Shown: positions 1 through 64,000 of the stretch, one piece after another
How positions within the stretch are numbered: the stretch's first letter is position 1
How the letters are laid out: each line of letters begins with the position of its first letter
NCBI GenBank assembly: GCA_963815675.1
Contig: CAWFHP010000006.1
Location: forward strand, 448,360 to 512,359
Length of the DNA: 64,000 nt
Source of the DNA: an uncultured Acidobacteriota bacterium
GTDB taxonomy: Bacteria > Acidobacteriota > Vicinamibacteria > Marinacidobacterales > SMYC01
Direction of reading: 5' to 3'
Translations under genes and position numbers: made by a program
Notes under the pieces: model-generated
What the model saw: the letters and a program-made list of their open reading frames with translations, nothing else
What the model was told of the DNA's origin: nothing
The model's database searches: none

Positions 1-1458
1 GGAGGCGCGCCCTACGAGACGGCGCAGCTTCTCAACCGTCTTCAGAAGCTCGCCAAGATACCGCTTCTGTTCTCCGCCGACTTCGAGGGAGGTCCCGGGC
101 AGCAGTTCCAGGGCGCTTCGGAGTTTCCCGCGAACATGGCTCTCTCCGCCATCGGCGACGAGCGGCTGGCGTACGAAGTGGGGAAGGCAGGTGCCATCGA
201 AGGCCGTGCCATCGGGATCCATCTCACCTACTCGCCCGTCGTCGACGTCCAGACGCGGCCGGAGAATCCCGTGCTGAGCGTGCGCTCCTTCGGGAGCGAC
301 GTCGAGCTTCTCGGGAGAATGGCGGGCGCCTACATCCGCGGATACCAGGAGAACGGCATGCTCGCCACCGCCAAGCATTTTCCCGGCCGGGGCGACGTCG
401 ACCTCATCGTCGAGGACGAGTTTCTCGTGAACCGCAAGCCCGCGGCTCGGATCGAAGCCGAGGACTTCCTCGCGTTCCGAAAGGCCATCGAAGCGGGCGT
501 CACCTTCGTCATGACCGAGCACATCGAGATCCCGGCAGTGACGGAGGGATCCGATCTCCCGGCGAGCGTCGAGCCCAAGCTCGCCACCGAATGGCTTCGG
601 AGTCGGCTCGGGTTCCAGGGACTCCTCACCACCGACGACCTCTGGTATCCCAAAGTCGCGAAGAGGTTCGGCGCGGAGAGAGCCGGCGTGCTCGCGATCC
701 TGGCGGGACACGACATGCTCCTCAAACCCGCGAACGCTCTCCGGATGCTCGACGCCGTCGTCGCCGCCGTCGAGTCCGGGGAGATTTCGACGGACCGGAT
801 CGACGCATCGGTGCGAAAGATTCTCTACTGGAAGGCACGGCTCGGTCTCCACGAGAATCGGCTCGTCGACACCGAGCGCATCGCCTCTCTCGTGGGCACG
901 AAAGCCCACCTCGATCTCGTGCGCGAAGTCGCGGAGCGGTCCTTGACGATGTTGAAGAACGACTCCGTCTTCCCCACGAGCGTGGACCGGCTGGGGAAGA
1001 TGGTGCTCGTCACCCTGCAGAAGAACGACAACGATCCCGTCGCGTCTCGTGCCGCGGCTCGATTGACCGAAATGCTCCCTGTCTCCGAAAGCTTTCTGCT
1101 CGGCCCCGGGGTCGATCCCGCGCGCTACCGAGCCGCGACCACGGCGGCACTCGGCGCCGACACCGTCCTCGTCTCACTCTTCCACCAGAGGACCGTCTAT
1201 CAGGATCATGGTGTCCTTCCGGCACGAGACCAGGAGCTCCTTGGCTCTCTCGCCCGAGGCAAGGTGAGAACCATCGGCCTTTCCTACGGCAACCCCTACC
1301 TCGCCGTCGAGACGAAGGACCTGTCGGCATTCGTCGTGGGCTACGGCGAGGGAGGCTTCTACGGGAACCAGCTCGTCTACGCCGACGCGTTCGGGCGCCT
1401 TCTCAAAGGGGAGGTCGAGGCGACGGGAAAGCTCCCCGTGAAGCTCACCACTCCCTGA
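1..1458 (+). CDS. Glycoside hydrolase family 3 (NagZ/beta-glucosidase-like); 5' end lies outside the window
   Basis: Frame 1 is open from base 1. GH3 N-domain motifs are present (KHFPGRGD, HDMLL). Translation gives one continuous 485-aa conserved sequence ending at 1458. Confidence 0.8.
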   Translation, partial: GGAPYETAQLLNRLQKLAKIPLLFSADFEGGPGQQFQGASEFPANMALSAIGDERLAYEVGKAGAIEGRAIGIHLTYSPVVDVQTRPENPVLSVRSFGSDVELLGRMAGAYIRGYQENGMLATAKHFPGRGDVDLIVEDEFLVNRKPAARIEAEDFLAFRKAIEAGVTFVMTEHIEIPAVTEGSDLPASVEPKLATEWLRSRLGFQGLLTTDDLWYPKVAKRFGAERAGVLAILAGHDMLLKPANALRMLDAVVAAVESGEISTDRIDASVRKILYWKARLGLHENRLVDTERIASLVGTKAHLDLVREVAERSLTMLKNDSVFPTSVDRLGKMVLVTLQKNDNDPVASRAAARLTEMLPVSESFLLGPGVDPARYRAATTAALGADTVLVSLFHQRTVYQDHGVLPARDQELLGSLARGKVRTIGLSYGNPYLAVETKDLSAFVVGYGEGGFYGNQLVYADAFGRLLKGEVEATGKLPVKLTTP

Positions 1459-1542
1459 GAGACGGTCCGGGATGGTGAGACGCGAAGGGATCTGACCTCC
1501 AACCTGCGGATCAAGGGTCGGGATGGTCTGAATATCTATCCA

Positions 1543-3336
1543 TCATCGCGACGTCACCACCGGCAAGATCAGCGCAGATGGGTGGTCGGCGTCGTGATAG
1601 ACGCGGTTGGTGGCGGACACGTATCTCTTCGCCGTCGCCTGTTCCGCCCCGGTGTTCAGGTTGCGGTCGAAGCGGGGGAAGTTGCTGCTGGAGACCTCCA
1701 GACGCAACACATGCCCTTTCAGGAAGACGTTGCTCGTGGACCACAGCTCGATGACGAATTTGTAGATCTGCCCGGGATTCAAAGCGCCGGTTTCTCCTGC
1801 GAGTCGCGGTATCGGGCGCGAACTGATGCCTTCCGTCAGATTCCGCGCGAAGCCATCGGGCTCAGACGTCCACCAGTTTGGCGTCGAAATCCGTATCCAC
1901 CGCGGAGGACTCGCGAAGAGCTCGAGGAGGACCGGTCCCGGTGACTTCGGTGTCCGGGTAAACGGGGCGTCGGTGTAGACCAGGACGTCGTCGCGAGCCT
2001 CGACCGGACGCTGATCGCGCGGACCCGGCGCGAGGTGTATCCCGTCGCAGCAGAGGGGACCACCAATCGTCGGCGCTGGATTCGAAGGGTCGTACAGGTA
2101 GTGGTCGAACGGTTCCGGAGCGCGGTGCGACCGTGGAAAGACTGCCGTCGCCGCGGACGGAGGTCGCCTGGCCTCCCGCCGAATGCAGGTAGTATCTCGT
2201 GCTCTCCGCGCGCGCCAGCGGCCAGTCGTCCTCCTCTCGCCACTGGTTGGTGCCCATGACGAAGATCTTCACCGGCTTGCCGGCGAACTCGTTCTTCGCG
2301 CCCTGGAACAGGTACTGGTACCACTTCAGCGTGACGTCGTTCTCGTCGAATTCGGCGGCGGCCGCTCCGAAGTCGACGTCGCCGATCTTTCGTCCGTTCG
2401 CCGGCGTGTCCGCCGATCGATGACGAGGAGGTGCTGGCCGCGACGGGCCTCTTCGCTACCGCCATGCGCCTTGATTCCGAGGTAGTTCCGCAGCGATCCC
2501 CCCTGGAAAATGTCGTACCAGGCCGCGACCGACAGCACGGGCACGGTGATGTTCTCGTAGTGCGCTTCGATGGAAAGCGGTTTCCAATAGTCGTCGTCGT
2601 CGGGATGCGCGAGCCAATCGAGATAATACGGGGCCAGTTCGTCGATGGAGACGGGAGCGGCCGAGGGCGCGGAGAAATTGAAAAGCGGGATAGCTCGGTG
2701 AGAGGAAGCGTCCCGGCGCTCCCGCGACGGCGTCGGTTTTCGTCGCGACCGTTCGATTGAGAAGTGTCTTGAGCCAACCCTGACGTCCAGGACTGGTTGA
2801 ACCATTGCTCGAAGGCGCCGCCCTGATACGTCCATCCGTCGTGATAGTTGCTGGCGGTCACCACCGGGCAAATGCCGGCCAGGTGCGGCGGGTGCGCGAT
2901 GGCGGCAAGCATCTGGGTGGCGCCCACATAGGAGCCGCCCCACATACCCACCTTCCCGTTCGAGTACGGGAAGAGACGCGGCCCACTCGACCGTATCGTA
3001 GCCGTCGTCGGATTCGTGCCGGAACGGGTACCACTCTCCTTCGGACGAATAGCGTCCCCGGACGTCCTGGACGATCGCGACGAATCCGTGCGCCGCCGCA
3101 TCGATGGCGAACGGAGCTTCGTTGCGCTTGTCGTACGGAGTGCGCTGAAGAAGTACCGGAAAGCGGCCGTCCACGCTCGGCCGATAGATGTCCGCACGGA
3201 GGAACACACCGTCGCGCATCCTCGCTCGAACGCCGACCTGAAGCGTCACCTCGTATGTCTCGGCCGCCTCCATGACGTTGGCCGTCACCACCAGGGTAAT
3301 GACGGCCGCCCACAGCCTGCCGCTGCGATGATTCAT
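1543..3336 (-). pseudogene. CocE/NonD-family hydrolase (S15 X-Pro dipeptidyl-peptidase-like), disrupted
   Basis: Homology is split over at least 4 minus-strand frames (ORFs 2326..3402, 1836..3209, 1862..2272, 1543..1782). The N-terminal signal peptide, RTPYDKR, GYDTVEWAA, MWGGSYVG and the C-terminal IELWSTSNVFLKGHVLRLEVSSSNFPRFDRN motifs are all present but not in one frame. Confidence 0.7.
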
Positions 3337-3540
3337 GCTCGTTCCTCCTCGAAAAGGACGTCGACGGGCGTCCACTGTAAGGATTGTCAGTTGTCGGTGC
3401 AACGACGGAGAAGGTGCACGACTGATGCAGACCCGGCGATGTCTACGTAGCCGCGAACAACACGGCGTCTCCGCGTGATTTCCAGGGAGATCGAGCGCCC
3501 CGAGCGGAGCTCTTGTCGGATTTGATTTGCGAGTTCGACC

Positions 3541-4081
3541 GTGTTGGTAAACGCGGCAGGCGAAGAGTTATCGAATCGAAATTTCGACTCGCCAGCCCTT
3601 GGCGCCAAGGTCGGTTGGCCAATGGGGACCGAGCGGCAGCAAGTCCACAGCGTCAAATCCGGGACTTGGGTCGGGCATTACGAGATCATCCAGGAGCTCG
3701 CGCGCGGTGGCATGGGGATTGTCTATCGAGCGCGGGACCGCAGGCTCGGCCGTGACGTGGCCCTCGAATGCCCCTGGCCCTAGATTTTGAGGAACGCCAC
3801 ACGGCGTGCGCGTTTATGGTGGAGGTCCTCCGCTATGGAGAACAGTTGGCGAGCGCGTTGGAGTTCGCGCACGGGCATCAGATCTTGCACCGACGTCCAT
3901 CGGTCACATACCGGGAAACAAAGACCCTCACCGGGGGCCCGATTTCCAGTGCGCGTTCAATCTGGCGGTGAACAAGTTCCGCGGCAAGTTTCCCGCGCAG
4001 TCTGACCCGACGGACGTTCTGACGGGGGTGGGCATTTCCGAACCGATGCTGGCTCTACGTCGCGCCCTCGGACGGGTGTAG
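3541..4081 (+). pseudogene. Ser/Thr protein kinase remnant (N-lobe glycine loop and catalytic-loop-like pieces only)
   Basis: Contains [31 protein letters not shown] followed directly by a stop. Neighbouring short ORFs carry degraded 'HGHQILHRRP'-type catalytic-loop remnants. No intact kinase ORF is present. Confidence 0.4.
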
Positions 4082-4246
4082 TCGTCGGACGTCCGGGGTC
4101 GGGCCAGCGTCAGGACGAGGGTTCAGTCGGACGTCGTCATCAGGAGGGAGAAAGACGCCGTAAGACCTCCTCCCCCACCAGAGGTCTGAGCGTCATCAGT
4201 CACCGCACGTTCTCGTGTAGAATCTCCGCCCAGATAAGGGGGAGAA

Positions 4247-5482
4247 ATGGAGACAGCTCGTCCGTTCGTTTCCGCATTCAACGTATTGTTGGTGATCGCC
4301 TCCATCCTGCTTTCCGTGGTCGTCTACGCGCAGGAAGACGAGCTTCCGACGCTGAAGCTAGACCGGATCCCGGCGCAACCCGCGTTTGCCGGTCAGACGC
4401 GGGCTCCGGCAGCGGAACGTTCGTCTTACAGGGTCGAGGCCATCGTGTCGAGCTTGACCGAGCCCTGGGCGCTCGCTTTCCTTCCGAGCGGCGAGAGCCT
4501 GATCAACGAGTACGTGGGGGACATGCGGATCGCCGATTCCAAGGGTCGCCTCAGCGAACCGCTCCGCGGCCTCCCCGAGATCTCCCACAAGGGCTGGGCC
4601 GGTCTCTTCGACCTGGCCCTCGACCCCGATTTCGCGCACAACCAGCTCCTCTATTTTTCGTATACGGCTCCGCCGAATTCTCCCGACGGGCCGAACGTGG
4701 CGCGGGTGGCGCGGGCGCGCCTCGTTCGGGAGGAGCTCCGCCTCGAGGACGTGCAGGTCATCGTCGACGGTTTCGGCGGTCAGGAGCTTCACTTCCTCCC
4801 CGACGGCACGCTGCTGGTATCGGGAGCGGGGGACAGCGAAAAGGAAGATCCCCAGGATCTCCGCTCGACCGTCGGGAAACTGCTGCGCATCCGACGCGAC
4901 GGCTCGGTCCCCGAGGATAATCCCTTTTATGGCAAATCCAACGTGCGGCCCGAGATTTACAGTTACGGCCATCGGGATATCTCCGGGATGGCGACCCACC
5001 CCGAGACCGGAGAGGTCTGGATCACGGAGCACGGTCCTCGTGGCGGTGACGAGCTAAATCGAATCCGTCCCGGCGCCAACTACGGATGGAAGGTCATCTC
5101 CTACGGCACCGAGTACTCGGGAAACCCGATCGGCAAAGGACTCACGGCCATGGAGGGCATGGAGCAGCCGCGCTACTTCTGGCGTCCGTCGATCGCACCG
5201 TCGGGGCTCATCTTCTATGAGGGCACCATGTTTCCCGAGTGGCGCGGCAATATCTTCGTCACCGCCCTGGCGGGACAACACGTAAGCCGGCTCGTGATGA
5301 ACGGTGACAAAGTCGTCGCGGAAGAACGCCTTCTCGTGGACCGGGCGCAGCGCATCCGTGAGCTCCGGGTCGGACCGGACGGAGCGCTCTACGCGCTGAC
5401 GAACGAAGAAGAGAAATCGCCGCAAGGCACGGCCGAGCTCCTCCGGATCTCGCGTCCAGAGACGACGTCTTCGCTCCAGTAA
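4247..5482 (+). CDS. PQQ-dependent soluble sugar (glucose/sorbosone) dehydrogenase, secreted
   Basis: Intact 411-aa ORF. N-terminal signal peptide. Beta-propeller sGDH/YliI-like sequence (GANYGWKV, HGPRGGDELN). Confidence 0.8.
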   Translation: METARPFVSAFNVLLVIASILLSVVVYAQEDELPTLKLDRIPAQPAFAGQTRAPAAERSSYRVEAIVSSLTEPWALAFLPSGESLINEYVGDMRIADSKGRLSEPLRGLPEISHKGWAGLFDLALDPDFAHNQLLYFSYTAPPNSPDGPNVARVARARLVREELRLEDVQVIVDGFGGQELHFLPDGTLLVSGAGDSEKEDPQDLRSTVGKLLRIRRDGSVPEDNPFYGKSNVRPEIYSYGHRDISGMATHPETGEVWITEHGPRGGDELNRIRPGANYGWKVISYGTEYSGNPIGKGLTAMEGMEQPRYFWRPSIAPSGLIFYEGTMFPEWRGNIFVTALAGQHVSRLVMNGDKVVAEERLLVDRAQRIRELRVGPDGALYALTNEEEKSPQGTAELLRISRPETTSSLQ

Positions 5483-5549
5483 GTATTCTTCTCACTCCGC
5501 ACCTGGCCTGCAGAGTGGAAGACTCAAAAGACGAACGGGAGGAAGAGAG

Positions 5550-6535
5550 ATGAAATCGAAGAGAAGCTCGCTGATGTCAGCGTGCAGTGCCGTGGTGATT
5601 TCGCTCTGCGCGGTCCTGGCGGTCCTCGCGCAGGAGGGCGGCGGGGGAGAAGCGTCGATTCCCCAACTGCGATTTCGTCTCGTCCAAGACTTCTTCAGTA
5701 TCCCCCGGGCTCGGTCATCGGCCGCACCACCGGCATTGCCATTGGACCCGATGGCACGATCGTCACCCTGAATCGCGGCTATCGCCCGGTGATGGAGTTC
5801 AACTCGGACGGCACCTTCGTGCGCTCGTGGGGCGAGGGCTCCACGATGTTCGATGGCGCCCATGTCGTGCGCTTCGATGCCCAGGGCACTCTCTGGTACG
5901 TGAATGCCGCCGACAACAATGTCGTCCGATTCGATTCCAATCGCCGCACCATGGGAACGCTGGGAACGAATCCAGAGCCGTGGACCTGGCTGACCCACGT
6001 CTACGAGCACGCCGCGCCCCCCAAGTCCGCGTTGTATCAGCCGACGGACATCGCCTGGAGCAGGGACGGCAGTAGTTTCGTCGCGGACGGATACGGCAAC
6101 TCGCGGATTGCCAAGTTCGACAAAGACGGGAACTTCGTCATGTCCTGGGGCGAGCGGGGCAGCCGGCCCGGCGAATTCAACACCCCTCACGGTCTCGTGA
6201 TAGACGACGACGACATCCTGTACGTCGCCGACCGCGGCAACAGCCGCATCCAGGTCTTCGATACCGAGGGCAATCGGAAGGCCGTCTGGGACCTGCCGAC
6301 CGCACCCTGGTGCCTCTGCCTCACGAACGGACCCTCACAGGTGATGTTCGTTGGCAGCGTGGGCCGGGTGTACAAGATGGATCTCACCGGCAAGATCCTG
6401 GGCGCCTTCGGCCGCCGGGGCCGCATGCCCGGGACCATCGACTCCGTCCACCAGATCGCATGCCCGGACGAGAACGCCCTTTATCTGGCTCACACCTACG
6501 CCTCGCGCTTCGACAAGTGGGTCGCGGAAAACTGA
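5550..6535 (+). CDS. NHL-repeat beta-propeller protein, secreted; apparent +1 frame change near 5690
   Basis: A signal peptide (MKSKRSSLMSACSAVVISLCAVLA) in frame 3 abuts NHL-repeat sequence in frame 2 (ORF 5582..6535). The two join at a CCCCCGGG run. Confidence 0.7.
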
Positions 6536-6756
6536 AAGCTCGGTTCTCACGGGATCGAAGCCCTCAACGGAGCTGAATTGCGCGACGTCACTCGTCTCCC
6601 GGGATTCCCTACCATTCATCGAACTCCCGGTCCAGAGGTTCCCTCCTGCCTTTCCAAACGTCACCGTACATCCCCTCGACTTACTGCAAACGAAAGCGCG
6701 AACACCGGTGCTCGTCGGTGTAGGACCCCTGATTGGTACTCCGTTCGACAGAGGAC

Positions 6757-8169
6757 CTAGGCGTTTGGAGCGGGCTTCAGTTCGTAGAGCCGGATGTCTG
6801 CGTTTCTGATCAACGCTTCGATGGTGTCTCCATCTTCGGGGTAGACGGCAAACCCGGCGCTCACGGAGATCGGCGGATGTTCTGAGTCCTGGGCCAACTG
6901 TCGCCGGATTCGTTCTATCACGGTCATCACCGCAGGCCGGTGGGACTCCGGCAGCACCAGCACGAACTCGTCGCCGCCATATCGAGCGGCCGTGTCCACC
7001 GCTCGGCAGGTGTCCCTTAGCGCGTCGGCCAATCGGCACAATGCGCGGTTTCCGACGAGATGGCCGTACCGGTCATTCACTGACTTCAACCCGTCGAGGT
7101 CGAACAGCAAAACCGCAAACGGGTGCTCGGTGCGCTGAGATCGCTCCATTTCGTGCTCGAGCACGTCCATCAGTCGACGGTAGTTCGCCAGCCCCGTCAG
7201 CGGATCCGACATCGACAGGTCGTGCAGACGCTGGACCAACTTCCGCCGCTCTCTCACCGTGGCCGCAAAGAGCAACGTGCCAACCCCCGTCACACCAATG
7301 TACGCCTGAAGCAGTAACAGGCTCAGTGGGGTCGACTCGCCAGCAAAGGGCCCGTAGCCGTTCACCGTACCCCAGACCGCCACTGCGGAGACCAGCAACA
7401 TTCCCGTTGCTGCCACGCGTGGACTGAGACGCAGCGCCGCCCATCCAACGAAGGGCACACATACGAAGTCGACGGGATAATTTCGCACGCCGAGCGGAAG
7501 GACCCCGCCAAACACCGCGATGCTTGCGAGGGCTATCGTCACACTCACCGCGCTGGCCTCCAGGATCTTCGCTCGCGTCCAATGCATCGGCGGGGGAAAG
7601 ATCCACAACAAGATGACCGGCGCGATAACGAGCGCGCCGCCCGCGTCACCGGCCCACCACGTCAGCCAGATCTCGCCGTAGCTCGTCCACTCGGCAAGGC
7701 CTCCGATCGTGAGCGTCGTCACGCCGATCGTTGCGGCCAGGGCGGGACTCAGTCCGGCCGCGAATACCGTATAACAGGCAACGTCGCGCACCGCCTCGAA
7801 GGATCTCGAACCATTGGCGAACCGGTTTACAAGATACGTCGCCATCACCGGCTCGAGCGTGTTGCCGAGCGCGATCGCCAAGGATGTCCACACCGACCCC
7901 GCGGTGGTTACGTTGACCACGAACGCCGCAACGAAAATAGCCGGCCATACCCACGTTCCCAGAATCAGGCATGCCGCCAGTGCGATCCCGGTCGGCGCCC
8001 ATACGAGTGTTGCGCTGGTGTGGACGACCGCCAGCTCGAGACCGAGCTTCCCGGCAACGAAATATGCTACCGCGAGCATCACGAGAAGGCCTGCGCGTCG
8101 AGGCAAGTCCCTTTCGTGCGAGCTCAAGCCGTTCGTTTCTGGTTCCATGAACGAATCAGTCTGATTCAT
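6757..8169 (-). CDS. MASE1 membrane sensor-diguanylate cyclase (GGDEF)
   Basis: Intact 470-aa ORF. Multi-TM N-terminus followed by a GGDEF domain with the RYGGDEF motif. Confidence 0.85.
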   Translation of the reverse strand: MNQTDSFMEPETNGLSSHERDLPRRAGLLVMLAVAYFVAGKLGLELAVVHTSATLVWAPTGIALAACLILGTWVWPAIFVAAFVVNVTTAGSVWTSLAIALGNTLEPVMATYLVNRFANGSRSFEAVRDVACYTVFAAGLSPALAATIGVTTLTIGGLAEWTSYGEIWLTWWAGDAGGALVIAPVILLWIFPPPMHWTRAKILEASAVSVTIALASIAVFGGVLPLGVRNYPVDFVCVPFVGWAALRLSPRVAATGMLLVSAVAVWGTVNGYGPFAGESTPLSLLLLQAYIGVTGVGTLLFAATVRERRKLVQRLHDLSMSDPLTGLANYRRLMDVLEHEMERSQRTEHPFAVLLFDLDGLKSVNDRYGHLVGNRALCRLADALRDTCRAVDTAARYGGDEFVLVLPESHRPAVMTVIERIRRQLAQDSEHPPISVSAGFAVYPEDGDTIEALIRNADIRLYELKPAPNA

Positions 8170-8271
8170 AGACCTGGACGCGGCAACCGACGAAGGTGCC
8201 TTTCGATGGCATCAACTTGTCGCCGTCCTCGGAATCTATGGAATGACCGAGGAAGGGGATCTCTCACAAGT

Positions 8272-8347
8272 TGGTGAGCCGCGAAGGAATCGAACCTTCA
8301 ACCTACGGATTAAGAGTCCGTTGCTCTGCCAATTGAGCTAGCGGCCC
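8272..8347 (-). tRNA. tRNA-Lys (anticodon CTT)
   Basis: Manual fold. Acceptor GGGCCGC/GCGGCTC, anticodon loop CTCTTAA, T-loop GGTTCGATTCC, encoded CCA. Confidence 0.8.
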
Positions 8348-8367
8348 ACAGTAATGGCTTACGTGGC

Positions 8368-8444
8368 TGGTACGCCTGAGAGGATTCGAACCTCTGACCT
8401 TCTGCTCCGGAGGCAGACGCTCTATCCAGCTGAGCTACAGGCGC
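8368..8444 (-). tRNA. tRNA-Arg (anticodon CCG)
   Basis: Manual fold. Acceptor GCGCCTG, D-loop AGCTGGATAGAGC, anticodon loop CTCCGGA, T-loop GGTTCGAATCC, CCA. Confidence 0.8.
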
Positions 8445-8533
8445 ATGCCTTCGAGAACGCTCTCGTAAACGTCTCTCCGGAAGCCCAAAGGATAGTACGA
8501 GGGCGCACCTCGCCGCAAGTCCACTGTCGGATG

Positions 8534-10502
8534 TCAGATCGAGTGGACCTTTTCGAGCTCGGGCTTGCGATCGCTCTCCGTCGCCCCCGCTTCTGATGCA
8601 GGCCCGGGCGCCTGTTCGCCGACGGGCTTCCGCACGATCCCGTCGAAGAGGAACATCGACGAGTCGGCGAGGACGCCCTGGGCGAGGCGATAGCCCATGC
8701 GGTCGGTGTTGCGGCCGACGCCCCGGAAGGCGTCCTCGATCCGCAGTCGGGAGTTCGCGCAGAAGTGCTCGACGAGAGCGAGGACTTCTTTACGGTCGAC
8801 TCCCTCCCCGATGAGCGCCTGCGCCCGGGTGGCGGAGGCGGCCTGGGCGAAGAGCTCGGTGCCGACATCCACGAATCGCGCGAGGAGCATCTGCTCCCGC
8901 TCGAGCTTGGGTCCGTACTTCACCATGGCGTAGAACATCTTCCGCGCGAGCTTCTTGCTGGTGCGACCGACATAGCGCATGTGAGAGGCGAGCGCGCGGT
9001 CCATCCCGGCGGTCGGAACCATGGCGGGAAGCGAAGGTTCGCGGATACCAGCTGAGGTAGAACAGGCCCGCCTTCATCGCGGCAGCGAAGCGCCGGCCGA
9101 AGGGAAGCTTCGGGTTCATCACCGCCCCCGCGACCTTCAGGTGCGGGTCCATGGCCTCGCGGGCGATGAAGAGGCGCATGATCTCCGTCGAGCCCTCGAA
9201 TATCCGGTTGATGCGGGCGTCGCGCATGGCGCGCTCGATCATGAACGGCTTGTCTCCGCGGGCCCTCGAGGACTGCGCGGTCTCGTACCCCCGGCCCCCG
9301 AGAATCTGCATCGTTTCGTCGACGATGTTCCAGGCGGCCTCGGTCCCGAACATCTTGGTCATCGCCGCCTCGACACGGATGTCCGTCTTCTTGCGGTCGA
9401 CGAGCGCGGAAGTGAGGTAGGTCATGGACTCGATCGCAAAAATCGTCGAGGCGATGCGGGCGATCTTGTCGGCGATGGCGGCGTGCTTGCCGATGGGAGC
9501 ACCCCACTGCTCGCGCTCGTTGGCCCACCCTTTCGCCATTTCGAGCGAGCGCTTCGCGAGCCCGACGCAAACGGCGGGGAGCGTGATCCGGCCGGTGTTG
9601 AGCGTGGTGAGCGCGACCCGGAGCCCCTTGCCTTCGCCGGCAATGATGTTCTCCCTCGGTACTTTCACGTCGGTGAAGCGAAGGACGCCGTTATAGAGCG
9701 CCTTCAGACCCATGAACTCGCATCGATGCACGACTTCGATGCCCGGTGACGCGGCATCGACGACGAACGCCGTGATTTGATCGCGCTTGCGCCCGTTCAC
9801 CAGTTTCGCCGGGGTCTTGGCCATGACGACGATGAAGGCGGCACGGGTGCCGTTGGTGCACCATAGCTTCTCACCGTTGATGACGTAGAACTTCCCGTCC
9901 TCGGTCGGCTCGGCCGTAGTCTCCATCCTTGCCGGGTCGGAGCCGACTCCCCGCTCGGTGAGGGCGAAAGCCGAGATCTCGCCCGCCGCGACCCTTGGAA
10001 GGAAACGCTTCTTCTGCTCCTCGGTGCCGAAAAGGAGAAGCGGCTGAGGGACTCCGATCGATTGGTGAGCGGAGAGCAGAGCGGAAAGGTTTCCGCAGTA
10101 GCTCCCCAGAAGCACCGCCGCACGGGTATAGACCTGCTGGGTGAGCCCGAGCCCGCCGTACTCGCGCGGGATCTTGATCCCGAACGCTCCGAGAGCGCGC
10201 AATCCCTCGATGACCCGTTCCGGGATCTCGCCTTCGCGATCGATGCGGTCGGGGTCGACCTCTTCGCGCAGGAATCGTTCGAGCTCGGAGAGAAACCGGC
10301 GCCCGCGCTCGTCCTGGTCGGAGGCGAGCTCGGGATAAGGATGGACGAGACGAAAGGGAACGTCACCCATGAACAGGGCGCCGGCGAAAGTCGGATACTC
10401 CCAGAACCCCTCGCGGGACGATTCGGTGAGCTCGAAGGCAGCGCGTTTCGCCTCCGACATCTTCGACGTGTCGAGGACCGGCTCGTTCGGTTGCTGGCTC
10501 AT
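8534..10502 (-). CDS. Acyl-CoA dehydrogenase (long form with C-terminal extension); apparent frame change near 9020-9060
   Basis: ORF 8790..10607 carries the ACAD core with the true ATG at 10502 (MSQQPNEPV...). The C-terminal extension (MVPTAGMDRALASHMRYVGRTSKK...) continues in a second frame, 8534..9022. Confidence 0.75.
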
Positions 10503-11152
10503 TTGGGTTCTCCTTCGTTCCTTTCGGGAGCGACGTGCCGCGTGAGCATCTCGGTCACTTCGTCGCGGGCCACGTCGAGGTCGATCGACTCCTCGTCGAA
10601 GACCCATTGGAGCATGACGCCGTCGATGGCGGCTTGAACGAGAGACGCCGTCGTCCGTACCGGGAGCGGCCGCATCTCTCCAGTCTTCCGTCCTTCTTCG
10701 AGAATGTGGGCGAGATAATGGCGCGACGGCTCGTACGCCTCCGCGTTCAACGAGCTCTCGTCACCCGCGCCGTACCGCTGGCCCCAGAGCGCGACGAGGG
10801 CGACATAGCCGACGCGGTGTGACTTCATGAACTCGAAGTTGGCGGCGACGTAGGCCCCGAGCTTTTCGAGGGCCGTCCCCGCGGAGTCGACTCGCTCCTT
10901 CACGAACTCCGCCGGTTTGCGCAGCAGGCTCCGCAGGATCTCGTCGAGGAGCTCCTCCTTCCCGTCGAAGTGATAGGAGATGACTCCCTTACTAATCCCG
11001 GCTTTCTTAGCAATTTCGGCGAGAGAGGCTTGTGAATATCCGTGCGCGGCGATGGTTTCTATGGCGGTCTCTACGATCTGCCGGCGCCTCGCCTCCTCGA
11101 TGAAGCTCGGCTTCTTCTGACCGATCGACTCAATATTTGACTGCACGGCCAA
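10499..11152 (-). CDS. TetR/AcrR-family transcriptional regulator
   Basis: 217 aa with an N-terminal HTH (SLAEIAKKAGISKGVISYHF). Its stop overlaps the ACAD start by 4 nt, suggesting a regulator-fadE-like operon. Confidence 0.85.
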   Translation of the reverse strand: MAVQSNIESIGQKKPSFIEEARRRQIVETAIETIAAHGYSQASLAEIAKKAGISKGVISYHFDGKEELLDEILRSLLRKPAEFVKERVDSAGTALEKLGAYVAANFEFMKSHRVGYVALVALWGQRYGAGDESSLNAEAYEPSRHYLAHILEEGRKTGEMRPLPVRTTASLVQAAIDGVMLQWVFDEESIDLDVARDEVTEMLTRHVAPERNEGEPK

Positions 11153-11259
11153 ATTTTAGCCCAGACGGCCATTCGACGTCAAGCGTTGGAAGAGACCACA
11201 AGAACCGGTCTTCGTGACTGAGGTTGGCGTATGCATTAGAATCGCAGTAGAATTCTATT

Positions 11260-11550
11260 GTGATTACCATATCCATCACGGTAGATGAACCCCTACTGAA
11301 GGCGGTCGACCGGATCGCGCGAGAATCGAAACGCACTCGGTCCGACGTCTGTCGGTTGGCGCTACGGAAATGGCTGGATGCGCAACGGGAGGCCATCCTC
11401 GTGCGCGAAGAGCGGGAGGCCTATCGGGCTCACCCAGTGACACCGGACGAGTTCGACGACCTGATCACCGCGCAGACGATTCACCTCTTCGAGGACGCCC
11501 CACTCGAGCCTGGCGAGCGTGACGAGCCTCCGGATCGGGACGAACGTTGA
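11260..11550 (+). CDS. Ribbon-helix-helix (CopG/MazE-like) antitoxin
   Basis: 96 aa with an N-terminal RHH (ITVDEPLLKAVDRIARESKRTRSDVCRLALRKWL) and an acidic C-terminal tail. The 4-nt ATGA overlap couples it to the downstream toxin gene. Confidence 0.75.
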   Translation: MITISITVDEPLLKAVDRIARESKRTRSDVCRLALRKWLDAQREAILVREEREAYRAHPVTPDEFDDLITAQTIHLFEDAPLEPGERDEPPDRDER

Positions 11551-11864
11551 CGCGTGCGGAGATCTGGCTGTACCGATTCAAGACTCCGGACAAACAGCGA
11601 CCGGTTCTCATACTCACTCGTCCGGAGATGATTGCCGTTCTGAACACCGTCACTGTGGCAGCACTGACCCGAACGATCCGTGGAGTCGCGAGCGAGGTGG
11701 TGGTAGGTCAGGAGTGTGGGCTCAAAGAGCGGTCCGCCATCAACCTCCATCATCTCTTCACGATTCCGAAGTCGGGGCTCCGCCGTTTCGTCGGCACCGT
11801 GCCCGAGCCCACAATGAAAGCCGTGCGCCGAGCTCTGCTGCACGCGCTGGCGTTCGAATCCTGA
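11547..11864 (+). CDS. MazF/PemK-family endoribonuclease toxin
   Basis: 105-aa PemK/MazF fold sequence (IWLYRFKTPDKQRPVLILTRPEMI..., LHHLFTIPKS). Overlaps the RHH antitoxin gene by 4 nt. Confidence 0.75.
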   Translation: MTRAEIWLYRFKTPDKQRPVLILTRPEMIAVLNTVTVAALTRTIRGVASEVVVGQECGLKERSAINLHHLFTIPKSGLRRFVGTVPEPTMKAVRRALLHALAFES

Positions 11865-11915
11865 GCGATTCTCCAACTCGAGCCTCCACCGCCTTGATTC
11901 CGCGTTTCGCTGCCG

Positions 11916-14375
11916 TCAGTCGTAGCGGAGGGCGCGGATGGGCTCGATGGCCGCGGCGCGGCGAGCAGGCAGATACGTGGCGAGGGTAGCGACGGCGGTG
12001 AGGAAGAGCCCGACGGACGCGAACGTCACTGGGTCCGTGCTGTCGACTCCGTAGAGGATCGCCGACATCAGGCGCGTCGCGGCGAGAGCGCCGAGGGTGC
12101 CTATCGCGACCCCCAGAAGCGTCATGACGAGACCCTGTCGTACCACCATGCGGCTCACATCCGAGCGCGCGGCGCCGAGGGCGATGCGCACACCGATCTC
12201 CCTCGTCCTTTGCCCGACGATATATGAGATCACGCCGTAGATCCCGATGGACCCTAGAAAGAGCGCCACCCCCGCCGCTATGGCGAGAAGCATCATCGTA
12301 TAGCTCGTGCGCGCCAACGAACGAGAGAGGAGCTCGTTTCCGGTCCGGATGCTGATCAAAGGAAGATTCGGATCGAGCGACCAAACGGTGTCGCGCACCG
12401 ACGTCGAGAGACTTCCCGGCGAGACCGTCGACCGCAAACAGAGGGTCATGGTGCGCACGGCCCAATCGTCGTTGTCTTCGCCGAATCCGACGACGGGATA
12501 ATAGATCATCGGGCTCACGGGTTTTTCGAGGCCGTCGTCGTGCACGTCGCCGACGACGCCTACGATCGTGTACCAGTGGTTGATTTTCCGGGGAAGGCCA
12601 GGTGTGAGGCGTTTTCCGAGAGGGCTCTTTCCCGGCCAGAACGTCTCGGCGAGTCCGCGGCTGATCACGACGGCGCCCGTTCGCTCCTCGTGGTCGCGCC
12701 GCTCCAACGTCCGACCCTCCTCGAGAGGAATCCCCATCGCCTCGAAGTAGCCGGACGCCGCCCAGTTGGTGCGGACCACGGGCGGGAGCTCGCCCTCTCG
12801 AACGGGAAAATCTTCGAGGGCCATGCCGTTGTTGGAGTCCGAGCCACCCATGGGAAAATTGCGGATCGCCCCCACCCGGGAAACGCCCGGCAGGGCCCGA
12901 AGCTCGTCCATCAGCTTCTCGTAGAATCGCGCGGCATCGTCCGGCGTCGCATAGCTCGCCTGCGGAAGAGACAGGCGCACCGTCAGGAGATTGCCGGCCG
13001 TCCAGCCGGGGTTCACGTTGCGGAGCGACCAGAACGAGCGCGCCATCAAGCCCGAACCGACGAGAAGAACGAGGGCGAGGGCGACCTGGGTCACGACGAG
13101 CGCGCTGCGCACGAGATGAGTCTGTCGTCCGCTCGAAGCCCGGAGGCTACCCTCCTGGATTGCACGTACCAGATTCGGCCGTCGATACCGCGCGACGGGA
13201 ATGAGGCCGAAGACGAGACCCGCCACAAGTGAAATGGCGGCGGCGAAGGCGACGACCGGCGCGTGGATGCCGACCTCGTGGAGGCGCGGAATGGTCTCGG
13301 GGCTCATGGCGAGAAGCACCTTGAGCGCGGCGAAGGCGATGCCGATGCCGAGAATTCCGGCGAGAGTGGCGAGCACGAGACTCTCGGCGAGAAAGTGCCG
13401 CAGCAGGTCACGACGGCTCGCTCCCAGCGCGACCCGGAGGCCGAGCTCGCGCTGCCTTCCCTCGGCGCGGACGAGAAACAGATTCGCGACGTTGGCGCAG
13501 GCGATGAGGAGAACGACGCTCACCGTTCCCAGAAGGATCCAGAGCACGCGAGACACGTCTCCCACGACGTCCTTCATCAACGGCGTCACGAAGGCGCGGA
13601 GCTGGGCGTGCTCGAGGATCGCTGCGGTGAACTCGCCTGGATAGATGTCGGGGATGCGGTGTAGGAGACCGTCGAGCTCCGCGGTGGCCGATTCCGCCGA
13701 TACGCCGGGCTTCAGTCGGCCGATCCCCTCCTGGCTGAAGTTCACCTTGCCCAGGTCCTTCGGATCGATGACGTGGGGAATCCAGATCGCCGTCGTCTCA
13801 CCCGGGTAGGTGAATCCGTCCTTCATCACTCCGATGACCTGCCAAGGAGTTGCGTTGAGCTGAATCGTCCGTCCGACGATTCCAGGGTCCCCGCCGAAAC
13901 GGCTCCGCCAGAAAGAAAAACCGAGGATCGCGACCTGGGGCGCGCCGGGATCGTCCTCCGCCTCGTCGAAGGTACGACCGAGGAGAGGACGAACGGCGAG
14001 CGTCGGAAAGAGCGAGGCCGTGGCTTCGGCCACGTCGACCTGGGCCGGCTCTCCCACCCCGGTCAAATTCATCGAGTAGGGGCCCTCGGACAGCCCGACC
14101 CCTTCGAAGGACTGCGCGAGGTCGTGGTAGACGGTGTAGGTCGTGTCGGATTGCTGGACTTGCGGAAATCCGACGCCCGGCGCGGAGTGCCAGAGGCCGT
14201 AGAGCCTTTCGGGCTCGGGATAGGGTAGAGGCTTCAGGAGAACGCTCTGGACGATGCTGAAGATCGCGGTGTTCGCCCCGATCCCGAGGGCGAGGGTGAA
14301 GATCGCGACGATGCTGAATCCGGGCGTCCGGACGACTTTCCGCCACACGAGCTTCATATCGTTTCCCAGGTTCAC
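11916..14375 (-). CDS. ADOP-type ABC transporter permease (MacB-like periplasmic domain + FtsX, duplicated)
   Basis: Intact 819-aa ORF. N-terminus typical of Acidobacterial duplicated orphan permeases. Two FtsX-like 4-TM modules. Confidence 0.85.
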   Translation of the reverse strand: MNLGNDMKLVWRKVVRTPGFSIVAIFTLALGIGANTAIFSIVQSVLLKPLPYPEPERLYGLWHSAPGVGFPQVQQSDTTYTVYHDLAQSFEGVGLSEGPYSMNLTGVGEPAQVDVAEATASLFPTLAVRPLLGRTFDEAEDDPGAPQVAILGFSFWRSRFGGDPGIVGRTIQLNATPWQVIGVMKDGFTYPGETTAIWIPHVIDPKDLGKVNFSQEGIGRLKPGVSAESATAELDGLLHRIPDIYPGEFTAAILEHAQLRAFVTPLMKDVVGDVSRVLWILLGTVSVVLLIACANVANLFLVRAEGRQRELGLRVALGASRRDLLRHFLAESLVLATLAGILGIGIAFAALKVLLAMSPETIPRLHEVGIHAPVVAFAAAISLVAGLVFGLIPVARYRRPNLVRAIQEGSLRASSGRQTHLVRSALVVTQVALALVLLVGSGLMARSFWSLRNVNPGWTAGNLLTVRLSLPQASYATPDDAARFYEKLMDELRALPGVSRVGAIRNFPMGGSDSNNGMALEDFPVREGELPPVVRTNWAASGYFEAMGIPLEEGRTLERRDHEERTGAVVISRGLAETFWPGKSPLGKRLTPGLPRKINHWYTIVGVVGDVHDDGLEKPVSPMIYYPVVGFGEDNDDWAVRTMTLCLRSTVSPGSLSTSVRDTVWSLDPNLPLISIRTGNELLSRSLARTSYTMMLLAIAAGVALFLGSIGIYGVISYIVGQRTREIGVRIALGAARSDVSRMVVRQGLVMTLLGVAIGTLGALAATRLMSAILYGVDSTDPVTFASVGLFLTAVATLATYLPARRAAAIEPIRALRYD

Positions 14376-15232
14376 GGAGCGTCGCCCTCCTTCTTCTCCT
14401 CACTAACGGAACCGGGCCCGGACAAGTTCGCGGTTTCTCGCCGCCCGACGAATTCGTCCATCGAGGCGTTGATCCCCATGAGCTCGGCGATGGAGTCGAA
14501 CCAGGAGACGGGAAGCAGTCGAATCCAGGCGATGGTCGAAACCATCGCGGGCATGAGCAGCTTTCGCTTGTCGGACTCGATGGCGCGGAGGATTCTCTCC
14601 GCCGCCGTCGTCTCGTCCAGGATGGGAAGAAGGAGGGGAAAGCGGCTCCTCGCTCCCTCGAACATCCCCGTCGCGATGTAGAACGGGCAAACGACCGTCG
14701 TCCGGATCGAGGGGGCTAGCTTCCGGAGCTCCATGCGCAGGGACTCGTCGAATCCGACCGCGGCCCACTTCGTCGCGCAGTAATCGGAAAGCCGCGGCAC
14801 CCCGATGAGACCCCCGGCGGAGGCGATGGTGACGATATGGCCCCGGTGCCGCTCGATCATCCCCGGGAGAAACGCCCGCGTCGTCCAGAAGAGCGACAGG
14901 GCGTTCACCGCGAAGCTCTTTTCGATGGTCTCGTCGGGGATCTCGAGAAGGCTCTTTCCGCTGACGACGCCCGCGTTATTAATGAGAACGTCGACGGGTG
15001 AAGCCCGGAGCGCGGCCTCGGCGACAGCCTTTCGATCCGAGACATCCACGACGGCGGTCGCGGCACGTGAGCCAAGGCTCGCGACCTCCGCCGCGACGGT
15101 CTCGAGACCGGTGTGGTTCAGATCCCACAGCGTGATCGTTCCACCTCGCCGGGCGACGCCGAGGGCCATCCGCCGACCGATACCGCTCGCGGCGCCGGTG
15201 ACGAGGACGTGGCTTCTGGCAAGCTCGGTCAT
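14372..15232 (-). CDS. SDR-family short-chain dehydrogenase/reductase
   Basis: Rossmann TGAASGIGR motif and the YxxxK catalytic dyad (YCATK). 286 aa. Overlaps the downstream permease gene by 4 nt. Confidence 0.85.
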   Translation of the reverse strand: MTELARSHVLVTGAASGIGRRMALGVARRGGTITLWDLNHTGLETVAAEVASLGSRAATAVVDVSDRKAVAEAALRASPVDVLINNAGVVSGKSLLEIPDETIEKSFAVNALSLFWTTRAFLPGMIERHRGHIVTIASAGGLIGVPRLSDYCATKWAAVGFDESLRMELRKLAPSIRTTVVCPFYIATGMFEGARSRFPLLLPILDETTAAERILRAIESDKRKLLMPAMVSTIAWIRLLPVSWFDSIAELMGINASMDEFVGRRETANLSGPGSVSEEKKEGDAP

Positions 15233-15305
15233 GCCGGCACCGATTGTACTGCCCGGGCGTTAGAATTTTCTGAAACCTTCTCCCGTTTCGCCGGTATGAG
15301 GGGGT

Positions 15306-15932
15306 ATGAAAGGGCTCGCCCCCGTGGAAAGGATCGGCATGACGTCAGCGACGCCGAGCGCGGTTCCGGAACGAGACGTGTCCGAGGACGCCGGCTTGCT
15401 TCTCGTGGCCCACCGGAACGGCGATGGGGACGCCTTTCGAAAGCTCGTCGAGCGCTACCGGCGGCCCGTCTTCTCCTACCTGTTCCACTGCGGGGTCCCC
15501 GATCCCAATCGCGACGACCTCTTTCAGGAGATCTTCGTCCGCATCCACCGGAGGGCGTCGAGCTACCAGGCGGCGCGTCCCCTTCATCCCTGGCTTTTCA
15601 CCGTGGTCGCGAACGCGGTGCGAAGCTACTTCCGAAAGCAGAAGCGGTTCTCTCTCTTCGCCGGCCCGCCCTCGGAGAGCGTGAGAGACGACGCTCCCGA
15701 CGGCGAGACGGTGGCCTCCGCGAGAGAAACGACCGCGTGGCTCGAGCGCGCCATCCAGGGACTTCCCCTTCCGCAACGAGAGGTCCTGCTTCTCGCCGCC
15801 GTCGAGAACCTGCCTCTGAGCGACATCGCGTCGATCCTCGAGCTGCCCCTCAATACCGTGAAGACGCACCTGCGGCGCGCGCGTCTGCGGTTGATCGATG
15901 GCTACGAGCGGCGCACGGGAAGTGCATCATGA
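15306..15932 (+). CDS. ECF-family RNA polymerase sigma factor
   Basis: Sigma-70 regions 2 and 4 are present (DLFQEIFVRIHRR; LPLPQREVLLLAAVENLPLSDIA). Its stop overlaps the anti-sigma start (ATGA). Confidence 0.8.
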   Translation: MKGLAPVERIGMTSATPSAVPERDVSEDAGLLLVAHRNGDGDAFRKLVERYRRPVFSYLFHCGVPDPNRDDLFQEIFVRIHRRASSYQAARPLHPWLFTVVANAVRSYFRKQKRFSLFAGPPSESVRDDAPDGETVASARETTAWLERAIQGLPLPQREVLLLAAVENLPLSDIASILELPLNTVKTHLRRARLRLIDGYERRTGSAS

Positions 15933-18452
15933 GCGACATTCCAGAGACCTGCGAACGAGTTCGAGAAGAGCTGGCCGTCGTCGGCCGCGTACCGGAGGAC
16001 GAAGCTATCCGGGAGCACGTCGCGTCCTGCGAGGACTGCGCGCGGTTCGTCGAGAAGCTCACGGCTCTCGAGGCCGGGCTCCAAACGCTCGGCAGAGAGA
16101 GACGTCTCCGACGAGACGGTGAGCCGCCTCCTCGCAAGCCCCGAGCTCCGCAAACTCCCCTCCGTTCGATGGCAGTTCTGGGCCGCCGGGCTCGCCGCGT
16201 CGCTGCTGTTGATGGTCGTGTCCTGGCGTGCGGAGTTCTTTCAGCAGCGAGCGGTTTTGCACGAGCCCGAAATCGCGGCGTCGGCCGCGAAACGACCCGA
16301 GGCGGAGGTCCGTCTCCGGCAGGACGACCGAAGCGAGCTGAAAGACGAAAAGGAGCAGGGGTTGCTGGCGCTGCAGGCTCAGCGCGATCGGGCGCAACGC
16401 CAGAACGGTGCGGCCGCTGGCGTCGTTTCGGCCGGAAAGAAAGATTCCGTGGACGCGCCCGCTGAGCCTGAGCCCTCCTTCGCCCAACGCGACGTCGGAG
16501 TCCGTAGACAAGCTCGCGAAAACCGAGGAGGCCACGCAAGCAAACCGGATAAATGGTTTCGCCTTCAAGGGCTTCGTTGGCAGCTTCGCGGAGGGACAGG
16601 CTTCCTCCATGAACACTCCCGCGCGCCGCGCACAGAAAGAGCCTGTGTATCCCGAAAAGGCGATATCTGCCCATGTCCAGGGGACGGTGGTGCTCGAAAT
16701 CACCCTCGACCCCGAGGGGAACGTCACCGGCGCACGAGTCGTTCGATTGGTCCCGGGCCTCGACGAGGCCGCCCTGGACGCGGTCCGCCAGTGGAAGTAC
16801 GAAACCTCGGATTCGGACACGCCCCGCAGGTTCAACGTCTCCGTCGGAGTTTCGGCTTCCCGAAGCGCCGAAGCCACCGAAGCCACCGGATTTGGGCTCG
16901 GCGCGCTCCTTCCTCGAGGAACGGGACCGAGTGGAAGGCCTGCCCTTCGTCGACGCGCGAGGCTACTGGGCCAACACGTACATTCCCGGAGACGCGACTT
17001 TGCGGCGGCTCGCGGCCCGGCTCGGGAGCGAGGCTCCGGAGCTCCCGCATCGAGACGCAAGACCCGCCGCCCTTCCTCTCGATTCCATCCGCGACGTCGG
17101 CGCTCTCCCTCACGCTCCACGCCGATCGCGCCGGGATCACCGGGAAGAGCCGGCTCCTGGTGCAGGTGGGAATTCGCGCCGCCGACGGCGAGTCGCGGCG
17201 GCGGCCTCCCATGAACGTCGCCATCGTGCTCGACCTTCCTTTACGAAGCTCGCCCGAAGACGCGAAGGCGACCCGTGCCCTCCTCGAGGCGTTCGAAAGC
17301 GCGCGGGAGCCTGGCGACAATTTCCGTCTCCTCGCGACCGGACCCGGTGGAGGCGAGATTCTCTCTCCCGAGTCGTTTCGACGCGGCGCTCTAATTGTGG
17401 CACTCCGGGATCTCGACGAGCGCACGCCTGGTCCTCCGGAGACGTCGTTCACCGAAGCGGTCGCCCTTGCTTACGAGAACGTTCTCGCGGAAGACGACCC
17501 TACCCAGCCGCTCGGAACGAGCCTGGTGCTCGTGGTCTCGCGGCGAGCGCACCCGGCAGAGATTGAGGAGTGCCTCCGGCTCGCGAGCCAGGGAGCCATC
17601 GGGGGCGTCACGCTGAGCGCCGTCGACCTCGGTGCCGGTGTCCAGGATGCCGCGAGCGAGGCGAAACGTCTGGCGCTCGCCGGGCAGGGCCGCGCCTACG
17701 CGCTCGCGGAACGGCAAGATGCAGAAGCGACTTCCATCGTGGACCGGGAGCTCTCCGCGGCGAGCCGCACCGTGGCCCGCGCCATCCGGCTTCGCATCGA
17801 GCTCGCGGAAGGCGTCCGCCTCGTCGACGTTCTCGGCTCCGCTCCCTTGAACGTGCGCGAAACGGAGCGGACGCGAGCGGAGGAGCGGTCGATCGACCGC
17901 AGGCTCGCCCGCAACCTCGGTATCGAGGCCGACCGGGGAAAGGACGAGGACGGGATCCAGATTGTCATTCCCGCCTTCTACGCCGGAGACACGCACAGCA
18001 TCCTTCTCGACGTCGTCGCTCCCGGGCCCGGCCCCATCGCCGAAGTCACCGCGCGCTACAAGGACCTGGTCCAGCTCGAGAACACCGTCGCGCGAGCGAG
18101 CCTCGCGCTTCCCCGCTCGGAGGAAGCGGCTGGTCCTCTCGAGACGAGCGTTCTGAAGGACTACCTCGACTACCGCGTCTCGAAAGCGCTCGGTGACGCC
18201 TCGGAGGCGCTCCGCTACAAGAACGTGGCGCAAGCCGGCAGGAGCCTCGAGAACACCCGGGGTCTTCTGGCGGGGCTGAGCGTCGCGGTCCCGGCACTGA
18301 CTCACGATCGAGACGTCGAGAGGGACATAGGACTTCTCGACCGCTACCACGATTTCCTCGCCCGACCCGTCCAACCGAACTCGATTCAGAATCTCTACGA
18401 CTCCCTGCTCTACGCCTCCTCCCTCATGAGGCTCTGGCAGCCCGTTTCCTGA
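15929..18452 (+). CDS. Anti-sigma factor (zf-HC2) with a TM helix, a TonB-C-like domain and a C-terminal YfbK-like vWA module; several apparent frame changes
   Basis: N-terminal zf-HC2 (CEDCARFVEKL), then a frame change at a (GA)n run near 16100 into the TM helix (WQFWAAGLAASLLLMVVSW). The TonB_C region (PVYPEKAISAHVQGTVVLEITLDPEGNVTGARVV...DAVRQWKYE) lies in a third frame, 16408.., and the vWA module (PPMNVAIVLD...) returns to frame 0. Confidence 0.6.
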
Positions 18453-18465
18453 AAGAGGTATCGAC

Positions 18466-21400
18466 ATGAAAAAAAGAGGGACAGGCACTCATTTCGTCCT
18501 CGCGACCATGGTCGCGCTCTCCACGCTGGCGGCGAGTGGCATGGGCTTCGCACAAGAGGACCCACCGGGCCAGGTTCGATTGCCACTCGACGTCTACAAC
18601 CAGCTCGTGGACCAATCGCGCAATCCCGTCCCGAGGCCTCGCCCAGCCCCGGTGAACTTCGCTCTCGGGAGCGCGTCCGTGAACGTACGGGTCGCGACGA
18701 CGGAGCCGAGGGCGAGCGCCGAGGTGAGCGTAACCCTCTCGAATCGAGGTCTTCGAGAACGAGTGGGTGCTGATACCGGTGCTCGCACCAGGAACTCCGG
18801 TCACCCGCGTGCTGCTCCAGGGAAATCCCGTTCAGCTCGTTCCCACGGCCGAGGGGCTCTCGTGGGGGACCAACGTCAAAGGCTCCTACAGCATGGCGCT
18901 CTCCTACAACGTCGATGCCGCTTCCACGGGAAACGGCTACGTGCTCGCGGTACCTGTGCCCGAGGCCTCGTCGATTCAGCTCGTGGCGTCCCTTCCTGGA
19001 ACCGGGCTCGACGTCTCCGTCATCCCCGCGGCCGGCGTTCGCACATCGGCTTCAGGCTCCGCGACGAGCGTTCAAGCGACGATACCGTCCACGAGCGGAG
19101 TCCAGATCGCCTGGCACGCTCCCTCGGGGAAACTGCCCTCGATCGCGCGAGCTCTCTACCGAGGCGAGCTCTCGGACGGCTCGATCCTCTGGCGGGCCGA
19201 GCTCCAGGCCGACCTCTTCACCCAGGAGACGGCGATCCTCGCGCTCCTGCCGAGGACGGTCACGCTGGTGAGCCTCGCCATCGACGGCAAGGAGGCGCCC
19301 ATCCTCGTCGAAGGCGACCGCTTCGCGACACTCGTCCGCGGCCAGGGCTCACACCGCGTCGCGATCTCCTTCCTGACCCCGGTCGTTCAGGAGAACGGAC
19401 CACCTCGCACCGATCTGTTCGTGCCCCAGGTGCCGGTATCGCAAGTCGAGCTCGTGCTTCCGGGAAAAAAGGACGTCTCCGCCGCGCCTTCGGCGAGCGT
19501 CACGACGCGGTTGCGGGGAGGCACGACCGTAGCCACCGTTCACGTCCCGCTTACCGAGAAGGTCTCGCTTTCCTGGTCCGAAGCGATTCCCGAAATGGCG
19601 CGCCACGAGCTTCGGGCCAACGCGTCCATTTACCACGTGATCCGAGCCGAAGAGGGTGTCCTCTACGCGCGGGCGCACGTCGTCTACGAAGTGCAGCACG
19701 GCGGGACGAACCGCATCGAGCTTCAGCTTCCGCCCGCGGTCGAGGTGAACCAGGTGAGCTCCGAGGCGGGTGCCGTCGCCGACTGGAGAGTCGAGACCGA
19801 GGGGAATCGGCGCGCTCTTCGCATCTTTCTCAATCGTGAGCTCACGTCGGAGCTCAACCTGGTCGTCGAGTACAATCGTTCTCTCGGCTCTTCGGGTACC
19901 GAGGCCCTTCCGCTCTTGAGTGCCCTCGGTGTGGGACGCCAGCGAGGGATGGTCGCTCTCGTGTCGAGCCGCGACCGCGCTCTCAATCCCGCGGAGGATG
20001 GCGGCGCCACGCGCGTCGGTGAGAATCAGCTCCCTGGCTTCGTGCGGGACACCATCGACCGGACAATCGCGCACACCTTCAAGTACGTCGACGCACCGCC
20101 TTCGATGAGCGTCACCGCCTCCGCTCCCGAGCGAGCCGCAGGTCGATTCGATGCCGAGGTCGACTCTCTCCTGAGCATCGGTGAAGTCACGCTCGAGTCC
20201 TCCGCCAGCATCGACGTACACGTGAAGTCCGGAGGGGTGGATCGCGTCGAGCTTCTCCTTCCCGCGGGTGCCAACCTCCTCAATCTCGTGGCGCCGTCGC
20301 TCCGTACCCACCGGGTTGTCGACGGGGACCGCCCGGTCGTGGAGGTGGAGTTCACCCAGGAAATGGAAGGCGACTTCCGCATCGAGCTCAGCTACGAGCG
20401 CCTCCTGGACGAGAACGAGTCCGAAGTCCCCGCGACCACCGTCCGGGTCCGAGGGGCGGACGTGGAGCAGGGAAGAATCGCCATCGAGGCCTCGAGCGCC
20501 GTCGAGGTCGCGCCCCGGAGCGTCGAGGAGCTCTCCCCCATGGACGTACGCGAGCTTCCACGTCAGCTCGTCCTGCGCACGTCGCAGCCCATCCTCCATG
20601 CGTTCCGCTACGTGCGCGCGGATCCCGAGCCTCGACTCACGCTCGGCGTGACCCGTCATCCCCTGGTGGCGGTGCAGGAAGCGGTCATCGACCGCGCGGA
20701 GCACCGGACGCTCTTCACCCGGGACGGCCTCGCCGTCACCACGACCCGGTTTCAGGTACGCAATACTCGAAAACAATTCCTGCGGGTGCGGCTTCCCGAG
20801 GACTCGGAGATCTGGTCCGTCTTCGTCGCGGGAAAGGCGGAAAAGCCGGCTCTCGACGAGTCGGACGGCGCCAAGCGGTCGTACCTCATCAAGATCGTGA
20901 GCTCGACCGACGGTTTTCCCGTGGAGCTCGTCTACGCGACGCGGGTCTCCTCCATGTCGTCCCTGGGGACGGTGCGCGCTCGCCTCTCGAGACCGGACCT
21001 CCTGGTGACCACGTCTCACTGGGAGCTCTACGTCCCCGACGGATTCGACTACGGCAGGCCGTCGACGAACATGACCCTCCTCATCGACGGCGGCCGGGTT
21101 ACGAGAGACGCGATGGCACGCGAGATGGCGACCGCCGCCGATGCCGCGCAGACAGCCAACGTCGCCGAGCCGTTCCGGATCGACGTGCCGTCGTCGGGCC
21201 GCCGCTTCGCGTTCGAGATGCTCTACGCCAACCACGGCGATCTCGACGCCTCGGTCTCGATTCCGTACACGTCTCGGGGCGGCGCCGCCTTCGGTCAGAT
21301 CGTGAGCCTCCTGGGAATCTTCCTCGCCTTCGTCACGCTGAGACTCTGGCGTGCGAAAGAGGCGCGATACTCGATTCAGACGAAGCTGGCAACCGCGGCG

Positions 21401-21562
21401 GCCGCGGCGCTCCTGGTACTGGTCCCGGTTGGGGTCTACGGGGTGAGCTCGACACCCGCTCTGGTACTCGCGTTGGCTCTCCTGGTGCTCTCCGTCCGTC
21501 CGGAGCTGAAGCGCGCTCTCGATCGTTTCCGGTCGTCGAGAACGGCGGAGCAGAACGGCTGA
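18466..21562 (+). CDS. Large (~1030 aa) secreted hypothetical protein with two C-terminal TM helices; apparent frame change near 18740
   Basis: Signal peptide in ORF 18466.., then the 931-aa ORF 18767..21562 with a beta-rich body and C-terminal hydrophobic helices. Likely co-transcribed with the sigma/anti-sigma pair upstream. Confidence 0.55.
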
Positions 21563-23707
21563 CGACGCGGATATCGACCTGGGGGGCCTTTCGCTCTCCT
21601 ACGCAAACGGCAGGATATCGCGCAAGGGGCGTGCCGGGCCGACGTATAGCCCTGCGCAAAGTCGACGCCGGCCTTCTGGAGCAAAGCGGACGGTCTCGTC
21701 GTCGGTCACGAACTCCGCAATGGTCTTCTTGCTTCATGCCGCGGGCGATGCCGACGATGGCCTGGACGACGAGCTGGTCCATGGGGCTCTCCACGAGACC
21801 GCGGATGAAGTCGCCGTCGATCTTGAGGTAGTCGAAGGGCAGGTCCTTCAGGTAGTAGAAGGAGCCGAAGCCGGCGCCGAAGTCGTCGAGGGCTAGCCGG
21901 CAGCCGCAGGCGTGCAGCCGGTGGGCGAAGTCCTTGGCCTCCTCGATGTTCGCGATCGCCGCGGTCTCCGTCAGCTCGAAGACGAGCCGCGACGGATCGA
22001 TCCCGGCCTCGCCAGCGCGCCTTCGGTGAGCGCCGGCGACCGGGATTGCCGATCGATTTGCCCGAGAGGTTGACATGGAGCGCCAGTCGCGCGGCCGGCG
22101 CGCTCGTGCTCGGCGATGAGGTCGATCGCCTGGCGCGCGACCCAGCCGTCGATGGCCTGGATCAGCCCGAAGCGCTCGGCAACGTAGAGAAAGGTGCTGG
22201 GCGTGAGCGGCTCGCCGCCCTCGTCGTCCCGGAGGCGCAGCAGCACCTCGTACTGGTCGTACCTCGTTCGTCCGCAGGTCGAGGATCGGCTGGCAGTAGA
22301 GGACGAAGCGATCCTCCTCGAGCGCCGTGCGGAGCTGCTCCGCCTCGGCCTGCCGCGCGGACACCGCGCTCCCGGCTCCCCGGGGGGCGTACAAGGCGAA
22401 GCGGTTTCGGCCGGCCTCCTTGGCCTCGTACATTGCCTGGTCGGCGCACGCCAGCACCTCTACCGCCGAGAGGCCGTCGAACATGGCGAGCCCCACGCTG
22501 GCCGTGATCCGGATCGACCGATCCCCGAGCACCGCGACATGCTGGCTCAGGGCCTTGACTGTCCCGTCGGCCACGACCTGGGCCTGGTCGGCATCGGTCT
22601 GCGGGAAGAAGCACGGCGAACTCGTCTCCGCCTAGTCGCGCCAGGAGGTCCGTCTGGCGCATGCGATGCCTCAGAGGCGCTCGCCACGCCCTTGAGCAGG
22701 TCATCGCCCGCCTTGTGGCCGAAGGTGTCGTTGACATCCTTGAAATTGTCCATGTCGATCTCGAGCACGGCGGCCGGAGCTCCGTAGCGCGCGGCCCGCT
22801 CGGCCTCCCGGGAGAGCTCTTGCTCGAAACGGCGCCGGTTGAAGAGCCCGGTCAGGAAATCGTGGTCGATCAGGTACTCGAGGCGTCGCGCAAGCTCCTT
22901 CCGCTCGGAGATGTCTTGGACCTGGGAGACGACGTAGAGGAATCTGTCCTCGGCATCGCGGACGAGCGAGACGGTCACCAGCGCCCAGAAGTAATGGCCT
23001 CATGGCATGGCGGTACCGCTTCTCGATCTGGTAGCTGGGGATCCGCGCCGTCGAGCAGCTCGTGCCAAGCGTCCTCGTCGAGATCGACGTCTTCGGGATG
23101 GGTATGGCATCGCAGCGTCGTTGCCTTCACCTGCCCGCCGTGGCCCGGTGATCCGGCAGAGCGCATCGTTCACTTGCAGCCATCGGCCCTCCAAGTCCAC
23201 GAGCGCCATGCCGATGGGCGCGTTGGCGAATGCGCTCTCGAACTGGGCCTGCAGCTCGCGCAGCCCCTGTTCGTCCTTCTGGCGTTTCTTCTCGACGCGG
23301 TTACGTTCGAAGATTCGGCGGCGAAGCTCCGCGTTGGCCACTGCGAGCTCTTCCTCCGTCACCTTGCCGCCGCGAATGGCGTCCTCGAATGGCGCTCCTG
23401 TAGAGGCGAGGGGAACAATGCGACCACGCAGGGACTGCTCGAGCCCATCAGGAGCGAGGCGCAAGGTATTCGCGAGACGCTCCAGTCGGCTGATCGCCTG
23501 CTCGATGGCCTCCTGTTTGCGCCCCGTGCTGTCATGCCGCAGCGCAGCGCCGGTGGCTTCGAGCTCCTGGACCCAACTGGCCACATCCCCATCGAGCTCA
23601 ATCCGGACGTTCCGGATCCGCTGTTCTATCGACGGCAGCGCCGGGGTTTTCCGTGCAGATTTCTTGGAACGCCGAGGCTCACGTTCTGATCGACTGTCCA
23701 TTGACAA
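21436..23707 (-). pseudogene. Coiled-coil-PAS-GGDEF-EAL signalling protein, fragmented over at least 5 frames
   Basis: The PAS (FESAFANAPIGMALVDLEGRWLQVND), GGDEF (DHDFLTGLFNRRRFEQEL; RLGGDEFAVLL) and EAL (FVLYCQPILDL; LVFELTETAAIA; LKIDGDFIRGL; AQGY) pieces lie in ORFs 23000..23707, 22547..22978, 22162..22737, 21333..22574, 21971..22246 and 21436..21684. Confidence 0.6.
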
Positions 23708-23923
23708 ACTCCAACCTGCAAATTTTTTTCTTGATTATAACATCCGAATATTCGGCTGTTCAATACCCATGCCCCGACCGCTGAACCCCCCTTATCCCAA
23801 CCATGAAGCGAGCTCTTCGCCGAAAGATCGTGGTATGCTGCCGCGCCGCGGCGGCGCGGAACGTGAGCAAGGGGCACGACGGCTGCGCCGGCGTCGATTC
23901 CGCGACAGCCTCTCGAAAGGGAC

Positions 23924-25783
23924 ATGAAGATGACTGCGCCGACCGACCGCCGCCGATTCTTGCGTACGAGCGTCATCGGAGGCCTCGCGTTGACGCTGTC
24001 CGGCAAACGCTCGGCCCAAGGAGCCAGTTCCGGGTCGTCGTGCCGGGAACCTCTGCTTCCTCAGGAAGCTCCCGACCCTCGCTCCCGTCTCCGGCAGCTC
24101 GAGAGGACACGCAGCCTCTATATCTACGATTACGAGCGAATTCCCTCGCTGCCCATGGTGGAAAAGGTGCCTCCCCCGGACGCGTTCTCGCTCCCGTGGC
24201 TCCTCCAGGCGGGAGATCGCGTGGGGGACCTCGTCCGAAACTTCACGACCAGGCCCGGCATGACGGGGGCGGTCGCTTGGCGTCGCGCCGCCGAGATACT
24301 CTCGCGCGGCGCCGAGCTCGACGCGGGCCGGCTACTGGATGTCGCACGGCAATCGGCGTCTGCTCGAACGGGGCTCGATCGCGATCGCCCCCAGAGCCTG
24401 GACGACTACGCGGCGCTGTTTCGAACCATCGAGCCGCCCGGAATCATCGAGACTTTCCAGGACGATCGTGTTTTTGCGCTTCAGCGCGTGGCTGGGCCCA
24501 ATCCACTGGTGATTCGACAGGTCGCCGGACTCGACGACCGGTTCCCGGTCACGGAAGCGATGTACCGCTCCGTTCTACGGCACGACCGGCTCGATGCCGC
24601 GGCCAAGGAAGGTCGACTCTATCTCGCCGACTATGGCCAGCTCAACGGCGTCGAGAGAGGATTCTACCGCGGAGCCCCCAAGTTCCTCTCCGCCCCGCTC
24701 GCTCTGTTCGCGGTCGATCGACGGACGGGCGAGCTCGTTCCGATTGCGATTCAGTGCGAGCAGGAACCGGGCCCCGACAATCCGATTCTCACGAAGGATG
24801 ACGGTCACGCCTGGTCGATGGCCAAGACCCTCGTCCAGATCGCCGACGCCAACCTGCACGAGGCCGTCAGCCATCTCGGTCGCACGCACTTGTTCATCGA
24901 GCCCTTCGTGATCGCCACCGAGCGTCAGCTCGCGGAGAACCATCCTCTCCGACTCCTCCTGCGACCCCACTTCGAGGGAACGCTCGCCATCAACGAGCTC
25001 GCCCACAGACAATTGCTGGCTCCCGGCGGATTCGTGGACGAGCTCCTCGCGGGAACGCTGGAAGCCTCCTTGAGGCTCGCCGTCGAAGGAATACGAACCT
25101 ACGCCTTCGACGAAGCGATGCTGCCGAAAGCACTTCGATCGCGCGGAGTCGACGACCCCGGCGCTCTCCCGAGCTACCCCTATCGCGACGACGCGCTCCT
25201 CTACTGGAACGCGATCCGCGCCTGGGTACGCGACTATCTCGGGATCTACTATCGATCGGACGCGGATGTGCGGGACGACTTCGAGCTCGCCGGCTGGTAT
25301 CGGGAGCTCGTCGCTGCCGACGGCGGTCGTGTCACCGGTTTCGGTCGGGGTGACTCCATCGGAGGTCTGGACGAGGTCATCGATGCCGCCACCCTCCTCG
25401 TTTTCACGTCGAGCGTTCAGCACGCGGCACTGAACTTCCCTCAGTTCGATCTCATGACGTACGTCCCCAACATGCCGCTCGCGGGCTTCGCCCCGGCGCC
25501 CGCGTCCAGGGACGCCGACGAGCAGGACTTTCTCGATCTGCTTCCACCGATTCCTTCCGCGCGTCTCCAGCTCGTGATTCTCTATCTGCTGGGAACGGTC
25601 CACCACACGACGCTCGGCATGTATCGGGAAGAGGAGCTCTGCGATCCCCGGCTCCGGCGACCTCTCGCGAAATTTCGACACGAGCTCGATCGGATCGGCC
25701 GAATCATCGAGCAACGCAACCGCGTCCGCCCGCCCTACCCGTTCCTCGAGCGCCAGGGAATTCCGCAGAGCATCAATATTTGA
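23924..25783 (+). CDS. Lipoxygenase (Tat-secreted, bacterial mini-LOX)
   Basis: Intact 619-aa ORF. Tat signal (RRRFLRTSVIGGLALTL). Exact LOX iron-site spacing H-x4-H-x4-H-x17-H-x8-H (HEAVSHLGRTH...NH...PH). C-terminal isoleucine (IPQSINI). Confidence 0.85.
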   Translation: MKMTAPTDRRRFLRTSVIGGLALTLSGKRSAQGASSGSSCREPLLPQEAPDPRSRLRQLERTRSLYIYDYERIPSLPMVEKVPPPDAFSLPWLLQAGDRVGDLVRNFTTRPGMTGAVAWRRAAEILSRGAELDAGRLLDVARQSASARTGLDRDRPQSLDDYAALFRTIEPPGIIETFQDDRVFALQRVAGPNPLVIRQVAGLDDRFPVTEAMYRSVLRHDRLDAAAKEGRLYLADYGQLNGVERGFYRGAPKFLSAPLALFAVDRRTGELVPIAIQCEQEPGPDNPILTKDDGHAWSMAKTLVQIADANLHEAVSHLGRTHLFIEPFVIATERQLAENHPLRLLLRPHFEGTLAINELAHRQLLAPGGFVDELLAGTLEASLRLAVEGIRTYAFDEAMLPKALRSRGVDDPGALPSYPYRDDALLYWNAIRAWVRDYLGIYYRSDADVRDDFELAGWYRELVAADGGRVTGFGRGDSIGGLDEVIDAATLLVFTSSVQHAALNFPQFDLMTYVPNMPLAGFAPAPASRDADEQDFLDLLPPIPSARLQLVILYLLGTVHHTTLGMYREEELCDPRLRRPLAKFRHELDRIGRIIEQRNRVRPPYPFLERQGIPQSINI

Positions 25784-25831
25784 GCGCGGAGCGGCCTATA
25801 CGGCGGCATAGCCAGCTCTCGGCCCGCCCGC

Positions 25832-26122
25832 TCAGCGGTTGAAGGCCTGTCTCGCGCGCGCCGCCTGAATCTCGTGCAAGGTCTGCATGATGTTGAAAGC
25901 AGTCATCTCCACCAGGACCCGGGTGACCTTGTCGTGGAGCTCGTCGGAAAGCTGCCCCTCCACCGCCTTCATCGCCGCCGTCAGGCGAGACTGCTGTTCT
26001 TCCAGCTCCCGGTTTTCCACCACACCATCCGCCATCGCCTGGGTGAAAGAGGCGAGTTTCTGGACCATCTCGTCGATGGCGGGAAGATCGGATTTGTCGT
26101 TCAACCAGCTCGCACGCGCCAT
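25832..26122 (-). CDS. Small all-helical hypothetical protein (96 aa)
   Basis: Clean ORF ~200 bp downstream of the AAA ATPase on the same strand. No recognisable motif. Confidence 0.4.
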   Translation of the reverse strand: MARASWLNDKSDLPAIDEMVQKLASFTQAMADGVVENRELEEQQSRLTAAMKAVEGQLSDELHDKVTRVLVEMTAFNIMQTLHEIQAARARQAFNR

Positions 26123-26328
26123 GATCGCGACTCCTTTTCCTGAATGGCATCTACTGCATTAGTGCCGTGGGGCTCCACCCCCACGGCTTCTAGTGTCGTC
26201 GGCCCATCTGCCAGTGCGCGCTCTCTCCTCGTTCGCGCGCTGTCCTCCGCTCGCAGGCTCGCTGCGGACGGCGGCGGGCCGTGCTTCCTCCGGTCGCGCA
26301 GGGTGCGTGTGACTCTTTCAGCACCCTG

Positions 26329-28143
26329 CTACAGACTCTCTACCATCCGCTTGAGGAGCGTGAGACGCTCCTGCAATTTGCTCCGTCCGCCCTGTTTCTC
26401 GACGCGGGCAAGCGTCTCGGTCGTGAGGAACTGGCGGTCGGTACACTCGAGAATCGCCGCGACTTCCTGGAGCTCGCGCTCCAGACCTTGCGTCGAAGGC
26501 ATGAACTGCTTGATCACTTCCGCGAGAGTCTCACGGGTGATCGCGGACTGTCCCGCCAGCAGGGAACGCCGGAGCGCGCGGCCAACCATCCCCTCGATGT
26601 CGGCGCCGGAGAGCTCCCCGCGCTGAGGGATCTCGGGAACGTCCTCGATCGAGAGCACGGCGCCGAGCTTTTTCGCCAGAATCACGAACATCGATCGGAT
26701 CTCGTTCTCGTCGGTGGGATAAAAAAGCGGGATGTGTACCTCCGCTCGCCCCTGACGCTTGATGTCGATCGGGAGGAGGTCGGGCCTGCAGGTGAGCAGC
26801 ATCCAGAGGATCTGGCCGCGGTAGCGCGTGTCTCCCATCTGAGCGGCGATCATCGCGAAGACGCGGCTCGACGTACCCGAGTCGCCGTCTTGATCGCGGT
26901 TGCCGAGCGCCGCGTCGGCCTCATCGACCACCACCACCACCGGCCCCATCGCCCGGAGCACCGAGAGCACGCGCTCCAGGTTCCCCTCGGTCTCACCCAC
27001 GTACTTGGAACGGAAGTTCTTGAGCACGACGCAGGGAATTCCAATCTCGCCGGTAGCGCACTGGGCGAGAAAGGTCTTCCCCGTCCCCACCGGTCCGCAG
27101 ACCAGGTACCCCATGGGCAGGCTCTCGAGCGCTCCCCGCTTGAGCAGAGCGGCGTCTTCCCGGAGCCGGCCTTTGGCGCCCTCGTGGCCGATCACGAAGT
27201 CCAGGGTCCACCGCGGCTCGATGAACTCGAGAAGCCCTTGACACTGCCTCTCGATGAGGCGCTTCTTCAGCTCGCGAAACACCTTCTCGTCGAGTCTGCG
27301 GCCGCCTTCGACGGTGGATTGGATGAGGACGTTCACGTCAGTGAGTGAAATCCCGGCGGTGAGCTTGGCGAGCTCCGGCACCTCGAAATCGGAGAACTGC
27401 TTGAGATCGCGCTTCCCCACGGTGAAGCGGATGAAGCGCTCCCTCTCCGCCTGTTCGGGAAGAGGCACCTCAATCGCGGCCACGTGCAGGCTCCCGGAGA
27501 GACGCTCGGATACGGAGGAGAGCTTCTCTTCCACGAGAACGAAGGCCATGTTGAGCCGCTTCACGTGGGGGCTCGACGCCCAGTTGAGGAGGGTGACGAG
27601 ATTGGTGGAAGCGGATAGCGAAAGCTGACCCGGCTCTCCCGCCGGCGCGATGTACGAGGCGTGGTCGATGACGATCGCCATCGACAATCGGGCGTCTTCG
27701 GGCGCCATGACGTTGAGATAGACGGCGCGGTCGAGAGCGGAGAGCACCGAGGCCGGGTCCTTCTTCAGCTGCGAGAGGTCTCCTACCTTCCGGTTGGCGA
27801 GGGCGACCATGTCCTTCAGCCGATCGCCGTCGCGGCCGGACAGCGCCCTCAGCCCGCGCGCGAGGTCGTAGTGGAGCACGAGATTCCAGCGACCGAAGAT
27901 CTGCTCCGCCAGAAACTCGGAAAGAGTGACGTAGCGGGCATCCGCCTCCTCACCGCTCGGGACGAAGTCCTGCACGTTTCCATGCAGGATGAACATCGAC
28001 GTCGTTCCCGAGAAGTAGAGCTCGCCCATCCGACGGGCCCAGCCGGGAAGCCAGGCGGGGAGCGCTGCCGGCGTTCCCAATGGGTGCGTCTCGCGCTCGG
28101 CGGGAAGCGCACCACCCTGCTCGGGATCGGCCTCAGGCTTCAC
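26329..28143 (-). CDS. Classic-clade AAA+ ATPase with a large (~330 aa) N-terminal domain
   Basis: Walker A (GPVGTGKT), Walker B (VVVVDEAD) and second region of homology are present. SKYVGETEGNLERV is typical of the FtsH/Vps4/CDC48 clade. The N-terminal domain contains a degenerate P-loop-like ILHGNVQD. There is no protease or sigma-54 activator domain. Confidence 0.75.
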   Translation of the reverse strand: MKPEADPEQGGALPAERETHPLGTPAALPAWLPGWARRMGELYFSGTTSMFILHGNVQDFVPSGEEADARYVTLSEFLAEQIFGRWNLVLHYDLARGLRALSGRDGDRLKDMVALANRKVGDLSQLKKDPASVLSALDRAVYLNVMAPEDARLSMAIVIDHASYIAPAGEPGQLSLSASTNLVTLLNWASSPHVKRLNMAFVLVEEKLSSVSERLSGSLHVAAIEVPLPEQAERERFIRFTVGKRDLKQFSDFEVPELAKLTAGISLTDVNVLIQSTVEGGRRLDEKVFRELKKRLIERQCQGLLEFIEPRWTLDFVIGHEGAKGRLREDAALLKRGALESLPMGYLVCGPVGTGKTFLAQCATGEIGIPCVVLKNFRSKYVGETEGNLERVLSVLRAMGPVVVVVDEADAALGNRDQDGDSGTSSRVFAMIAAQMGDTRYRGQILWMLLTCRPDLLPIDIKRQGRAEVHIPLFYPTDENEIRSMFVILAKKLGAVLSIEDVPEIPQRGELSGADIEGMVGRALRRSLLAGQSAITRETLAEVIKQFMPSTQGLERELQEVAAILECTDRQFLTTETLARVEKQGGRSKLQERLTLLKRMVESL

Positions 28144-29094
28144 TTCGCTGTACTCCTCTCCAGTCGGTGTCGAGAATCGCCGGCGGCTCTTCCAGCTCGT
28201 CAGAGAGGCCGGTGATGTGCTGAAGCTCGCCCATGGCTTTTTCCGTCTGCCGCATGCTCTCGGCGACGGAATCGACCTGGCTGCTGAGGAAATCCGGGTC
28301 CTGGCGGTTCACCGCCGTCTCGGTGAGAACCTGGATCTTTCCCTCGATGCGATCGAGCTCGATGGCGACGAACTCGGCGTTCTTCTTCGCTTTGCGGTAG
28401 TTCTCGAGCCTGAGCTCGTTGACCGCCACGCTGTCCTGAAGAGATCGAATCATCCGTTCGTCGCCCTGGCCCTCGCTGGCCCTGGCCCTGAGTTTGAGTT
28501 TGAGTTTGAGCGGCGAGATTTTTCTTCAGCTCCTCGACTCGGTTGGTCATTTCCTTCTCATTCGTCGACCGGAGAAACCGCTCGAGCGCGTCCTGCGAGC
28601 GCAGCAAACGGAGGAAGAGCCAGAGAAGACGGTCGAGTACCGGCGTGCGGATCTCCTCGCCCACCGTTGCTCCCTGCGCGCCCGTGCCGCCGCGTACTCC
28701 ATGGGCGATGGCCCGCATTTCGACGCAGCGAGCACGCAGCTGATCGAATCGCTTGCCGCGCGTCGTTCGGAAGGCTGTCGAGGATCTCGGCCACCGAGCG
28801 CATCGCCGGCGGCGGCGGTCCGGAGACGACGTGCCCCTTCGCTTCCTGGTGCACTCGGGCGTCGATGGCCGCGCGAAACCTGGGAATGGAGACGAGTCCG
28901 GCCAGGTAGGTGAGCTCCCCCGCCGCCACCAGAGGCAGGAGCGCACCCGGCAGGGGAGAGAGGATCGCCGCTGCGCTCGCTCCCATGAAGAGGAGAAGGT
29001 TCCAGCGAAAGAAGAAGGCCTGCTTGAGATACTCACCCAGGCCGGCACCCTCTCGCAGAGGTCGTTTCGGCAGGCCGAGCCCGGGCGTGGTCAT
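28133..29094 (-). CDS. Membrane-anchored coiled-coil hypothetical protein with a PspA-C-terminus-like tail; 2 apparent frame changes
   Basis: ATG at 29094 lies 7 nt after the ABC ATPase stop. One or two TM helices (FFFRWNLLLFMGASAAAILSPLPGALLPLVAAG), a (QT)3(GQ)2 linker encoded by hexamer repeats, and a helical C-terminus (ORF 28133..28453). The pieces sit in ORFs 28558..29400, 28200..29048 and 28133..28453. Confidence 0.5.
28461..28509. repeat. Adjacent short tandem repeats (CCCTGG/CTGGCC x~3, then AGTTTG x3) in the linker of the membrane coiled-coil gene
   Basis: Read directly. Encode (QT)3(GQ)2 on the minus strand. A frame change is inferred here. Confidence 0.8.
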
Positions 29095-29101
29095 GCTGCG
29101 G

Positions 29102-29971
29102 CTACTCGTCTCCGGCTCGTGTGGAAGACTCGAGCTTCTCGACGATATCCCGAATCTCCCAGACCCGCTCGAGGAAGTCGGGCTTGCGCTCCATTTCCCG
29201 CGGTGGAAGGGCCGGGGGTGGCATCTCCATCTCGCGCAAGATGGTTCCTGGAGACGAGGAGAAGATGTAGACGCGGTCGCCGAGGTAGACCGCTTCCTCG
29301 ATCGAGTGGGTAATGAAGAAGACCGTCGCCTCGTTCTCTCTCCACAGATCGACGAGGAGCTCCTGCATGTTGAGCCGGGTCGGAGGGTCGAGGGCACCAA
29401 AGGGCTCGTCCATGAGAATGATTCGGGGAGAGAGGATGAGGGTCCGCGCGATCGCCACCCGCTGCCTCATTCCACCCGAGAGCTGATGGGGAAACTTGTC
29501 GGCATCGCGCTTCACGTCGAGGCCGACCTTGCCGATCCACTGCCGGGCGCGGGTGTAGCGCTCCTCGGCGTCGACCCCGCGGCACTCGAGACCGAACGCC
29601 ACGTTGTCGAGAACCGAGCGGTTGTCGAACGAGGTGTAGTCCTGAAAAACCATGCCGCGATCCGAGCCCGGTCCCGAGACCGGCTTCCCGTCCACCAGCA
29701 CTTCCCCTTGGCTCGCCGGGTGATGGGGCCTCAACCCGGCGATGAGGCGCAGCACCGTCGACTTGCCGCATCCGGATGGACCGAGGATGGCGACGAACTC
29801 GCCGCGATCGGGTCGATCCTTGACGGTGAAGGTCACGTCCCGGATGGCAGTGAAGCCGTTCTGCGGATCGCCGAAACGCTTGGTCACGTTTCTGAACTCG
29901 ACCACCGCCCGGAGCTCCGCCGACGGATCGGCCCCGGCGGGCGAGGACGGCGCCTTCTCCGCCACGCTCAC
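29102..29971 (-). CDS. ABC transporter ATP-binding protein (NitT/TauT SsuB-like)
   Basis: Walker A GPSGCGKST, signature LSGGMRQR, Walker B ILMDEPFGALD. GTG start at 29971 overlaps the permease stop (GTGA). Confidence 0.85.
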   Translation of the reverse strand: MSVAEKAPSSPAGADPSAELRAVVEFRNVTKRFGDPQNGFTAIRDVTFTVKDRPDRGEFVAILGPSGCGKSTVLRLIAGLRPHHPASQGEVLVDGKPVSGPGSDRGMVFQDYTSFDNRSVLDNVAFGLECRGVDAEERYTRARQWIGKVGLDVKRDADKFPHQLSGGMRQRVAIARTLILSPRIILMDEPFGALDPPTRLNMQELLVDLWRENEATVFFITHSIEEAVYLGDRVYIFSSSPGTILREMEMPPPALPPREMERKPDFLERVWEIRDIVEKLESSTRAGDE

Positions 29972-30792
29972 TCTTCCTCCTGTCGATAAGGAAACAACCC
30001 CTTCTGGAACCACAGGAGCACCCGATCGATTCCGTACGCGAGCGCGCCGATGATCAACAGGATGAGAATGATGTGCTCCGAAAGCCCACGCCGCTGGCTC
30101 GTCATCAACAGGTATCCGAGACCATGCTTGGCGTTGATCAGCTCGGCCAGCATGATGTAGCCGAAGGCCATCCCGAAGAGCGAGCGCAGGCTCGCATAGA
30201 TGTCGGGCATCGCGAGCGCCACCAGCACCTTCCACACCACCTGCGAGGGGCGCGCCCCGAGCGTCTCGGCGGTCTCCACATAACGTTCATGGACGCCGGC
30301 CACGGCCCGCACGGTGTCGGCAAAAACGAAAGGCACGCAGGCAATGAACAGGAACATGACCTTCTGCAGCTCGTCGATTCCGAACCAGACGATGGTGAGC
30401 GGGATGAGGGCCGCCACCGGGATGTTCCGCCCGAAGAGCGAAATCGGCGCGCTCGCCGCGTCGACGACCCTCCAGGCTCCGGCCATGATGCCGAGGGGCA
30501 CCCCCACGAGGGCGGCGAGGCCGAATCCAATCAAGACGCGGCGTAGAGTCGCGGCGATGCTGGCGAAGAGCCCCCGATCGCGCACCAGCAATCCGAGGCT
30601 TCCCACTACTTCTCCCGGGCTCGGCAGGATTACCGGCGAGAGGATACGAGCCTCCGGCGTCGGGCCCCGGGTAAGGGCCCACCAGACGACGACGAGCATC
30701 GCGACCGTTCCCGCTCCCAGGAGCCGGGCCACGAGGGGAGAGGGAACGACCCGTAGCTCGAGAAGCCCGGGCCGAGCGTCCTGGGTCATGTT
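29968..30792 (-). CDS. ABC transporter permease (NitT/TauT SsuC-like)
   Basis: ~274 aa with 6 TM helices and a BPD-transporter EAA-like loop. Its start overlaps the binding-protein gene stop. Confidence 0.8.
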   Translation of the reverse strand, partial: NMTQDARPGLLELRVVPSPLVARLLGAGTVAMLVVVWWALTRGPTPEARILSPVILPSPGEVVGSLGLLVRDRGLFASIAATLRRVLIGFGLAALVGVPLGIMAGAWRVVDAASAPISLFGRNIPVAALIPLTIVWFGIDELQKVMFLFIACVPFVFADTVRAVAGVHERYVETAETLGARPSQVVWKVLVALAMPDIYASLRSLFGMAFGYIMLAELINAKHGLGYLLMTSQRRGLSEHIILILLIIGALAYGIDRVLLWFQKGLFPYRQEEE

Positions 30793-32532
30793 CAGTTGCC
30801 CGTGGGCGTGGCTTCCGCCGGAAAGACCTTGATCTCCACCCGGCGATTCTTCGCCTGATTCAACGGATCCTGCGGATCGGCAGGACGATCCCAACCCATG
30901 CCCGACGTCGAGAACTGGTTTGGCTGGAGAGTCTTGAACTTCCGCAGGATGGCCTCTTTGACCGAGTTGGCTCGGTTGCGCGAGAGCTCCTTCACCAGGT
31001 TATCCGGCGTTCTCCCCTTCATGGAGGAGTCGGTATGGCCCTCGATGACGATGCGCGCGGCCCCGTATTGGCCGGCGAGCTTTCCGACCTCTTCGACGAC
31101 GAAGTCGGCGTTGGGATCGTAGAGCTCCTCGCGATCCTTCCCGTCCACGTTCTTCGTGATCTTCTTGTTCAAGTCCCACGAGTTGGGGAAGAAATGGATG
31201 ACCACGGTCTTGGTGAGGATCTCGTTGCTTTCGGCCTCGATCGCGCCGGCGGGCGAGGGAGCGAACTGAACGTCGTACTCGTTGCGCTGATTGGCGTACT
31301 TCGCTTCGTTTCCCAGCTTCTGGATGACCGAGAAGTCCATGACCTGGTCGAAAGGAGTCTTGTCGCTCACCACTCCGATCTTCTTGTACAGGAAGTACGC
31401 GGTGTTCCAGGTACGCTCGAAATTGGTGGGGTTGTTCTGGTTCAGGAAGAACTCGCGGTTCTCGGCGTAGTTGGTGGAGTGAGCGTCCCCGAGCATGCCG
31501 AGCGCGTCCGTTTCCGGAATGGAATAGCCGTCAGCCATGAGCTTGGCGGCTTTCTGTTTGGCATCTTGCTGCTTCAAGTCGACCATGGCATCGAGGATGC
31601 CGCGCACCAGGCCCTCGGTGATGTCGGGGTTATCCTTGGCGAAGTCGGCCCGGGCGAACCAGACGTCGGCAATGAGCTTGTTGGCCGTTGCGGTCGTGAC
31701 GAGAAGGCGGTTGCCTTTGATGTTTTCCAGGTTGTAGATGTCCGGTGCCCAGCTCACGCATCCAGCGATGGACTTGTCGGCGTTGAAGGCGGCCGCTGCC
31801 TGGAACGCGTCCTGGGTGAACTTGAAATCCACCTCCCCTGGCTGCACACCGGAGTTGATGAGCGCGTTCAGCGCGAAGAAATGCGAGGGCGAGTTCTGCG
31901 CCAGCACGAGAGTTTTTCCGCGCAGGTCGGACATGGTCTTGATGCTGTCGCGCACCACGATCCCGTCTCCGCCATTGGACCAGTCGATTTGCTGGAACAC
32001 GCGCGGCATCACCCGGGAGTCCTTTCTCAAGCCCCTCGAGAAACAGGGGGATCATGTCCAGCGTGGCCCATCCGACATGGACGTTGCCGGCGGCATAGGC
32101 GTCGCGCATGGCCACCGGATCGTCGATCAAAACCAGCTCCACTTTGAAGTCCTTGCCGGTCGGGGTCTTCCACGCCTTGCCCGGCTTGAAGCCATCGTTG
32201 GCATAGATGATCGGGCTCCAACCGGCCCAGACGTTGATGGCGAAGCGCACGGTGCGGTCGGCCATGGGCTTGTAGTTGGAGATCCCCGAGACCTCGGGGA
32301 GCTTCGCCGCCGGAACGTAGTTGTACTCCTTGACGGTGGTGATGCCCCCGCTGTCGGGAGCCTCGGCGCCGCCCACCGCGTTTTGCAGGTCCTGCTGGCT
32401 GATCTTGGCGCCGCCCTCACCGCTGGTTCCGAGGGCTCCGAACCGCCAGAGCGCGAGGCCGACCAGGCCCAGGATGACGACCAGCACCGCGAGATAGAAG
32501 GACGGTTTTGGCTTTCCGCTCGACATCTTCAA
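30792..32532 (-). CDS. ABC substrate-binding protein (NMT1/SsuA-like) fused to a C-terminal OmpA-like peptidoglycan-binding domain; apparent frame change near 32035
   Basis: Signal-anchor N-terminus (ORF 31630..32532) continues into the SBP body (ORF 30792..32030) across a GGGGG run. C-terminus is OmpA-like (IVIEGHTDSSMKGRTPDNLVKELSRNRANSVKEAIL...NRRVEIKV). Confidence 0.65.
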
Positions 32533-32563
32533 ACCTCCGAAGGGGACTCGCGTCCAGACGCGA

Positions 32564-33329
32564 TCAATTCGTTTGCTCTTCCTTGGTCTTGCTCGTTACC
32601 TGCGCCGGCCCGAGCTCCTTCGCGGACTCGGCCACCGGAGTGGTCTCGGGCGACTTCAAACCCAGCTCGACCTCGTAGTCGGTGAGCGCTTGCTCGGCCA
32701 GCGCCTGCTCCATTTTCTCCTCGGCCTGGATCTCGGCGACCCCTTTCTCGGAGAGATCGACGGCGACCCGGGTCTTGCCGCGGTTCTTGTCGATTTTCTC
32801 CTGGATGACGGTCTCGAGCTGACCGAAATCGGTCGTGACGTTCATGTCGAAGCTCTCGGCGAGTGCCGCGATCTCGGCTTCGGCGGCAGCTCATCTTCAG
32901 CTCGGCGTCATATTTCTGTATCTTTTGCCTGACGTCGACGAGCTTGGAATTGGCGTGCTTGATCTTCTTCAGGTTGTTCTCGTACGCCATCTCGTGCATC
33001 TTGAGCTGCTCTTCGTTGGACACCAGCTCCTTTTGCGCCTTCTGGAGCTCCAGGGCGAACTTCGCCGCCGTCGGCCGATCGCCGGCTTTGAGGTAGGCCT
33101 TCGTCTCCGCCTCGAGCTTCTGGACGTGCTCGCGGTTGGTATCGACTTGACGGGTGACCCGCTCCACCAGGCCGCGGTACTGCTCGAGTCCGCGCCGCCC
33201 TTCCTTGAGCTGTTCGACGGCGAGGTCGTACTCGTACTGCATCTGGGCGATGGGGTCCGCTTCCCAAAAGAGGTTGGCGAGCTGGTTCAGCTGGGCGCGA
33301 AAAGCGGCCCAGATCTTTCCGAAAATCAT
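32564..33329 (-). CDS. pspA: PspA/IM30/Vipp1-family (bacterial ESCRT-III-like) protein; apparent frame change near 32895
   Basis: N-terminus MIFGKIWAAFRAQLNQLANLFWEADPIAQMQYEYDLAVEQLKEG... is canonical PspA. The C-terminal helices continue in ORF 32564..32845 after a 1-bp frame break. Confidence 0.75.
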
Positions 33330-33537
33330 CGACGTGTCTCCTTCATCCCGCGCAACTGTCGTTCATCGGTCTCACCGGCGTTACCTTCCTCGGCGAGGAG
33401 TCTCGTCCGGATAGATGTCGTCGAGCGGCCCGGGTGAGCTCGACGCGGCTGGAGAAATGGGAGCCGGGCGTCGTTTCGGACGCGGTTCGATTTCGGGCTG
33501 CTGAGGAGCGGGATCACGCGCTGCCGCTTCCAAACAA

Positions 33538-33580
33538 TCGTAACGGGGACGGGCGTAACGGGCGTAACGGGCGTAACGGG
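33538..33580. repeat. Tandem 9-bp repeat (GGCGTAACG x3 perfect, plus one imperfect copy) in the divergent pspA/kinase intergenic region
   Basis: Read directly: tcgtaacggggacgg gcgtaacgg gcgtaacgg gcgtaacgg. Located ~210 bp upstream of the pspA start. Confidence 0.9.
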
Positions 33581-33848
33581 ATCGAAAGTCGACCAAGGGC
33601 CAGCGAGAACCGGTTGATACCTGCCGCGACGGTTCGCGCGCGCTCGACGTGGAGTAAAAGCAGGGCGCGCCGAAGCTCTCATCCGACTGAAAATCCGAGT
33701 GTAGCATACTCCCCGGGCCTCGGCCTATCGAGGGATCCGCCCCCGCGGGACCGAGACGGAAAGCCGTCTTACCTCGCGGAATCGGGTCAAATCACGGAGT
33801 GGAACGGCTCACACATATCAAGTCGGGGGTAGAATAGGAACCGCCGTC

Positions 33849-34571
33849 GTGAAAGACATCGAATCGTTCGACCTCGTGCCGGGGCGAACCCTGGCGCGCA
33901 AGTACGAGATCGTTTCCCGCCTCGGCGGCGGGTGGGAAGGCGAGGTGTACCGCATTCGGGAGAAGAGGACGGGGATCGAGCGCGCCGCGAAGCTCTTCTT
34001 TCCCCAGCGCAACCTCCGGAACAAGGCGGCGAAATTCTACGCCCGCAAGCTCCACAAGCTCCGGGACTGTCCCATCGTCATCCACTACCACACCGAGGAG
34101 ACCGTTCTCCTCCGCAGAATGCCGATCACGGTGCTCGTTTCGGAGTACGTGGAGGGGGAGCTTCTCGACGACTTCCTCGCGCGGCAACCGGGCGGAAGAC
34201 TCCATCCGTTCCAGGCGGTTCACCTGCTCTACGCACTCGTCAAGGGCGTCGAGTGTATCCATCGCCTTCGCGAGTACCACGGCGATCTCCATCCGGGAAA
34301 CGTGATCGTCGAGCGATACGGCCTCCGCTTCGATCTCAAGATTCTGGACTTCTTTCACTGGGAATCCGCCCCCAAACGAGAAGGACTTCAGGACGACATC
34401 GTTTTTCTCATCCGGATCTTCTATGACGCACTCGGGGGCGCGCGCTTCTACACGCGCCAGCCCCGACAAGTGAAACAGATTTGCTGCGGTCTCAAGCGCT
34501 CACTGATTCTCCGGCGCTTTCCCAGCGTGACTCAGCTGATGCAGCACCTGGAACTGCTGCGATGGGATTGA
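33849..34571 (+). CDS. Small atypical protein kinase (PKL fold; Kdo/RIO/eukaryotic-like catalytic loop HGDLHPGNVIV)
   Basis: 240 aa with a lysine in the ERAAK motif, catalytic YHGDLHPGNVIV and DFF (DFG-like). Confidence 0.65.
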   Translation: MKDIESFDLVPGRTLARKYEIVSRLGGGWEGEVYRIREKRTGIERAAKLFFPQRNLRNKAAKFYARKLHKLRDCPIVIHYHTEETVLLRRMPITVLVSEYVEGELLDDFLARQPGGRLHPFQAVHLLYALVKGVECIHRLREYHGDLHPGNVIVERYGLRFDLKILDFFHWESAPKREGLQDDIVFLIRIFYDALGGARFYTRQPRQVKQICCGLKRSLILRRFPSVTQLMQHLELLRWD

Positions 34572-35461
34572 GGGCGAAGTCCGGGAAGCCCGAGGAGCTC
34601 GATTCCGGCGCATTCCGCCTCTTCGTGGAGCAGGAGCTTCTCGACTCCGCACGATACTTCGTCGGCAACGGCGAGGTGGCGGTCTATTCCCGGCGCAGCC
34701 CGTCAGGAGGATCTCCCAACGAGGATGCGGCGATCCTCGTTTCCACCGGAGATGAAGGGGCAGTGCTCGCGGTGGCGGACGGCCTCGGCGGCGCGCCGGC
34801 GGGGGACAAGGCGTCGTCCATCGCGGTTGCCTGTCTCTCCGAAGCGGTCCTCGCCGCCTCACGAGACGCCCGAGAAATCCGGGCGGGCATCCTCGACGGG
34901 TTCGACCGCGCGAACGCCGAGGTGCACGCGCTCGGTGTCGGCGCCGGCACGACCCTGACCGTCGCGGAGGTGAACGGCTCCTCGGTGCGCGCGTATCACG
35001 TGGGCGATTCGTTTTTTCTCGTGACCGGGAATCGAGGCAGAGTCAAGGCGCAGACAATCTCTCATTCACCCGTGGGATACGGCATCGAGTCGGGGCTACT
35101 CGACCCGGAAGGAGCGATGCACCATGTCGAGCGCCATTTCGTGAGCAACGTGATCGGAAGCTCCGACATGCACATCGAGGTGGGCTCGCCGCTCGCGCTC
35201 GGACCGCGCGACACAATCGTCATCGGAAGCGACGGCCTTTCCGACAATCTTCACACCGAGGAGATCGTCGACTGCGTGCGGAAGGGCCCCCTCGCGCGTG
35301 CATGCCGCGAGCTCGGCCGCCGGGCCGGCGAACGGATGGAAGGCGGCACGGGCGAGACGCCTTCGAAACCCGACGACTTGACGTTCCTCGTCTACCGCCG
35401 CCGCCGCTCCCCTTCGACGCGCCGCCGAAACGACGCGGGATCGATGGCGGGAAAACGATAG
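34562..35461 (+). CDS. PP2C-family Ser/Thr phosphatase
   Basis: Metal-binding motifs AVADGLGG, HVGDS, GSDGLSD and a C-terminal DDLT. Overlaps the kinase gene by 10 nt. Confidence 0.8.
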   Translation: MGLRAKSGKPEELDSGAFRLFVEQELLDSARYFVGNGEVAVYSRRSPSGGSPNEDAAILVSTGDEGAVLAVADGLGGAPAGDKASSIAVACLSEAVLAASRDAREIRAGILDGFDRANAEVHALGVGAGTTLTVAEVNGSSVRAYHVGDSFFLVTGNRGRVKAQTISHSPVGYGIESGLLDPEGAMHHVERHFVSNVIGSSDMHIEVGSPLALGPRDTIVIGSDGLSDNLHTEEIVDCVRKGPLARACRELGRRAGERMEGGTGETPSKPDDLTFLVYRRRRSPSTRRRNDAGSMAGKR

Positions 35462-35917
35462 AGCTCGCCTTCGATCGCGTCGAAGAGGCGAAGGGCTCGT
35501 TCGGGCTCGAATCCACCTCTCCTCCACCATCTTCCTCACATCGGCGAGATCCTTCGCATGGCCGCGCTGGAGCTTCGAGAGCGCCTGGGCATAGAAGTCG
35601 TAGTGATAGAAGGAAACTTTCCCCTCGCGGACGATGAACCTGCTGCGGTCCCTCCATCCGGGGAGCTCGGGAATGAAGTCCGCGGGCGAGGCGAGCTCGA
35701 CGTTCACCGCGAGCTCTTCTTTCAGGCGCGGGATGGCCCGATAGAGAACGTCATTTTCAGGAACCATCTGGATGTCGAGGCCGATGGTGCTGGGGCGCCA
35801 GCCGAAGAGAACCGCGGTGACGCCACCGGTGAAGTAGACACGGGTTTCGACCTGGGCTTCGGCTCCGAGAGCCCGGATGAACTCGCGTACCCGCGGCTCG
35901 TCTACAGGCCTACTCAT
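35096..35917 (-). CDS. Putative nucleotidyltransferase-fold protein (real product probably ~150 aa; the ORF runs on into the convergent phosphatase gene)
   Basis: The N-terminal 150 aa look real and carry a minimal NTase motif (YFTGGVTAVLFGWRPSTIGLDIQ). The distal Arg-rich part overlapping 35096..35461 is probably not coding. Confidence 0.4.
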   Translation of the reverse strand: MSRPVDEPRVREFIRALGAEAQVETRVYFTGGVTAVLFGWRPSTIGLDIQMVPENDVLYRAIPRLKEELAVNVELASPADFIPELPGWRDRSRFIVREGKVSFYHYDFYAQALSKLQRGHAKDLADVRKMVEERWIRARTSPSPLRRDRRRALSFSRHRSRVVSAARRRGAAAAVDEERQVVGFRRRLARAAFHPFAGPAAELAACTREGALPHAVDDLLGVKIVGKAVASDDDCVARSERERRAHLDVHVGASDHVAHEMALDMVHRSFRVE

Positions 35918-36186
35918 TCGGCCGCGTCCTCGAAACTGACGAGACGGCGAATGAGAGCGTTATAGCGGGAGTGAGCCGGGTCCTCGTCTTCGGCCGCGAG
36001 AAGCTCGTAAAGGCGCCGCTCCGGGTCCGGGTAGGTATTGTCGGGCACGTCGACACCCGCGGCTCGCAGGCGGGAAGCGCCGATGGAGACGAGAAGCGCT
36101 TCCTCGGTCTCCTCGCTCCCTTGGAGGTCGCGAAGGCCCTTCTCGACGATGTCGCCCCGGAAGCGCCTCGTAGCCCATCGGCTCAT
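35914..36186 (-). CDS. Small hypothetical protein (90 aa), translationally coupled to the NTase-like gene
   Basis: 4-nt overlap with the downstream gene. No motif recognised. Confidence 0.4.
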   Translation of the reverse strand: MSRWATRRFRGDIVEKGLRDLQGSEETEEALLVSIGASRLRAAGVDVPDNTYPDPERRLYELLAAEDEDPAHSRYNALIRRLVSFEDAAE

Positions 36187-36242
36187 ACTAGCCCGGCGCT
36201 CCGGAATCGATATTCGAACGTCTATACTGGGCGGGATAAACG

Positions 36243-36878
36243 ATGCGAGAACCCAGGATCGTTTCGGTGAACGTGGGCACGCCCCGTGCGGTCGACTACC
36301 GCGGGAGGCACGTGACGAGCTCGATCTGGAAATTACCGGTGTCGGGGCCGGTCGCGTTTGTGGGAGTCAACCTCGAGGGAGACAATCAAGCCGATCGCAC
36401 CGTCCACGGAGGCCCCGACAAAGCCGTCTACGCCTATGCCCTCGAAGACATCCGCTTCTGGGAAGACGAGCTTGGACGCGCGCTCGAGCCGGGAACGTTC
36501 GGCGAGAACTTGACGACATCGGGAATCGACTGGTCGCGTGCTCTCATCGGACAGCGCTTGCGAGTGGGAACCGGTACGTTCGAAGTCTCGCAGCCGAGGG
36601 TGCCCTGCTGGAAGCTCGGTATGAAGATGGAAGATCCGGCGTTTCCCAAGCGCTTCACCCACGCGCAGCGCCCGGGCGCTTACCTGCGCATCATCGAGGA
36701 AGGGTCTCTCGCCGCAGAGGACGCGCTCGGAGCACTCGAGCCCCCGCGGCACGGCGTCAGTGTCGGCGACGTATTTCGCATCTTCAGCCGCGACCGGGGC
36801 GAGGCCGAGCGACTGCTCTCGGTGCCGGAGCTTTCCCAGGACTGGAAGGAATGGGCGCGCGGGCAGATCGCGCGCTAG
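36243..36878 (+). CDS. MOSC-domain protein (YiiM-like)
   Basis: Intact 211-aa ORF with the MOSC beta-barrel and a conserved cysteine (PRVPCWKL). Confidence 0.8.
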   Translation: MREPRIVSVNVGTPRAVDYRGRHVTSSIWKLPVSGPVAFVGVNLEGDNQADRTVHGGPDKAVYAYALEDIRFWEDELGRALEPGTFGENLTTSGIDWSRALIGQRLRVGTGTFEVSQPRVPCWKLGMKMEDPAFPKRFTHAQRPGAYLRIIEEGSLAAEDALGALEPPRHGVSVGDVFRIFSRDRGEAERLLSVPELSQDWKEWARGQIAR

Positions 36879-37039
36879 CCCCGACTCCAGCAGGTCCCGG
36901 CGCCATCCAAAGAGCTCCGGACATTGTCCTATAACAATCTGGCGCGGTAGGTCACGCACGGCGGCCCGCTCCTGAAGGGGACGTCTCTTTCGCTTCCACT
37001 CCGGACAAGTTGTAGTATCTGAGTGGTTTCCGCGCCCGA

Positions 37040-37450
37040 TGTGCCGACTCGCGGCTTTCGAAGAGAGTCCATTGACCATCCGCCGGCTTGTCGCAGGTAT
37101 CGGCTGGCTCGCCGTGGCTCTGCTCGGGGCCTTCGCCTTCGCCTTCGCCTTCGCCTTCGGCTCCATCGCACTCCGGCGAGGCGAGACAATCTCGTTCTTT
37201 GTGGCTCTTGACCGAGAGGCGCAGACGCCGGTTACCGTTTCTACGCCTTTTTCATCGCTCGAAGAATCTTCGGCCTCGACAATCGACGCGCGACTCCCGC
37301 CGCGCGGCTTTCCAAACGGACGCGATTACGTCCCCACCAATCGCTGGGTCCTCTTCGGAGACCACTTCGCCGCCATTGCCGGGGCCGGCCCCCTCGTCGG
37401 ACCGACCTTCGCCGCCCAGTTCGGATACTTGCTGGGAACAATCTTGGCGG
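37040..37450 (+). pseudogene. cstA (carbon starvation protein A) 5' fragment, degraded
   Basis: [44 protein letters not shown] matches the CstA N-terminus. Upstream frames carry [17 protein letters not shown] after an in-frame stop. The body of the gene is absent, and a (GCCTTC)5 repeat lies inside the remnant. Confidence 0.6.
37129..37158. repeat. (GCCTTC)5 perfect hexamer tandem repeat inside the cstA remnant
   Basis: Read directly. Encodes (AF)5. Confidence 0.9.
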
Positions 37451-37459
37451 CGGCGGCGC

Positions 37460-38192
37460 GGGAGTGGTACGTCGTCCTTGCGGGAAGAAAGCGCGCCTCC
37501 GCAACCGCCTCGGCAACGGCCGTCTTGCCAACGCCAGGCTCGCCTACCAGGATCGGATTGTTCTTGGAGCGGCGCAGCAGAATTCGGATGACGCGGGAGA
37601 CTTCCGGGTCGCGACCGATGACCGGGTCCAGACGTCCACGGGCGGCGTCCACGGTCAGGTCGCGCCCGAACCGCTTCAGGTTCGGACACCGGCGCTCGAG
37701 CGGGGAAGTCACAGACCTCTCAGCGACGTCCGCGAGAAGGACTCGGTTCCTGCTAATCCCGCGGGAGCGGAGCAGCTCGCCGCAAAGACAGTCGCTCTCG
37801 AGCACGGCCACGAACAAGTGAGTCGTAGCGAGGAACCGCGACGATTCGGCATCAGCAGCACGTGCGGCCCGTTGGAAAAGGTCGAGGACTCCGGAACCGA
37901 TCCGGGTCTCCGGGCTCGGCCGCGCCGGAATCTTTTCCAACCGGCTCTCGAGAAAGCTCGCGAGCGAAGCGACGGAGCTTCCCAGGCGCACGAGCACGCG
38001 AGAAACGATACCGTTTTGCTGCTGGCAGAGGGCGAGAAGCAGGTGATCCTCCTCAACGGTACCGTGTCCCCGCCGCACTGCGAGCGCCTGCGCGATCGAG
38101 AGCGCTTCCCGGCAGGGAGCGGTGAATCGGCTGAAGTCTATGAAATCCTGTCCTTTGGAAGTGCGGCTCGTGTCATCGCTCATCTTCGTCAT
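37460..38192 (-). pseudogene. clpB/clpC-like chaperone 5' fragment (two Clp_N repeats and the start of AAA-1, then lost)
   Basis: Clp N-domains followed by [44 protein letters not shown], after which homology stops. The fragment abuts the cstA fragment in convergent orientation. Confidence 0.6.
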
Positions 38193-38405
38193 CCTCCCGC
38201 CCCGGTTTTGTAAAGACACACGACACCCGGCGCCCATGGAAGGGCGTTCTCGCCAGCCGTCTTGTGCCTTTGATCGTTAATGCGGAAACGCGAAGCCGAT
38301 CGGCTCAAAAAAAGTATCGCGGTGAGATTTCATTGCGGAAACTGGTCGTAATCGTGGTATCAACATAGGAGGGCCTCCCCAAGGCTTCTCCGAGCGAGTG
38401 GGGTC

Positions 38406-38945
38406 GTGACGCTCGAGCCGAAAGAAGAAACACCGAAGGAACTCGACGAGGTGATGCCCCTCGTCTACCGAGAGCTCCGGCGACTCGCGGCCCGCTACCT
38501 GCGCTCGGAGCGGCCAGACCACACGCTCCAACCTACGGCGCTCGTCAACGAAGCGTACCTCTATCTCGCGGATCAGCAGGGCGTCGTTTGGCAGAACCGA
38601 GCCCACTTCATCGCCATCGCCGCCAACACCATGCGCCGCGTGCTGGTGGACCATGCCCGCGAACGGGGTGCCCTGAAACGGGGAGGGGACCGCCGGCAGG
38701 TCACTCTGTATTCCTGGATTCGGGTTGACGATCGGGACCTCGACATCCTCGCTCTAGACGAGGCTCTTACCAAGCTCGGAGTCTTCAATCCCGCCGGCTG
38801 CCGGGTAGTGGAGCTTCGGTATTTCGGGGGTCTCACCATCGACGAGACCGCTTCCCTCATGGGCTCGTCTCCCGCGACCGTCAAGCGCCAGTGGGCGGTG
38901 GTCAAAGCCTGGCTCTATCGCGAGCTGCAATCCACCGCGAGGTGA
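38406..38945 (+). CDS. ECF sigma factor of the kinase-associated subfamily
   Basis: 179 aa with sigma regions 2 and 4 (RYFGGLTIDETASLMGSSPATVKRQW). Its stop overlaps the kinase start. Confidence 0.8.
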   Translation: MTLEPKEETPKELDEVMPLVYRELRRLAARYLRSERPDHTLQPTALVNEAYLYLADQQGVVWQNRAHFIAIAANTMRRVLVDHARERGALKRGGDRRQVTLYSWIRVDDRDLDILALDEALTKLGVFNPAGCRVVELRYFGGLTIDETASLMGSSPATVKRQWAVVKAWLYRELQSTAR

Positions 38946-40243
38946 TGAGTCCTGAGCGCTGGCAGGAGGTCCAAGAGGTCTTTCGTGCCGCCCTGGTCCA
39001 CGCTCCCAACGCGCGAGAGCCCTTTCTCGAGGATCGGTGCGGCGACGATTCAGATTTGAGGCGGGAGGTCACATCGCTCCTTGCGTCCCACGAACAGGCC
39101 GGTAGCTTTCTCGACGCGCCCGCCATCGCGGTCGCCGCTGCGGAGGTCCGCACCTTCCTCCCCGATCAGATCGTCGCCGAACGATTCCGCATCGTGAGGT
39201 TTCTGGCGGAAGGAGGGATGGGAGAAGTGTACGAGGCATTCGACACCATGCAGAACGAGAGCGTCGCCCTCAAAACCATCCGGCAGACGATTCTGGATGA
39301 CGAAGAGGCCGAGCGTCGCCTGACGCGGGAGAGCGAGCTCGCGCGCAAGGTCAGACATCCTAACGTCTGTCGAACCTATGATCTCTTCCATCACACGGTG
39401 TACTCCGGTAACTTCGAAGCGCGGATCAAGTTCCTCACGATGGAGCTCCTCGGCGGCGAGAGTTTGGCCCTGCGGCTTCGGCGAGAGGGTCCGCTGACGG
39501 TTGCCCGTGCAGTTCCTATCGCGCGACAGATCGTCGAGGCGATGCGGGCGGCCCACCGCGCCGGTGTCGTCCACCGCGATCTCAAACCGGATAACATCGT
39601 CCTCGTTTCGGGCAAACGCGGCCTGCGGCCGATCGTCACCGATTTTGGTCTCGCCCGCGACAACAAAGTCTTCGAAGGGATCCCGAAGAGCGCGAGGGGA
39701 GACCTTCTCTGGATTCTCCACGGACTCCAGGCAGACGGTCTCGACTCGCGGGGAGCGCTTGCCCGTCTCGCGAAGCGGGCACGCCGACAGATGGTCGAGC
39801 TCGGCCTCGTTTCTGATGACGGCACGGCCTTGACCGAGCTCGGCCGCATCATGGGAACCCCCGCCTACATGTCGCCGGAGCAAGCGCGCGGTGACCGGGC
39901 CGACAAACGCTCCGACATCTGGTCATTCGGCGTCGTCTTCTATCAAATGCTGACCGGAAAGCTTCCCTATCGCCCCGAGAGCTCCCTTCGCAGCATCTTT
40001 CTCCGGCTCACGGGGCGGAAGCGTTCACCGGCGGCACTGGGACGAGGAGTTCCGTCTTCGTTGAGAAAGGTGATCTTTCGCTGCCTGGAGATCAACCGGC
40101 TCGACCGCTACCAGACGGCCGCCGAGTTGGTATCGGATCTCGACGACGCTGTTTCCAAGCGAGACGTCTCCCGGCTGTGGCCGTACCTCATTGCCGTCGT
40201 CCTCCTACTGCTCGCGGCGGCGCTCGCTCTCACGGTTCTCTGA
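38945..40243 (+). CDS. Ser/Thr protein kinase with a conserved N-terminal ~80-aa domain and a C-terminal TM anchor
   Basis: The N-terminus MSPERWQEVQEVF...DSDLRREVTSLLASHEQA is the motif common to ECF-paired STKs. The kinase has VALK, HRDLKPDN, DFG and APE motifs, and the C-terminus is hydrophobic (LIAVVLLLLAAALALTVL). Confidence 0.85.
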   Translation: MSPERWQEVQEVFRAALVHAPNAREPFLEDRCGDDSDLRREVTSLLASHEQAGSFLDAPAIAVAAAEVRTFLPDQIVAERFRIVRFLAEGGMGEVYEAFDTMQNESVALKTIRQTILDDEEAERRLTRESELARKVRHPNVCRTYDLFHHTVYSGNFEARIKFLTMELLGGESLALRLRREGPLTVARAVPIARQIVEAMRAAHRAGVVHRDLKPDNIVLVSGKRGLRPIVTDFGLARDNKVFEGIPKSARGDLLWILHGLQADGLDSRGALARLAKRARRQMVELGLVSDDGTALTELGRIMGTPAYMSPEQARGDRADKRSDIWSFGVVFYQMLTGKLPYRPESSLRSIFLRLTGRKRSPAALGRGVPSSLRKVIFRCLEINRLDRYQTAAELVSDLDDAVSKRDVSRLWPYLIAVVLLLLAAALALTVL

Positions 40244-40280
40244 AGATCCAGTCGTGGCGAGCAGAGCTCGCGCGCTCGCT

Positions 40281-41729
40281 CTAGACGCCCCGGTAGGGAG
40301 CGAAGGCCGATTCCGGGGGTGGCTTGGTGAGAAGGCTCACCACGAAAAAGAGCGCTCCAGAGACGAGGAGACCGGGGAGCACCGGATCGAGCGCTTTCGA
40401 GCCCCATCCCTTCCAGAGAAAACACGCGGCGAGACCGCCGATCATGGCGGAGAGCGCTCCCGCCTCGGTGGCACGTGACCAGTAGACGCCGCCGACGACG
40501 GGAACGAAGAAGCTCGAGGCCATGAGGGCGGTGTAAAGGAGAACGATGAACTGCACCAGTTCACCCTTGCTCACACCGCTGAAGACGAGAAGGAGCGGGA
40601 CCACGCCGACGACGAGGAGGCCCACGCGGCCCACGCGGAGCTTGGCTTTTTCGCTCGCCGCTGGATGGATGCTCCCGAACAGGTCGTGAGCCAGTGCCGA
40701 GCCGGCGACGAGCATCAACGAGTCGACGGTGGACATGATGGCGGACGTGATGGCGGCGAGGAGCAGCGCCCCGAGGACCGGGGGCAAAACGGCGCGCGCG
40801 ACCATGGGCATCGCCAGGTCTCCGGTCGGAAGAGAGGGGAAGAGCACGATGCTCGCGAGCGCGATCACGAAGATGACGAGGTTCAGGCCGGTCGCGGCGA
40901 CGAAGGCGAAGAGAATGCCGCGCCGAACGGTCCGCATGTCCCGCATCGCGTAGAGACGGACGAGCTTTTCCGGGGTCGCGACCGTTCCCAGGGTGAAGGC
41001 GAGCCCCATCGTCACCAGGCTTCCGGGAGGGAAGGTCTCCCATCCGAACGTCTCGGGCTTTACGACGGTGACGTAGTGAAACAGCGCGCCGATCCCGCCG
41101 ACCTGCCGGATGGCGAGAGGGAGCGCCGCCAGAACTCCCGCGCCCATGATGACGAGCTGGAGAAAGTCCGTGTAGACGACGGCGAGCATGCCTCCGATCG
41201 CGGTATAGGCGAGAAGAACGAGGGTGAAGGCTACCATCGCCCATTCGGCTGGGATTCCGAAGACGATGTTTCCGATCAGTCCGCCGGCAACGATCTGCGC
41301 CTGTACGTAGACGACGATGGCGACGAGGATGACGACGGCGGAAAGGCGCCGCACGACGACGCTGTCGTAGCGGGACTCGAGGAACGCGGGGAGGGTGAAT
41401 TCCTTCGTTCGGGTGAAGCGAGGAGCGAGCACGGCCGCCATGAACCAGTAGGCGGCGGGAATGGAAAGGACGATCCAGGCGAAGGACCAGCCGGAGGTAT
41501 AGATGACCCCGATGGTTCCGATGAAGGTGCCGGCGCTCGCGTGAGTCGCCGCGAGCGTCGCTCCTCCGAGTAGCCAGCCGAGCTTACCCCCTGCGATCCA
41601 GTAGTCGGACTCGTTTCGAGTCAGCTTCAGACAATAGAACCCGATGGCGAAAACGACGACGAAGTAGAGGAGGAAGAGGACGGCCTGGACGCTCACGGCC
41701 GGGCCCGCCGCTCGCAGCGCATCATCCAC
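40281..41729 (-). CDS. Sodium:solute symporter (SSS family)
   Basis: Intact 482-aa ORF with 13 TM helices and SSS signature regions. Confidence 0.8.
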   Translation of the reverse strand: MDDALRAAGPAVSVQAVLFLLYFVVVFAIGFYCLKLTRNESDYWIAGGKLGWLLGGATLAATHASAGTFIGTIGVIYTSGWSFAWIVLSIPAAYWFMAAVLAPRFTRTKEFTLPAFLESRYDSVVVRRLSAVVILVAIVVYVQAQIVAGGLIGNIVFGIPAEWAMVAFTLVLLAYTAIGGMLAVVYTDFLQLVIMGAGVLAALPLAIRQVGGIGALFHYVTVVKPETFGWETFPPGSLVTMGLAFTLGTVATPEKLVRLYAMRDMRTVRRGILFAFVAATGLNLVIFVIALASIVLFPSLPTGDLAMPMVARAVLPPVLGALLLAAITSAIMSTVDSLMLVAGSALAHDLFGSIHPAASEKAKLRVGRVGLLVVGVVPLLLVFSGVSKGELVQFIVLLYTALMASSFFVPVVGGVYWSRATEAGALSAMIGGLAACFLWKGWGSKALDPVLPGLLVSGALFFVVSLLTKPPPESAFAPYRGV

Positions 41730-42425
41730 GTCGAGTAGAGACCGGCGACCGCCGCGCAGACGGCGAAGAGCCCCCAGAAGGAGAACCCGGCTCGTGACAA
41801 CGAACCCAGGATCGAAGCGTCCCCGCTATCCGGTGCGCCCACCGCCACGAACGCGGGAACGAGGGGAAGACGCCACTGGTAGCTCCTGCCATCCGCGTCT
41901 CCCACGCCGTTCGAGGGAAAGCTTTCGAGGACGTCCCCATCGCCTCCCTCACCGAGGAGGAGACGTCCCGAGAAGGCTCCTACTCGCGCCGCCGCCTGTC
42001 CATCCGCGACGATGACGGTGGGGACGGTGACGGCGCGATCGTCGCTTTGATTCACGACGTAACGAAAGCTCACGACCCGTTCCGCCGACGCCTCCGACGC
42101 GTCCGACGCCTCCGTTTCCGGAAGACCCGCAGAGGACGGAGAGATCGATCTCTCCTCGAAGGAGAGGGCGACGCGAGGGATCGAGCCGCATGGCGAGCGC
42201 GCGCTCGCCTTCGAACGCGGAAAGACTTTCGATCCGAGTCTCGCGTATCTCGAGCACCCGGAACGGAAGACTCGTCGCACCGCGAGCGTGTATGAGAAGG
42301 CGTATGTCGACCCGCGCGTCGACGGCGCCTCCGGGACCGCGAGAAGCTTCGAGCCTCGTTTCGAGAACGTCGCTCCGGATGGCCGGTCCTCCGGGCGCGG
42401 CGAGGAGCGCCACGAGGAGGATCAT
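41693..42425 (-). CDS. Hypothetical exported protein with a C-terminal TM helix; apparent frame change near 42100
   Basis: Signal peptide MILLVALLAAPGGPA (ATG 42425) lies in the tail frame of ORF 41949..43328. The C-terminal part (ORF 41693..42280) ends in FSFWGLFAVCAAVAGLYSTWMM. The gene overlaps the symporter start. Confidence 0.4.
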
Positions 42426-42432
42426 GCTCCCG

Positions 42433-42462
42433 ACTCCTACTCCTACTCCTACTCCTACTCCC
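42433..42462. repeat. (ACTCCT)4-ACTCCC hexamer tandem repeat, equivalent to (GGAGTA)n on the coding strand, spanning the dipeptidase stop and the RBS region of the downstream gene
   Basis: Read directly. On the minus strand it gives tgg gag tag gag tag gag tag gag tag gag tcg gga gc ATG. Confidence 0.9.
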
Positions 42463-43678
42463 AGACTTCCTTCAAGAGCCGGAGAGAGTTCCCCCCGACG
42501 ACTTTGGCGATGTCCGCGTCGGAGTATCGGTGGGCTACGAGCCAGCGAACGATGTTGTCGGCCGCCTCCGTCGGGTTCTCGATTCCTTTTACGTACTCGA
42601 CCTCTTCGAAGGCGGGCGCGCCGCTCGCCTCTCTTTGATGGGATTCCTGGATCGAAAGGCTCGACTTGTAGACGTGATGAAGCCCGACGTGATTGCCGTA
42701 GAGAGTGTCGGGCCCGAACGAGACGTGATCGATACCCACCAATCCCTTCACGTACTCGAAGTGCTCCATGTACGACTCGACGTCGTGCTTCGGGTGCGCC
42801 GCCGTCAATGTGGTATGAGGCGCCGCTTCGATCCCGATGATCCCGCCCTTGTCGGCGCATGCTTTCAGGACGTCGTCGGGCGCCATGCGGCTGGTGTTCC
42901 AGAGGGCACGGGCACCGATGTGGCTCAGCACGATGGGCTTCCGGCTCTTCTCGATGACGTCGAGGGTCGTCTGATCTCCGCAGTGGGAGCAATCGATGAG
43001 CATTCCCACCTGGTTCATCCGCTCGACGACACGGCTTCCGAAGGCGGTGAGTCCGCCGTCTCGGGTCTCCTTCAGCCCCGAGCCCAGTGAATTGGATTCG
43101 CTGTACGTGATGCCCATGGCTCGAACGCCGAACCCATAGAGGATCTCGACTCGATCGAGCTCGTTCTCGATGGGTGCCGCACCCTCCACCGACGCGACCC
43201 ATGCGATGCGGCCTTCCCGATGGGCGCGAAGGATGTCGTCCACCGTCAACGCATGGATGAGGAAGTCCTGATGACCGAGATCGCAGAGCCGCATGCCGAG
43301 ATCGTGGAGCACCTCCGTCCACTTCCAACCGCGCTTCGACTCGATCTGGCAGATCCCGTCCATCATGTTGTCGAAGATACAGTCCCAGTGACAGCGGGCG
43401 AGTCCTTCGAAGGCGGTCGCCATGCGCCCCTCGCGGACGTAGTCGGGTGTGTCGGTGATGGGCTCGGGGAAGAGCCCGAGGTGATCGTGAAGCGAGATGA
43501 TCACGTTCTCCCGCAAGATCCGCTGAACCCGTTCTTCTTCCTCGTCGGTGACCTTGACCGTGAAGGGGGGAACGCGGTCGACCTGGGCGGTGAGCGTAAA
43601 CTGCCGGTAGTCCCGGCCGGCGCGAAGATACCGAAACGATTCGTAGCCCGAGTACTTCTTGTCGGTTCCCATTGACAT
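42455..43678 (-). CDS. Membrane dipeptidase (peptidase M19 family)
   Basis: Intact 407-aa ORF. Renal-dipeptidase family motifs (HDHLG, LSHIGARAL, IGIDHVSFGPD). Confidence 0.8.
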   Translation of the reverse strand: MSMGTDKKYSGYESFRYLRAGRDYRQFTLTAQVDRVPPFTVKVTDEEEERVQRILRENVIISLHDHLGLFPEPITDTPDYVREGRMATAFEGLARCHWDCIFDNMMDGICQIESKRGWKWTEVLHDLGMRLCDLGHQDFLIHALTVDDILRAHREGRIAWVASVEGAAPIENELDRVEILYGFGVRAMGITYSESNSLGSGLKETRDGGLTAFGSRVVERMNQVGMLIDCSHCGDQTTLDVIEKSRKPIVLSHIGARALWNTSRMAPDDVLKACADKGGIIGIEAAPHTTLTAAHPKHDVESYMEHFEYVKGLVGIDHVSFGPDTLYGNHVGLHHVYKSSLSIQESHQREASGAPAFEEVEYVKGIENPTEAADNIVRWLVAHRYSDADIAKVVGGNSLRLLKEVWE

Positions 43679-43812
43679 CTCCTTTGATTAATGCTCACCT
43701 CGTGCGTCTACTCAGTGCCGCGGGGCCCCACCCCCGCGGCCCGTCGCTCCGCGCTTCGTGCCGCGCTCAGGCCGAGGGCTCCGCTCGCCCTGAGTATCCG
43801 TTCGACATTTGC

Positions 43813-44730
43813 CTACTTTCCGCTGATCGTCGTGTCGGCCATGCCTTCGATGAAGTTGGCGAGCGCGGAGTGATCTCGATCGCCCTTGCCGTTCACCACC
43901 AACGCCTCGACCATCTGCTGGATCAACGCCGTCACCGGGAGGGGTACGCCGAGGTCCTTTCCCGTGAGAAGCGCATTCGCCAGATCCTTGCGGTGGAGTC
44001 GAATGCGGAAGCCGGGCGCGAAGTTCCCTTCGATCATCATCGGCGCCTTGGCGTTCAGGACGTTGCTGCCCGCGAGACCGCCGCGGATGGCTTCGAATAC
44101 GACGTTCGGGTCCAGGCCCGCCTTCTTTCCCAGCACCAGAGCCTCGCCCACCGCCTCGATATTCGCGGCGACGATGACCTGGTTGCAGAGCTTCACGGTA
44201 TTGCCCGCGCCGTAGCCGCCGCAAAGGACGAAGCTCTTTCCCAGACGCTCGAAGAGGGGCCGAGCGCGCTCGAAAACGTCTCGCTTGCCGCCCACCATGA
44301 TGGCGAGCTGACCCGCGATCGCGCCGGGCTCGCCGCCGCTCACGGGCGCGTCGAGAAACTCCACCCCTTTCGCTTCGCAGCCGGCGGCGATCTTCTGCGA
44401 TACCGCGGGAGCGATCGAGCTCATGTCGATGACGACGGCACCGCGCGCCGCTCCTTCCAGGACGCCGCCCGGCCCGAGAATCACCGCCTCCGAGTCGGGA
44501 GAATCGGGAAGCATGGTGAGGACGCCGTCGCGACCCTCGGCACATTCCCGTGGAGTCTCAGCGCGCTCGGCGCCCTCCGCAACGAGCTCGTCGACCGGCG
44601 GCCGGGACCGGCTCGCCACCTTCAAGGCGAATCCGGCTTTGAGGAGATTTCGGGCCATGGGCTTTCCCATGATGCCCAATCCCACGAACCCGACCTTGCG
44701 GATCCCCTGGACGCTCTGCGTTTCCTTCAC
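43813..44730 (-). CDS. NAD(P)-dependent 3-hydroxyisobutyrate / 2-hydroxy-3-oxopropionate reductase family oxidoreductase
   Basis: GFVGLGIMG Rossmann motif and a 6-PGDH-like C-terminal domain. 305 aa. Confidence 0.8.
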   Translation of the reverse strand: MKETQSVQGIRKVGFVGLGIMGKPMARNLLKAGFALKVASRSRPPVDELVAEGAERAETPRECAEGRDGVLTMLPDSPDSEAVILGPGGVLEGAARGAVVIDMSSIAPAVSQKIAAGCEAKGVEFLDAPVSGGEPGAIAGQLAIMVGGKRDVFERARPLFERLGKSFVLCGGYGAGNTVKLCNQVIVAANIEAVGEALVLGKKAGLDPNVVFEAIRGGLAGSNVLNAKAPMMIEGNFAPGFRIRLHRKDLANALLTGKDLGVPLPVTALIQQMVEALVVNGKGDRDHSALANFIEGMADTTISGK

Positions 44731-44824
44731 CCCGGCCTCCTTCGACGGCGACGACTTCGGCGCGCCGAGGGGAATTATATGGTCGGCAGGAGAGGCGGCA
44801 AAGGCCGTCGTATCTTACAATGAG

Positions 44825-45235
44825 ATGATGAGCACGAAGGTGTCGGCGATCATGACGCGGGTGGTCGAGAGCCTGCGGCCGGGGGAGTCCTTGTCGCGCG
44901 CCGACGCTCTCATTCGCGAAAAGCGATACCGGCACTTTCCCGTGGTCGAGAAGGGACGGCTCGTGGGAATCCTCTCGGAACGCGACGTCCTTCGCGCGGC
45001 GCTGTCGACCGCTTCCGGACCTTCGCACCAGGCACAGACGGACTTCCTCGCCACCGTCAAAGTCGAGGAAGTCATGAGCCGCGACGTCGTGACGATTACG
45101 CCCGACGAAGACGTGAAAGACGCCGCCCTCACCATGCTTTCGGGCAGTATCGGATGCCTGCCGGTCGTGGAGCGGGAAGCGGTGGTGGGACTCGTCACCG
45201 AGAGCGACATCCTGCGGTTCGTCGCCGACGGCTGA
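44825..45235 (+). CDS. CBS-domain pair protein
   Basis: Two CBS motifs (VVESLRPGESLSRADALIREKRYRHFPVV; VVTITPDEDVKDAALTMLSGSIGCLPVV). Confidence 0.75.
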   Translation: MMSTKVSAIMTRVVESLRPGESLSRADALIREKRYRHFPVVEKGRLVGILSERDVLRAALSTASGPSHQAQTDFLATVKVEEVMSRDVVTITPDEDVKDAALTMLSGSIGCLPVVEREAVVGLVTESDILRFVADG

Positions 45236-45281
45236 GACCGAGCTCGAGATTCCCGGTCCTATCCCGTCCGGCGTCCGGCTT

Positions 45282-45476
45282 TCAGCTCTTGGACGGCTTG
45301 CCGGTACTTCGCGCGATGAGGCCCGCGACGAAGCCCACGAGCCCGGTGTTGACGGCGAGGATCGGCACCGCCCCCGGGATGGCGACGCCGCCGCCGCCGT
45401 AGAGAAAGCAAATGGCCGCGGTGAGCCCCGCAGTCGCCGCGCCACACAGAACCGCCGTGATGAGTGGTGAGTTCAT
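45282..45476 (-). CDS. GlsB/YeaQ/YmgE-family small stress-response membrane protein
   Basis: 64 aa with two TM helices and a glycine-rich loop (FLYGGGGVAIPGAVPILAVN). Confidence 0.65.
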   Translation of the reverse strand: MNSPLITAVLCGAATAGLTAAICFLYGGGGVAIPGAVPILAVNTGLVGFVAGLIARSTGKPSKS

Positions 45477-45511
45477 CTGTCTTTCGTCATCGCTGTGGTC
45501 GAAACCAAAAA

Positions 45512-45588
45512 TGGCGCGCCCGGTAGGGCTCGAACCTACGACCTACAGATTCGAAGTCTGGCGCTCTATCCAACTGAGCTACGGGCGC
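45512..45588 (-). tRNA. tRNA-Arg (anticodon TCG)
   Basis: Manual fold. Acceptor GCGCCCG/CGGGCGC, anticodon loop CTTCGAA, T-loop GGTTCGAGCCC, CCA. Confidence 0.7.
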
Positions 45589-45642
45589 GATCGAACCAAC
45601 AAACTATAAAGGAGCATGGAGCTGGAGACAAGGAGGCGACGT

Positions 45643-45718
45643 CTGGGGTGGGTGATGGGGCTCGAACCCACAACCACTGGAGCCACAGTCCAGTGCTCTA
45701 CCATTGAGCTACACCCAC
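45643..45718 (-). tRNA. tRNA-His (anticodon GTG) with an encoded G-1
   Basis: Anticodon loop CTGTGGC. Extra 5' G pairs with C73. CCA end present. Confidence 0.75.
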
Positions 45719-45731
45719 CGCAAGATCCCAT

Positions 45732-45808
45732 TTGGTACGCCAGGGAGGACTCGAACCCCCGACATGCGGCTTAGAAGGCCGCCGCTCTATCCACCTGAGC
45801 TACTGGCG
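45732..45808 (-). tRNA. tRNA-Arg (anticodon TCT)
   Basis: Anticodon stem GCGGC/GCCGC, loop CTTCTAA, T-loop GGTTCGAGTCC, CCA. Confidence 0.75.
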
Positions 45809-45843
45809 CACGAGCTTTCGCTCTGTTTCCTTCCAGTCCCCGT

Positions 45844-45922
<79 letters not shown>

Positions 45923-45962
45923 CGTGGAAACCAGCTATTATAGGGTTCTTCGAGCGCAGGCG

Positions 45963-46567
45963 TCAACGAAGGCGCGCGGTCTCTTCCAAATAGGCTCTGA
46001 GGGCCTTCATCGCCTTTCCCCGATGGCTGACGCGGTTCTTCGCGTCGGGGTCGATTTCGGCGAGCCTTCGGGCGAGGGGAGGATAGAAGAAGATGGGGTC
46101 ATATCCGAAGCCCCCTTCACCTCCGGGCTCGAGGGCGATGATCCCTTCGCAGGTGGCTCTATGCTCGAAGAGGATCCTGCCGCCAACAGCGAGCGCGATG
46201 GCACTCACGTAGCGGGCCGCCCTCTCTTCCCAGGGTACTCCCGCGAGAAGCTCGAGCAGCCGGGCGTTCTTCACCTCGTACGAAGTCTCCGCGCCCAGCC
46301 ATCGGGACGACTCGACGCCGGGAGCACCTTTTAGAGCGTCGACGACGAGACCGGCGTCCTCGGCGACCGCGGAAAGGCCGGTGACGCGTTCGTAGTAGAT
46401 GGCCTTCACGGAAGCGTTGTCTCGGAAGGTCGGACCCGGCTCGGCGGGAGGCTCGAGAGGTTGGGACCACTCATCGAGGCCGACGAGCTCCACGCCGCCG
46501 AGGCCGGCGAGAGCAACTCGTTGCTCGCGAAGTTTTCCTCGACTGGTCGTAGCGAGAAGAAGCTTCA
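45963..46567 (-). CDS. rdgB: RdgB/HAM1-family non-canonical purine NTP pyrophosphatase (dITP/XTPase)
   Basis: LLLATTSRGKLRE, GFGYDPIFF and similar motifs. Probable TTG start at 46567, overlapping the rph stop by 3 nt. Confidence 0.75.
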
Positions 46568-47305
46568 AGGCTTCGGTGAATCGGAGAGCGGGCCGAGGAT
46601 CTCGCGCTGTATCGCGATCAGTTGCTCGATGCCGCCGGTCGCGAGCTCCAGCATCTCGAGAAGCGATTGTTGCGAGAACGGGTTGGATTCCGCCGTTCCC
46701 TGGACTTCGACCAGATCTCCCGAGCCCGTCATCACGACGTTCATGTCGACCTCGGCCTTCGAGTCCTCTTGATAGTTCAAGTCCAGTAACAGCTCGTCGC
46801 GGACGATGCCGACGCTCGTCGCCGCCACGTGATCGCGAATGGGGATGGTCCCGATGATGCCCGCGGTCTTGGCCGCCCGGAGCGCGAGCGCGAGCGCGAC
46901 GAAGGCCCCGGAAATGGAGGCGGTGCGGGTGCCCCCGTCGGCCTGCAGCACGTCGCAGTCGATCCACACCGTACGCTCCCCGAGCTTCTTCAGATCGACG
47001 ACGGCACGAAGCGAGCGTCCGATGAGACGTTGGATCTCCTGGGTCCGGCCGGAGACCCGCCCGCGGGTGGATTCCCTGGGGATCCGTTCCTTGGAGGAGC
47101 GGGGAAGCATTCCGTATTCCGCCGTGACCCAGCCCGAGCCGCCGCCTTTCAAGAACGGCGGCACTTTTTCCTCGAGGGTGGCGGCACAGACCACTTTGGT
47201 CTCGCCTACCTGGATGAGAGCCGAGCCCTCGGCATGTCTCAGAAAGTGCGGGGTGATTGTGACGGGGCGTGGCTCGTCGCGGCTTCGGCCGTCAACTCGT
47301 TTCAT
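46565..47305 (-). CDS. rph: Ribonuclease PH
   Basis: [43 protein letters not shown]... matches RNase PH. Sits in the conserved rph-rdgB arrangement. Confidence 0.85.
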
Positions 47306-47972
47306 TCTTGATCTCGGTTCGTTCGGAAGGAGGCTGAAGGTAATCCGGTGCCCGGCCGTAAGGAATGGTGAGATCCAGGTGGCCGGCGATGGTCTGAATC
47401 TCACGACCCTCGACGAGGATTTTCGCCGTCTTGATCGCGGGAAAGTTGGCGACGAGGGTCTGCGTCAAACTGTAGACGGTGAGCTCTTCCGCTGAAGATC
47501 CCCCGGGGTGATTCGTGATCAGCTCTTGCGAGAGGTCCACGTACGCGATGCCCTGAGAGGTGATGAAGAGCTCGCGAAGCGTCACCCCGGAGGGAATCGC
47601 GGAAGAGCGTCGAAGGAGAAGCTCCACCACCGCTTTCGCCTGTTCCTGAACGGATGCGGCGAGGGGGATCTCCTGAGTCTCGGTGGCGAGCTCTCGGCCC
47701 GAAGGACCGACCACGTAGAGCGTGACCTGGATGCGACGAGCATCCGAGTCGATCGCGTCTCCCGTCGATTCTGCGGGTCCCGTCGTTTCCGTTGTCTGCG
47801 CGGTCGCAACCGTCCCCTCGGGTGTTTGTCGTTGGTTTGCTTCGGACGGTGAAAAAAGCTCTTCACTCGTCTGGGGAACCGGCTGCCGAAGGATCCAGAT
47901 GGTGCCCCAGACCGCGACTCCAATGAGCGCGAGCGCGATTCCCGCAGCGACGAGGACGCTCCGGGTTCTCAC
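47292..47972 (-). CDS. GerMN-domain lipoprotein/membrane protein
   Basis: N-terminal TM helix ([17 protein letters not shown]), a Thr/Glu-rich linker and a GerMN-like C-terminus. GTG start at 47972 overlaps the amidase stop (GTGA). Confidence 0.55.
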
Positions 47973-49696
47973 TTCCGACCCTGGGACGATCGATCCGCAG
48001 CGCTGGGCTCGTACTCGTACACGTCTTTGAAGCGCAGGACGCCGCGGTAGAGTGCTTCGGCCAATCGGTCCTGGTAGGCAGCGGAGCCGAGAAGCTCTTC
48101 CTCCTGCGGGTTCGAGATGAAGCCGACTTCGACGAGCACCGCCGGCATCGTGGCCCCCTTGAGAACGCGAAAGGTGTTCTGCTTGATCCCGCGATCGACC
48201 TTCTCCGCGGAACCGGTGGCGCCGAGCAGCTCCTGCTGGAAGATTTCCGCCAGCTTCGAGGATTGGCTCAGGTGCGATGCCTGGGCCATGTCCCACAGGA
48301 TGAAGTCGAGCTCGCCGTCTCCGCCGGAGCCCCGGGTGGCCGACGTTTGATTGTGGGCGGCCGAAACCTGACCGGCGCTGGACTCCGAACCGGAGTACGA
48401 GAGGAAGTAGACCGAGGAGCCTCGTGCGTCGCGGATCGGCGACGCGTCGGCGTGAATGCTGATGAAGAGGTCCGCCTTGTTGCTGTTCGCGAGCGCCGCG
48501 CGGTCATCGAGCCCGAGGTTGCGGTCGCCGTCTCGCGTGAGAACGACGCGAAGACCGAGACGATCCTGCAGCAGCGTACGAAGCCTCCGCGCGATCGAGA
48601 GGGCGACGTCTTTCTCGAAGAGACCTCCCTTGCCCTCGGCTCCCGTCTCCGCTCCACCGTGTCCCGGGTCGAGGCAGACGACACGAAGCTCGGCGGGGGC
48701 CGAGCGCGCATGCTCCATGATGTCGGCCGCGGATGTCGGCGTGCCGAAGTCGGAAGGAAGCTCGATGGTGGTCACGTTGTCCGGCGTCGCCGCCTCGCCT
48801 TCGGGCGCCGGCGTTGGCGTTGGCGGCGTCGCGCCCGTTTCGCGCTCCTCGATGGGACGCAGATCCTCGTGGATCGTCTCGACGTTCCCCGGTTGCGAGC
48901 CTCCCGCCGCCGTGGGAACCCGACTCCGTAGGAGATCGAGCACGACACCGCGCTCCGGATAGTCGCGCTCGAAGGCCTTCAACGTTCCGAATCGGGGCCC
49001 GAGATCGACGATGAGCTCGTAGTCTCCCGTGTGGCGCTGAAGCCGTATGCGCTGGACCACCTCGTCGAGAATCTCCTCGTCCTTGAAGTCCGTCCTCAAG
49101 TAGGGCGTGTGGATCGACAGGCGGATCTGGTTGTCCGCCCGGGACATCTCGATCGGGGCCTGGCCGGTCGTGCTGACTTCCACCCGGGTATAGGTGGGGT
49201 CGCGCGTCGTCTTGACCTCGAGGGTCGGAAAGGCGTTGCCCACCAGGAGCATTCGCTCGGACTCTCGATAGGCGACCGCCTCGCTCGAAAGCGTGGGGAA
49301 CACCTTGGTGAGAAAATCCATGGGAACGAACCAATTCCCGGATACGAGACGCACCGGTGATTGGAGCAGAACGAGCTTTCCGCCCACCGAAACGAAGTTG
49401 CGGCCGTCGGTGAGGCGCGCCTGCTTGCCGTTCGCGGAAAGCGTCACGCTCTGCTCGGACGCGGGGCGCACGGTCGCCGAAGCGAGCTTGGCGAGAGCTT
49501 CCAGAGGAAGCATCTCGACTCCCGAGAACTCGCTCAACGGTATGGTGTCGAGGCTGCCCTCCGAGACGACGGTAATCTCGTGTTGGTTCGGCTGTGCCCA
49601 GAGCGCAGTCGCGGCTGTGATCGGGATCGTGATCGTGGTGGCGGCAAGGACGGAAGCGACACCCCACGACGCGAGGTTGAGACGGTTCGTCGCCAT
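47969..49696 (-). CDS. N-acetylmuramoyl-L-alanine amidase (AmiC-like) with N-terminal AMIN domains
   Basis: ATG at 49696 (MATNRLNLAS...). The Amidase_3 catalytic domain reads VVCLDPGHGGAETGAEG...ADLFISIHADAS...PAVLVEVGFISNPQEE. The upstream 1,220-aa ORF extension is antisense of the ino1 region and not coding. Confidence 0.8.
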   Translation of the reverse strand: MATNRLNLASWGVASVLAATTITIPITAATALWAQPNQHEITVVSEGSLDTIPLSEFSGVEMLPLEALAKLASATVRPASEQSVTLSANGKQARLTDGRNFVSVGGKLVLLQSPVRLVSGNWFVPMDFLTKVFPTLSSEAVAYRESERMLLVGNAFPTLEVKTTRDPTYTRVEVSTTGQAPIEMSRADNQIRLSIHTPYLRTDFKDEEILDEVVQRIRLQRHTGDYELIVDLGPRFGTLKAFERDYPERGVVLDLLRSRVPTAAGGSQPGNVETIHEDLRPIEERETGATPPTPTPAPEGEAATPDNVTTIELPSDFGTPTSAADIMEHARSAPAELRVVCLDPGHGGAETGAEGKGGLFEKDVALSIARRLRTLLQDRLGLRVVLTRDGDRNLGLDDRAALANSNKADLFISIHADASPIRDARGSSVYFLSYSGSESSAGQVSAAHNQTSATRGSGGDGELDFILWDMAQASHLSQSSKLAEIFQQELLGATGSAEKVDRGIKQNTFRVLKGATMPAVLVEVGFISNPQEEELLGSAAYQDRLAEALYRGVLRFKDVYEYEPSAADRSSQGRK

Positions 49697-49797
49697 GAGC
49701 TCTATTGTGCTGCTGGGTACAAGATTAGCACAGAAACGACGCGCCAATCCCTGTCCCCGATTTCCGAACGACGAGAGCGCGAGCGTGAGCCCGCGTT

Positions 49798-51156
49798 TTA
49801 TTCGGAAACGAGCTCCGCGCGCCTCGTCGGATCGTGCTCGAGCACGTACTCGCCGAGGTGGGTGATCTGCTCTTCGCCCATGAGATAGCGCAGCGTGTTC
49901 TTCAGCTTGGTGAGCTGGATGAACACGTCGTGCTCGGGGTAGAGACCCTCCGGAGTCATCGGGCTCTTGAAATAGAACGAGAGCCACTCCTGGATTCCCT
50001 TGAGCCCCGCCCGCTGCGCGAGGTCGAAGAACAGCGCCAGGTCGAGTACGAGCGGTGCGGCCAGGATCGAGTCGCGACAGAGGAAGTCGACCTTGATCTG
50101 CATCGGGTATCCGAGCCATCCGACGATGTCGATGTTGTCCCAGCCCTCTTTGTTGTCTCCCCGAGGCGGGTAATAGTGGATGCGGACCTTGTGGTAAAAG
50201 CTCCCGTAGAGGTCGGGGTAGAGATCCGGCTGTAGGATGTACTCCAGAACGGAGAGCTTGGACTCTTCTTTGGTCTTGAACGAGCCTGGATCGTCGAGGA
50301 CCTCGCCGTCCCGATTTCCCAGAATGTTCGAGGAGAACCAGCCCGAGAGCCCCAGCATCCGCGCCTTGAGACCGGGCGCGAGAATCGTTTTGAGGAGCGT
50401 TTGCCCCGTCTTGAAGTCCTTCCCGCCGATAGGAATGCCCCGATCGTAGGCGAGGTGCGTGAGGGCGGGAATATCCACCGTCAGGTTGGGAGCGCCGTTC
50501 GCGAAGGGGACCCCGCACTGGAGGGCGGCATAGGCGTAGATCATGCTGGGAGAAATGTCGGGAGAGCTCTCTTTGAGCCCCTTTTCGAAGCTGTCCAGGT
50601 CCTTGAGGACGGGGGTCCGCTCGAGGAAGGTCTCCGTGGAGGCGCACCAGACCATGACCGCGCGGCTCGCCCCGGTCTTTCGCTTGACCTCGCGAATGTC
50701 CTCCATGAGCTGCTCGGCGAGGTCCATCTTCGTCTTGCCCGTCTTGACGTGGGTACCGTTGAGCCTCTTCACGTAGTTCTGGTCGAAAACGGCTTTCATC
50801 GGCTTGACCGCTTCGAGGTCGGGGCGGAGCTCGTCCAACAGATGGCGCTCCAGCACTCCCGCGTTCCGGGCCGACTCGTAAGCGTCGTCCTCGAAGATGT
50901 CCCAGGCGGCAAACGAGAGGTCGGCGAGCTCCGCGAGGGGAACGAAGTCCTTGATCATCGGAGCTCGTTTCTCCGTGCGTTTTCCGAGGCGGATGGTCCC
51001 CATCTGGGTCAGCGAGCCAATGGGCTTCCCCAGGCCCTTTCGTACCGCTTCGACCCCGGCAATGAACGTGGTGCTCACGGCACCGAGTCCGGGCAAGAGG
51101 ACCGCGAGCCCACCTTCGGGCGCGCTCACTTCGAATCGCTTTTCCGTCGCCATCGC
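49798..51156 (-). CDS. ino1: myo-Inositol-1-phosphate synthase (archaeal/short bacterial type)
   Basis: Real start MATEKRFEVSAPEGG at 51156. MIPS core motifs are present (GGKDFKTGQT; NGAPNLTVDIPALTHLA). Confidence 0.8.
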   Translation of the reverse strand, partial: AMATEKRFEVSAPEGGLAVLLPGLGAVSTTFIAGVEAVRKGLGKPIGSLTQMGTIRLGKRTEKRAPMIKDFVPLAELADLSFAAWDIFEDDAYESARNAGVLERHLLDELRPDLEAVKPMKAVFDQNYVKRLNGTHVKTGKTKMDLAEQLMEDIREVKRKTGASRAVMVWCASTETFLERTPVLKDLDSFEKGLKESSPDISPSMIYAYAALQCGVPFANGAPNLTVDIPALTHLAYDRGIPIGGKDFKTGQTLLKTILAPGLKARMLGLSGWFSSNILGNRDGEVLDDPGSFKTKEESKLSVLEYILQPDLYPDLYGSFYHKVRIHYYPPRGDNKEGWDNIDIVGWLGYPMQIKVDFLCRDSILAAPLVLDLALFFDLAQRAGLKGIQEWLSFYFKSPMTPEGLYPEHDVFIQLTKLKNTLRYLMGEEQITHLGEYVLEHDPTRRAELVSE

Positions 51157-51295
51157 CACTCCTGGAGAAGAATCGTTTCTCCCGCAACGTGCGGAAGATG
51201 AAGAGGCAGATTTTGACGCAGCCGCCGACGAGACGCAAGGGACGCCCCGGCCGGGCCGCGGCAATGCTCCAGCGAGTCATGTATACTCCGTATTC

Positions 51296-52148
51296 ATGAA
51301 AATCTCGACCGATCGCTGCGTCGCATGCGGGAACTGCATTCCCGTCTGCCCGGTGGGGGCGATCGACATCGATCCCGGCATCCACCGCGCCGTGGTCGAT
51401 CAGGACCGCTGTGTCGAGTGCTTCACCTGCTTCCGCGGGCTCTCCACCGAGCATCTGAACCCCACAATCGTGCGAACCCTCCGAAAGGTGCTGGGCTGGG
51501 CGCGGGTACGATTCGACCCGGAGCCCGACGTCTGCCCCACCGCCGCCATCGAGCCTGCAAGAGCTCTCCTGGCCTCGCATCGTGCGCCGGGCGTTCAGCG
51601 ATCCGCTCGTGCCCCACGAGAGCACGGGCATTCACGGCCGGGGAACGGAAGAGGTCAAGACCAACGACGTTACCCATCGTGTCGGGGAGGGCGAAGCGGG
51701 CTTCACCGTCGAGTTCGGCCGTCCCACGGTGTCCGCCCGTTTCCGGGACATTTCCGTCATGACCGAGGCCCTGGCGAAGCTGGGTGTGACGTTCGAGTCC
51801 AACAATCCCGTCACCCACCTCATGGTCGACCGCTCGACGGGAAAGATTCGTGAGGACATCCTCGACGAGCGCGTTCTCTCTGCCATCGTCGAGATCAAGA
51901 CGAGCCTCGACCGGGTTGCCGAGATCCTGCGGACGGTGACCGCGGTCTCGAAACGGCTCGATACCATCGTCTCCATCGGGGTCTCGACCCGCTGCAACGC
52001 CAATGGGAGGAGCGCCCTCGAGGACGTGCTGCGAGCCGAGGGATTCCCCTTCTGGAGAGGCAAGACCAACCTCGGGCTCGGGCGTCGTCCCGCGCCTTCC
52101 GATGCCGCCCGCGCCGGAGCGGAAGCGGTCACGGCTCCTTCGCGCTGA
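51296..52148 (+). CDS. 4Fe-4S dicluster ferredoxin-domain protein with a C-terminal domain of unknown function; apparent frame change near 51570
   Basis: Two Cys clusters (CVACGNCIPVCP; CVECFTCF). The C-terminal ~180 aa continue in ORF 51582..52148. Confidence 0.5.
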
Positions 52149-52828
52149 TGACGAACACTCTCCATCGCTACGGCCTGCCCGAGTCTCTCGAGAACGATTT
52201 CATCGTCTTCGCCATGGCGGCCCGGGGAGTGAACGATCAGGGATCGGTCGAGAAATTTCAGGAGTTTCTCCGCGTCGCCCGCAAGCACCGGCCCGTCAAT
52301 CTCGGGGACGCCACCAAGGGCGGGGTCTATCGACCGTCGAAACGCCTCAATCCACTGGCCCACTGGTTCAGAAGAGACGAGCGGGATCCCGAGGACCTCG
52401 TCCGCGGTGTGAACCAACCGACGGTCGTCTCGGCGGTCTTCGACAACAAGGAAGACCTCGAGAGCTTTCTGAGAGAGGTGAAGGCGGCGGACCTCGGACT
52501 CTCCATCAATATTAGTGCGCTCACCGATCGGGCCGACGAGGTCGCGAGCCAGGCGGGGATTACCCGCCACAGCGTCGAGTACTCCCTCGGTTTCTTCGGC
52601 GCTCTCGACAAGCTTCCCGACCGGGCGACGCTGTCTCTCGCCACGATGTGCGGCCACGGCATGATCTCGTTCAACTTCGCGAAGAAGATGATCGACTGGG
52701 TCAAGGAAGGACGCCGGTCGCCGAAAGAAGCTTCGACCTACATGGCGCGTTTCTGCACGTGCGGCATCTTCAATACGACCCGCTCCTGCACGATCCTGAA
52801 CGATTGCGCTCATCGGAAAACCGACTGA
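52148..52828 (+). CDS. Hypothetical protein (226 aa), translationally coupled to the ferredoxin-domain gene
   Basis: Clean ORF with the start overlapping the upstream stop. Conserved-looking Cys/His pairs (MCGHGM; CTCGIFNTTRSCTILNDCAH). Confidence 0.45.
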   Translation: MTNTLHRYGLPESLENDFIVFAMAARGVNDQGSVEKFQEFLRVARKHRPVNLGDATKGGVYRPSKRLNPLAHWFRRDERDPEDLVRGVNQPTVVSAVFDNKEDLESFLREVKAADLGLSINISALTDRADEVASQAGITRHSVEYSLGFFGALDKLPDRATLSLATMCGHGMISFNFAKKMIDWVKEGRRSPKEASTYMARFCTCGIFNTTRSCTILNDCAHRKTD

Positions 52829-53137
52829 CTTCCTTGCTCACCGCGCTCACCGGCCCGCGGTCTCCGTCCCATGAGTTAAGATACCGGCGAGGGGTTGGAG
52901 CTCCATGAATCTGGCCTGGAAACGGCTCGATGCCGAGGCTTCGGCCGTCGAGCTCGACGCCGAGGCTTCCCCGGACGAACGAATCGCCGCACCCCTTTCC
53001 GAGTCGGCGCGGCCGTGGATACTATGGCTCGGTGAGGACGACGCGGCAGCCGAACGAGCGGCTCGGCGCTTCCTGAAAGCCGTGCACGAGACGTTGCTAT
53101 AGTCTCCCCGCCGGCGGAGCTTCCGCTTCCCCTCGCC

Positions 53138-54314
<1,177 letters not shown>

Positions 54315-54335
54315 CACTGAGTAGGAGAGGAGAAG

Positions 54336-55458
54336 GTGCTGACGCTCGAGCAGGTTCGGCGTCTCAAGGAAGTTCTTCGCGCGACCTCCGCGCCCCTCTC
54401 CTTCGAGAGCTTCCCGAGCTTCGCCGAAGCGGTCTTGAACCCTCTCATCGATCTCGTCGGCGGCCAGGGCGGGAATCTCTACATTACCGACGTCAAGGCG
54501 AGCCAGAAACCCCTCTTCCTCTGGCACACGTACGATTGCGGCCTCGTACCCGAATATCAGGGCCGGTTCTTCAAAGAGTCGCCGATTCACCTCATGGTGC
54601 CCAAGCGCATCCGGGTCGGACAGACGTGCCAGTACGTCGACTACGATCAATTCATGACGACGGCCTTTTACAACGAATTCCTCGCTCCCCGGCGGATCCA
54701 CCACATGGCGACTCTCATCGCCCGGCTCCCCGAGCAGGGACGAAGCGAGGGAGGCCTCGGTATCCTCGGTCTGCACCGTGATCCGGAGCACGAAGCCTTC
54801 TCGGCCGACGAGCTCGAGATCCTGGATTTCCTCTACAACCCCGTGGAAGGGGCGCTCCACACGCTTCTTCTCGCCGGGAGCGAGAGACAGCACCTCGAGC
54901 AGGCCTTCCGCGCTCTCCCCGTGGGCGTTCTGGTGCTGAACTGGAAGCTCGAGAGGGTTTACACGAACCCGGCGCTCGACGAGGCGTTCGGTGAACAACG
55001 AGCTGACAACGTGCGAATGCGCGGGGATTCGCGCGCTCGCGGAACGGGTTCGGGATCGATATCTGGAACAACCCGCCGGCGAGCCCGAGCCCCAGGCGGG
55101 GCCTCTGCGGGTGTACCGGAACGATCGACACTTCGTCGTACGAGCAACGGTGCTGCCGGAAGGGTTGATGAGCGCCCGGCCGCATCTTCTCTGCCTGTTC
55201 GAGGAGCCCCGGGGATCGTCGCTCGCTCGTCCGAATCGCCCGCAGATCCAGCAGGCCTTCGGCCTCACCGATCGCGAGGCCGAGGTCGTTTGCCACTGTC
55301 TTTTGGGCCTCACCAACCGGCAGATCGCGGCCGAGATGAAGATCGCGACGGAAACGGTGAAACATCACCTCAAGAGAGTCTTCGAGAAGACCGGCGTCGT
55401 CCGCCGCTCGCAGCTCGCGGCGATGCTTCAGAGGACGGACGAAAGCGAGCGCCCTTGA
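54336..55458 (+). CDS. LuxR-family transcriptional regulator (N-terminal sensory domain + C-terminal HTH); apparent frame change near 54990
   Basis: C-terminal LuxR HTH LTDREAEVVCHCLLGLTNRQIAAEMKIATETVKHHLKRVFEKTGV lies in ORF 54991..55458. The N-terminal ~220 aa are in ORF 54336... Confidence 0.65.
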
Positions 55459-55492
55459 TGTCGCCCACGATCGCGGGAGAGACTGTAGCAGG

Positions 55493-56795
55493 ATGAATCG
55501 TCGCGACTTCTTCAAGCGGGCGGGAGCACTCGGGGCGTGTACGTTGCTCCGGCCACGCAGCGGCGAGTGGATTCCCGGGCGTGCGACGACCTTTCCCGAA
55601 GGCCCGGGGTTTCGGACGAAGCATCTCGTGACCATCCTTCTCGGAAACGGGGCCCGGCGCATCGACGTCATCGACAACCCGGCGCAGTGCCCTTTCCAGT
55701 CGAAGATGGCGGGGGAGGGAACCCTCTTCGTCGAGGACTACGGGGAGACGGTCAACCTCCACGGTTACATGTACAGCGAGCTCCTCACCGGCCGCGACGC
55801 GCCGTCCCAACGTCCCCTCTTTCCCACCTGGAACGAGTACGTTCGGAAAAAGACCGGCGCTCGCGCCTCCGACTTCTGGATGCTCCAGGGGGCTTCGTAC
55901 TACCGGGCGTGGGCCTGGGACGTGAAACATTTCAGCAATCATCCCGACTATGGCATTCGCTACGGCGCCACGAGCCTCACGATGTCCAAGCTCTTCGCGA
56001 ACGGTGGCAGACGCTCTCCCCGCGAGCTCTACGCTCTCAACGTCGAGCCAGGGCTCGGACACAGCGCGAGAGAGCGCGGGAGGATCGAAGAATGGATCGC
56101 GGACGTTCTCGCGAGTCGGTCGTACGAGCTCCCCTCGACGACGAGACCCGTCATCGAGCGTCCCTTCCCGATCGGCGACGCCCAGGCGATCGTTCTCGCG
56201 GGGAAGATTCCTCCGTGACTTCAAGCCGAAGATGGTCACGGTGCAGCTCCTGGCTCTCGATGACGCCCACTCCGATTTCGGCAGCGCGGGCGGCGAGACC
56301 GGATTCGAGACCTACCTGCGGCATCTCGGAGCGCTCGACGAGCTCATCGGGAGGCTATGGGCGGAGATTCAGTCGGATCCAGAACTGAAGGAGACGACCG
56401 CCCTCATCATCCGCCCCGAGTGCGGTCGCGACGAGGAGGTGGACCGATACGGACAGCTCGGCCACAGCCCCGGGGACGACCACGCGCACAGCGTCTGGAC
56501 GAGTGCCCTCGGTCCCGATTTCGAGAGGGGACGAGTCGTGCGGGAGCGCGTCGAACGGCGGGACCTGGCTCCCACCATCACGTATCTGATGAGCGGCGGG
56601 ATCGCTGAGTACGCCACCGGACACGTCCGGACGCAGCTCTTCCGGGACCCAGGCGGGATTCCCGCGTACATTTTCCCTTCCGTCGGCCGAGAGGCTAGAA
56701 ATGAGAAACGCGGTGGTGGTAGACTAAGAGTGCTATTATCGAGGACCCACGCCCAGTCGGCTCGGGCTCCGACTATCGAGGAGTACCAGACATGA
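55493..56795 (+). CDS. Tat-secreted DUF1501 (sulfatase/phosphatase-fold) family protein; apparent frame change near 56205
   Basis: Tat motif MNRRDFFKRAGALGA. C-terminal DUF1501-like block (IIRPECGRDEEVDRYGQLGHSPGDDHAHS...DLAPTITYLMSGG) lies in ORF 55950..56795. Confidence 0.55.
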
Positions 56796-57064
56796 AGGAC
56801 GATCTGACACGCCGAGACTTTCTGAAAGCCGCTGGACTCGCCGCCGCCGGTGTTGCCGGCGCCGCGGTCCTCTCCCGCACCGCCGGGGCGCAGGAGCAGG
56901 AACCGAAAAAGGACGCGGATCCGGAGCAGAAGAAAGACGACAAGCCGCCCGAGGACAGCACTCCGCAAGAAGAGACCCGGGCTTGCCCGCAGTGCGGCGC
57001 CCTCATGTACAAACAGGGCCGAACCTGGACCTGCGAGAACTGCGGATACAGCTACGTCGAGTAG
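56792..57064 (+). CDS. Small Tat-signal protein with a C-terminal CxxC...CxxC zinc ribbon
   Basis: MKDDLTRRDFLKAAGLAAAGVAGAA, a low-complexity Lys/Asp/Pro linker, then CPQCGALMYKQGRTWTCENCGYSY. Start overlaps the upstream stop. Confidence 0.55.
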   Translation: MKDDLTRRDFLKAAGLAAAGVAGAAVLSRTAGAQEQEPKKDADPEQKKDDKPPEDSTPQEETRACPQCGALMYKQGRTWTCENCGYSYVE

Positions 57065-57164
57065 CCCCGCAAATCGATTTTCTTCTCTGAATCGGGATAC
57101 GAGCCGGAGTCGCCAATAAGGCGCTCCGGCGTTTTCGTTTCCGCCCTCTCCCGCTCCCGCGAGA

Positions 57165-57992
57165 TCAGGGCCGCGGAATGAAGAGGTGACCGATGATCAG
57201 AAACAGGATCAGGCTCGCGCAGAGCGTGAAGTGGGGAGCGGTCAGGCGCGGGTAGCGCCAGAGCCAGAACTTCCCTTTCGGTTCCCGACCGTTCATCGCC
57301 ATCCTTGCGTAGAGGATCCGCTGCACGCTGATGAGGTTGGTGAAGACGGTGAGTATCCAGAGGGTGATGTGGACGTTTCCCGCGAGCAGCCCGATGATGA
57401 TCGTAACCGTCCGCTCCGCCCGCTCCATGAATCCGACTTTGCACTCCGGAATGACGTTCTCCGCCCGGGCACGGATATAAGAGGTCGTGGCCGTCCCGGT
57501 CGCCGAAAATCCCCAGAGCACGAGGTAGAGCGTCCGCCCCGGCCCGTGAACGTACCGCAGCAGGTACATCAGGATGCCGAGCAGCATCAGGAAGTCGGTA
57601 TATCGATCCGTCACCGAGTCGAGGAAGCCGCCGAACGCGGTAGAGCGTCTCGAGATCCGTGCCACGGCTCCATCGAGCATGTCGAAAGCCCCGGCACAGA
57701 TGAGCACCACGCCCGCGAGCCACTGAACGCCCTGGAACATCGGCATGAACACGAGGGAAACGGCGACGGGACCGGTCAAGGTGACCGCGTTCACCGGGAT
57801 CCCCGCGCGGATGATGCCGCGGGCAATACTGTCTCGCAGGAAGCCGAAGACACCTGCCACCGCCTTCGAAAGAGCGATGGCGATCGAACGGAGGATCTCC
57901 CTCAAACCCGGTGGCTGCGGAAGAGTGCTCTCCTTGACGCCCAACTGTTCTCCTTTGGTGGAACGTGTCAAAACGCCCATGCACTTTACCAT
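57165..57992 (-). CDS. CDP-alcohol phosphatidyltransferase (phosphatidylinositol-phosphate / archaetidylinositol-phosphate synthase-like)
   Basis: Signature D-x2-DG-x2-AR...G-x3-D-x3-D reads FDMLDGAVARISRRSTAFGGFLDSVTDRYTD. Multi-TM. Confidence 0.8.
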   Translation of the reverse strand: MVKCMGVLTRSTKGEQLGVKESTLPQPPGLREILRSIAIALSKAVAGVFGFLRDSIARGIIRAGIPVNAVTLTGPVAVSLVFMPMFQGVQWLAGVVLICAGAFDMLDGAVARISRRSTAFGGFLDSVTDRYTDFLMLLGILMYLLRYVHGPGRTLYLVLWGFSATGTATTSYIRARAENVIPECKVGFMERAERTVTIIIGLLAGNVHITLWILTVFTNLISVQRILYARMAMNGREPKGKFWLWRYPRLTAPHFTLCASLILFLIIGHLFIPRP

Positions 57993-58120
57993 ATTTTCTT
58001 GCCGCTCCGCCGCGTGCGACCCGGGCCCGAGGACGGCGCGTCTCCCCGGAAGCTTTACCTGCCGTTCGGGTTAGAATCGAGCTCGTGACCTCTTCCACAC
58101 CGGTTGCAAACGCGGCGGCG

Positions 58121-59045
58121 ATGCCGCTGGTGATCGTCAATCCTGCCTCTCGTGGAGGAGACGCGGCGCGGGACTGGCCCAAGGCCGCGGTCGCGCTCCG
58201 TTCCCATTTCGGCGCGTTCGAGTGCCGCTTCACCGAGCACCCGGGCCATGCGGTGCGCATCGCCCGCGAGGAAGCCGATCGAGGGCGAGCGCTCGTCCTC
58301 ACGTTCGGCGGCGATGGCACCATCTCCGAGACCGCGCGGGGAATTCTGGAATCGGGAAAGCCGGTGGAGCTCGGGATCCTGCCCCACGGAACGGGAGCCG
58401 ATCTCGTTCGCTCGCTCGCTCTTCCCACGAGGACGGCGGACGCTGCCCGGGCGCTGCAGGCGTGGAAAGACGGTCGCGATCGACGTCGGCCGCGTCGTCT
58501 TCGCCGACGGAGAAGAAAAGACCTTCATCAATTCCGCATCCTTCGGGCTCTCGGCGGAAGTCGCGCGGCGGATGAACGGGCGGGACCGCCGAAGCTACGC
58601 GACGGAAACGGTCCGGGCGGCGCTCGACTACGGTTTCCCCGAAGTCGCGATCTCCGTCGACGGAAAGCCGGGCCGCCGGCTGAGGGTCACCACCGTTTCT
58701 CTTCACAACGGACGCTTCTTCGGCGGCGGGATGAAAATGGCCCCGGAGGCGAGTGTCACGGACGGACGACTCGACGTGGTGGTGGTCAAGAAGATGCCAG
58801 TCACCCGGCTCCTTCGTCATGCCCCGCTCCTCTACGTCGGGGCGCACCTCGGGCTCGCGGAAGTGGAGCACGGTCAGTGCTCTCGGCTGGAAGCCTTCCC
58901 GACCCGTCCGGGAGAATCGATTCCGGTGGAAGTCGATGGCGAAGTGCATCGCTCCCTCCCCGCGATCTTCGAGGTCCGACCGCGAGCGCTTCGTTTGAGG
59001 ATTCCGTTCTTCGACGTCGCGAGTCATCGGACGGGCATGCTATAA
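58121..59045 (+). CDS. Diacylglycerol-kinase catalytic-domain lipid kinase (YegS/BmrU-like); apparent frame change near 58460
   Basis: N-terminal part (MPLVIVNPASRGG...TFGGDGT) in ORF 57965..59059. C-terminal part in ORF 58152..59045. Confidence 0.65.
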
Positions 59046-59046
59046 T
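59041..59046 (+). promoter_or_regulatory. TATAAT -10-like hexamer overlapping the lipid-kinase stop codon, ~190 bp upstream of the thrS-like ATG
   Basis: Exact TATAAT. No convincing -35 element was checked. Confidence 0.25.
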
Positions 59047-59174
59047 CCATTCGACATGAAGCTTCGAGGGACGTGGACGACCGGGCTCACTAGCGGGGCC
59101 ACGGCTCGTTCCATGCCTCGATAGCCGCGAGCCGTGGCCGCAACCCGAGAGGGCGGGCGACCACACGAGAAGTA

Positions 59175-59196
59175 GGCGCCTCCCGGCGCCTTTTTT
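59175..59196 (+). terminator. Rho-independent terminator-like hairpin (GGCGCC-TCCC-GGCGCC + T6), either the lipid-kinase terminator or the terminator arm of a thrS-like leader/attenuator
   Basis: Perfect 6-bp GC stem and U6 tract. A 12-bp perfect stem-loop (59096..59139) lies immediately upstream. Confidence 0.6.
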
Positions 59197-59234
59197 GTTG
59201 CCCTCCCCAATCCACGACCAAATGGAGGGAAATC

Positions 59235-60483
59235 ATGTCCGAGAACCATTCCGTCGAGCGTGAGCCGGGGCTCTCCCTCGACGATCATCGAAGAATCGGC
59301 CGCGAGCTCGACCTGTTCTCGTTCGCGGAAGCGGTCGGGCCCGGCCTCGCACTGTGGCACCCCAAAGGGGCACTCGTCCGTATCGGCCTCGAGGACTACT
59401 GGAGAAAGGAGCACCTCGCTCGAGGATACGATTCTCGTGTACTCGCCTCACCTCGGCCGGAGCACGCTCTGGGAGACGAGCGGCCACCTCGACTTCTATC
59501 GCGACTCGATGTACGCGCCGATGACGGTCGACGAGCAACGCTATTACGTGAAACCGATGAACTGCCCGTTTCACATGCAGATCTTCGCGTCGAGGCGTCG
59601 TTCCTATCGGGAGCTCCCCCTCCGCCTCGCCGAGCTCGGGACGGTCTATCGATACGAGCGAAGCGGTGTCCTGAACGGGCTGTTGCGTGTGCGGGGGTTC
59701 ACGCAGGACGACGCGCACATCTTCTGCCGCAACGATGAGGAAGGGGAGCTCGAAGAGGAGATTGCCGGAGTTCTGCGGTTCATCGTGGAGTTTCTCGAGG
59801 CCTTTCGCTTTCGGCGTCTCGCGTTCTCGCTGAGCACGAGACCCGAGAAATCCGTGGGAAGCGAAGCCCGCTGGGTCGCCGGGGAAGCCGCCCTGGCACG
59901 GGCGCTCGAGAGGGTGGGCCGCTCGTACGAAGTCGACGACGGCGGCGGAGCTTTCTACGGACCCAAGATCGACGTCCACGTCGAGGACGACCTCGGCCGT
60001 CCCTGGCAGCTCTCCACGGTCCAGGTGGATTTCAACCTGCCCGAGCGGTTCACCCTCGGGTACGTGGGCCCGGATGGTCGAGAGCACGTTCCCTTCGTCG
60101 TCCATCGGGCAATCTTCGGATCGCTCGAGCGCTTCTTCGCCATCCTCGTCGAGCACTATGCCGGCGCATTCCCCCTCTGGCTCGCTCCGCTCCAGGCCCG
60201 CGTCCTTCCCGTGGCCGAGCGGCACCAGAAACGAGCGAGAGACGTCGAGGAGCTCCTCCGGCGCGAGGAGCTTCGGGTGGATGTCGACGCGCGAGGTGAG
60301 CCGCTGGGCGCGCGGGTGAGGGACGGCGAGCGCGAGAAAGTTCCCTATCTCGTCGTCATCGGCGATCGAGAGATCGCTTCCGGCTCGATCTCCGTCCGGA
60401 AACGGGGCGGGTCACCGAGCGAAAGCGTCGAGCTTGCACCCTGGATCAGCGCGGTCGCGGAAGAGCAGCGGAAGAGGCTTTGA
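59235..60483 (+). CDS. Truncated threonyl-tRNA synthetase (catalytic + anticodon-binding domains only, no N-terminal TGS/editing domains); apparent frame change near 59425
   Basis: Starts at [14 protein letters not shown], the first motif of the class II core. Core motifs in ORF 59260..60483 (FRDSMYAPM; [13 protein letters not shown]; GPKID; HRA) plus a C-terminal anticodon-binding domain. Confidence 0.7.
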
Positions 60484-61657
60484 CGGGTCCGCGCACGGAA
60501 GCGAGCACCCGCTCGAGCGCCATCTGCGGGTCCAGCGGCCGTTTGTCATAGATGTTCCAGCCGGTGAAGACGGCGATGACGTCGTACTCCGGAACGACGA
60601 AGAGGTACTGCCCTCCATACCCGCGGCAGGTTGGAGCATAGGACCGGGTGGCTCCCTCGTAGGGTGTGAGCCACCATTGGTAACCGTACCGAGCTCCGGA
60701 CTCCTCGCGCGATGGATTTACCGCGGGCGCCGTCGACTCTTGGACCCACCCCTCGGGAAGGATCCGCTGGCCGTCCCAGACGCCGTCGTTGAGATACAGG
60801 TATCCGATCCTGGCGAGATCGCGCGCGGTGAGATAGAGGCCGCCCTCGGTATCGGAAAGCCCTTTGGGGGTCTTCTTCCAGTACCAGCTCTCGATTCCCA
60901 GAGGTCGAAAGAGGTGCTCGGCGGCATAGGCGTCGGGATCTTTTCCCGTGGCCTTCAGAAGAATTTCCGCCAGAAGCTCGGTGACCCCGCTGTTGTAGAC
61001 GAAGGTGGTTCCCGGATCGGCGGCCATGGGCTGGTCGAGTACGAACGCGACCCAATCGTCACTCCCCTCCATGCGCGCGCAGCTGTTCTTCGGATCGGTA
61101 TAGCTGACGGTGCTCTCATCCCATTCGATGCCCGACGTCATCGTGAGCAGATGCCGCAAGGTCACGTTCCGCCACCGGTGGTCCGTGGGAAAGCGAAGGC
61201 CCACGAAATAGGGACGGATCTCCACCCCCACGCCGGGGATTCGGTCCGCGCCGATGGCGATACCGATGAGCGCCGAGGTCACGCTCTTGGAGACCGATTG
61301 CATGGTGTGGAGCGGACCTTTCTGGTACCAAGGATGCCAAGCGGGATCGTAGTAGTTGTAGATTCCGGGTTTGGAATCCTTCATCGCCGCGAAGAGACGA
61401 TCGTAGTCGCGGCGGTGATCGTAGGACTTCTCGTAGACGATGCGCCCGTGGCGGATGACGAGCATGCCGTCGACGTAACCGTGCGCTCCCGACGCGAGCT
61501 CCCGGTCGAACGCGTCGAGAACCGACGCGTCGACCCCCTCGTCCGCGGGCGACGCGGCGACGCTCCAGTCGTGAGTGGGCCAGACGCGCGCGGTCTGGGC
61601 CTGGGCCCCGGAAGCCAGAAGACTCAAAGCGATTGTCAAACGAGCCGAGCGGATCAT
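60446..61657 (-). CDS. Secreted serine hydrolase of the beta-lactamase/PBP4* (class C-like) family
   Basis: Signal peptide, SVSKS (S-x-x-K) active site, YNS-like and later GW motifs. Intact 403 aa. Confidence 0.75.
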   Translation of the reverse strand: MIRSARLTIALSLLASGAQAQTARVWPTHDWSVAASPADEGVDASVLDAFDRELASGAHGYVDGMLVIRHGRIVYEKSYDHRRDYDRLFAAMKDSKPGIYNYYDPAWHPWYQKGPLHTMQSVSKSVTSALIGIAIGADRIPGVGVEIRPYFVGLRFPTDHRWRNVTLRHLLTMTSGIEWDESTVSYTDPKNSCARMEGSDDWVAFVLDQPMAADPGTTFVYNSGVTELLAEILLKATGKDPDAYAAEHLFRPLGIESWYWKKTPKGLSDTEGGLYLTARDLARIGYLYLNDGVWDGQRILPEGWVQESTAPAVNPSREESGARYGYQWWLTPYEGATRSYAPTCRGYGGQYLFVVPEYDVIAVFTGWNIYDKRPLDPQMALERVLASVRGPVKASSAALPRPR

Positions 61658-61751
61658 CCTTGCGCCTCTCTTTCCCGTGGCCGGCTTTCGAGAATAAGAG
61701 CGGTTGCCGCGAAAGGCAAGTCTTCCGGGGCTGGATCAGGTGGAGATGCCG

Positions 61752-62282
61752 TCAATTTGCGGGCCGCATCATCGAGGCGTCCGCAGGCCTCAGCTCGGCG
61801 CATGCGTTGGGCTCGACCGTCCACATCGAGTTCGACACGCGCCAGACTCCATCCACCTTGACGAAGTCGAACACGTCGACACCACAATGGCTCGTCTTGC
61901 CGTCGATCCTGAACTCGTACGGCGCCCACACCACCGCGATTCCGCCGCGAATCAACACCGTCGGCGACCAGTAGCGCTCGCGATACGTGCGCCCGTCGTC
62001 GTGGGACGGATCGACCCAATAGGAATTCGGGTGCGCTACGACCTCCATGTCGCCACTTTCCGTGGCGCGCGCCCGGTACGTCATCCCTTCCGGCGTCTGC
62101 ATCGCCGCCATCGTCTGGAGATCATTGGCGGAGATCGCGGCCATGTAGCGGTCCATCACCGCGAGCACTGCCGTTTCCTCGCCCGATTGATGCCCGGCCG
62201 GGGCACCCGGCGCCGCGGAAGCGCCGGGCGCGCGTAGCACGAGGAAACTTAGCAAAGCACCCAAGCACATATTTCGACTCAT
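61752..62282 (-). CDS. NTF2-like (SnoaL/DUF4440) exported protein
   Basis: Signal peptide plus a cone-shaped alpha+beta fold signature. 176 aa. Confidence 0.5.
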   Translation of the reverse strand: MSRNMCLGALLSFLVLRAPGASAAPGAPAGHQSGEETAVLAVMDRYMAAISANDLQTMAAMQTPEGMTYRARATESGDMEVVAHPNSYWVDPSHDDGRTYRERYWSPTVLIRGGIAVVWAPYEFRIDGKTSHCGVDVFDFVKVDGVWRVSNSMWTVEPNACAELRPADASMMRPAN

Positions 62283-62398
62283 CTCATTCTCCTGATTGGA
62301 TCGTTTCTGTCAGCAGGCGGTCCACCGACGGTCTGGTTCAGCGCGAGGTTAAGCGACGATGCGAGAGCGGGACGCGGAGAGCGTTGTGGAGGCAGCCC

Positions 62399-63100
62399 CT
62401 AGTGCGAGAAGTCGCTGTTCCCTGTATGTTTGCATGCGGACGACGTTGCGATTTGCTCCTTACGGTTCTCGAGCTCCCGTGCCTTCGTCTGATCAGCCGG
62501 GACACCGAACGCTCCTTCCATGTATACGTAGGCGAGATATCCTAGCGCGTCCGTATCGTCCTGCTCGGTCGATGCCGTGAGCCACCGGATTCCCTCAGCT
62601 ATGTTCTGCTCGCCTCCCTCGCCGTTGAGGTACATGGTTGCCAAGTTGAACTGAGCTGAGGCATGACCTTGCTCGGCCGCTCGAGAATACCAATGACGCG
62701 CCTGCCCTTCATCCTTGGGGCCGAACCACTCACCGGTCGCGAAGTAAGCGCCGAGGTCTCGTTGAGCCTCGACATATCCTAGTTCCGCTGCGCGGATCAA
62801 AAGATCGACGGCTTGCTGCGTCGTTGGCGTCCCATACTCGATACCATCCTCATCGTAGTGATGGAAACGTGCGAGCTCGTACGTCGCTTCGGGATGCCCC
62901 GCGTCGGACGCGCGGCGAAGCCAAACGAGTGACTCTTCCATGGGGACCAGTTCCAGAGCATGAAAGAATCGAGTCCCGAGCAGGAACTGCGCATCGGGAT
63001 TGCCCGTTTGTGCGGCCAGCTCGAGGATAGCTAGGGCCGTCTCTCGATCGTTGTCGTCGATCGCGGCTCGCGCGCGATGCAATAGGTCGTCGGCTATCAC
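62399..63100 (-). CDS. Sel1-repeat (TPR-like) protein
   Basis: Multiple Sel1 units (AQFLLGTRFF; ATYELARFH; AQRDLGAYFATG; AQFNLATMYLNGEG). Confidence 0.75.
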   Translation of the reverse strand: MIADDLLHRARAAIDDNDRETALAILELAAQTGNPDAQFLLGTRFFHALELVPMEESLVWLRRASDAGHPEATYELARFHHYDEDGIEYGTPTTQQAVDLLIRAAELGYVEAQRDLGAYFATGEWFGPKDEGQARHWYSRAAEQGHASAQFNLATMYLNGEGGEQNIAEGIRWLTASTEQDDTDALGYLAYVYMEGAFGVPADQTKARELENRKEQIATSSACKHTGNSDFSH

Positions 63101-63277
63101 TGGAGTTCGCTTAACATTGAATTGAGCCGCGGCGCTGCGCGAGCGCCAACGAAGACTGTACGATCACTACGCATCCACTCTCTTTCCGAAGCCTCGGCGC
63201 CGTCCGCTCCAATTCATGGTTATGCCGTCATTTCAAATTGACTCTACTTCGGTACGATGACGGAACGTCTACAGACA

Positions 63278-64000
63278 TCAGAGGTTCACTACCACTCTGC
63301 CCGACACCGTTCGCTTCTCGATCGCCTCGTGAGCGTCCGCGATCGACTTCAGCGGAAACCGCGCCTCAACCTCGAACCCTGGCCACCCTGCCTCTAATGC
63401 CTCGTTCAGGGCGTGTGCGGCGGTTACTTTGGCCACGGCGGGAAAATCGTCGCTCCCAAGGAAAAACAGGCGAACATTCTTGAACACGAGTGGCCAGAAA
63501 GGGATCCCAGGTGTCGGGTCTCCCGTCGCGTACGTGGCAATCGAACCGCCTTGGCCCAATAAGCGCTCGTCCACCTCAATGTTCGCATGGAAGGCAACCT
63601 CGACAACGTGGTCGACTCCGTCGGGTGCGTGGGCGCGGATCCGTTCGACGACTTCGTCAGCAGTGAGCCCATCTGTAACGACTACGTGGTGAGCGCCCGC
63701 TCGGCTTGAGAGTTCCACATCGCCCCCGGAGCGAACCGTTGCGATAACCAGTGCTCCTGCGTGCCGGGCCAGGCCGGCGGCGCACTGCCCGACGGCGCCA
63801 GCTCCACCTTGCACAAGGACTGCACGCCCGTGCAGGGAGCCCGCTACATCTACTGCGCGGTGCGCCGTGATACCAGGAATGCCCAGGCATGCTCCCTGCT
63901 CGAATGAGACACCATCCTTGAGTGGAACGGCCTGTTCAGCCGGTACCACGACGTACTCCGCCGCCGTCCCGAACGGCCGATAACTCTGCGCGCCGAAGCA
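63278..64000 (-). CDS. Zinc-type/medium-chain dehydrogenase-reductase (quinone oxidoreductase-like); N-terminus beyond window end
   Basis: Nucleotide-binding GGAGAVG and an MDR C-terminal fold. Reading frame is open to base 64000. Confidence 0.7.
   Translation of the reverse strand, partial: CFGAQSYRPFGTAAEYVVVPAEQAVPLKDGVSFEQGACLGIPGITAHRAVDVAGSLHGRAVLVQGGAGAVGQCAAGLARHAGALVIATVRSGGDVELSSRAGAHHVVVTDGLTADEVVERIRAHAPDGVDHVVEVAFHANIEVDERLLGQGGSIATYATGDPTPGIPFWPLVFKNVRLFFLGSDDFPAVAKVTAAHALNEALEAGWPGFEVEARFPLKSIADAHEAIEKRTVSGRVVVNL

Follow-up and report, generated by a model that had tools for sequence, protein, structure and literature searches.

Does the sigma factor locus at positions 15306-21562 of the stretch of DNA analysed here (64,000 nucleotides, hereafter the window) encode one signalling unit, with a large fused anti-sigma factor between an ECF sigma factor and an exported protein, or do the frame breaks that run through it speak for separate genes, for decay or for a genetic switch? 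Among the major modes of bacterial signalling are the ECF sigma factors; for most ECF groups, we know of no input device. The trio is a real three-gene unit that recurs in several bacterial phyla. We consider it probable, with some reserve, that the three genes form one operon whose products make up a three-part signalling unit of the envelope, and that the five frame breaks in it are assembly errors.

The three genes and their conservation

All features discussed lie on the forward strand, and the genes follow each other in the order ECF sigma gene, anti-sigma gene, gene for a partner protein of about 1031 amino acids. The sigma gene (15306-15932) is unbroken and encodes 208 amino acids. Because the protein consists of regions sigma2 and sigma4 only and lies above the family threshold (TIGR02937, 82 bits against a cutoff of 42.9; Pfam Sigma70_r2, 3.9e-13 and 49 bits; Sigma70_r4_2, 1e-15 and 57.5 bits), it is an ECF (group 4) sigma-70 factor. 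A single tblastn segment aligns it with the orthologue in locus L001, at 84% identity. An ATG at position 15332, with a better-positioned ribosome-binding site (GGAAAGGA), is an alternative start.

Upstream of the sigma gene lies an ECF-type promoter-like motif, GAAAC-N17-GTAT (TGAAACC...GGTATGAG, 15272-15297), which has this single match within the window and is conserved across the six closest loci. The looser pattern G[AG]AAC-N15-18-GTA precedes the sigma gene in 36 of 52 loci, where we estimate that about 1-2 would be expected. Judging by position and conservation, the motif is probably the promoter of an autoregulated operon. Neither a sigma-70 promoter nor a terminator was found within 15000-22000.

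The sigma and anti-sigma genes overlap by the four bases ATGA (15929-15932). Without its four +1 frame breaks, the anti-sigma gene (15929-18452) encodes 839 amino acids; its reading frame was rebuilt from a GC3 frame plot, three-frame translation and the full-length homologues P0001 and P0002. The partner gene (18466-21562) follows after 13 nt (18452 to 18466), not the 14 bp given in an earlier note on this DNA, and has an AAGAGG ribosome-binding site 7 nt 5' of its ATG. The same order of genes (adh_short, sigma, anti-sigma, a protein of 1031-1036 amino acids) is found in L001 and L002.

These two loci also settle whether the anti-sigma factor is one protein. The earlier note had proposed a single fused multidomain protein of about 840 amino acids, to be abandoned if a distinct TonB-family protein and a distinct vWA protein turned up instead. 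The close relatives encode one intact protein, of 849 amino acids in L002 (67% identical) and 858 in L001 (65%), at 99-100% coverage, and the fusion is therefore genuine.

Conservation of the trio reaches far beyond these relatives. The C-terminal module of the anti-sigma factor is found in at least 733 cluster representatives (50% identity clusters, E<1e-30), and in each of these proteins, which are 750-1150 amino acids long, it forms the C-terminus. Among species genomes, a homologue of the large partner gene lies directly downstream on the same strand in 67 of the 67 loci with enough DNA, which span Acidobacteriota, Myxococcota, Bradymonadia and Proteobacteria, at a median distance between the two matches of 119 nt. 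The sigma gene is upstream of the anti-sigma gene in 44 of 52 loci. The co-occurrence in related genomes that the earlier note had suggested looking for is thus borne out. Outside the trio no further conserved neighbour was found; adh_short, which is divergently oriented, occurs in no more than 14 loci.

The partner is an exported array of beta-sandwich domains, about 1000 amino acids long, held by C-terminal membrane helices. It has a Sec signal peptide (amino acids 1-30) and about eight beta-sandwich domains, and matched no family in Pfam or NCBIfam. The exported protein of 1,030 amino acids described earlier is confirmed in kind and approximate length (1031 amino acids after reconstruction), but not as a single unbroken gene, as an extra A lies at 18742. 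Likewise, its hydrophobic C-terminal helices are present (about 21275-21496), but they number two to three, so that the count of two given earlier is not clear.

An ECF anti-sigma family across several phyla is thereby defined, each member tied to a partner of about 1000 amino acids that belongs to no Pfam or NCBIfam family. In the literature searched, we found no paper on the anti-sigma or partner family. Anti-sigma factor and partner form a concrete gene pair, which is also carried by the cultured Marinicella meishanensis (L047).

Architecture of the anti-sigma factor

The rebuilt protein starts with a zinc anti-sigma domain and crosses the membrane with one helix; a variable linker then leads to TonB_C, a vWA domain with beta-sandwich, and a helical bundle. 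The cytoplasmic N-terminal domain (about amino acids 1-75, 15929-16153) carries C8 and the motif H30-x3-C34-x2-C37. All of 27 aligned homologues have H30, C34 and C37, and at least 90% have C8; among 50 distant representatives each of the four residues is at least 90% conserved. AF2 models the domain as a helical bundle (pLDDT 87-92). A helical N-terminal domain with H-x3-C-x2-C and a fourth ligand upstream, encoded next to an ECF sigma gene and here overlapping it, is what characterizes zinc anti-sigma factors, and by its motif we predict the domain to be a zinc-binding anti-sigma domain. The assignment to zf-HC2 in the earlier note holds for the invariant HxxxCxxC motif, but the Pfam zf-HC2 score (14-17 bits) stays below the cutoff of 22.2. 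DUF3379 matches 21 of 27 members, with displayed scores of 22-28 bits, under its cutoff of 33.2.

The domain resembles the zinc anti-sigma factors RsrA, ChrR, RslA and RsiW, which also have an N-terminal helical H-x3-C-x2-C with an upstream Cys and whose genes also overlap the sigma gene; weak profile matches were obtained to RsiW (5wuq) and RslA (3hug). It differs from these studied examples in the size of its periplasmic part, which at about 730 amino acids is far larger. The two sides of the membrane are joined by a single transmembrane helix, WQFWAAGLAASLLLMVVSW (about amino acids 81-105, 16170-16244), which AF2 models as a helix over residues 81-105. We estimate its mean hydropathy at about 1.4; the threshold of 1.6 was not reached by any segment.

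Beyond the helix, the periplasmic TonB_C domain (about amino acids 230-310, PVYPEKA...QGTVVLE...WKYE, 16618-16858) is clear-cut. Pfam TonB_C scores 59-60 bits against a cutoff of 24.6, as the earlier description of a TonB C-terminal-like domain would lead one to expect; TIGR01352 scores 66 bits in P0001, the region matched TonB chains in the PDB, and the AF2 model has a pLDDT of 86-94 there. Every close relative from Vicinamibacteria carries the domain. Across the family it occurs in 11 of 71 loci and in 10 of 50 representatives, while the others, about 80-85% of the family, keep the remainder of the module. TonB_C is thus an optional insert, which in this lineage has entered the variable linker of the anti-sigma factor.

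Public records label the anti-sigma gene “TonB family protein”, which is a misleading name for these genes. A true TonB_C domain, the C-terminal domain of TonB, is present, but the protein here begins with an anti-sigma domain and continues for about 530 amino acids beyond TonB_C. In TonB, a His of the membrane helix (SxxxH) is expected for coupling to ExbB/ExbD. This His is absent from the helix of the window copy and from that of P0001 (WGAGLGVAAALVLMVVT).

The conserved periplasmic C-terminal module (about amino acids 324-839, 16901-18449) was delimited by alignment invariants, AF2, Foldseek and hhalign, and holds a GYWANTYxPGD motif. It comprises a vWA domain that lacks the metal site (17211-17762; AF2, Foldseek and hhalign), followed in the AF2 model by a beta-sandwich (17769-18110) and a terminal four-helix bundle (18144-18431). 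Foldseek matched the vWA domain to ArnB (8s05), 4fx5, Sec23/24, ITIH1 and integrin beta3 with E-values of 4e-16 to 5e-18, at low TM-scores of 0.43-0.50, normalised to the target. The DxSxS metal site is degenerate, reading VLDLPLRSS in the window and VLHLPNS or VLDAKPN in homologues.

The earlier note had called the vWA module YfbK-like. Against residues 193-410 of E. coli YfbK, hhalign gave a probability of 90% and an E-value of 1.6e-6 over a span that takes in the core of the vWA domain and the initial strands of YfbK_C. To this extent a remote homology stands, but the Pfam domains that would have been expected with it were missing. No NCBIfam model covers the module. Among 27 members, neither vWF_A (PF12450) nor YfbK_C/DUF3520 (PF12034) matched at E<=1, nor did either match at E<=0.001 among the 50 representatives, whereas YfbK itself scores 113 and 222 bits for the two. 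Pfam VWA matched only 4 of 27 members, with the window copy not among them. Because Pfam sees neither YfbK_C nor vWF_A, the link to YfbK depends on a single hhalign result together with the similarity of fold. YfbK shares with the present module the order of domains, first vWA and then a beta-sandwich. The DTSGS of YfbK aligns with DLPLRS, so that the metal site is found in YfbK only, and the present module differs further in its fusion to an anti-sigma domain and in the helical bundle at its end.

Judged from the description of its anti-sigma factor, the nearest catalogued type is ECF289, for which the anti-sigma factor is described as encoded directly downstream of the sigma factor and as having an extracytoplasmic vWA domain and a DUF3520/YfbK_C-type domain (Casas-Pastor et al., 2021; PMC7826278). 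On the level of that description, the position of the anti-sigma gene 3' of the ECF sigma gene and the extracytoplasmic vWA domain are shared. Relative to the type as described, the present family has Pfam DUF3520 in 0 of 27 members and VWA in 4 of 27, and has lost the metal site; the helical bundle, the strictly linked partner gene of about 1000 amino acids and TonB_C would be extras of the present family or lineage. Besides PMC7826278, we found no paper that names ECF289, or DUF3520 together with anti-sigma factors.

A model for signalling and its competitors

Together, the domain assignments and the known systems suggest a model. In the resting state, the zinc anti-sigma domain would keep the sigma factor at the membrane, while the periplasmic vWA module would bind the large partner as a co-sensor, in a role like that of CnrX or RseB towards their anti-sigma factors. 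Once the partner or the envelope changes, the anti-sigma factor would be released or degraded, and the freed sigma factor would transcribe its own operon from the GAAAC-N17-GTAT promoter. In some lineages, TonB_C might add a contact to the outer membrane or the cell wall. By analogy, the partner is likely a periplasmic co-sensor for the vWA module of the anti-sigma factor. The likeness to CnrYXH and to RseA/RseB lies in the three-part logic of sigma factor, membrane anti-sigma factor and co-encoded periplasmic protein, and we infer it at the functional level only: there is no kinship of sequence or fold, and the partner here has about 1000 amino acids and is membrane-anchored.

A bolder version, which we regard as tentative and on balance doubtful, is that the metal-less vWA/beta-sandwich and the array of about 1000 amino acids form an integrin-like two-chain envelope sensor that directly gates an ECF sigma factor. 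The vWA protein would correspond to the “beta” chain and the partner, with its leg domains, to the “alpha” chain, each with membrane helices. If true, this would be an undescribed class of ECF input that crosses phyla, with a linker that takes up extra contact domains such as TonB_C.

The strongest competitor to the co-sensor model is that the partner is output only, a regulated envelope or surface protein, and that the vWA module senses something else. Like many ECF effector genes, the partner is co-transcribed 3' of the sigma and anti-sigma genes, and adjacency as such would be equally expected for a merely regulated output. However, a partner that follows the module in every locus across phyla while no other neighbour is kept is linked more tightly than is usual for a regulon, and a vWA domain that has lost its metal site suits protein-protein binding. 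We therefore consider the output-only explanation unlikely, if still a serious one.

Less likely again is that TonB_C is the main input, capturing the TonB box of a ligand-loaded outer-membrane transporter in a reversal of FecR-type signalling. The domain is periplasmic and genuine, with PxYP and QGTVV motifs, and its presence in all close Vicinamibacteria relatives fits such a role. Its restriction to a minority of loci and representatives does not, nor does a membrane helix that lacks the His in the window copy and in P0001. Moreover, neither the large window ORFs that were checked nor the L001 and L002 gene tables contained a TonB-dependent receptor (Plug, TonB_dep_Rec). The locus also departs from FecR/FecI cell-surface signalling, as the anti-sigma factor has no Pfam match to a FecR domain and, among the ORFs checked, no gene for a TonB-dependent transducer lies nearby.

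Origin of the frame breaks

The anti-sigma and partner genes contain five breaks, all of which shift the frame by +1. In the anti-sigma gene, the frame changes near 16100, within 16457-16486, at 16846 and at 17084. The first falls in a (GA)4 run, GAGAGAGA (16095-16102), where alignment with relatives places one extra base near 16100: the window has GGCAGAGAGAGACGTC, L002 GGCAGCGAG-GACGTC and L001 GGAAACGAG-GACGTC, and the relatives read AGCGAG-GAC or AACGAG-GAC, with no repeat. The second, from frame 0 to frame 1, lies in the variable linker, and its position is bounded by the tblastn ends against P0001 and P0002, with no narrower placement possible. At the third, an extra G at 16846 (GTCGGAG, against the GTCGAG implied by relatives) separates RRFNVSV from EFRLPE; tblastn segments stop at 16845 and restart at 16847. 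The fourth is an extra T at 17084, at the junction of RPAALPLD and PSATSALSL (CTCGATTCC against CTCGA-TCC). The extra A in the partner gene at 18742 was identified by nucleotide alignment with L003, which is 95.4% identical to the window over 3.3 kb with this A as the sole indel. The extra base is seen directly in nucleotide alignments for three of the five breaks (about 16100, 17084 and 18742).

Breaks of this kind are not confined to the trio. About 25 candidate breaks, nearly all of the insertion type, lie across the window, for which a self-trained codon model was used in place of a segmentation by GC3 minus GC2 that had proved too noisy. At least nine other genes are interrupted, among them those for Peptidase_S15, PspA, DAGK, a binding protein, a ThrRS-like protein and a PAS-GGDEF-EAL protein. 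Pfam domains span the four junctions tested (Peptidase_S15, PspA, DAGK and, weakly, Phosphonate-bd). With about one insertion-type error per 2-3 kb, frame breaks in the window should not be read as biology. The possible essentiality of the broken ThrRS-like gene was dropped as an argument for errors, since the gene, possibly a paralogue, encodes a short form in which the N-terminal domains are missing.

Could the breaks nevertheless be real, with anti-sigma and partner genes as pseudogenes and the sigma factor constitutively free or the module decaying? The breaks are clustered: the stretch 9852-15929 is free of them, whereas 1.2 kb of the anti-sigma gene hold four and the GGDEF-EAL gene has about eleven. 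The error process is thus not uniform, and real decay of some genes is conceivable. In addition, the same break is found in the assembly as publicly deposited (P0037, a truncated ORF of 931 amino acids), and the neighbouring region is rearranged, with GGDEF-EAL where DTW stood. However, the pieces between the breaks are open, with no in-frame stops, and are 63-78% identical to their orthologues (about 40% where the variable linker is included), the 95%-identical relative L003 is intact, and decay would mean at least ten pseudogenes within 64 kb, all with domains that are otherwise perfect. Bacterial mutation favours deletions, and nearly all shifts in the window are insertions. We judge decay quite improbable. 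Programmed frameshifting was rejected, as relatives read straight through at all four anti-sigma sites.

The earlier note had seen one frame break at the (GA)n run and proposed that slipped-strand events there might switch off the coupling between sensing and the sigma factor; a break is indeed present there, and one more GA unit would also restore the frame, but a contingency gene has a long repeat that is kept in relatives and is the sole cause of frame loss, whereas this run has only four units, is missing in L001 and L002, occurs in the window in 4 copies where 7.0 are expected by chance, and is accompanied by breaks that lie outside repeats, three of them within this gene and about 20 in other places, so that a switch has next to no probability. 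Almost certainly, the frameshift at this run belongs to the many single-base errors of the assembly.

Reconstruction of the three-gene locus

The ECF sigma factor (208 aa, 15306-15932, forward strand; window G+C about 64%) matches Pfam Sigma70_r2 and Sigma70_r4_2 and scores 82 bits against TIGR02937 (cutoff 42.9). Its stop codon overlaps the ATG of the anti-sigma gene at 15929 (ATGA). The anti-sigma gene (15929-18452, forward strand) opens with an H-x3-C-x2-C motif and, in the window, does not form a single ORF: its coding frame moves +1 four times, as seen by GC3 frame plot, three-frame translation and tblastn with homologues. Removal of four bases gives a protein of 839 aa. The first break lies close to 16100, within GAGAGAGA. 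The second falls between 16457 and 16486, inside a variable linker, where the exact place is not definable; the third is at 16846, between RRFNVSV and EFRLPE (tblastn segments stop at 16845 and restart at 16847); and the fourth is at 17084, between RPAALPLD and PSATSALSL. A fifth, also +1 on the forward strand, was overlooked in the earlier note and lies at 18742 in the partner gene.

Nucleotide alignments with relatives make one extra base visible at three of these five breaks. At the first, the window reads GGCAGAGAGAGAC, versus GGCAGCGAG-GAC and GGAAACGAG-GAC in the related contigs L002 and L001; at the fourth, CTCGATTCC versus CTCGA-TCC; and in the partner gene, TCGAATCG versus TCGA-TCG in a third relative, L003, which matches the window at 95.4% identity over 3.3 kb with this base as the sole gap. 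This last break is also present in the deposited assembly, where P0037, encoded on a 514-kb contig, corresponds to the truncated 931-aa ORF of the window. The earlier note had seen a single frame break, at a (GA)n run between the zf-HC2 domain and the membrane helix, and proposed that it could, if real, act as a slipped-strand switch decoupling sensing from the sigma factor. There is indeed an extra base at this place, but it is one of four in the gene; the GA repeat is absent from the relatives at this site, (GA)4 occurs 4 times in the window versus 7.0 expected, and the switch is an artefact.

Full-length homologues of the rebuilt protein are P0001 (849 aa, 67% identity, 100% coverage), P0002 (858 aa) and some 20 others. 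Each stems from Vicinamibacteria or other Acidobacteriota metagenomes and carries the label "TonB family protein". L001 and L002 share the gene order of the window (divergent adh_short, ECF sigma, anti-sigma, large gene). The anti-sigma gene is intact in both (encoding P0002 and P0001, respectively) and overlaps the sigma gene, and the large gene, also intact (1031 or 1036 aa), starts 13 nt after it. Flanking genes of the window align with L002 as single unbroken segments (84-97% identity). Because the orthologues are intact, fused and syntenic, the alternative of separate TonB-family and vWA genes can be set aside, and the fused anti-sigma factor is, as judged by sequence comparison, real.

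The partner gene (18466-21562, forward strand; 1031 aa when rebuilt) follows closely, as noted before, but at 13 nt rather than 14, with an AAGAGG ribosome-binding site in the gap. Upstream of the sigma gene, TGAAACC-N16-GGTATGAG is kept in the six closest loci and is the sole match of its kind in the window; the looser G[AG]AAC-N15-18-GTA is present at 36 of 52 loci, where we estimate about 1-2 by chance. No sigma-70 promoter or terminator patterns were found within 15000-22000. The promoter-like motif and the lack of such internal signals fit a putative autoregulated three-gene operon.

Domain architecture of the anti-sigma factor

When 27 family members are aligned, H30, C34 and C37 appear in every sequence and C8 in almost every one. 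In 50 representatives from further afield, conservation at each of these four positions is 90% or higher. This pattern matches the ligands of zinc-binding anti-sigma factors. The zf-HC2 assignment stands by its ligands but not by Pfam, where scores of 14-17 bits remain below the cutoff of 22.2. DUF3379 matches 21 of the 27 members, at scores that, where shown (22-28 bits), stay below its cutoff of 33.2, and a profile search of the PDB returns RsiW and RslA weakly. The AF2 model (mean pLDDT 74) has a helical N-terminal domain, helix 81-105 as the sole candidate membrane span, a disordered linker, and a confident TonB_C domain at 230-310, which bears out the TonB C-terminal-like domain claimed before (Pfam 59-60 bits; TIGR01352 66 bits in P0001). 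We reject the idea that the protein is itself a TonB, since the ExbBD-coupling His is missing from the membrane helix both in the window copy and in P0001.

A 9-bp tandem repeat, CCGAAGCCA x3.3 at 16860-16888, encodes PKPPKPP immediately downstream of TonB_C. In relatives this stretch is shorter (PEAPKPKDL, PETPRPPDL), which means that linker length varies in frame. TonB_C is also joined to BlaR1-type M56 peptidase and Ser/Thr kinase domains (P0032, P0034-P0036), which suggests that several kinds of signalling protein have adopted it as a periplasmic module.

The C-terminal module is modelled confidently as strands, an alpha/beta domain (about 427-610), a beta-sandwich (about 613-726) and a four-helix bundle (738-833). 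Foldseek relates it to vWA-plus-beta-sandwich proteins in the PDB, among them ArnB/ArnA (8s05, E 5e-18), a Catenulispora vWA protein (4fx5), Sec23/24, ITIH1 and integrin beta3, at low target-normalised TM-scores of 0.43-0.50. The module profile aligns with residues 193-410 of E. coli YfbK, the vWA core and first strands of YfbK_C (90% probability, E 1.6e-6). The YfbK metal site DTSGS lies opposite DLPLRS in the window protein, and the site is degenerate family-wide. As Pfam VWA matches just 4 of the 27 members and vWF_A or YfbK_C none, the "YfbK-type" module of the earlier note holds as a remote relationship, not as membership.

Spread of the family and a possible mechanism

A scan for the module with one genome per species gave 71 loci in Acidobacteriota, Myxococcota, Bradymonadia, and Gamma- and Alphaproteobacteria; one of the carriers is an isolate, Marinicella meishanensis. 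The co-occurrence of the trio was confirmed: every one of the 67 loci that have 1.5 kb or more of DNA downstream is followed on the same strand by a large-protein homologue (median gap between hits 119 nt), and an ECF sigma gene was detected upstream at 44 of 52. No other neighbour is conserved among the module loci. In L001, the genes after DTW (8222-14334: RDD, SpoIIM, DUF4350, MoxR-type AAA ATPase, DUF58/VWA_2) form a second vWA-containing set, which is not conserved across loci.

An exhaustive profile search returned 733 cluster representatives at E<1e-30; these proteins are 750-1150 aa long, and the module invariably forms their C-terminal part. TonB_C occurs at only 11 of the 71 loci and in 10 of 50 sampled representatives, with other inserts rare (e.g. 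CarboxypepD_reg, RcpC, PDZ). Family members are thus built from a zinc anti-sigma domain, a membrane helix, a linker that varies and may carry an insert, and the conserved module; TonB_C is a lineage-specific insert.

None of the partner's homologues, which number more than 335, matches a Pfam or NCBIfam family. The AF2 model of the partner (pLDDT 82) contains a signal peptide, about eight beta-sandwich domains and, at the C-terminus, two or three hydrophobic helices (940-958, 975-993, 992-1010), so that the large secreted protein described earlier keeps its size and export signal, while its helix number is two or three. Foldseek finds domain-level likeness only, to Ost1/ribophorin I, integrin alpha legs and alpha2-macroglobulin.

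Our data establish the components and their arrangement, the conserved pairing of anti-sigma factor and partner, and the promoter-like motif, and a model can be proposed. The zinc domain would sequester the sigma factor, and the metal-free vWA module would bind the co-encoded beta-sandwich protein as a co-sensor, which may act on its anti-sigma factor as CnrX and RseB do on theirs; a signal would then release the sigma factor to transcribe the operon. The leading alternative, in which the large protein serves as output only, we consider rather unlikely. Signal capture through a TonB-box partner is possible for the TonB_C clade, but not as the core mechanism, since most members lack TonB_C; neither the large ORFs that were checked nor the gene tables of L001 and L002 contained a TonB-dependent receptor.

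The closest catalogued type is ECF289 (PMC7826278), in which the gene just downstream of the sigma gene encodes an anti-sigma factor whose extracytoplasmic part joins a vWA domain to one of DUF3520/YfbK_C type. Going by this description, the present family differs in lacking a recognisable DUF3520 and the metal site, in its added helical bundle, in its obligate partner of about 1000 aa and in the optional nature of TonB_C. The literature searched contained nothing further on ECF289-type systems. The gene pair, conserved but unstudied, offers a useful lead.

Frame breaks and neighbouring genes

Segmentation with a self-trained codon model flagged about 25 same-strand frame changes across the window that are not gene boundaries. 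They affect genes for Peptidase_S15 (1552-3315), an acyl-CoA dehydrogenase (9032), a binding protein (32024), PspA (32888), DAGK (58467) and a short-form ThrRS-like protein (59418); others lie at 28511, 28758, 51554, 53486 and 54991. The PAS-GGDEF-EAL gene (about 21600-23701, reverse strand) contains some eleven breaks, of which ten are insertion-type. At the four junctions that were tested, frame joining gave a continuous Pfam domain (Peptidase_S15, PspA, DAGK and, weakly, Phosphonate-bd). By our count from segment labels, about 27 of 29 shifts are insertion-type, whereas bacterial mutation favours deletions. This bias, the clean frames, the intact motifs and the many genes hit point to consensus errors of an error-rich assembly. 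They argue against real decay, which we nevertheless retain as an improbable explanation for some genes because the breaks (about 1 per 2-3 kb) are unevenly spread and clustered.

L001, L002 and L003 have a DTW-domain gene in place of the PAS-GGDEF-EAL gene, so this spot varies between strains. An intact lipoxygenase gene (619 aa, 23924-25783, forward strand) has an orthologue in L003 that matches PF00305 (90% DNA identity); lipoxygenases are uncommon in bacteria. The ThrRS-like gene (59100-60474, forward strand) retains the catalytic core and anticodon-binding region without the N-terminal TGS/editing domains, and may encode a second, short-form threonyl-tRNA synthetase. Between TetR and MacB-type genes lies a small gene pair (11296-11861, forward strand), the last of which encodes a PemK-type toxin of 78 aa, 97% identical to the L002 copy.

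Follow-up and report, generated by a model that had tools for sequence, protein, structure and literature searches.

Results

The window, a 64,000-nt stretch of DNA from an uncultured acidobacterium, contains a gene predicted to encode an intact bacterial lipoxygenase (LOX). Every predicted catalytic residue is present, and this assignment is strongly supported. For the locus as a whole, we consider it probable, with some reserve, that the product is a catalytically competent mini-LOX of the 13S/15S type, which would be exported by the Tat system, stapled by a C40-C573 bond and encoded by a solitary gene. The longest ORF (23924..25783, plus strand) has 619 aa and begins 6 nt 5' of the conserved start; residue numbers follow the 619-aa numbering throughout. 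The features are collected in Table 1.

Table 1. Features of the LOX locus (positions in the window)
Feature	Position	Strand	Basis or remark
Degraded PAS-GGDEF-EAL gene, neighbour	21563..23707	-	Divergent from LOX; split over at least 4 frames
Homology block with close relative L081 (90% nt)	23828..25784	+	About 100 bp of 5' leader plus LOX CDS; blastn, breakpoint inspection
Shine-Dalgarno-like AAGGGA	23917..23922	+	7 nt 5' of ATG 23930; read from the sequence
Predicted Tat-type signal peptide, residues 1 to about 35	23924..24028	+	n-, h- and c-region features
LOX CDS	23930..25783	+	617 aa from the conserved ATG; ORF list, PF00305 and PDB matches
Cys40 codon, near predicted mature N-terminus	24041..24043	+	Putative disulfide partner of Cys573
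Helical N-terminal extension, residues 43 to about 190	24050..24493	+	Replaces eukaryotic PLAT/C2 beta-barrel; AF2
Five-His signature H312-x4-H317-x4-H322-x17-H340-x8-H349	24857..24970	+	Exact regex match
I356, A360 (Coffa-Brash site), L364; oxygen channel and clamp	24989..25015	+	Alignment to Pa-LOX and CspLOX2
H500-A-A-L-N504, predicted third His and Asn ligand of iron	25421..25435	+	Aligns with CspLOX2 His449/Asn453 and Pa-LOX His555/Asn559
Clamp residues I552 and L556, floor of substrate channel	25577..25591	+	Align with Pa-LOX Ile608/Leu612
Cys573 codon (ELCDPR)	25640..25642	+	Putative disulfide partner of Cys40; AF2 block 571-580 pLDDT 91
C-terminal Ile619 (carboxylate as predicted fifth ligand) and TGA stop	25778..25783	+	Aligns with Pa-LOX Ile685, CspLOX2 Ile569 and the E. 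salina Ile

Lipoxygenase identity and fold

The first-pass annotation had called the product a lipoxygenase, and the searches bear this out far beyond chance. The Pfam lipoxygenase family (PF00305) matched residues 178-600 with 190.9 bits against a gathering cut-off of 23.6 (E=5.2e-56). The best phmmer match in the PDB, and the best by structure, was the LOX of the myxobacterium Enhygromyxa salina (8x8f, released 2024; E=1.6e-123, 40% identity); CspLOX2 of Cyanothece sp. PCC 8801 (5med, a linoleate 11R-LOX; E=6.9e-118, 37-38% identity) and Pa-LOX, the LoxA of P. aeruginosa (4g32, 5ir4 and 5ir5, a 15S-LOX; E=8e-111, identity 35-36% overall, rising to 46% in the catalytic half), were also matched. 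No LOX model of NCBIfam matched the protein, and the literature search returned no paper citing 8X8F.

The AF2 model (pTM 0.80) has a mainly helical catalytic domain, and Foldseek matched it with probability 1.00 to LOX structures from bacteria, coral and human at TM 0.72-0.81, among them 8x8f (about 0.80 over about 612 columns), Pa-LOX (0.79) and CspLOX2 (0.77). The model is weak at residues 172-193, 503-517 and 603-619, the last of which includes the C-terminus expected to reach the metal. In the N-terminal extension the model places helices at 52-63, 90-107, 114-127, 134-146 and 159-168, and the strands are short only. The extension opens with a conserved LPQxxPxP motif and aligns with the N-terminus of 8x8f; the whole alignment with the E. 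salina enzyme spans the LPQxDPxP segment, the helical extension and the catalytic domain. Pfam gave no PLAT match in the protein. Pa-LOX likewise lacks PLAT and has a helical N-terminal extension, and CspLOX2, a mini-LOX of 569 aa, likewise has no C2-like domain; it has no signal peptide. By its model, the protein would belong with the bacterial mini-LOXs, which have a helical extension in place of the PLAT barrel.

Loss of activity-critical residues and truncation were the two doubts attached to the first-pass annotation, and neither was seen: all homologues keep these residues, and the ORF is full length in comparison with the homologues and with a 92%-identical relative (locus L081). We regard the protein as a credible addition to an established enzyme family.

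Five-His signature and metal ligands

The motif H-x4-H-x4-H-x17-H-x8-H, as first reported, is exact at residues 312-349. Its five His are invariant in an alignment of 22 sequences and conserved in nearly all tabulated homologues, with one exception at H340. The description of this motif as perfect iron-ligand spacing, however, confused the family signature with the ligand set. Only its second and third His (H317 and H322) are predicted ligands, and the third His ligand and the Asn (H500 and N504) are located about 180 residues downstream of them.

The predicted ligands H317/H322/H500/N504/I619 align one-to-one with His257/His262/His449/Asn453/Ile569 of CspLOX2, which are stated to be its metal ligands in PMC5437038, and H317/H322 align with Pa-LOX His377/His382. 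Pa-LOX has the same five iron ligands, and the E. salina enzyme has the same ligands and the C-terminal Ile. In the 22-sequence alignment H500 is invariant and N504 is at least 90% conserved. Ile619 stands directly before the stop codon, so the C-terminal Ile noticed at first sight is confirmed, and nearly all homologues end in Ile or Val. By alignment, the protein has the metal-binding set expected of a lipoxygenase: three His, an Asn where other members may have His or Ser, and a C-terminal Ile to lend its carboxylate. CspLOX2 has also been crystallised with Mn substituted (entry 5meg), and the sequence does not separate Fe from Mn.

Clamp residues and predicted specificity

Ala at the Coffa-Brash site is typical of S-specific enzymes, and 112 of 114 homologues have Ala there. 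The residues I356/A360/L364 correspond to Ile416/Ala420/Leu424 of Pa-LOX and Ile296/Ala300/Leu304 of CspLOX2 (aligned positions; Table 1 of PMC5437038), and L318, inside the five-His signature, is also an active-site clamp residue. All six clamp residues (L318/I356/A360/L364/I552/L556) are identical to those of Pa-LOX (L378/I416/A420/L424/I608/L612), and the human 15S-LOX row in Table 1 of PMC5437038 gives the same six. Given this match to two 15S enzymes, S stereochemistry (from Ala360) with n-6 specificity, of the 13S-HPODE / 15S-HPETE type, is the most likely prediction, with the limit that regiospecificity prediction from alignment is unreliable for bacterial LOXs (PMC13319228). CspLOX2 has Leu502 where our protein has Ile552, as in the 15S enzymes, so a bis-allylic 11R product is not expected.

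Clade and distribution

Bacterial LOXs are rare, and their biology is known mainly from one pathogen. At least 593 stretches encoding a LOX relative were found among 185,579 species-representative genomes, in which LOX genes are patchy across phyla, and a screen (PMC6612559) places bacterial LOXs in <0.5% of sequenced bacterial species.

In the NJ tree with Pa-LOX as outgroup, the signal-bearing sequences formed one clade of 30, and the sister group of 93 has no signal. Clade members assigned to a genome belong to Acidobacteriota; the closest relatives of this LOX come from the same phylum as its host. The sister group includes Planctomycetota loci (Gemmataceae and others) together with some Acidobacteriota. 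The signal-less proteins (about 582 aa, including those of Planctomycetota) are 45-53% identical to ours and have the same ligands, the Coffa Ala and the LPQxDPxP start of the mature fold. They differ in that they begin 4 residues before LPQ (MSxF-LPQ) and carry no signal, and they are presumably cytoplasmic. A bacterial-LOX review and an ecology preprint made no mention of Acidobacteria, Planctomycetes, signal peptides or Tat. The clade apparently represents a small, undescribed exported lineage, so far only in Acidobacteriota genomes.

N-terminal export signal

The n-region of Tat signals carries the motif S/T-R-R-x-F-L-K. The LOX has D8-R9-R10-R11-F12-L13-R14 (nt 23945-23965), and compared with the Tat motif this D-R-R-R-F-L-R shows Asp for Ser/Thr at -1 and Arg for Lys at the last position. 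It is followed by 13 uncharged residues (TSVIGGLALTLSG) as the h-region and by a basic c-region, KRSAQGA, with candidate signal-peptidase I sites. In the AF2 model, residues 1-38 have pLDDT<50 and include a helix at 9-24. In the N-terminal alignment of 25 clade members, R, R, F and L of the motif are invariant (25/25), while mean identity is otherwise 42%. Rule-based features were also common in the 25: an uncharged stretch of >=13 residues in 21, a basic c-region in 20, and a small-x-small site in all.

The Tat models matched less clearly. The LOX N-terminus scored 14.2-14.6 bits with TIGR01409 (cut-off 16.7) and 13.9 bits with PF10518 (cut-off 22.7). For the clade N-termini TIGR01409 was the top family, with 14 of 25 matched at E<=1 (best E=4.4e-4), and one member bearing the same motif had no Tat-model match whatever. 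A Tat-motif regex over 79 genome loci gave 5 extra matches, which were rejected as false since all were within mature sequence. The twin-arginine signal of the first-pass annotation is supported by the invariant RR-x-F-L, by the make-up of the h- and c-regions and by the Cys pair peculiar to the clade, described below, but not by the curated HMM cut-offs. We regard a conserved twin-arginine export signal as a supported prediction. The literature search found nothing relevantly linking lipoxygenase to the Tat pathway and nothing naming both PA1169 and Tat.

The protein might instead be exported by Sec, or tethered by an uncleaved signal anchor, and the RR would then be no functional Tat determinant. 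This is in line with the sub-threshold TIGR01409 and PF10518 scores, and a disulfide is easier to square with Sec export of an unfolded chain. LoxA of P. aeruginosa, whose N-terminus was taken from a genome locus, also has RR, in a short classical signal of 19 residues (MKRRSVLLSGVALSGTALA) without Tat-model match. Against it, Sec signals do not conserve R-R-x-F-L, which is invariant at four positions here; the signal is long (30-35 residues, unlike that of LoxA) with a weakly hydrophobic, Gly/Ala/Thr-rich h-region and mostly a basic c-region; and the Tat-signal models were the only families matched by several members. We consider Sec export or anchoring unlikely, and prefer Tat export.

Gene neighbourhood and the question of transfer

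The LOX had been described as a stand-alone gene, and within the window it is one, because both neighbours are on the opposite strand and no conserved partner was found in five other contexts. With L001 and L002, the nearest genome loci, the window shares no synteny beyond the LOX itself. The description of the neighbours needs some correction. The upstream PAS-GGDEF-EAL gene is indeed fragmented, with its Pfam pieces in separate ORFs (GGDEF profile 2-65, 66-90 and 116-161; EAL 108-202) and with flips of GC3 phase; it is not convergent, however, but divergent, lying on the minus strand with its 5' end toward the LOX start. Downstream, a 96-aa gene and an AAA gene are convergent to the LOX. The AAA ATPase of the supposed AAA/PspA cluster is thus present, with generic AAA-domain similarity only (to IetA and proteasomal ATPases), but Pfam, NCBIfam and PADLOC showed no PspA domain in any downstream ORF. 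The ORFs at 28133-29400 (minus strand) were considered as one frameshifted coiled-coil gene, which the GC3 phase signal does not support. A match to an ADOP-family permease (TIGR03434, 909 bits) was also observed; together with the nearest LOX relatives it indicated the phylum of the host.

The possible horizontal acquisition raised in the first-pass annotation would, as a recent event, make the LOX an island gene in this genome, and we think this quite improbable. Comparison of GC content and codon usage, as had been advised, gave an ordinary composition for the window and no sign of recent transfer (GC z=0.33, GC3 z=-1.09, synonymous codon choice z=-0.18), and the tetranucleotide distance is also ordinary: of windows of equal size, 65% deviate as much or more. 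The gene has no tRNA, integrase or transposase next to it, and its nearest relatives are from the host's own phylum. L081 has the same left-hand anchor gene, which implies that the LOX was at the locus already in the common ancestor. What favours recent transfer is the variable context. Both flanks differ from L081, although the LOX is 92% and a neighbouring 1031-aa gene 95% identical. Similarity to L081 ends right at the LOX stop codon, and L081 has a DTW-domain gene where the PAS-GGDEF-EAL remnant, a degraded gene adjoining the LOX, stands here. The context differs in every clade member examined, and in one (P0061) a DDE transposase lies 66 nt upstream. The patchy occurrence across phyla points the same way. 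Transfer over longer times is plausible, because contexts change, a transposase adjoins one relative and the phylum distribution is patchy.

Cys40-Cys573 pair

Of 29 full-length homologues with the signal, 26 have both C40 and C573 and 3 have neither; both are absent from 84 of 85 signal-less homologues (1 exception). Pa-LOX has no Cys at the two positions, with Phe at the latter, and the E. salina enzyme has Lys at the position of C573. Because both Cys are conserved only within the signal-bearing clade, they suggest a putative disulfide formed after export. On the tree the pair arises roughly once; its joint occurrence with the signal should therefore be read as about one event that was then conserved, not as many independent ones. 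Tat substrates fold prior to export; a disulfide essential for folding would thus be awkward, and only a post-export staple fits.

Alternatively, the enzyme could be a (Tat-dependent) lipoprotein with Cys40 as its lipidated +1 residue, membrane-anchored rather than soluble. A Cys is conserved just after the signal in 23 of 25 clade members, as this would require, but even a generous lipobox fits the preceding residues in 3 of the 23 only (examples ESL, ERV, DSR, GTP), and the Cys lies 2-13 residues past the h-region across the clade. It is also gained or lost jointly with Cys573, about 530 residues further on, and lipidation of Cys40 would need no such partner. We rejected this very unlikely reading on the lipobox test ([LVI][ASTVI][GAS]-C), since our protein has GSS-C, 12 residues past the h-region, and we retain the putative post-export staple.

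Start codon and gene calls

The true start is probably the second ATG (23930) rather than that at 23924, because the close relative L081 has the first ATG in another reading frame and shares only ATG-ACT-GCG (MTAP...). No sigma-70-like promoter for the LOX was found on the plus strand, nor was any terminator-like site. The public gene call (P0001, 542 aa) starts at M78 (24155) and omits the signal. It can hardly be right that the LOX is a cytoplasmic protein beginning at Met78 with 77 untranslated codons upstream: this has the deposited annotation and the sister clade without signal on its side, but these codons are conserved as protein in 25 homologues (down to about 53% identity), include the LPQxDPxP that is the ordered N-terminus of the crystallised E. 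salina LOX (whose chain begins 4 residues before LPQ) and of CspLOX2, and have AF2 pLDDT of about 90 at residues 41-70, while an SD-like motif precedes 23930 and none is found 5' of 24155, and JGI called the 615-aa form in L081. The Met78 call drops the signal and part of the ordered N-terminus, and it would mislead localisation surveys and expression constructs.

Discussion

Putting the sequence features together, we propose that the precursor would be made from the ATG at 23930, and would fold and take up its metal in the cytoplasm. It would then cross the inner membrane by Tat via a cleavable signal of about 30-35 residues (DRRxFLR, a mildly hydrophobic G/A/L/T h-region and a basic c-region), to be released into the periplasm or beyond. 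After export, a bond from Cys40, near the new N-terminus, to Cys573 might act as a stabilising staple. Fe(III)-OH on H317/H322/H500/N504 and the I619 carboxylate would abstract a bis-allylic hydrogen from a 1Z,4Z-pentadiene fatty acid, and addition of O2 would give the hydroperoxide. Outside the cytoplasm, the polyunsaturated lipids within reach of a LOX would be mainly exogenous, of plant, fungal, algal or soil-fauna origin.

Pa-LoxA has an N-terminal signal sequence and is mainly periplasmic (PMC11011848), which is a precedent for an exported LOX, though its host is a gammaproteobacterial pathogen and ours a probable soil acidobacterium. More tentatively, it is possible, though we hold it doubtful, that a monophyletic Acidobacteriota LOX lineage turned from a cytoplasmic enzyme to a Tat-exported one, which would be loaded with its metal (Fe or Mn), cross the membrane in folded form and then be locked by C40-C573. 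If so, this would be a solution for cofactor loading unlike the classical signal of Pseudomonas LoxA.

A 2026 review names low stability and uncertain iron loading as the main obstacles to biocatalysis with bacterial LOXs. Should the Tat route and the disulfide prove real, a metal-dependent lipid oxygenase would be delivered outside the cytoplasm already loaded, and it would possibly offer a more stable scaffold for biocatalysis. It would also hint that an abundant soil phylum carries out oxylipin chemistry. If the proposed lineage is true, soil acidobacteria would gain extracytoplasmic oxidation of plant, fungal or microfaunal polyunsaturated lipids for oxylipin signalling, detoxification or foraging.

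Family membership, metal site and predicted specificity

The window protein is a full-length lipoxygenase (LOX) with an intact metal site, a helical N-terminal extension of the bacterial type and a conserved RR-type N-terminal signal. Its ORF lies at 23924..25783 on the plus strand and encodes 619 aa, exactly as in the first-pass annotation, which also correctly gave the H-x4-H-x4-H-x17-H-x8-H signature (a single regular-expression match, residues 312-349) and the C-terminal Ile (the protein ends with PQSINI and the stop codon follows directly). Pfam model PF00305 (Lipoxygenase) scored 190.9 bits over residues 178-600 (gathering score 23.6; E=5.2e-56), and phmmer against all PDB chains matched 55 lipoxygenases, the best with E=1.6e-123; the family resemblance is beyond chance. 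An AlphaFold2 model based on 22 homologues had pTM 0.80 and mean pLDDT 74, and was weak at residues 172-193, 503-517 and the last 17 residues. Residues 43-190 were helical in it, with no PLAT/C2 beta-barrel. Only lipoxygenases were present among the 50 best Foldseek matches listed from PDB: Enhygromyxa salina LOX (8x8f; TM 0.80, 40% identity), Cyanothece CspLOX2 (TM 0.77, 38%) and Pseudomonas aeruginosa Pa-LOX (TM 0.79, 35-36%), and after these bacterial enzymes human 15-LOX-2, 5-LOX and coral 8R-LOX. All sequence and structure criteria tested placed the protein among lipoxygenases.

The nearest solved structures were 8x8f, CspLOX2 (5med) and Pa-LOX (4g32). In CspLOX2 the iron is bound by His257, His262, His449, Asn453 and the C-terminal Ile569 carboxylate (PMC5437038). 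An ungapped HMMER alignment gave H317, H322, H500, N504 and I619 as one-to-one counterparts, so the predicted ligand set is complete; the Pa-LOX chain has His, His, His, Asn and C-terminal Ile at these positions. The “perfect iron-ligand spacing” proposed earlier is exact for the five His residues, but just two of them, the second and the third, act as ligands. H312, H340 and H349 are conserved although they are not ligands, and the remaining side-chain ligands, H500 and N504, lie ~180 residues downstream of the signature. The five signature His and H500 were invariant in a 22-sequence alignment, with N504 kept in at least 90%. A lack of critical residues in homologues, considered in the earlier reading, was not seen, as exceptions at catalytic residues were isolated only among 120+ homologues.

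Ala360 occupies the Coffa-Brash position, where 112 of 114 homologues have Ala, as S-specific enzymes do (PMC5437038). The six “active-site clamp” residues, as defined for CspLOX2 (PMC5437038, Table 1), are L318, I356, A360, L364, I552 and L556. That table lists the same six residues for Pa-LOX (15S) and for human 15S-LOX, whereas CspLOX2 has Leu502 at the fifth position in place of I552. From the identity with 15S enzymes we predict an n-6, S-type enzyme (13S-HPODE / 15S-HPETE), though alignment-based specificity prediction for bacterial LOXs has been explicitly called unreliable (PMC13319228).

Translation start and N-terminal signal

The public product of this gene (P0001) is 100% identical to the window protein and has 542 aa with its start at Met78, which is almost certainly wrong. 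The true product most likely starts at 23930 with 617 aa, because the upstream residues are shared by 25 homologues with identity down to ~53%; LPQxDPxP (residues 45-52) belongs to the ordered N-terminus of the crystallised E. salina and Cyanothece enzymes; a Shine-Dalgarno-like AAGGGA stands 7 nt before the second ATG (23930), with nothing comparable seen before the Met78 codon (24155); and L081, the contig locus of a close relative with a 92%-identical LOX, has the first ATG out of frame and keeps only ATG-ACT-GCG (MTAP...). The Met78 call (window 23924-24154) drops the signal peptide together with ~40 ordered residues of the mature N-terminus, and a number of related database entries (533-544 aa) show the same shortening.

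The N-terminus reads MKMTAPTDRRRFLRTSVIGGLALTLSGKRSAQGASSGSSC and contains D-R-R-x-F-L-R, whose R, R, F and L were invariant in all 25 signal-bearing homologues compared, while apart from the motif these N-termini had a mean identity of only 42%. In 21 of the 25 the motif is followed by 13 or more uncharged residues, in 20 a basic residue comes after the h-region, and every one has a small-x-small peptidase site. Of the 25, 14 matched TIGR01409 (best E=4.4e-4) and six matched the model of the formate-dehydrogenase Tat region; curated Tat models were the only families matched by several members. In the AlphaFold2 model, residues 1-38 had pLDDT <50 with an isolated helix at 9-24, and residues 41-70 had pLDDT ~90. 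The window protein itself scored 14.2-14.6 bits on TIGR01409 (cut-off 16.7) and 13.9 bits on PF10518 (cut-off 22.7). So the twin-arginine motif of the first-pass annotation stands but the curated cut-offs are missed, and the predicted Tat assignment is well motivated but formally sub-threshold.

Cysteine pair and phylogeny

Among 114 near-full-length sequences (query and 113 homologues), 26 had the RR signal with Cys at both 40 and 573, and three had the signal with neither (S/S, T/T, P/S); without signal, 84 had neither Cys and one had C573 only. Both Cys appear, persist and go missing together, only in exported proteins, and are therefore best explained as a putative disulfide formed outside the cytoplasm. 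Signal cleavage is predicted a few residues before Cys40. Its lipidation is unlikely since no lipobox precedes it and the Cys stands up to 13 residues past the h-region.

In a quick neighbour-joining distance tree of the catalytic half (without support values, Pa-LOX as chosen outgroup), 30 signal-bearing sequences were monophyletic, and their sister group was 93 mostly signal-less sequences of ~582 aa, including Planctomycetota and two other Acidobacteriota. Beyond these came cyanobacterial LOXs, then CspLOX2 with the E. salina enzyme. The tree thus suggests that an enzyme once cytoplasmic gained the signal in a single event. The 28 Cys-pair sequences were nested and two Cys-less ones branched first; about one gain suffices, so the weight lies in conservation and not in repeated co-evolution. 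The closest genome-assigned LOXs (71-72% identity) were from two Acidobacteriota MAGs, the only two of 79 species-representative genome loci with the signal. Three more distant LOXs (P0104, P0037, P0025) have RR-type N-termini and lack the Cys pair; P0104 was placed with cyanobacterial sequences, a hint that a Tat-like signal was gained independently a second time.

Gene neighbourhood

Features of the window around and away from the lipoxygenase gene
Feature	Coordinates	Strand	Remarks
tRNA cluster Lys-Arg	8272-8444		away from LOX
ADOP-family duplicated permease	11916-14375	-	TIGR03434, 909 bits (cut-off 622)
SDR	14372-15232		adjoins the permease
ECF sigma factor	15306-15932		near the permease
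777-aa ORF	16119-18452		precedes the 1031-aa gene; equally unannotatable; C-terminus also upstream in L081
Large conserved gene	18466-21562	+	1031 aa in L081; C-terminal hydrophobic helices
Degraded PAS-GGDEF-EAL gene	21563-23707	-	upstream neighbour of LOX; Pfam pieces in different ORFs
Sigma-70-like promoter	23734-23763	-	strong; TTGAAC, 18 nt, TATAAT, extended TG
22-bp near-perfect palindrome	23739-23760		AACATCCGAAT/ATTCGGCTGTT; overlaps the promoter
AAA ATPase cluster	25832-28453	-	604-aa ATPase; two flanking small ORFs, 96 and 106 aa
tRNA cluster Arg-His-Arg-Pro	45512-45924	-	away from LOX

The upstream neighbour had been described as convergent, but it is encoded on the minus strand with its start 216 nt away from that of the LOX ORF, and is hence divergent. 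The promoter faces this degraded gene and not LOX, and the palindrome, in the intergenic region that both genes share, is a possible operator. Downstream, the 96-aa gene and the AAA ATPase are both convergent with LOX as described, and no PspA was detected in domain searches of the downstream ORFs. Similarity of the ATPase to IetA (PADLOC) and to proteasomal/CDC48 ATPases is limited to generic AAA-domain features, and its N-terminal region of ~340 residues is unannotated; the cluster has no partner protease, and its two small ORFs matched no family above threshold.

Horizontal acquisition was raised earlier as a possibility; of a recent event there is no sign, since the composition is ordinary (GC z=0.33, GC3 z=-1.09, average tetranucleotide distance; synonymous-codon likelihood z=-0.18 against 31 other window genes) and no tRNA or mobility gene adjoins LOX in the window. 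Identity to L081 is 95% in the 1031-aa gene and 90% in the LOX block (23828-25784), and between them L081 has a 0.75-kb segment with a DTW-domain gene on the opposite strand in place of the 2.3-kb GGDEF-remnant segment of the window. The similarity stops exactly at the LOX stop codon, and the L081 sequence downstream is unrelated to the AAA ATPase cluster. Elsewhere in the clade, LOX is flanked by genes for LigD primase-polymerase and DNA ligase (two contigs), or lies after an amidohydrolase/2OG-oxygenase cluster. The LOX of P0061, another clade member (L083 7183-9847), begins 66 nt after the end of a DDE_3 transposase gene. It has only 576 aa with a 39-aa ORF behind it, is without the C-terminal Ile ligand and is probably a disrupted copy. 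As the contexts differ, no partner gene (a lipase, peroxidase, P450 or fatty-acid transporter, for example) is conserved across the clade contexts examined, and the stand-alone gene claim holds. LOX behaves like a lone gene that has moved repeatedly in the course of evolution, and the locus is plastic despite the ordinary composition of LOX.

Frame breaks and other genes

The pieces of the PAS-GGDEF-EAL remnant (GGDEF profile positions 2-65, 66-90 and 116-161, and EAL pieces) lie in separate ORFs and at least four frames, and its 3' end runs into the adjoining gene. Across the remnant the GC3 phase switches three or more times; across LOX, where a truncation had been considered, it is uniform: LOX has no frame break and aligns end to end with relatives. 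The remnant is either a real pseudogene or locally poor assembly. A single extra A at ~18743 (CTCGAATCGAGG against CTCGA-TCGAGG in L081) reduces the 1031-aa gene to a 931-aa ORF; its product had no match in Pfam, NCBIfam or PADLOC. GC3 phase also changes 2-3 times within ~1 kb at ~2100-3000 and ~32000-33250 (both minus strand), which suggests further frameshifted genes or assembly indels. Therefore some “pseudogenes” of the window may be consensus indels. The ADOP permease family is named for Acidobacteria; its presence here, together with the acidobacterial origin of the closest LOXs with an assigned genome, makes an acidobacterial host probable.

Comparison with a known exported enzyme and proposed role

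A known exported bacterial LOX is Pa-LoxA of P. aeruginosa, whose native N-terminus, taken from a genome locus, is MKRRSVLLSGVALSGTALA directly followed by NDS. This signal is short and classical, without the F-L-K consensus, and matched no Tat model; the present clade differs in signal type, Cys pair and phylum. The loxA gene of one P. aeruginosa assembly (L080 1892-3939) is annotated as a pair of ORFs of 380 aa and 312 aa that overlap, which points to a frameshift. As 129 contigs have the 312-aa product on record, many sequenced strains may have loxA in this split form. No link of lipoxygenase with Tat export was found in the literature searched (subscription journals outside its scope), and a 2026 bacterial-LOX review and an ecology preprint make no mention of acidobacterial or planctomycete LOXs.

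In order of falling confidence, we propose that the enzyme would be exported and its signal cleaved around residues 31-38, and that its signal would direct it through the Tat pathway. The Tat pathway carries folded, often cofactor-loaded proteins, so loading with the metal would take place in the cytoplasm, before export. C40-C573 might then serve as a post-export staple, the products would be n-6 S-hydroperoxides, and the substrates may be exogenous polyunsaturated lipids by analogy with Pa-LoxA, which is periplasmic and acts on external fatty acids (PMC11011848). It is plausible that this clade represents a lineage-specific export variant of lipoxygenase.

Follow-up and report, generated by a model that had tools for sequence, protein, structure and literature searches.

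Seven co-directional genes on the minus strand of the window, the 64,000-nt stretch of DNA analysed here, encode PspA, a fusion of a substrate-binding protein with an OmpA-like domain (SBP-OmpA), an ABC permease, an ABC ATPase, a helical protein with two transmembrane segments (the TM protein), a 604-aa AAA ATPase and a 96-aa protein. We see about an even chance that they constitute an envelope-stress/membrane-remodelling operon organised around PspA, a protein of the ESCRT-III fold, and a dedicated tandem AAA+ unfoldase. Chance is far from sufficient to explain the arrangement: relatives, as well as dozens of species genomes, carry the same genes intact and in the same linear order. Both the architecture and the remodelling idea are already known, and the novelty implied by a preliminary description of this DNA was misplaced: from comparative genomics, Ravi et al. 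2024 (mSystems) listed this same operon architecture and proposed ATP-dependent remodelling of PspA, so that the Vps4-like idea is already in print. Our analysis adds a census, a core triad, a conserved C-terminal tail motif in PspA and the 96-aa partner. It is thus not a discovery: it confirms a prediction made by Ravi et al. 2024, shows its scope and gives sharper points at which to test it.

Organisation of the operon

Gene content and gene order agree with the preliminary description, as judged by Pfam families and by the shared minus strand. In operon order, the genes are separated by 31 nt and 2 nt, a GTGA overlap, 7 nt and an 11-nt overlap (between the TM-protein and AAA ATPase genes), followed by 206 nt between the AAA ATPase and 96-aa genes; the tight spacing claimed earlier therefore holds for the first five junctions and fails at the last. 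Such translational coupling or close packing supports the reading of the seven genes as a single operon, which we consider likely.

Upstream of pspA lies an intergenic region (33330..33848) common to the operon and a divergent Ser/Thr kinase gene. The operon promoter is presumably located there, and neither a sigma-70 nor a sigma-54 consensus was found in it on the operon strand; it also holds a 9-nt tandem repeat in four copies (33539-33580). At the AAA stop codon, a 9-bp perfect inverted repeat (GCAGGGTGC / GCACCCTGC; 26298..26329) falls within the 206-nt spacer, most of which is missing from the orthologous locus L001. With no T-run after it, this repeat was not scored as an intrinsic terminator.

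Conservation of the gene neighbourhood

Relatives of the ATPase were sought among species-representative genomes with the pattern W[FM]L[LIM]T[CAS]RPD, and at least 598 of these genomes encode a close one. The gene context was surveyed at 34 loci flanked on either side by 6 kb or more, where the cluster contained pspA on the same strand (33/34), the TM-protein gene (32/34), the SBP-OmpA and permease genes (31/34) and the 96-aa gene (28/34). The linkage of pspA to the ATPase gene, found in Acidobacteriota, Gemmatimonadota, Myxococcota and Planctomycetota, thus passes the test of neighbourhood conservation that the preliminary description had set.

Two gene orders recur. Acidobacteriota, Gemmatimonadota and Myxococcota share the order pspA, SBP-OmpA, permease, ABC ATPase, TM protein, AAA ATPase and (not always) 96-aa gene; in Planctomycetota, pspA, the AAA ATPase and the 96-aa gene precede SBP-OmpA, permease, ABC ATPase and TM protein. 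The retention of the same genes through rearrangement points to function rather than inherited order. At seven loci, only pspA, the AAA ATPase and the 96-aa gene are kept together. PspA and the ATPase thus make up the conserved core, joined in most lineages by the 96-aa helical protein, and the TM protein and a NitT/TauT-type ABC importer are usually attached. In the cultured Gracilimonas tropica, genes for PspA, the ATPase and a homologue of the TM protein (E 5e-26) lie within 6 kb of sequence, and the transporter is missing. No pspA occurs within 8 kb of the ATPase gene in P0394 (844 aa) or P0385, which belong to more distant branches of the family.

The tandem AAA ATPase

The N-terminal part of the ATPase, described earlier as a domain of about 330 aa of unknown fold, is a degenerate, nucleotide-blind AAA module (D1; ~310 aa, 27214..28143, minus strand) preceded by only ~30 variable residues. 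In place of Walker A it has 'LHGNVxD', and in place of the Walker B DE it has 'D(H/Y)A', so that GK[ST] and DE, and with them the P-loop lysine and the Walker B glutamate, are missing; the lid helix ('LTAGISL') is retained. All 60 of 60 matches of the N-domain profile in the PDB, in alignments spanning Walker B to the lid, were classic AAA ATPases (p97, E 7.7e-9; Cdc48, 2.2e-7), and hhalign matched this domain to the C-terminal AAA domain of its own family (E 3e-5 over 136 columns). The MIT-like fold that had been offered as an alternative found no counterpart, as only AAA modules were matched in the PDB and no MIT domain in Pfam or NCBIfam. A docking model of the MIT/MIM type is consequently without basis.

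The C-terminal module (D2; 26329..27213, minus strand) belongs to the classic clade (PF00004, E 3e-21) and is followed by a conserved helical extension of ~50 aa with an 'ECT' motif. It carries Walker A (GPVGTGKT), a pore loop of the aromatic-x-Gly type (KYVG), Walker B (VVVVDEAD) and both arginines of the second region of homology (Arg fingers R463/R466), which are invariant or nearly so across the family and align with VAT and p97. The sensor-1 asparagine of the ATN-RPD consensus is replaced (LTCRPD in the window, T[C/A/S]RPD in the family), and because this replacement extends throughout the family, robust ATP hydrolysis is not guaranteed. The best PDB matches of D2 were VAT, Afg2, p97 and Cdc48 (E 5e-30 to 1e-26), with fidgetin-like at only E 3e-16, and the NCBIfam scores were 69.9 bits for CDC48, 68.1 for PAN and 43.8 for CdvC. 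By these comparisons, the ATPase is closer to Cdc48/VAT/PAN than to Vps4/CdvC. Its predicted single-chain structure is poor (pLDDT 56.6).

That the ATPase is of the classic clade and is not PspF, as first described, was corroborated by the PF00004 match and by the lack of any Sigma54_activat or HTH domain. Nor did Pfam and NCBIfam searches yield an assignment of the CbbX/SpoVK type, which had been named beforehand as evidence that would speak against the proposal. We also considered the anti-phage system IetAS/IteA and rejected it: the ATPase does not reach the family score of an IetA-type ATPase, its matches staying at the generic AAA level (PADLOC, 68 bits; NF042959, 57.5 bits against a cutoff of 510), the IetS protease partner is missing and PADLOC matches none of the remaining operon proteins.

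PspA and the associated proteins

The pspA gene (32564..33329, minus strand) encodes a protein of ~254 aa once a +1 nt frameshift near 32887, relative to the L001 orthologue, is corrected; the orthologues are intact at 252-254 aa, and the copies in the relatives L001 and L002 are likewise called PspA_IM30. The frame-corrected sequence scores 42.3 bits (cutoff 33.9; E 8.5e-11) against PF04012, and its residues 1-214 align with model positions 1-205 of 220, covering nearly the whole domain. Beyond the Pfam domain, and outside the polymer-forming core, lies a conserved, apparently unstructured C-terminal tail, AL..FE.ELGL..PET...K.LGP. This motif is kept across four phyla.

The TM protein (28133..29094, minus strand), whose gene is broken relative to L001 by two insertions, of 1 nt around 28754 and of 28 nt around 28505, consists of an N-terminal hydrophobic hairpin (about residues 25-70) and ~210 aa of long cytoplasmic helices that end in a conserved tail, EL...TG(L/M)....PP.IL. 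It matches no Pfam family. Ravi et al. 2024 labelled it 'TM+Snf7', an assignment that we did not reproduce, as similarity to Snf7, CHMP or PspA was not detectable in sequence or fold. The PspA-tail-like helix ascribed to it earlier is likewise at noise level (hhalign E 0.3-0.37, with a reversed decoy scoring the same).

The 96-aa helical protein (25832..26122, minus strand) is a conserved partner; in an alignment of its homologues, W6, L23, F26, D32, G33, E39, Q43, L58, H63, T67, E72 and M79 are invariant. It belongs to no Pfam family, with sub-threshold matches only (Pfam AcylCoA_dehyd_C below cutoff). In the 28 of 34 full-context loci that have it, its gene follows the AAA gene; it is missing in Gemmatimonadota.

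Three genes encode the importer. SBP-OmpA (30792..32532, minus strand; ~579 aa after correction of a +1 nt frameshift near 32030 relative to L001) matches OmpA (PF00691, E 7.8e-11), Phosphonate-bd (E 7.7e-7) and NMT1 (E 5.7e-5). It has an N-terminal TM signal-anchor without a lipobox cysteine and an OmpA-like domain at its C-terminus; it is a binding protein anchored in the inner membrane and carrying a peptidoglycan-binding domain. The intact permease (29968..30789, minus strand; BPD_transp_1, PF00528, E 3.5e-19) is TauC/SsuC/NtrB-like and 88% identical to its L001 orthologue. The equally intact ATP-binding subunit (29102..29971, minus strand; ABC_tran, PF00005, E 7e-29) is TauB/SsuB/NtrCD-like, and the stop codon of the permease gene overlaps with its GTG start, placed at 29971 by tblastn. 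A BPD_transp_1 permease combined with an ABC_tran ATPase and an NMT1/TauA-like binding protein identifies a NitT/TauT importer. No substrate is assigned, as every substrate-level NCBIfam equivalog stays below its cutoff, including SaoP/TauC/NtrB for the permease, a TauB-like match (E 1e-62) for the ATPase and, all far below cutoff, urea, taurine and sulfonate binding proteins for SBP-OmpA.

Proposed mechanism and alternative explanations

In the mechanism that we propose, PspA would polymerise on the stressed inner membrane, where the TM protein possibly nucleates or positions the polymer. The ATPase hexamer may use its inactive D1 ring, the 96-aa protein or both for docking, engage the exposed PspA tail and thread PspA through the D2 pore; extraction of subunits would then remodel or recycle the polymer, making the ATPase a functional analogue, and not an orthologue, of Vps4 acting on ESCRT-III. 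The peptidoglycan-tethered importer may take up a small solute, or report the state of the envelope, in the same response. We count in favour the gene identities, the conserved linkage, the ATPase motifs, the PspA tail, the spacing and the fact that Ravi et al. 2024 reached the same idea independently. Counted against it are the replaced sensor-1 asparagine, the missing MIT domain, the Cdc48/PAN-like rather than Vps4-like ATPase, the distant ATPase branches without pspA nearby, the TM protein without detectable ESCRT-III homology and the frameshifts in three genes of the window. We propose, tentatively and at somewhat short of even confidence, that in at least five bacterial phyla the tandem AAA protein is a dedicated ATP-driven PspA remodeller that recognises the PspA tail, possibly via D1 or the 96-aa protein.

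The same genes could belong to a co-regulated regulon, triggered by envelope or osmotic stress, in which an importer, PspA as a membrane stabiliser and a general unfoldase with an FtsH-/Msp1-like role act without direct contact between PspA and the ATPase. The presence of transporter genes at 31 of the 34 loci, the occurrence of distant ATPase-family members without pspA, and the osmoprotectant-binding protein ProX encoded at archaeal ESCRT loci (PMC10936438) are all compatible with this explanation. However, the transporter can be lost while pspA, the AAA gene and the 96-aa gene persist together, as at the seven loci above and at L083, so that the lasting pair is PspA with the ATPase and not the ATPase with the transporter. 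A specific partnership is also favoured by the tight coupling and by the tail motif that distinguishes a specialised subfamily of PspA, and we regard a mere regulon as quite unlikely. Alternatively, PspA might hold the ATPase inactive until stress releases it to act on the TM protein, the ABC transporter or damaged membrane proteins, much as, in E. coli, PspA keeps PspF in check by binding its AAA+ domain, an inhibition that ends when membrane stress recruits PspA to the membrane (PMC7619361). Adjacency of the two genes suits a regulator-target pair no less than a substrate-enzyme pair, and the 11-nt overlap joins the ATPase gene to that of the TM protein. Yet PspF is of a different clade (a bEBP with a DNA-binding domain, of which the ATPase here has no trace), the aromatic pore loop is typical of polypeptide threading, the conserved PspA tail looks more like an engagement tag and an alternative substrate is not indicated; we consider regulation by PspA decidedly improbable.

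A further possibility concerns this genome alone, where the operon might be a decaying pseudogene cluster. The four frameshifts affect three of the seven genes, none of which is the single ORF for which it had been taken, and the AAA/96-aa spacer exceeds that of L001 by 177 nt. Nevertheless, past each shift the correct frame is free of stop codons and 81-94% identical to L001, and the AAA, ABC ATPase and permease genes are intact, a pattern typical of assembly indels. As the orthologues of the broken genes are intact (relatives L001 and L002), an unrelated acyl-CoA dehydrogenase gene of the window is also frameshifted (near 9020-9040) and the same operon is fragmented in a nanopore (long-read) MAG, L034, assembly error seems the likelier, though unproven, origin of the indels, and genuine decay rather unlikely.

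For the disassembly and recycling of bacterial ESCRT-III proteins (PspA, Vipp1), whose mechanism is still sought, this operon family offers a candidate enzyme, conserved beside pspA in hundreds of species and present as a variant in Gracilimonas tropica, together with a candidate recognition tail. PspA remodelling thereby becomes testable by standard biochemistry. A 2025 review holds that a Vps4-like ATPase "appears absent in bacteria" (PMC7619361); were the proposal true, this view would be overturned, and ATPase-coupled ESCRT-III dynamics would have arisen either independently from a Cdc48-like ancestor or earlier than thought.

Comparison with known systems

The operon type of Ravi et al. 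2024, exemplified by OGG56892.1 of Candidatus Handelsmanbacteria and, for the dyad, by AEY64320/AEY64321 of Clostridium, has an identical gene order and domain architecture (PspA, PBPB+OmpA, permease, ABC ATPase, TM protein, tandem AAA) and carries the same functional proposal; its inactive N-terminal AAA copy was confirmed independently by our profile comparisons. The importer matches NitT/TauT systems (TauABC, SsuABC, NrtABCD) in its permease, ATPase and binding-protein folds, but differs from them in a binding protein that has a TM anchor and an added OmpA-like domain. As in the PspF-PspA pair of E. coli, an AAA+ protein is coupled genetically, and presumably functionally, to PspA; PspF, however, carries an HTH domain and belongs to the sigma-54 enhancer-binding proteins, and no sigma-54 promoter was found upstream of pspA here.

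Like the type II unfoldases Cdc48, p97 and VAT, the ATPase has two AAA modules in tandem, and these proteins are the ones that D2 and the degenerate D1 alike match best in sequence. The ATPase differs in having no N-terminal double-psi barrel domain, in a D1 stripped of its catalytic residues and in the altered sensor 1 of D2, and its score of 69.9 bits against TIGR01243 (cutoff 802) places it outside the Cdc48 family. [quoted passage not shown] Unlike Vps4, the ATPase has no MIT domain and, in place of a single cassette most similar to Vps4 and the meiotic clade, comprises two AAA modules of which D1 is dead; the PspA tail motif resembles neither MIM1 nor MIM2. Judged by these features, the relation to Vps4 is one of analogy, not orthology.

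Operon organisation

Seven co-directional genes occupy positions 25832-33329 on the minus strand, and their Pfam and NCBIfam identities, together with the junction lengths, bear out the gene content, order and spacing of the preliminary description. They encode, in order, a PspA/IM30 protein (PF04012, 42.3 bits against a cutoff of 33.9), a TM-anchored binding protein in which an NMT1/Phosphonate-bd region is joined to a C-terminal OmpA domain (SBP-OmpA), a permease (BPD_transp_1), an ABC ATPase (ABC_tran), a membrane/helical protein of ~317 aa without a family in Pfam or NCBIfam (the TM protein), a 604-aa AAA protein (PF00004) and a 96-aa helical protein (25832-26122). From pspA to the AAA gene (aaa), the successive junctions measure 31 nt, 2 nt, a GTGA overlap, 7 nt and an 11-nt overlap. 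The spacer between aaa and the 96-aa gene (s96), at 26123-26328, is 206 nt long in the window compared with 29 nt in L001, the closest orthologous locus, and two perfect 9-bp hairpins lie in the additional DNA (26164-26187 and 26298-26329). According to NCBIfam, the transporter is NitT/TauT-like, with all substrate-level models far under cutoff.

Upstream of pspA, neither a sigma-70 nor a sigma-54 consensus was found. A search for a bEBP domain and for a -24/-12 match ahead of pspA gave nothing, and regulation by PspF/sigma-54 was rejected, as was a defence-system reading, for which only generic IetA AAA matches were obtained. In the 520-nt intergenic region separating pspA from a divergent kinase gene, a 9-nt unit, CGTAACGGG, occurs four times in tandem (33539-33580), in a stretch that cannot be aligned to L001. 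The divergent plus-strand segment (33849-35461) encodes a short Ser/Thr kinase (240 aa) and a PP2C phosphatase (326 aa), whose ORFs overlap by ~90 nt; we place this pair outside the system because it is conserved only in L001. Close to the downstream end of the operon, the opposite strand carries a gene for a 619-aa lipoxygenase (23924-25783, plus strand; PF00305, E 5e-56), which is not present in the related loci examined. Lipoxygenases are uncommon in bacteria.

Frameshifts in three operon genes

The preliminary description passed over the fact that three of the operon genes are broken in the window. Relative to L001 there are four indels, namely +1 nt near 32887 in pspA, +1 nt near 32030 in the binding-protein gene, and +1 nt near 28754 plus +28 nt near 28505 in the TM-protein gene, for which three-frame translation, local sequence, tblastn with orthologous proteins and DNA alignment to L001 gave concordant evidence. 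The frameshifted PspA product has no entry in the protein collection. The 28-nt excess lies in a CAAACT/GGCCAG repeat tract (28480-28530) corresponding to a low-complexity QTQTQTQGQGQ linker of the TM protein, and may combine a real 27-nt linker expansion with a 1-nt error.

These breaks are probably assembly indels, a considerably likelier source than pseudogenisation, because the correct frame past each shift is open and 81-94% identical to L001, and because the same genes are unbroken both in L001 (ATPase 89% identical) and in L002, a related locus from a 5.87-Mb genome. Two further cases argue in the same direction. An acyl-CoA dehydrogenase gene unrelated to the operon (8534-10607, minus strand) is frameshifted near 9020-9040, where its 605-aa ORF becomes Arg-rich nonsense and the true C-terminal part continues as a 162-aa ORF (8534-9022), which suggests indel errors throughout the window. 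The same operon in L034 (4522-8096), a related locus from a long-read MAG of Microflora Danica, has its SBP-OmpA, permease and ABC genes broken up into many short ORFs, an example of what assembly indels do to this GC-rich locus. That the operon is instead decaying, in the window's genome only, seems somewhat unlikely. A GC3 frame-plot scan of the window, which additionally exposed the acyl-CoA dehydrogenase shift, is insensitive, since it recovered one of the four known shifts.

A tandem ATPase with a degenerate first module

The C-terminal module of the 604-aa ATPase (D2) is a complete classic-clade AAA domain, with Walker A (GPVGTGKT), pore loop (KYVG), Walker B (VVVVDEAD) and the SRH arginines R463 and R466, all of them invariant or nearly so across the family. 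The sensor-1 Asn of the classic clade is replaced by Cys in the window's protein and by C, A or S family-wide. The closest solved relatives of D2 are VAT, Afg2, p97 and Cdc48 (E 5e-30 to 1e-26), and the NCBIfam models CDC48 (69.9 bits), PAN (68.1), FtsH (50.9) and CdvC (43.8) each score far under their family cutoffs. On these PDB matches and scores, the ATPase is judged to belong to an uncharacterised family nearer Cdc48 than Vps4.

The ~330-aa N-terminal region, to which the preliminary description wrongly assigned a domain of unknown fold, is by profile comparison a degenerate AAA module (D1). A single-chain AlphaFold2 model built on a shallow alignment (70-100% identity) was too poor for a fold search (pLDDT 56.6), and profile methods were used for the assignment in its place. 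When a profile of 19 diverse N-domains was compared with the PDB, all 60 matches listed were classic AAA ATPases, among them p97 (E 7.7e-9) and Cdc48 (E 2.2e-7), with the alignment running from the Walker B strand to the lid. Moreover, hhalign aligned the N-domain with the family's own C-terminal AAA domain over 136 columns (E 3e-5), pairing 'AvvIDyAE' with 'VvIDEAD' and 'TAGLtl' with 'LSGADIE', and the position of the P-loop is taken by 'LHGNVxD', without GK[ST]. Of the two folds previously considered, the PDB matches and the hhalign alignment thus identify a degenerate D1, not an MIT-like domain.

Conservation of the locus

The ATPase family is large (>7600 hits), and the N-domain alone matched 1430 representatives of 50%-identity clusters at E <= 1e-3. 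At least 598 ATPase loci were identified in a one-genome-per-species scan, run with a tighter ATPase alignment, the very diverse one having no conserved stretch; 80 of these loci were kept, and their six-frame ORFs were searched with the operon proteins. In the 34 loci with full context (>=6 kb upstream and 6.5 kb downstream), pspA lies in the cluster on the same strand in 33, the TM protein is encoded in 32, the SBP-OmpA and permease genes occur in 31, the ABC ATPase in 30 and s96 in 28, the last being found in none of the five Gemmatimonadota loci. The order pspA-sbp-perm-abc-tm-aaa-(s96) is found in Acidobacteriota, Gemmatimonadota and Myxococcota, and pspA-aaa-s96-sbp-perm-abc-tm in Planctomycetota and some 'Deltaproteobacteria', while seven loci are reduced to pspA-aaa-s96. 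In the cultured Gracilimonas tropica (DSM 19535), from a more remote branch, a single 6-kb span contains the genes for PspA, a coiled-coil protein of 156 aa, a homologue of the TM protein (E 5e-26) and the ATPase, and none for a transporter. Taken together, the census, the reduced loci and the transporter-less G. tropica cluster identify PspA and the ATPase as the persistent pair; transporter, TM protein and 96-aa protein often accompany it but can be dispensed with.

Among the distant ATPases, P0394 (844 aa) and P0385 have no pspA within 8 kb; the family variants of 840-860 aa, seen in locus L084 (8001-10535) and in the proteins P0282 and P0393-P0395, have an extra N-terminal region of ~250 aa, and the one such locus examined has no pspA within 8 kb. 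In G. tropica (locus L083, 2157-5695), a pyrimidine-nucleoside phosphorylase-type gene (Glycos_transf_3 and PYNP_C) lies directly upstream of pspA. The same phosphorylase-type neighbour is listed by Ravi et al. (2024) in Archangium gephyra, a hint that PspA and the TM protein have a second conserved context.

The PspA tail and the small proteins

The PspA proteins encoded in this operon are tightly conserved as a subfamily, and past the Pfam domain they extend into a tail of ~40 residues. In all four phyla this tail retains the motif AL..FE.(E/Q)(L/M)G(L/M)..PET, followed after 5-7 residues by K.LGP, which makes it the strongest candidate for an element through which PspA is recognised or engaged. 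The resemblance between the TM-protein and PspA tails proposed in the preliminary description could not be substantiated, as the tail-to-tail pairing is the top local hhalign match with an E of 0.37, the level of a decoy.

The 96-aa protein has 12 invariant positions in its alignment, and its family searches returned sub-threshold matches only (AcylCoA_dehyd_C, at 24.8 bits against a cutoff of 27, IcmW, HTH_61 and PABC/MLLE). Its best PDB profile match (alignment A7) is the peptide-binding PABC/MLLE domain, which is not significant at E 0.21 and pairs 'KVTxLLxE' with 'KVTGMLLE'. We treat a role as a tail-binding adaptor as a lead, not as evidence.

Possible mechanism and relation to known systems

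Gene identities, ATPase motifs, D1 degeneracy, linkage and tail conservation are observations; what follows on physical interactions, and on which component acts on which, is inference throughout. The likeliest mechanism, to which we assign a roughly even probability, is remodelling or recycling of PspA polymers by a tandem AAA hexamer, with support from the importer. PspA polymers would assemble on the stressed inner membrane, perhaps placed by the TM protein; docking of the hexamer would go through the inactive D1 ring, the 96-aa protein or both, its D2 pore would thread the PspA tail, and the peptidoglycan-tethered importer would add solute uptake or envelope sensing. Alternatively, the operon genes may simply be co-regulated, their products making no contact, which we consider unlikely, or the direction of action may be reversed, with PspA inhibiting the ATPase by analogy with PspA and PspF, which appears less probable still.

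Remodelling of PspA by the ATPase is already known as a published prediction, since the same operon and the same hypothesis are in print in the comparative-genomics study of Ravi et al. (2024, mSystems), for which we found no experimental follow-up in the literature. To that prediction our analysis contributes a census, together with a minimal core, a candidate motif for recognition and a small partner protein that is conserved. The system is real and strongly conserved, and this interpretation of it is reasonable. A 2025 review states that a Vps4-like ATPase 'appears absent in bacteria' (PMC7619361), and as the missing remodeller of bacterial ESCRT-III the operon ATPase is an attractive candidate, open to direct testing. 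It may work as Vps4 does, but it falls outside Vps4 itself, lacking an MIT domain, carrying tandem AAA modules and showing its affinity to Cdc48.

Follow-up and report, generated by a model that had tools for sequence, protein, structure and literature searches.

How did fragments of two large, conserved genes come to lie end to end, each cut off within its own coding sequence? The question is raised by a locus in the 64-kb window (the whole stretch of DNA that was analyzed; G+C = 64%), in which pieces of a cstA gene and of a ClpB/ClpC-like chaperone gene are found between a MOSC/YiiM-like gene and an ECF sigma factor/Ser/Thr kinase gene pair, with both flanks intact. A preliminary description of this DNA had noted two stubs that run into each other and had left the choice between a deletion or rearrangement scar and an assembly chimera. 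From comparisons with related contigs we infer, with a probability of about 85%, that the locus is a genuine genomic scar of two deletions, carried by an uncultured acidobacterium of the class Vicinamibacteria. The main comparators were the contigs L003 and L004 (JGI sample 3300081965), which have 91–96% DNA identity to the window. The nearest relatives with a name belong to Candidatus Marinacidobacterales (class Vicinamibacteria, phylum Acidobacteriota). The features of the locus are as follows.

36243–36878, plus strand: left neighbor, an intact MOSC/YiiM-like gene (Pfam MOSC E=6e-34), upstream of cstA as in L004.
37039/37073–37444, plus strand: 5' remnant of cstA, codons 1–120 of a 680-codon gene (Pfam CstA E=5e-20).
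37129–37159, plus strand: GCCTTC tandem repeat inside the cstA remnant (TRF: period 6, 5.2 copies, 100% matches).
37195–37235, plus strand: scrambled patch in the cstA remnant, with +1, -5, and -3 nt indels and 12 mismatches in 40 nt relative to L004.
37444/37445 (ambiguous within 37442–37447), no strand: junction D1; the L004 match stops at 37444 and the L003 match starts at 37442.
37445–37497, plus strand: 3'-end remnant of cstA, 53 nt, codons 647–664 (blastn against L003; tblastn).
37497, no strand: junction D2, placed by blastn coordinates and the breakpoint sequences; one base is common to both sides (1-nt microhomology).
37498–38192, minus strand: 5' remnant of a ClpB/ClpC-like class-I Hsp100 gene, codons 1–232 (Pfam Clp_N and AAA).
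37326–38183, minus strand: public ORF P0001, 285 aa (100% identical; on a 514,346-nt contig in NCBI and ENA).
38406–40243, plus strand: right neighbors, intact ECF sigma factor and Ser/Thr kinase genes (Pfam; NCBIfam TIGR02999; synteny).

A synteny comparison, one of the checks proposed in the preliminary description, was run with L003 and L004 and reveals the intact layout together with the neighbors found in the window. L004 carries, in order, PP2C, two small genes, a kinase-PD40 gene, MOSC, and the first 292 codons of cstA; it matches the window at 33984–36192 (96.2% identity) and 36244–37444 (90.1%). L003 carries a symporter fragment, the kinase, and the ECF sigma factor, then divergently the full ClpC-like gene, and finally, in convergent orientation, an incomplete gene at the end of the contig, which corresponds to the C-terminus of CstA (NCBIfam NF011590, profile positions 577–663 of 701). 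In blastn, L003 1–3187 matches window 40673 to 37497 (93.6%), after which L003 5094–5149 matches window 37497 to 37442 (92.9%). The encoded proteins are grouped accordingly: P0001 shares a 90%-identity cluster with the 843-aa P0241 of L003, and the MOSC protein of the window clusters with P0244 of L004. As cstA and the 843-aa ClpC-like gene are natural convergent neighbors in L003, separated by 19 nt, the locus can be explained without the rearrangement that had been considered, which is not supported.

L004 ends and L003 begins inside cstA, and none of the close relatives' contigs spans the entire MOSC-cstA-clpC region; the cstA pieces of the two contigs presumably belong to one gene. A bridge is provided by L085 (an 82-kb contig with 80–87% identity), in which cstA is followed directly by Peptidase_M19, NAD_binding_2, Ham1, RNase PH, and amidase genes. 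This contig is collinear with window 37058–37442 and 42455–52565, indicating that the two sides of the window belong together. In the more distant L005, L006, and L007 (~60% amino acid identity), no cstA was found within 10 kb, and the sigma/kinase/ClpC-like module is present in L005 and L006 only. The ECF sigma/kinase pair is divergent from the ClpC-like gene in the window, and likewise in L003, L001/L005, and L006.

Both genes had been said to lose homology at the same point. The alignments instead resolve two junctions 53 nt apart, with the N-terminal part of cstA ending at 37444 and the clpC homology at 37497. At D1, codon 647 of cstA follows codon 120 in frame, such that ~526 codons (~1578 nt) are gone; the two sides have at most CTGG in common, and this only with one extra T. 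Full-length CstA of the close relatives (P0246 and P0247) comprises 680 aa, with the breakpoint motifs at residues 114–121 and 647–664, and the 18-residue product of 37445–37497 equals residues 647–664 of this protein. At D2, exactly 1906 nt (L003 3188–5093) are missing, namely cstA codons 665–680 with the stop codon, the 19-nt spacer, and clpC codons 233–843 with the stop codon. Both junctions are near-blunt, with a microhomology of 1–4 nt. The D2 gap is exact and D1 is fixed within 6 nt, while intact orthologues and collinear flanks are found in L003/L004 at 90–96% identity; these are the marks by which a deletion scar is recognized. The view that point indels could not have produced such truncations therefore stands, as does that of a deletion scar, the change relative to the relatives being two large deletions.

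Two other assignments of the stretch between the junctions were tried and rejected. The CstA alignment beyond 37447 was first taken as noise; it is real and represents the C-terminal tail rather than adjacent residues. ClpC homology continuing past Walker A in another frame was suspected from a shared GACGTACC, and the alignment to L003 identified the stretch as the cstA tail. When the window was searched by tblastn for the missing gene bodies, as had also been proposed, with the full ClpC-like protein and E. coli CstA as queries, no further part of either gene was found in the 64 kb. Overall, ~77% of cstA is gone, and what remains is codons 1–120 and 647–664, such that the earlier statement that only the first codons are left applies to the N-terminal part and overlooks the surviving tail.

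The plus-strand cstA stub is confirmed by its Pfam match, with a length of 120 codons (126 when counting a repeat expansion) instead of the ~130 first estimated. The in-frame match to the Pfam CstA profile is limited to positions 38–94 of 560, which falls short of a whole-profile match to CstA (PF02554/NF011590). At the DNA level, the stub has 93% identity to L004 6207–6567 and is orthologous to the relatives' cstA. Its reading frame is broken by an indel at the start codon and further frameshifts, with two frame switches inside the remnant. Relative to L004, six indels (+T, +18, +1, -5, -3, and +1 nt) are found in 379 nt, and four to five of these are not multiples of three. The ATG of the relative's cstA corresponds to ~37072 in the window, where the inserted T converts ATG to TTG and joins an 11-codon upstream ORF (start at 37039) in frame to the cstA remnant. 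The (GCCTTC)5 repeat noted previously does lie inside the stub. It has grown from two copies in L004 to five in the window, and the 18-nt in-frame growth (an 18-nt gap in L004 at window 37129) adds AFAFAF to the first transmembrane helix; these six residues are missing in all eight CstA homologues aligned. The scrambled patch shifts the frame and costs ~8 residues, and the remaining +1 nt indel lies downstream of it. In addition, the first His of FGHHF is changed to Asp and the Pro of GYLPGT to Leu, both in columns that are invariant in the eight homologues.

The density of these lesions was compared with that of the surroundings. Six indels fall within the 379 nt of the cstA stub and four within ~5.9 kb of coding DNA on its flanks (Fisher p ~8e-6); only one of the latter is an uncompensated frameshift. 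An indel excess confined to the cstA stub, with clean neighboring genes, is evolutionary decay and not sequencing noise.

The minus-strand stub is in a different state. The ORF at 38237 to 37326 encodes Clp_N together with an AAA Walker A motif, in agreement with the ClpB/ClpC-like identity proposed earlier, and the homologous part spans 232 codons rather than ~240. It contains Clp_N (Pfam E=9e-11), the linker, and NBD1 to just past the Walker A motif GEPGVGKT, and thus has the Clp_N and NBD1 Walker A combination of class-I Clp/Hsp100 proteins. Alignments to solved ClpC/ClpB structures (PDB) end at query residues 229–231, and a tblastn search with the L001 orthologue matches the stub (38192 to 37497) with E=2.5e-66. 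The 3.2-kb match to L003 that includes the stub (window 37497–40673) has a mean DNA identity of 93.6%. There are no indels and no stop codons in the 232 codons, and dN/dS relative to L003 is 0.25, compared with 0.16–0.27 for the sigma factor, kinase, and MOSC genes. Lineage-polarized substitutions in the stub number 3 vs. 1, with 13 ambiguous, a count with too few informative sites. Given a clpC stub without decay, the case for D2 is carried by the junction and the synteny.

Regarding the proteins that these fragments could encode, the stub is without a complete NBD1 (Walker B and sensors), middle domain, NBD2, and D2-small domain, all of which are present in P0241. Lacking Walker B, the middle domain, and all of NBD2, its product is predicted to be unable to work, and the same prediction applies to the product of the cstA remnant, which would have no membrane domain without residues 121–646. 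In the public 285-aa P0001, the last 53 residues are a meaningless tail, antisense of the cstA remnants. A predicted ribosome-binding site, GGGAGG, precedes the ATG of the stub ORF. A family of short Clp N-terminal proteins was also considered; the search gave many proteins of 230–300 aa on long contigs, and these are frameshifted or partial ClpB fragments with unrelated tails.

Taken together, the ancestral layout would have been MOSC, cstA (680 codons), the 19-nt spacer, and the convergent ClpC-like gene (843 codons), followed by the ECF sigma factor and Ser/Thr kinase genes in the same orientation as cstA. D1 would have taken cstA codons 121–646, and D2 the last 16 cstA codons, the spacer, and clpC codons 233–843, leaving 53 nt of the cstA tail between them and a loss of ~3.5 kb overall. 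Because the joins have only 1–4 nt of microhomology, an illegitimate deletion, non-homologous or by replication slippage, is the likely mechanism. Neither an IS element nor a long repeat seems to be involved at D1 or D2, and repeat- or IS-mediated recombination at the junctions is unlikely. The cstA remnant would then have kept decaying through the start-codon indel, frameshifts, growth of the hexamer repeat, and the His-to-Asp and Pro-to-Leu changes at invariant sites. With no such damage in the clpC stub so far, the first lesion in cstA probably predates D2.

Alternatively, both junctions may have been produced by a single complex event, in which a replication fork switched template twice and copied 53 nt of the cstA tail between the jumps. 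The short distance between the breakpoints, their near-blunt ends with 1–4 nt of microhomology, and the original orientation of the retained 53-nt piece are all compatible with such an event, and the in-frame nature of D1 is uninformative as to whether one or two events occurred. However, the contrast between a heavily decayed cstA stub and a pristine clpC stub fits an earlier inactivation of cstA, which makes the single event the less likely explanation. No allele with D1 alone or D2 alone was found in the JGI metagenome collection.

It is quite unlikely that the scar is an assembly artifact, that is, a chimera of two loci or a skipped sequence in an organism with intact cstA and clpC. Such an artifact might be suspected from the metagenome-assembled source contig, from the undecayed clpC stub, and from the 27-mers across D1 and D2, neither of which had an exact match in the JGI metagenome collection. 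(The incomplete CstA proteins of L004 and L003 likewise had no exact match.) However, the two stubs are natural neighbors in the closely related L003, and both flanks are collinear with L003, L004, and L085, the last of which bridges cstA to the genes from 42455 onward. With only 1–4 nt in common at the junctions, there is no repeat for an assembler to collapse. Moreover, an artifact would have to account for a pair of junctions that enclose 53 nt of cstA in its original orientation, and for a secondary decay of cstA (six extra indels and damaged invariant residues) next to clean flanking genes. The chimera suspected in the preliminary description is thus not supported. Finally, it is very improbable that the truncated ORF of 285 aa has been retained as a functional, independent Clp N-domain protein, such as a decoy or adaptor, with expression from a promoter region common to the divergent ECF sigma/kinase operon. 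The ORF is open and preceded by GGGAGG, and its clpC part is indel-free with a dN/dS similar to those of the intact neighbors. However, a low dN/dS is also what a recent deletion would leave, and the cut inside NBD1 just after Walker A would yield half a domain that could not fold. Moreover, the tail of 53 residues derives from antisense cstA, the short ClpB N-terminal proteins in databases form no family, and the same paralogue is broken differently in relatives.

Under the two-deletion reading, both remnants appear to be ordinary deletional pseudogenes, a reading that calls for neither an assembly error nor a new system or new biology. Bacterial genomes reportedly have a bias towards deletion that leaves gene remnants, as Mira, Ochman and Moran are said to have described in 2001. 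As in bacterial deletional pseudogenes in general, the window has truncated remnants whose intact orthologues with equal flanks exist in a close relative, the junctions are blunt or have microhomology, and the cstA remnant has acquired secondary frameshifts. There is no difference in kind; particular to the window are a convergent pair that was hit twice and the 53-nt island of cstA tail left behind. The kind of event is already known, namely routine gene loss that resulted in a textbook pair of deletional pseudogenes.

With regard to the protein families, the 120 N-terminal and 18 C-terminal codons in the window are orthologous to CstA (PF02554; NF011590) of Vicinamibacteria relatives, and the relatives' CstA has 60% identity to E. 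coli CstA over residues 10–290. In contrast, the window copy, with ~77% missing, a broken frame, and changed invariant residues, is a remnant and not a transporter. Among the class-I Clp/Hsp100 proteins (ClpB, ClpC, ClpA, and ClpV), the Clp_N and NBD1 Walker A regions of the window copy align to ClpC/ClpB structures; both AAA modules are found in P0241 along with the D2-small domain, whereas the window copy ends at codon 232. Compared with canonical ClpB (TIGR03346), the intact P0241 scores 906.6 bits in two stretches, below the equivalog cut-off of 1232.1. P0241 is in fact below every NCBIfam equivalog cut-off and has a short middle region, which points to a divergent class-I Hsp100 paralogue, linked to the ECF sigma/kinase pair, rather than the housekeeping ClpB.

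These results have consequences for annotation. The public 285-aa P0001 is a ClpC stub fused to antisense cstA and should be corrected, and a pseudogene label is also appropriate for the cstA remnant. This copy of CstA (a pyruvate/proton symporter according to NCBIfam NF011590) and this ClpC-like paralogue are lost in the organism, and the locus provides a clean, base-resolved case of near-blunt deletions in an uncultured acidobacterium.

Of the six copies of the ClpC-like paralogue that were examined, four are broken, each in a different way, and the three besides that of the window come from Marinacidobacterales relatives. Apart from the truncation in the window, L005 has an in-frame TAG at codon 261 (L001/L005 10781–10783), a position with GAG in L007 and P0242; in P0242, the frame is shifted after residue ~278; and the copy in L007 (~9926–12286) is 5'-truncated, with the sigma/kinase neighbors lost. 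The gene is intact in L003 and L006. Some of the lesions in relatives could be sequencing errors. It is conceivable, albeit unlikely, that the paralogue is under recurrent selection for loss in Vicinamibacteria, or that the N-domain stub keeps a regulatory role; if either were true, the locus would represent a natural experiment on a stress-sigma-linked unfoldase.

The gene that follows cstA also differs among the relatives. It is the ClpC-like gene in L003, Peptidase_M19 in L085, and a gene without similarity to ClpC or M19 in L086, indicating variable gene content on the 3' side of cstA (window 37498–~42300 vs. L085 12043–12323 and L086 5770–6552). The block of clpC, sigma factor, kinase, and sodium:solute symporter genes is missing from L085.

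Several minor observations concern the DNA in and around the cstA remnant. In L004, an 11-codon ORF (MRRLAAFEGSP; 6176–6210), with its counterpart at 37039–37075 in the window, ends in an ATGA that overlaps the cstA start, and could be a putative leader peptide. The spacer between MOSC and cstA has 94% identity between the window and L004 and contains an inverted repeat, ATTGT-N6-ACAAT, at window 36923–36938; the site is identical in L004 and could be a putative regulator binding site that has outlived its gene. A search of window 36000–39000 against Rfam gave no match, and promoter and terminator scans of the locus gave only background-level signals. Within the scrambled patch, window 37215–37232 reads GCGCAGACGCCGG, which resembles the reverse complement of L004 CCGCCGTCTGCAC at 11 of 13 bases; the patch may be a micro-inversion with a small deletion, or the resemblance may be a chance match in G+C-rich DNA.

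Upstream of MOSC, window 36192–36244 has 51 unrelated bases between the ATG of a small gene and the MOSC start, at the position where L004 (2212–5378) has 3.17 kb that includes a gene for an 879-aa Ser/Thr kinase with a Tricorn/PD40 beta-propeller. Either a deletion in the window or an insertion in L004 may explain this difference. The DNA identity between the window and L004 falls from 96% to ~91% across 36192–36244. Further upstream, a DUF6036-like nucleotidyltransferase gene (35096–35917, minus strand) has a 1-nt insertion at 35510 relative to L004, in which the product has 174 aa. The insertion replaces the C-terminus and extends the ORF to 273 aa, running into the antisense of the PP2C gene. 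Located less than 2 kb from the scar, the nucleotidyltransferase gene is probably a pseudogene as well.
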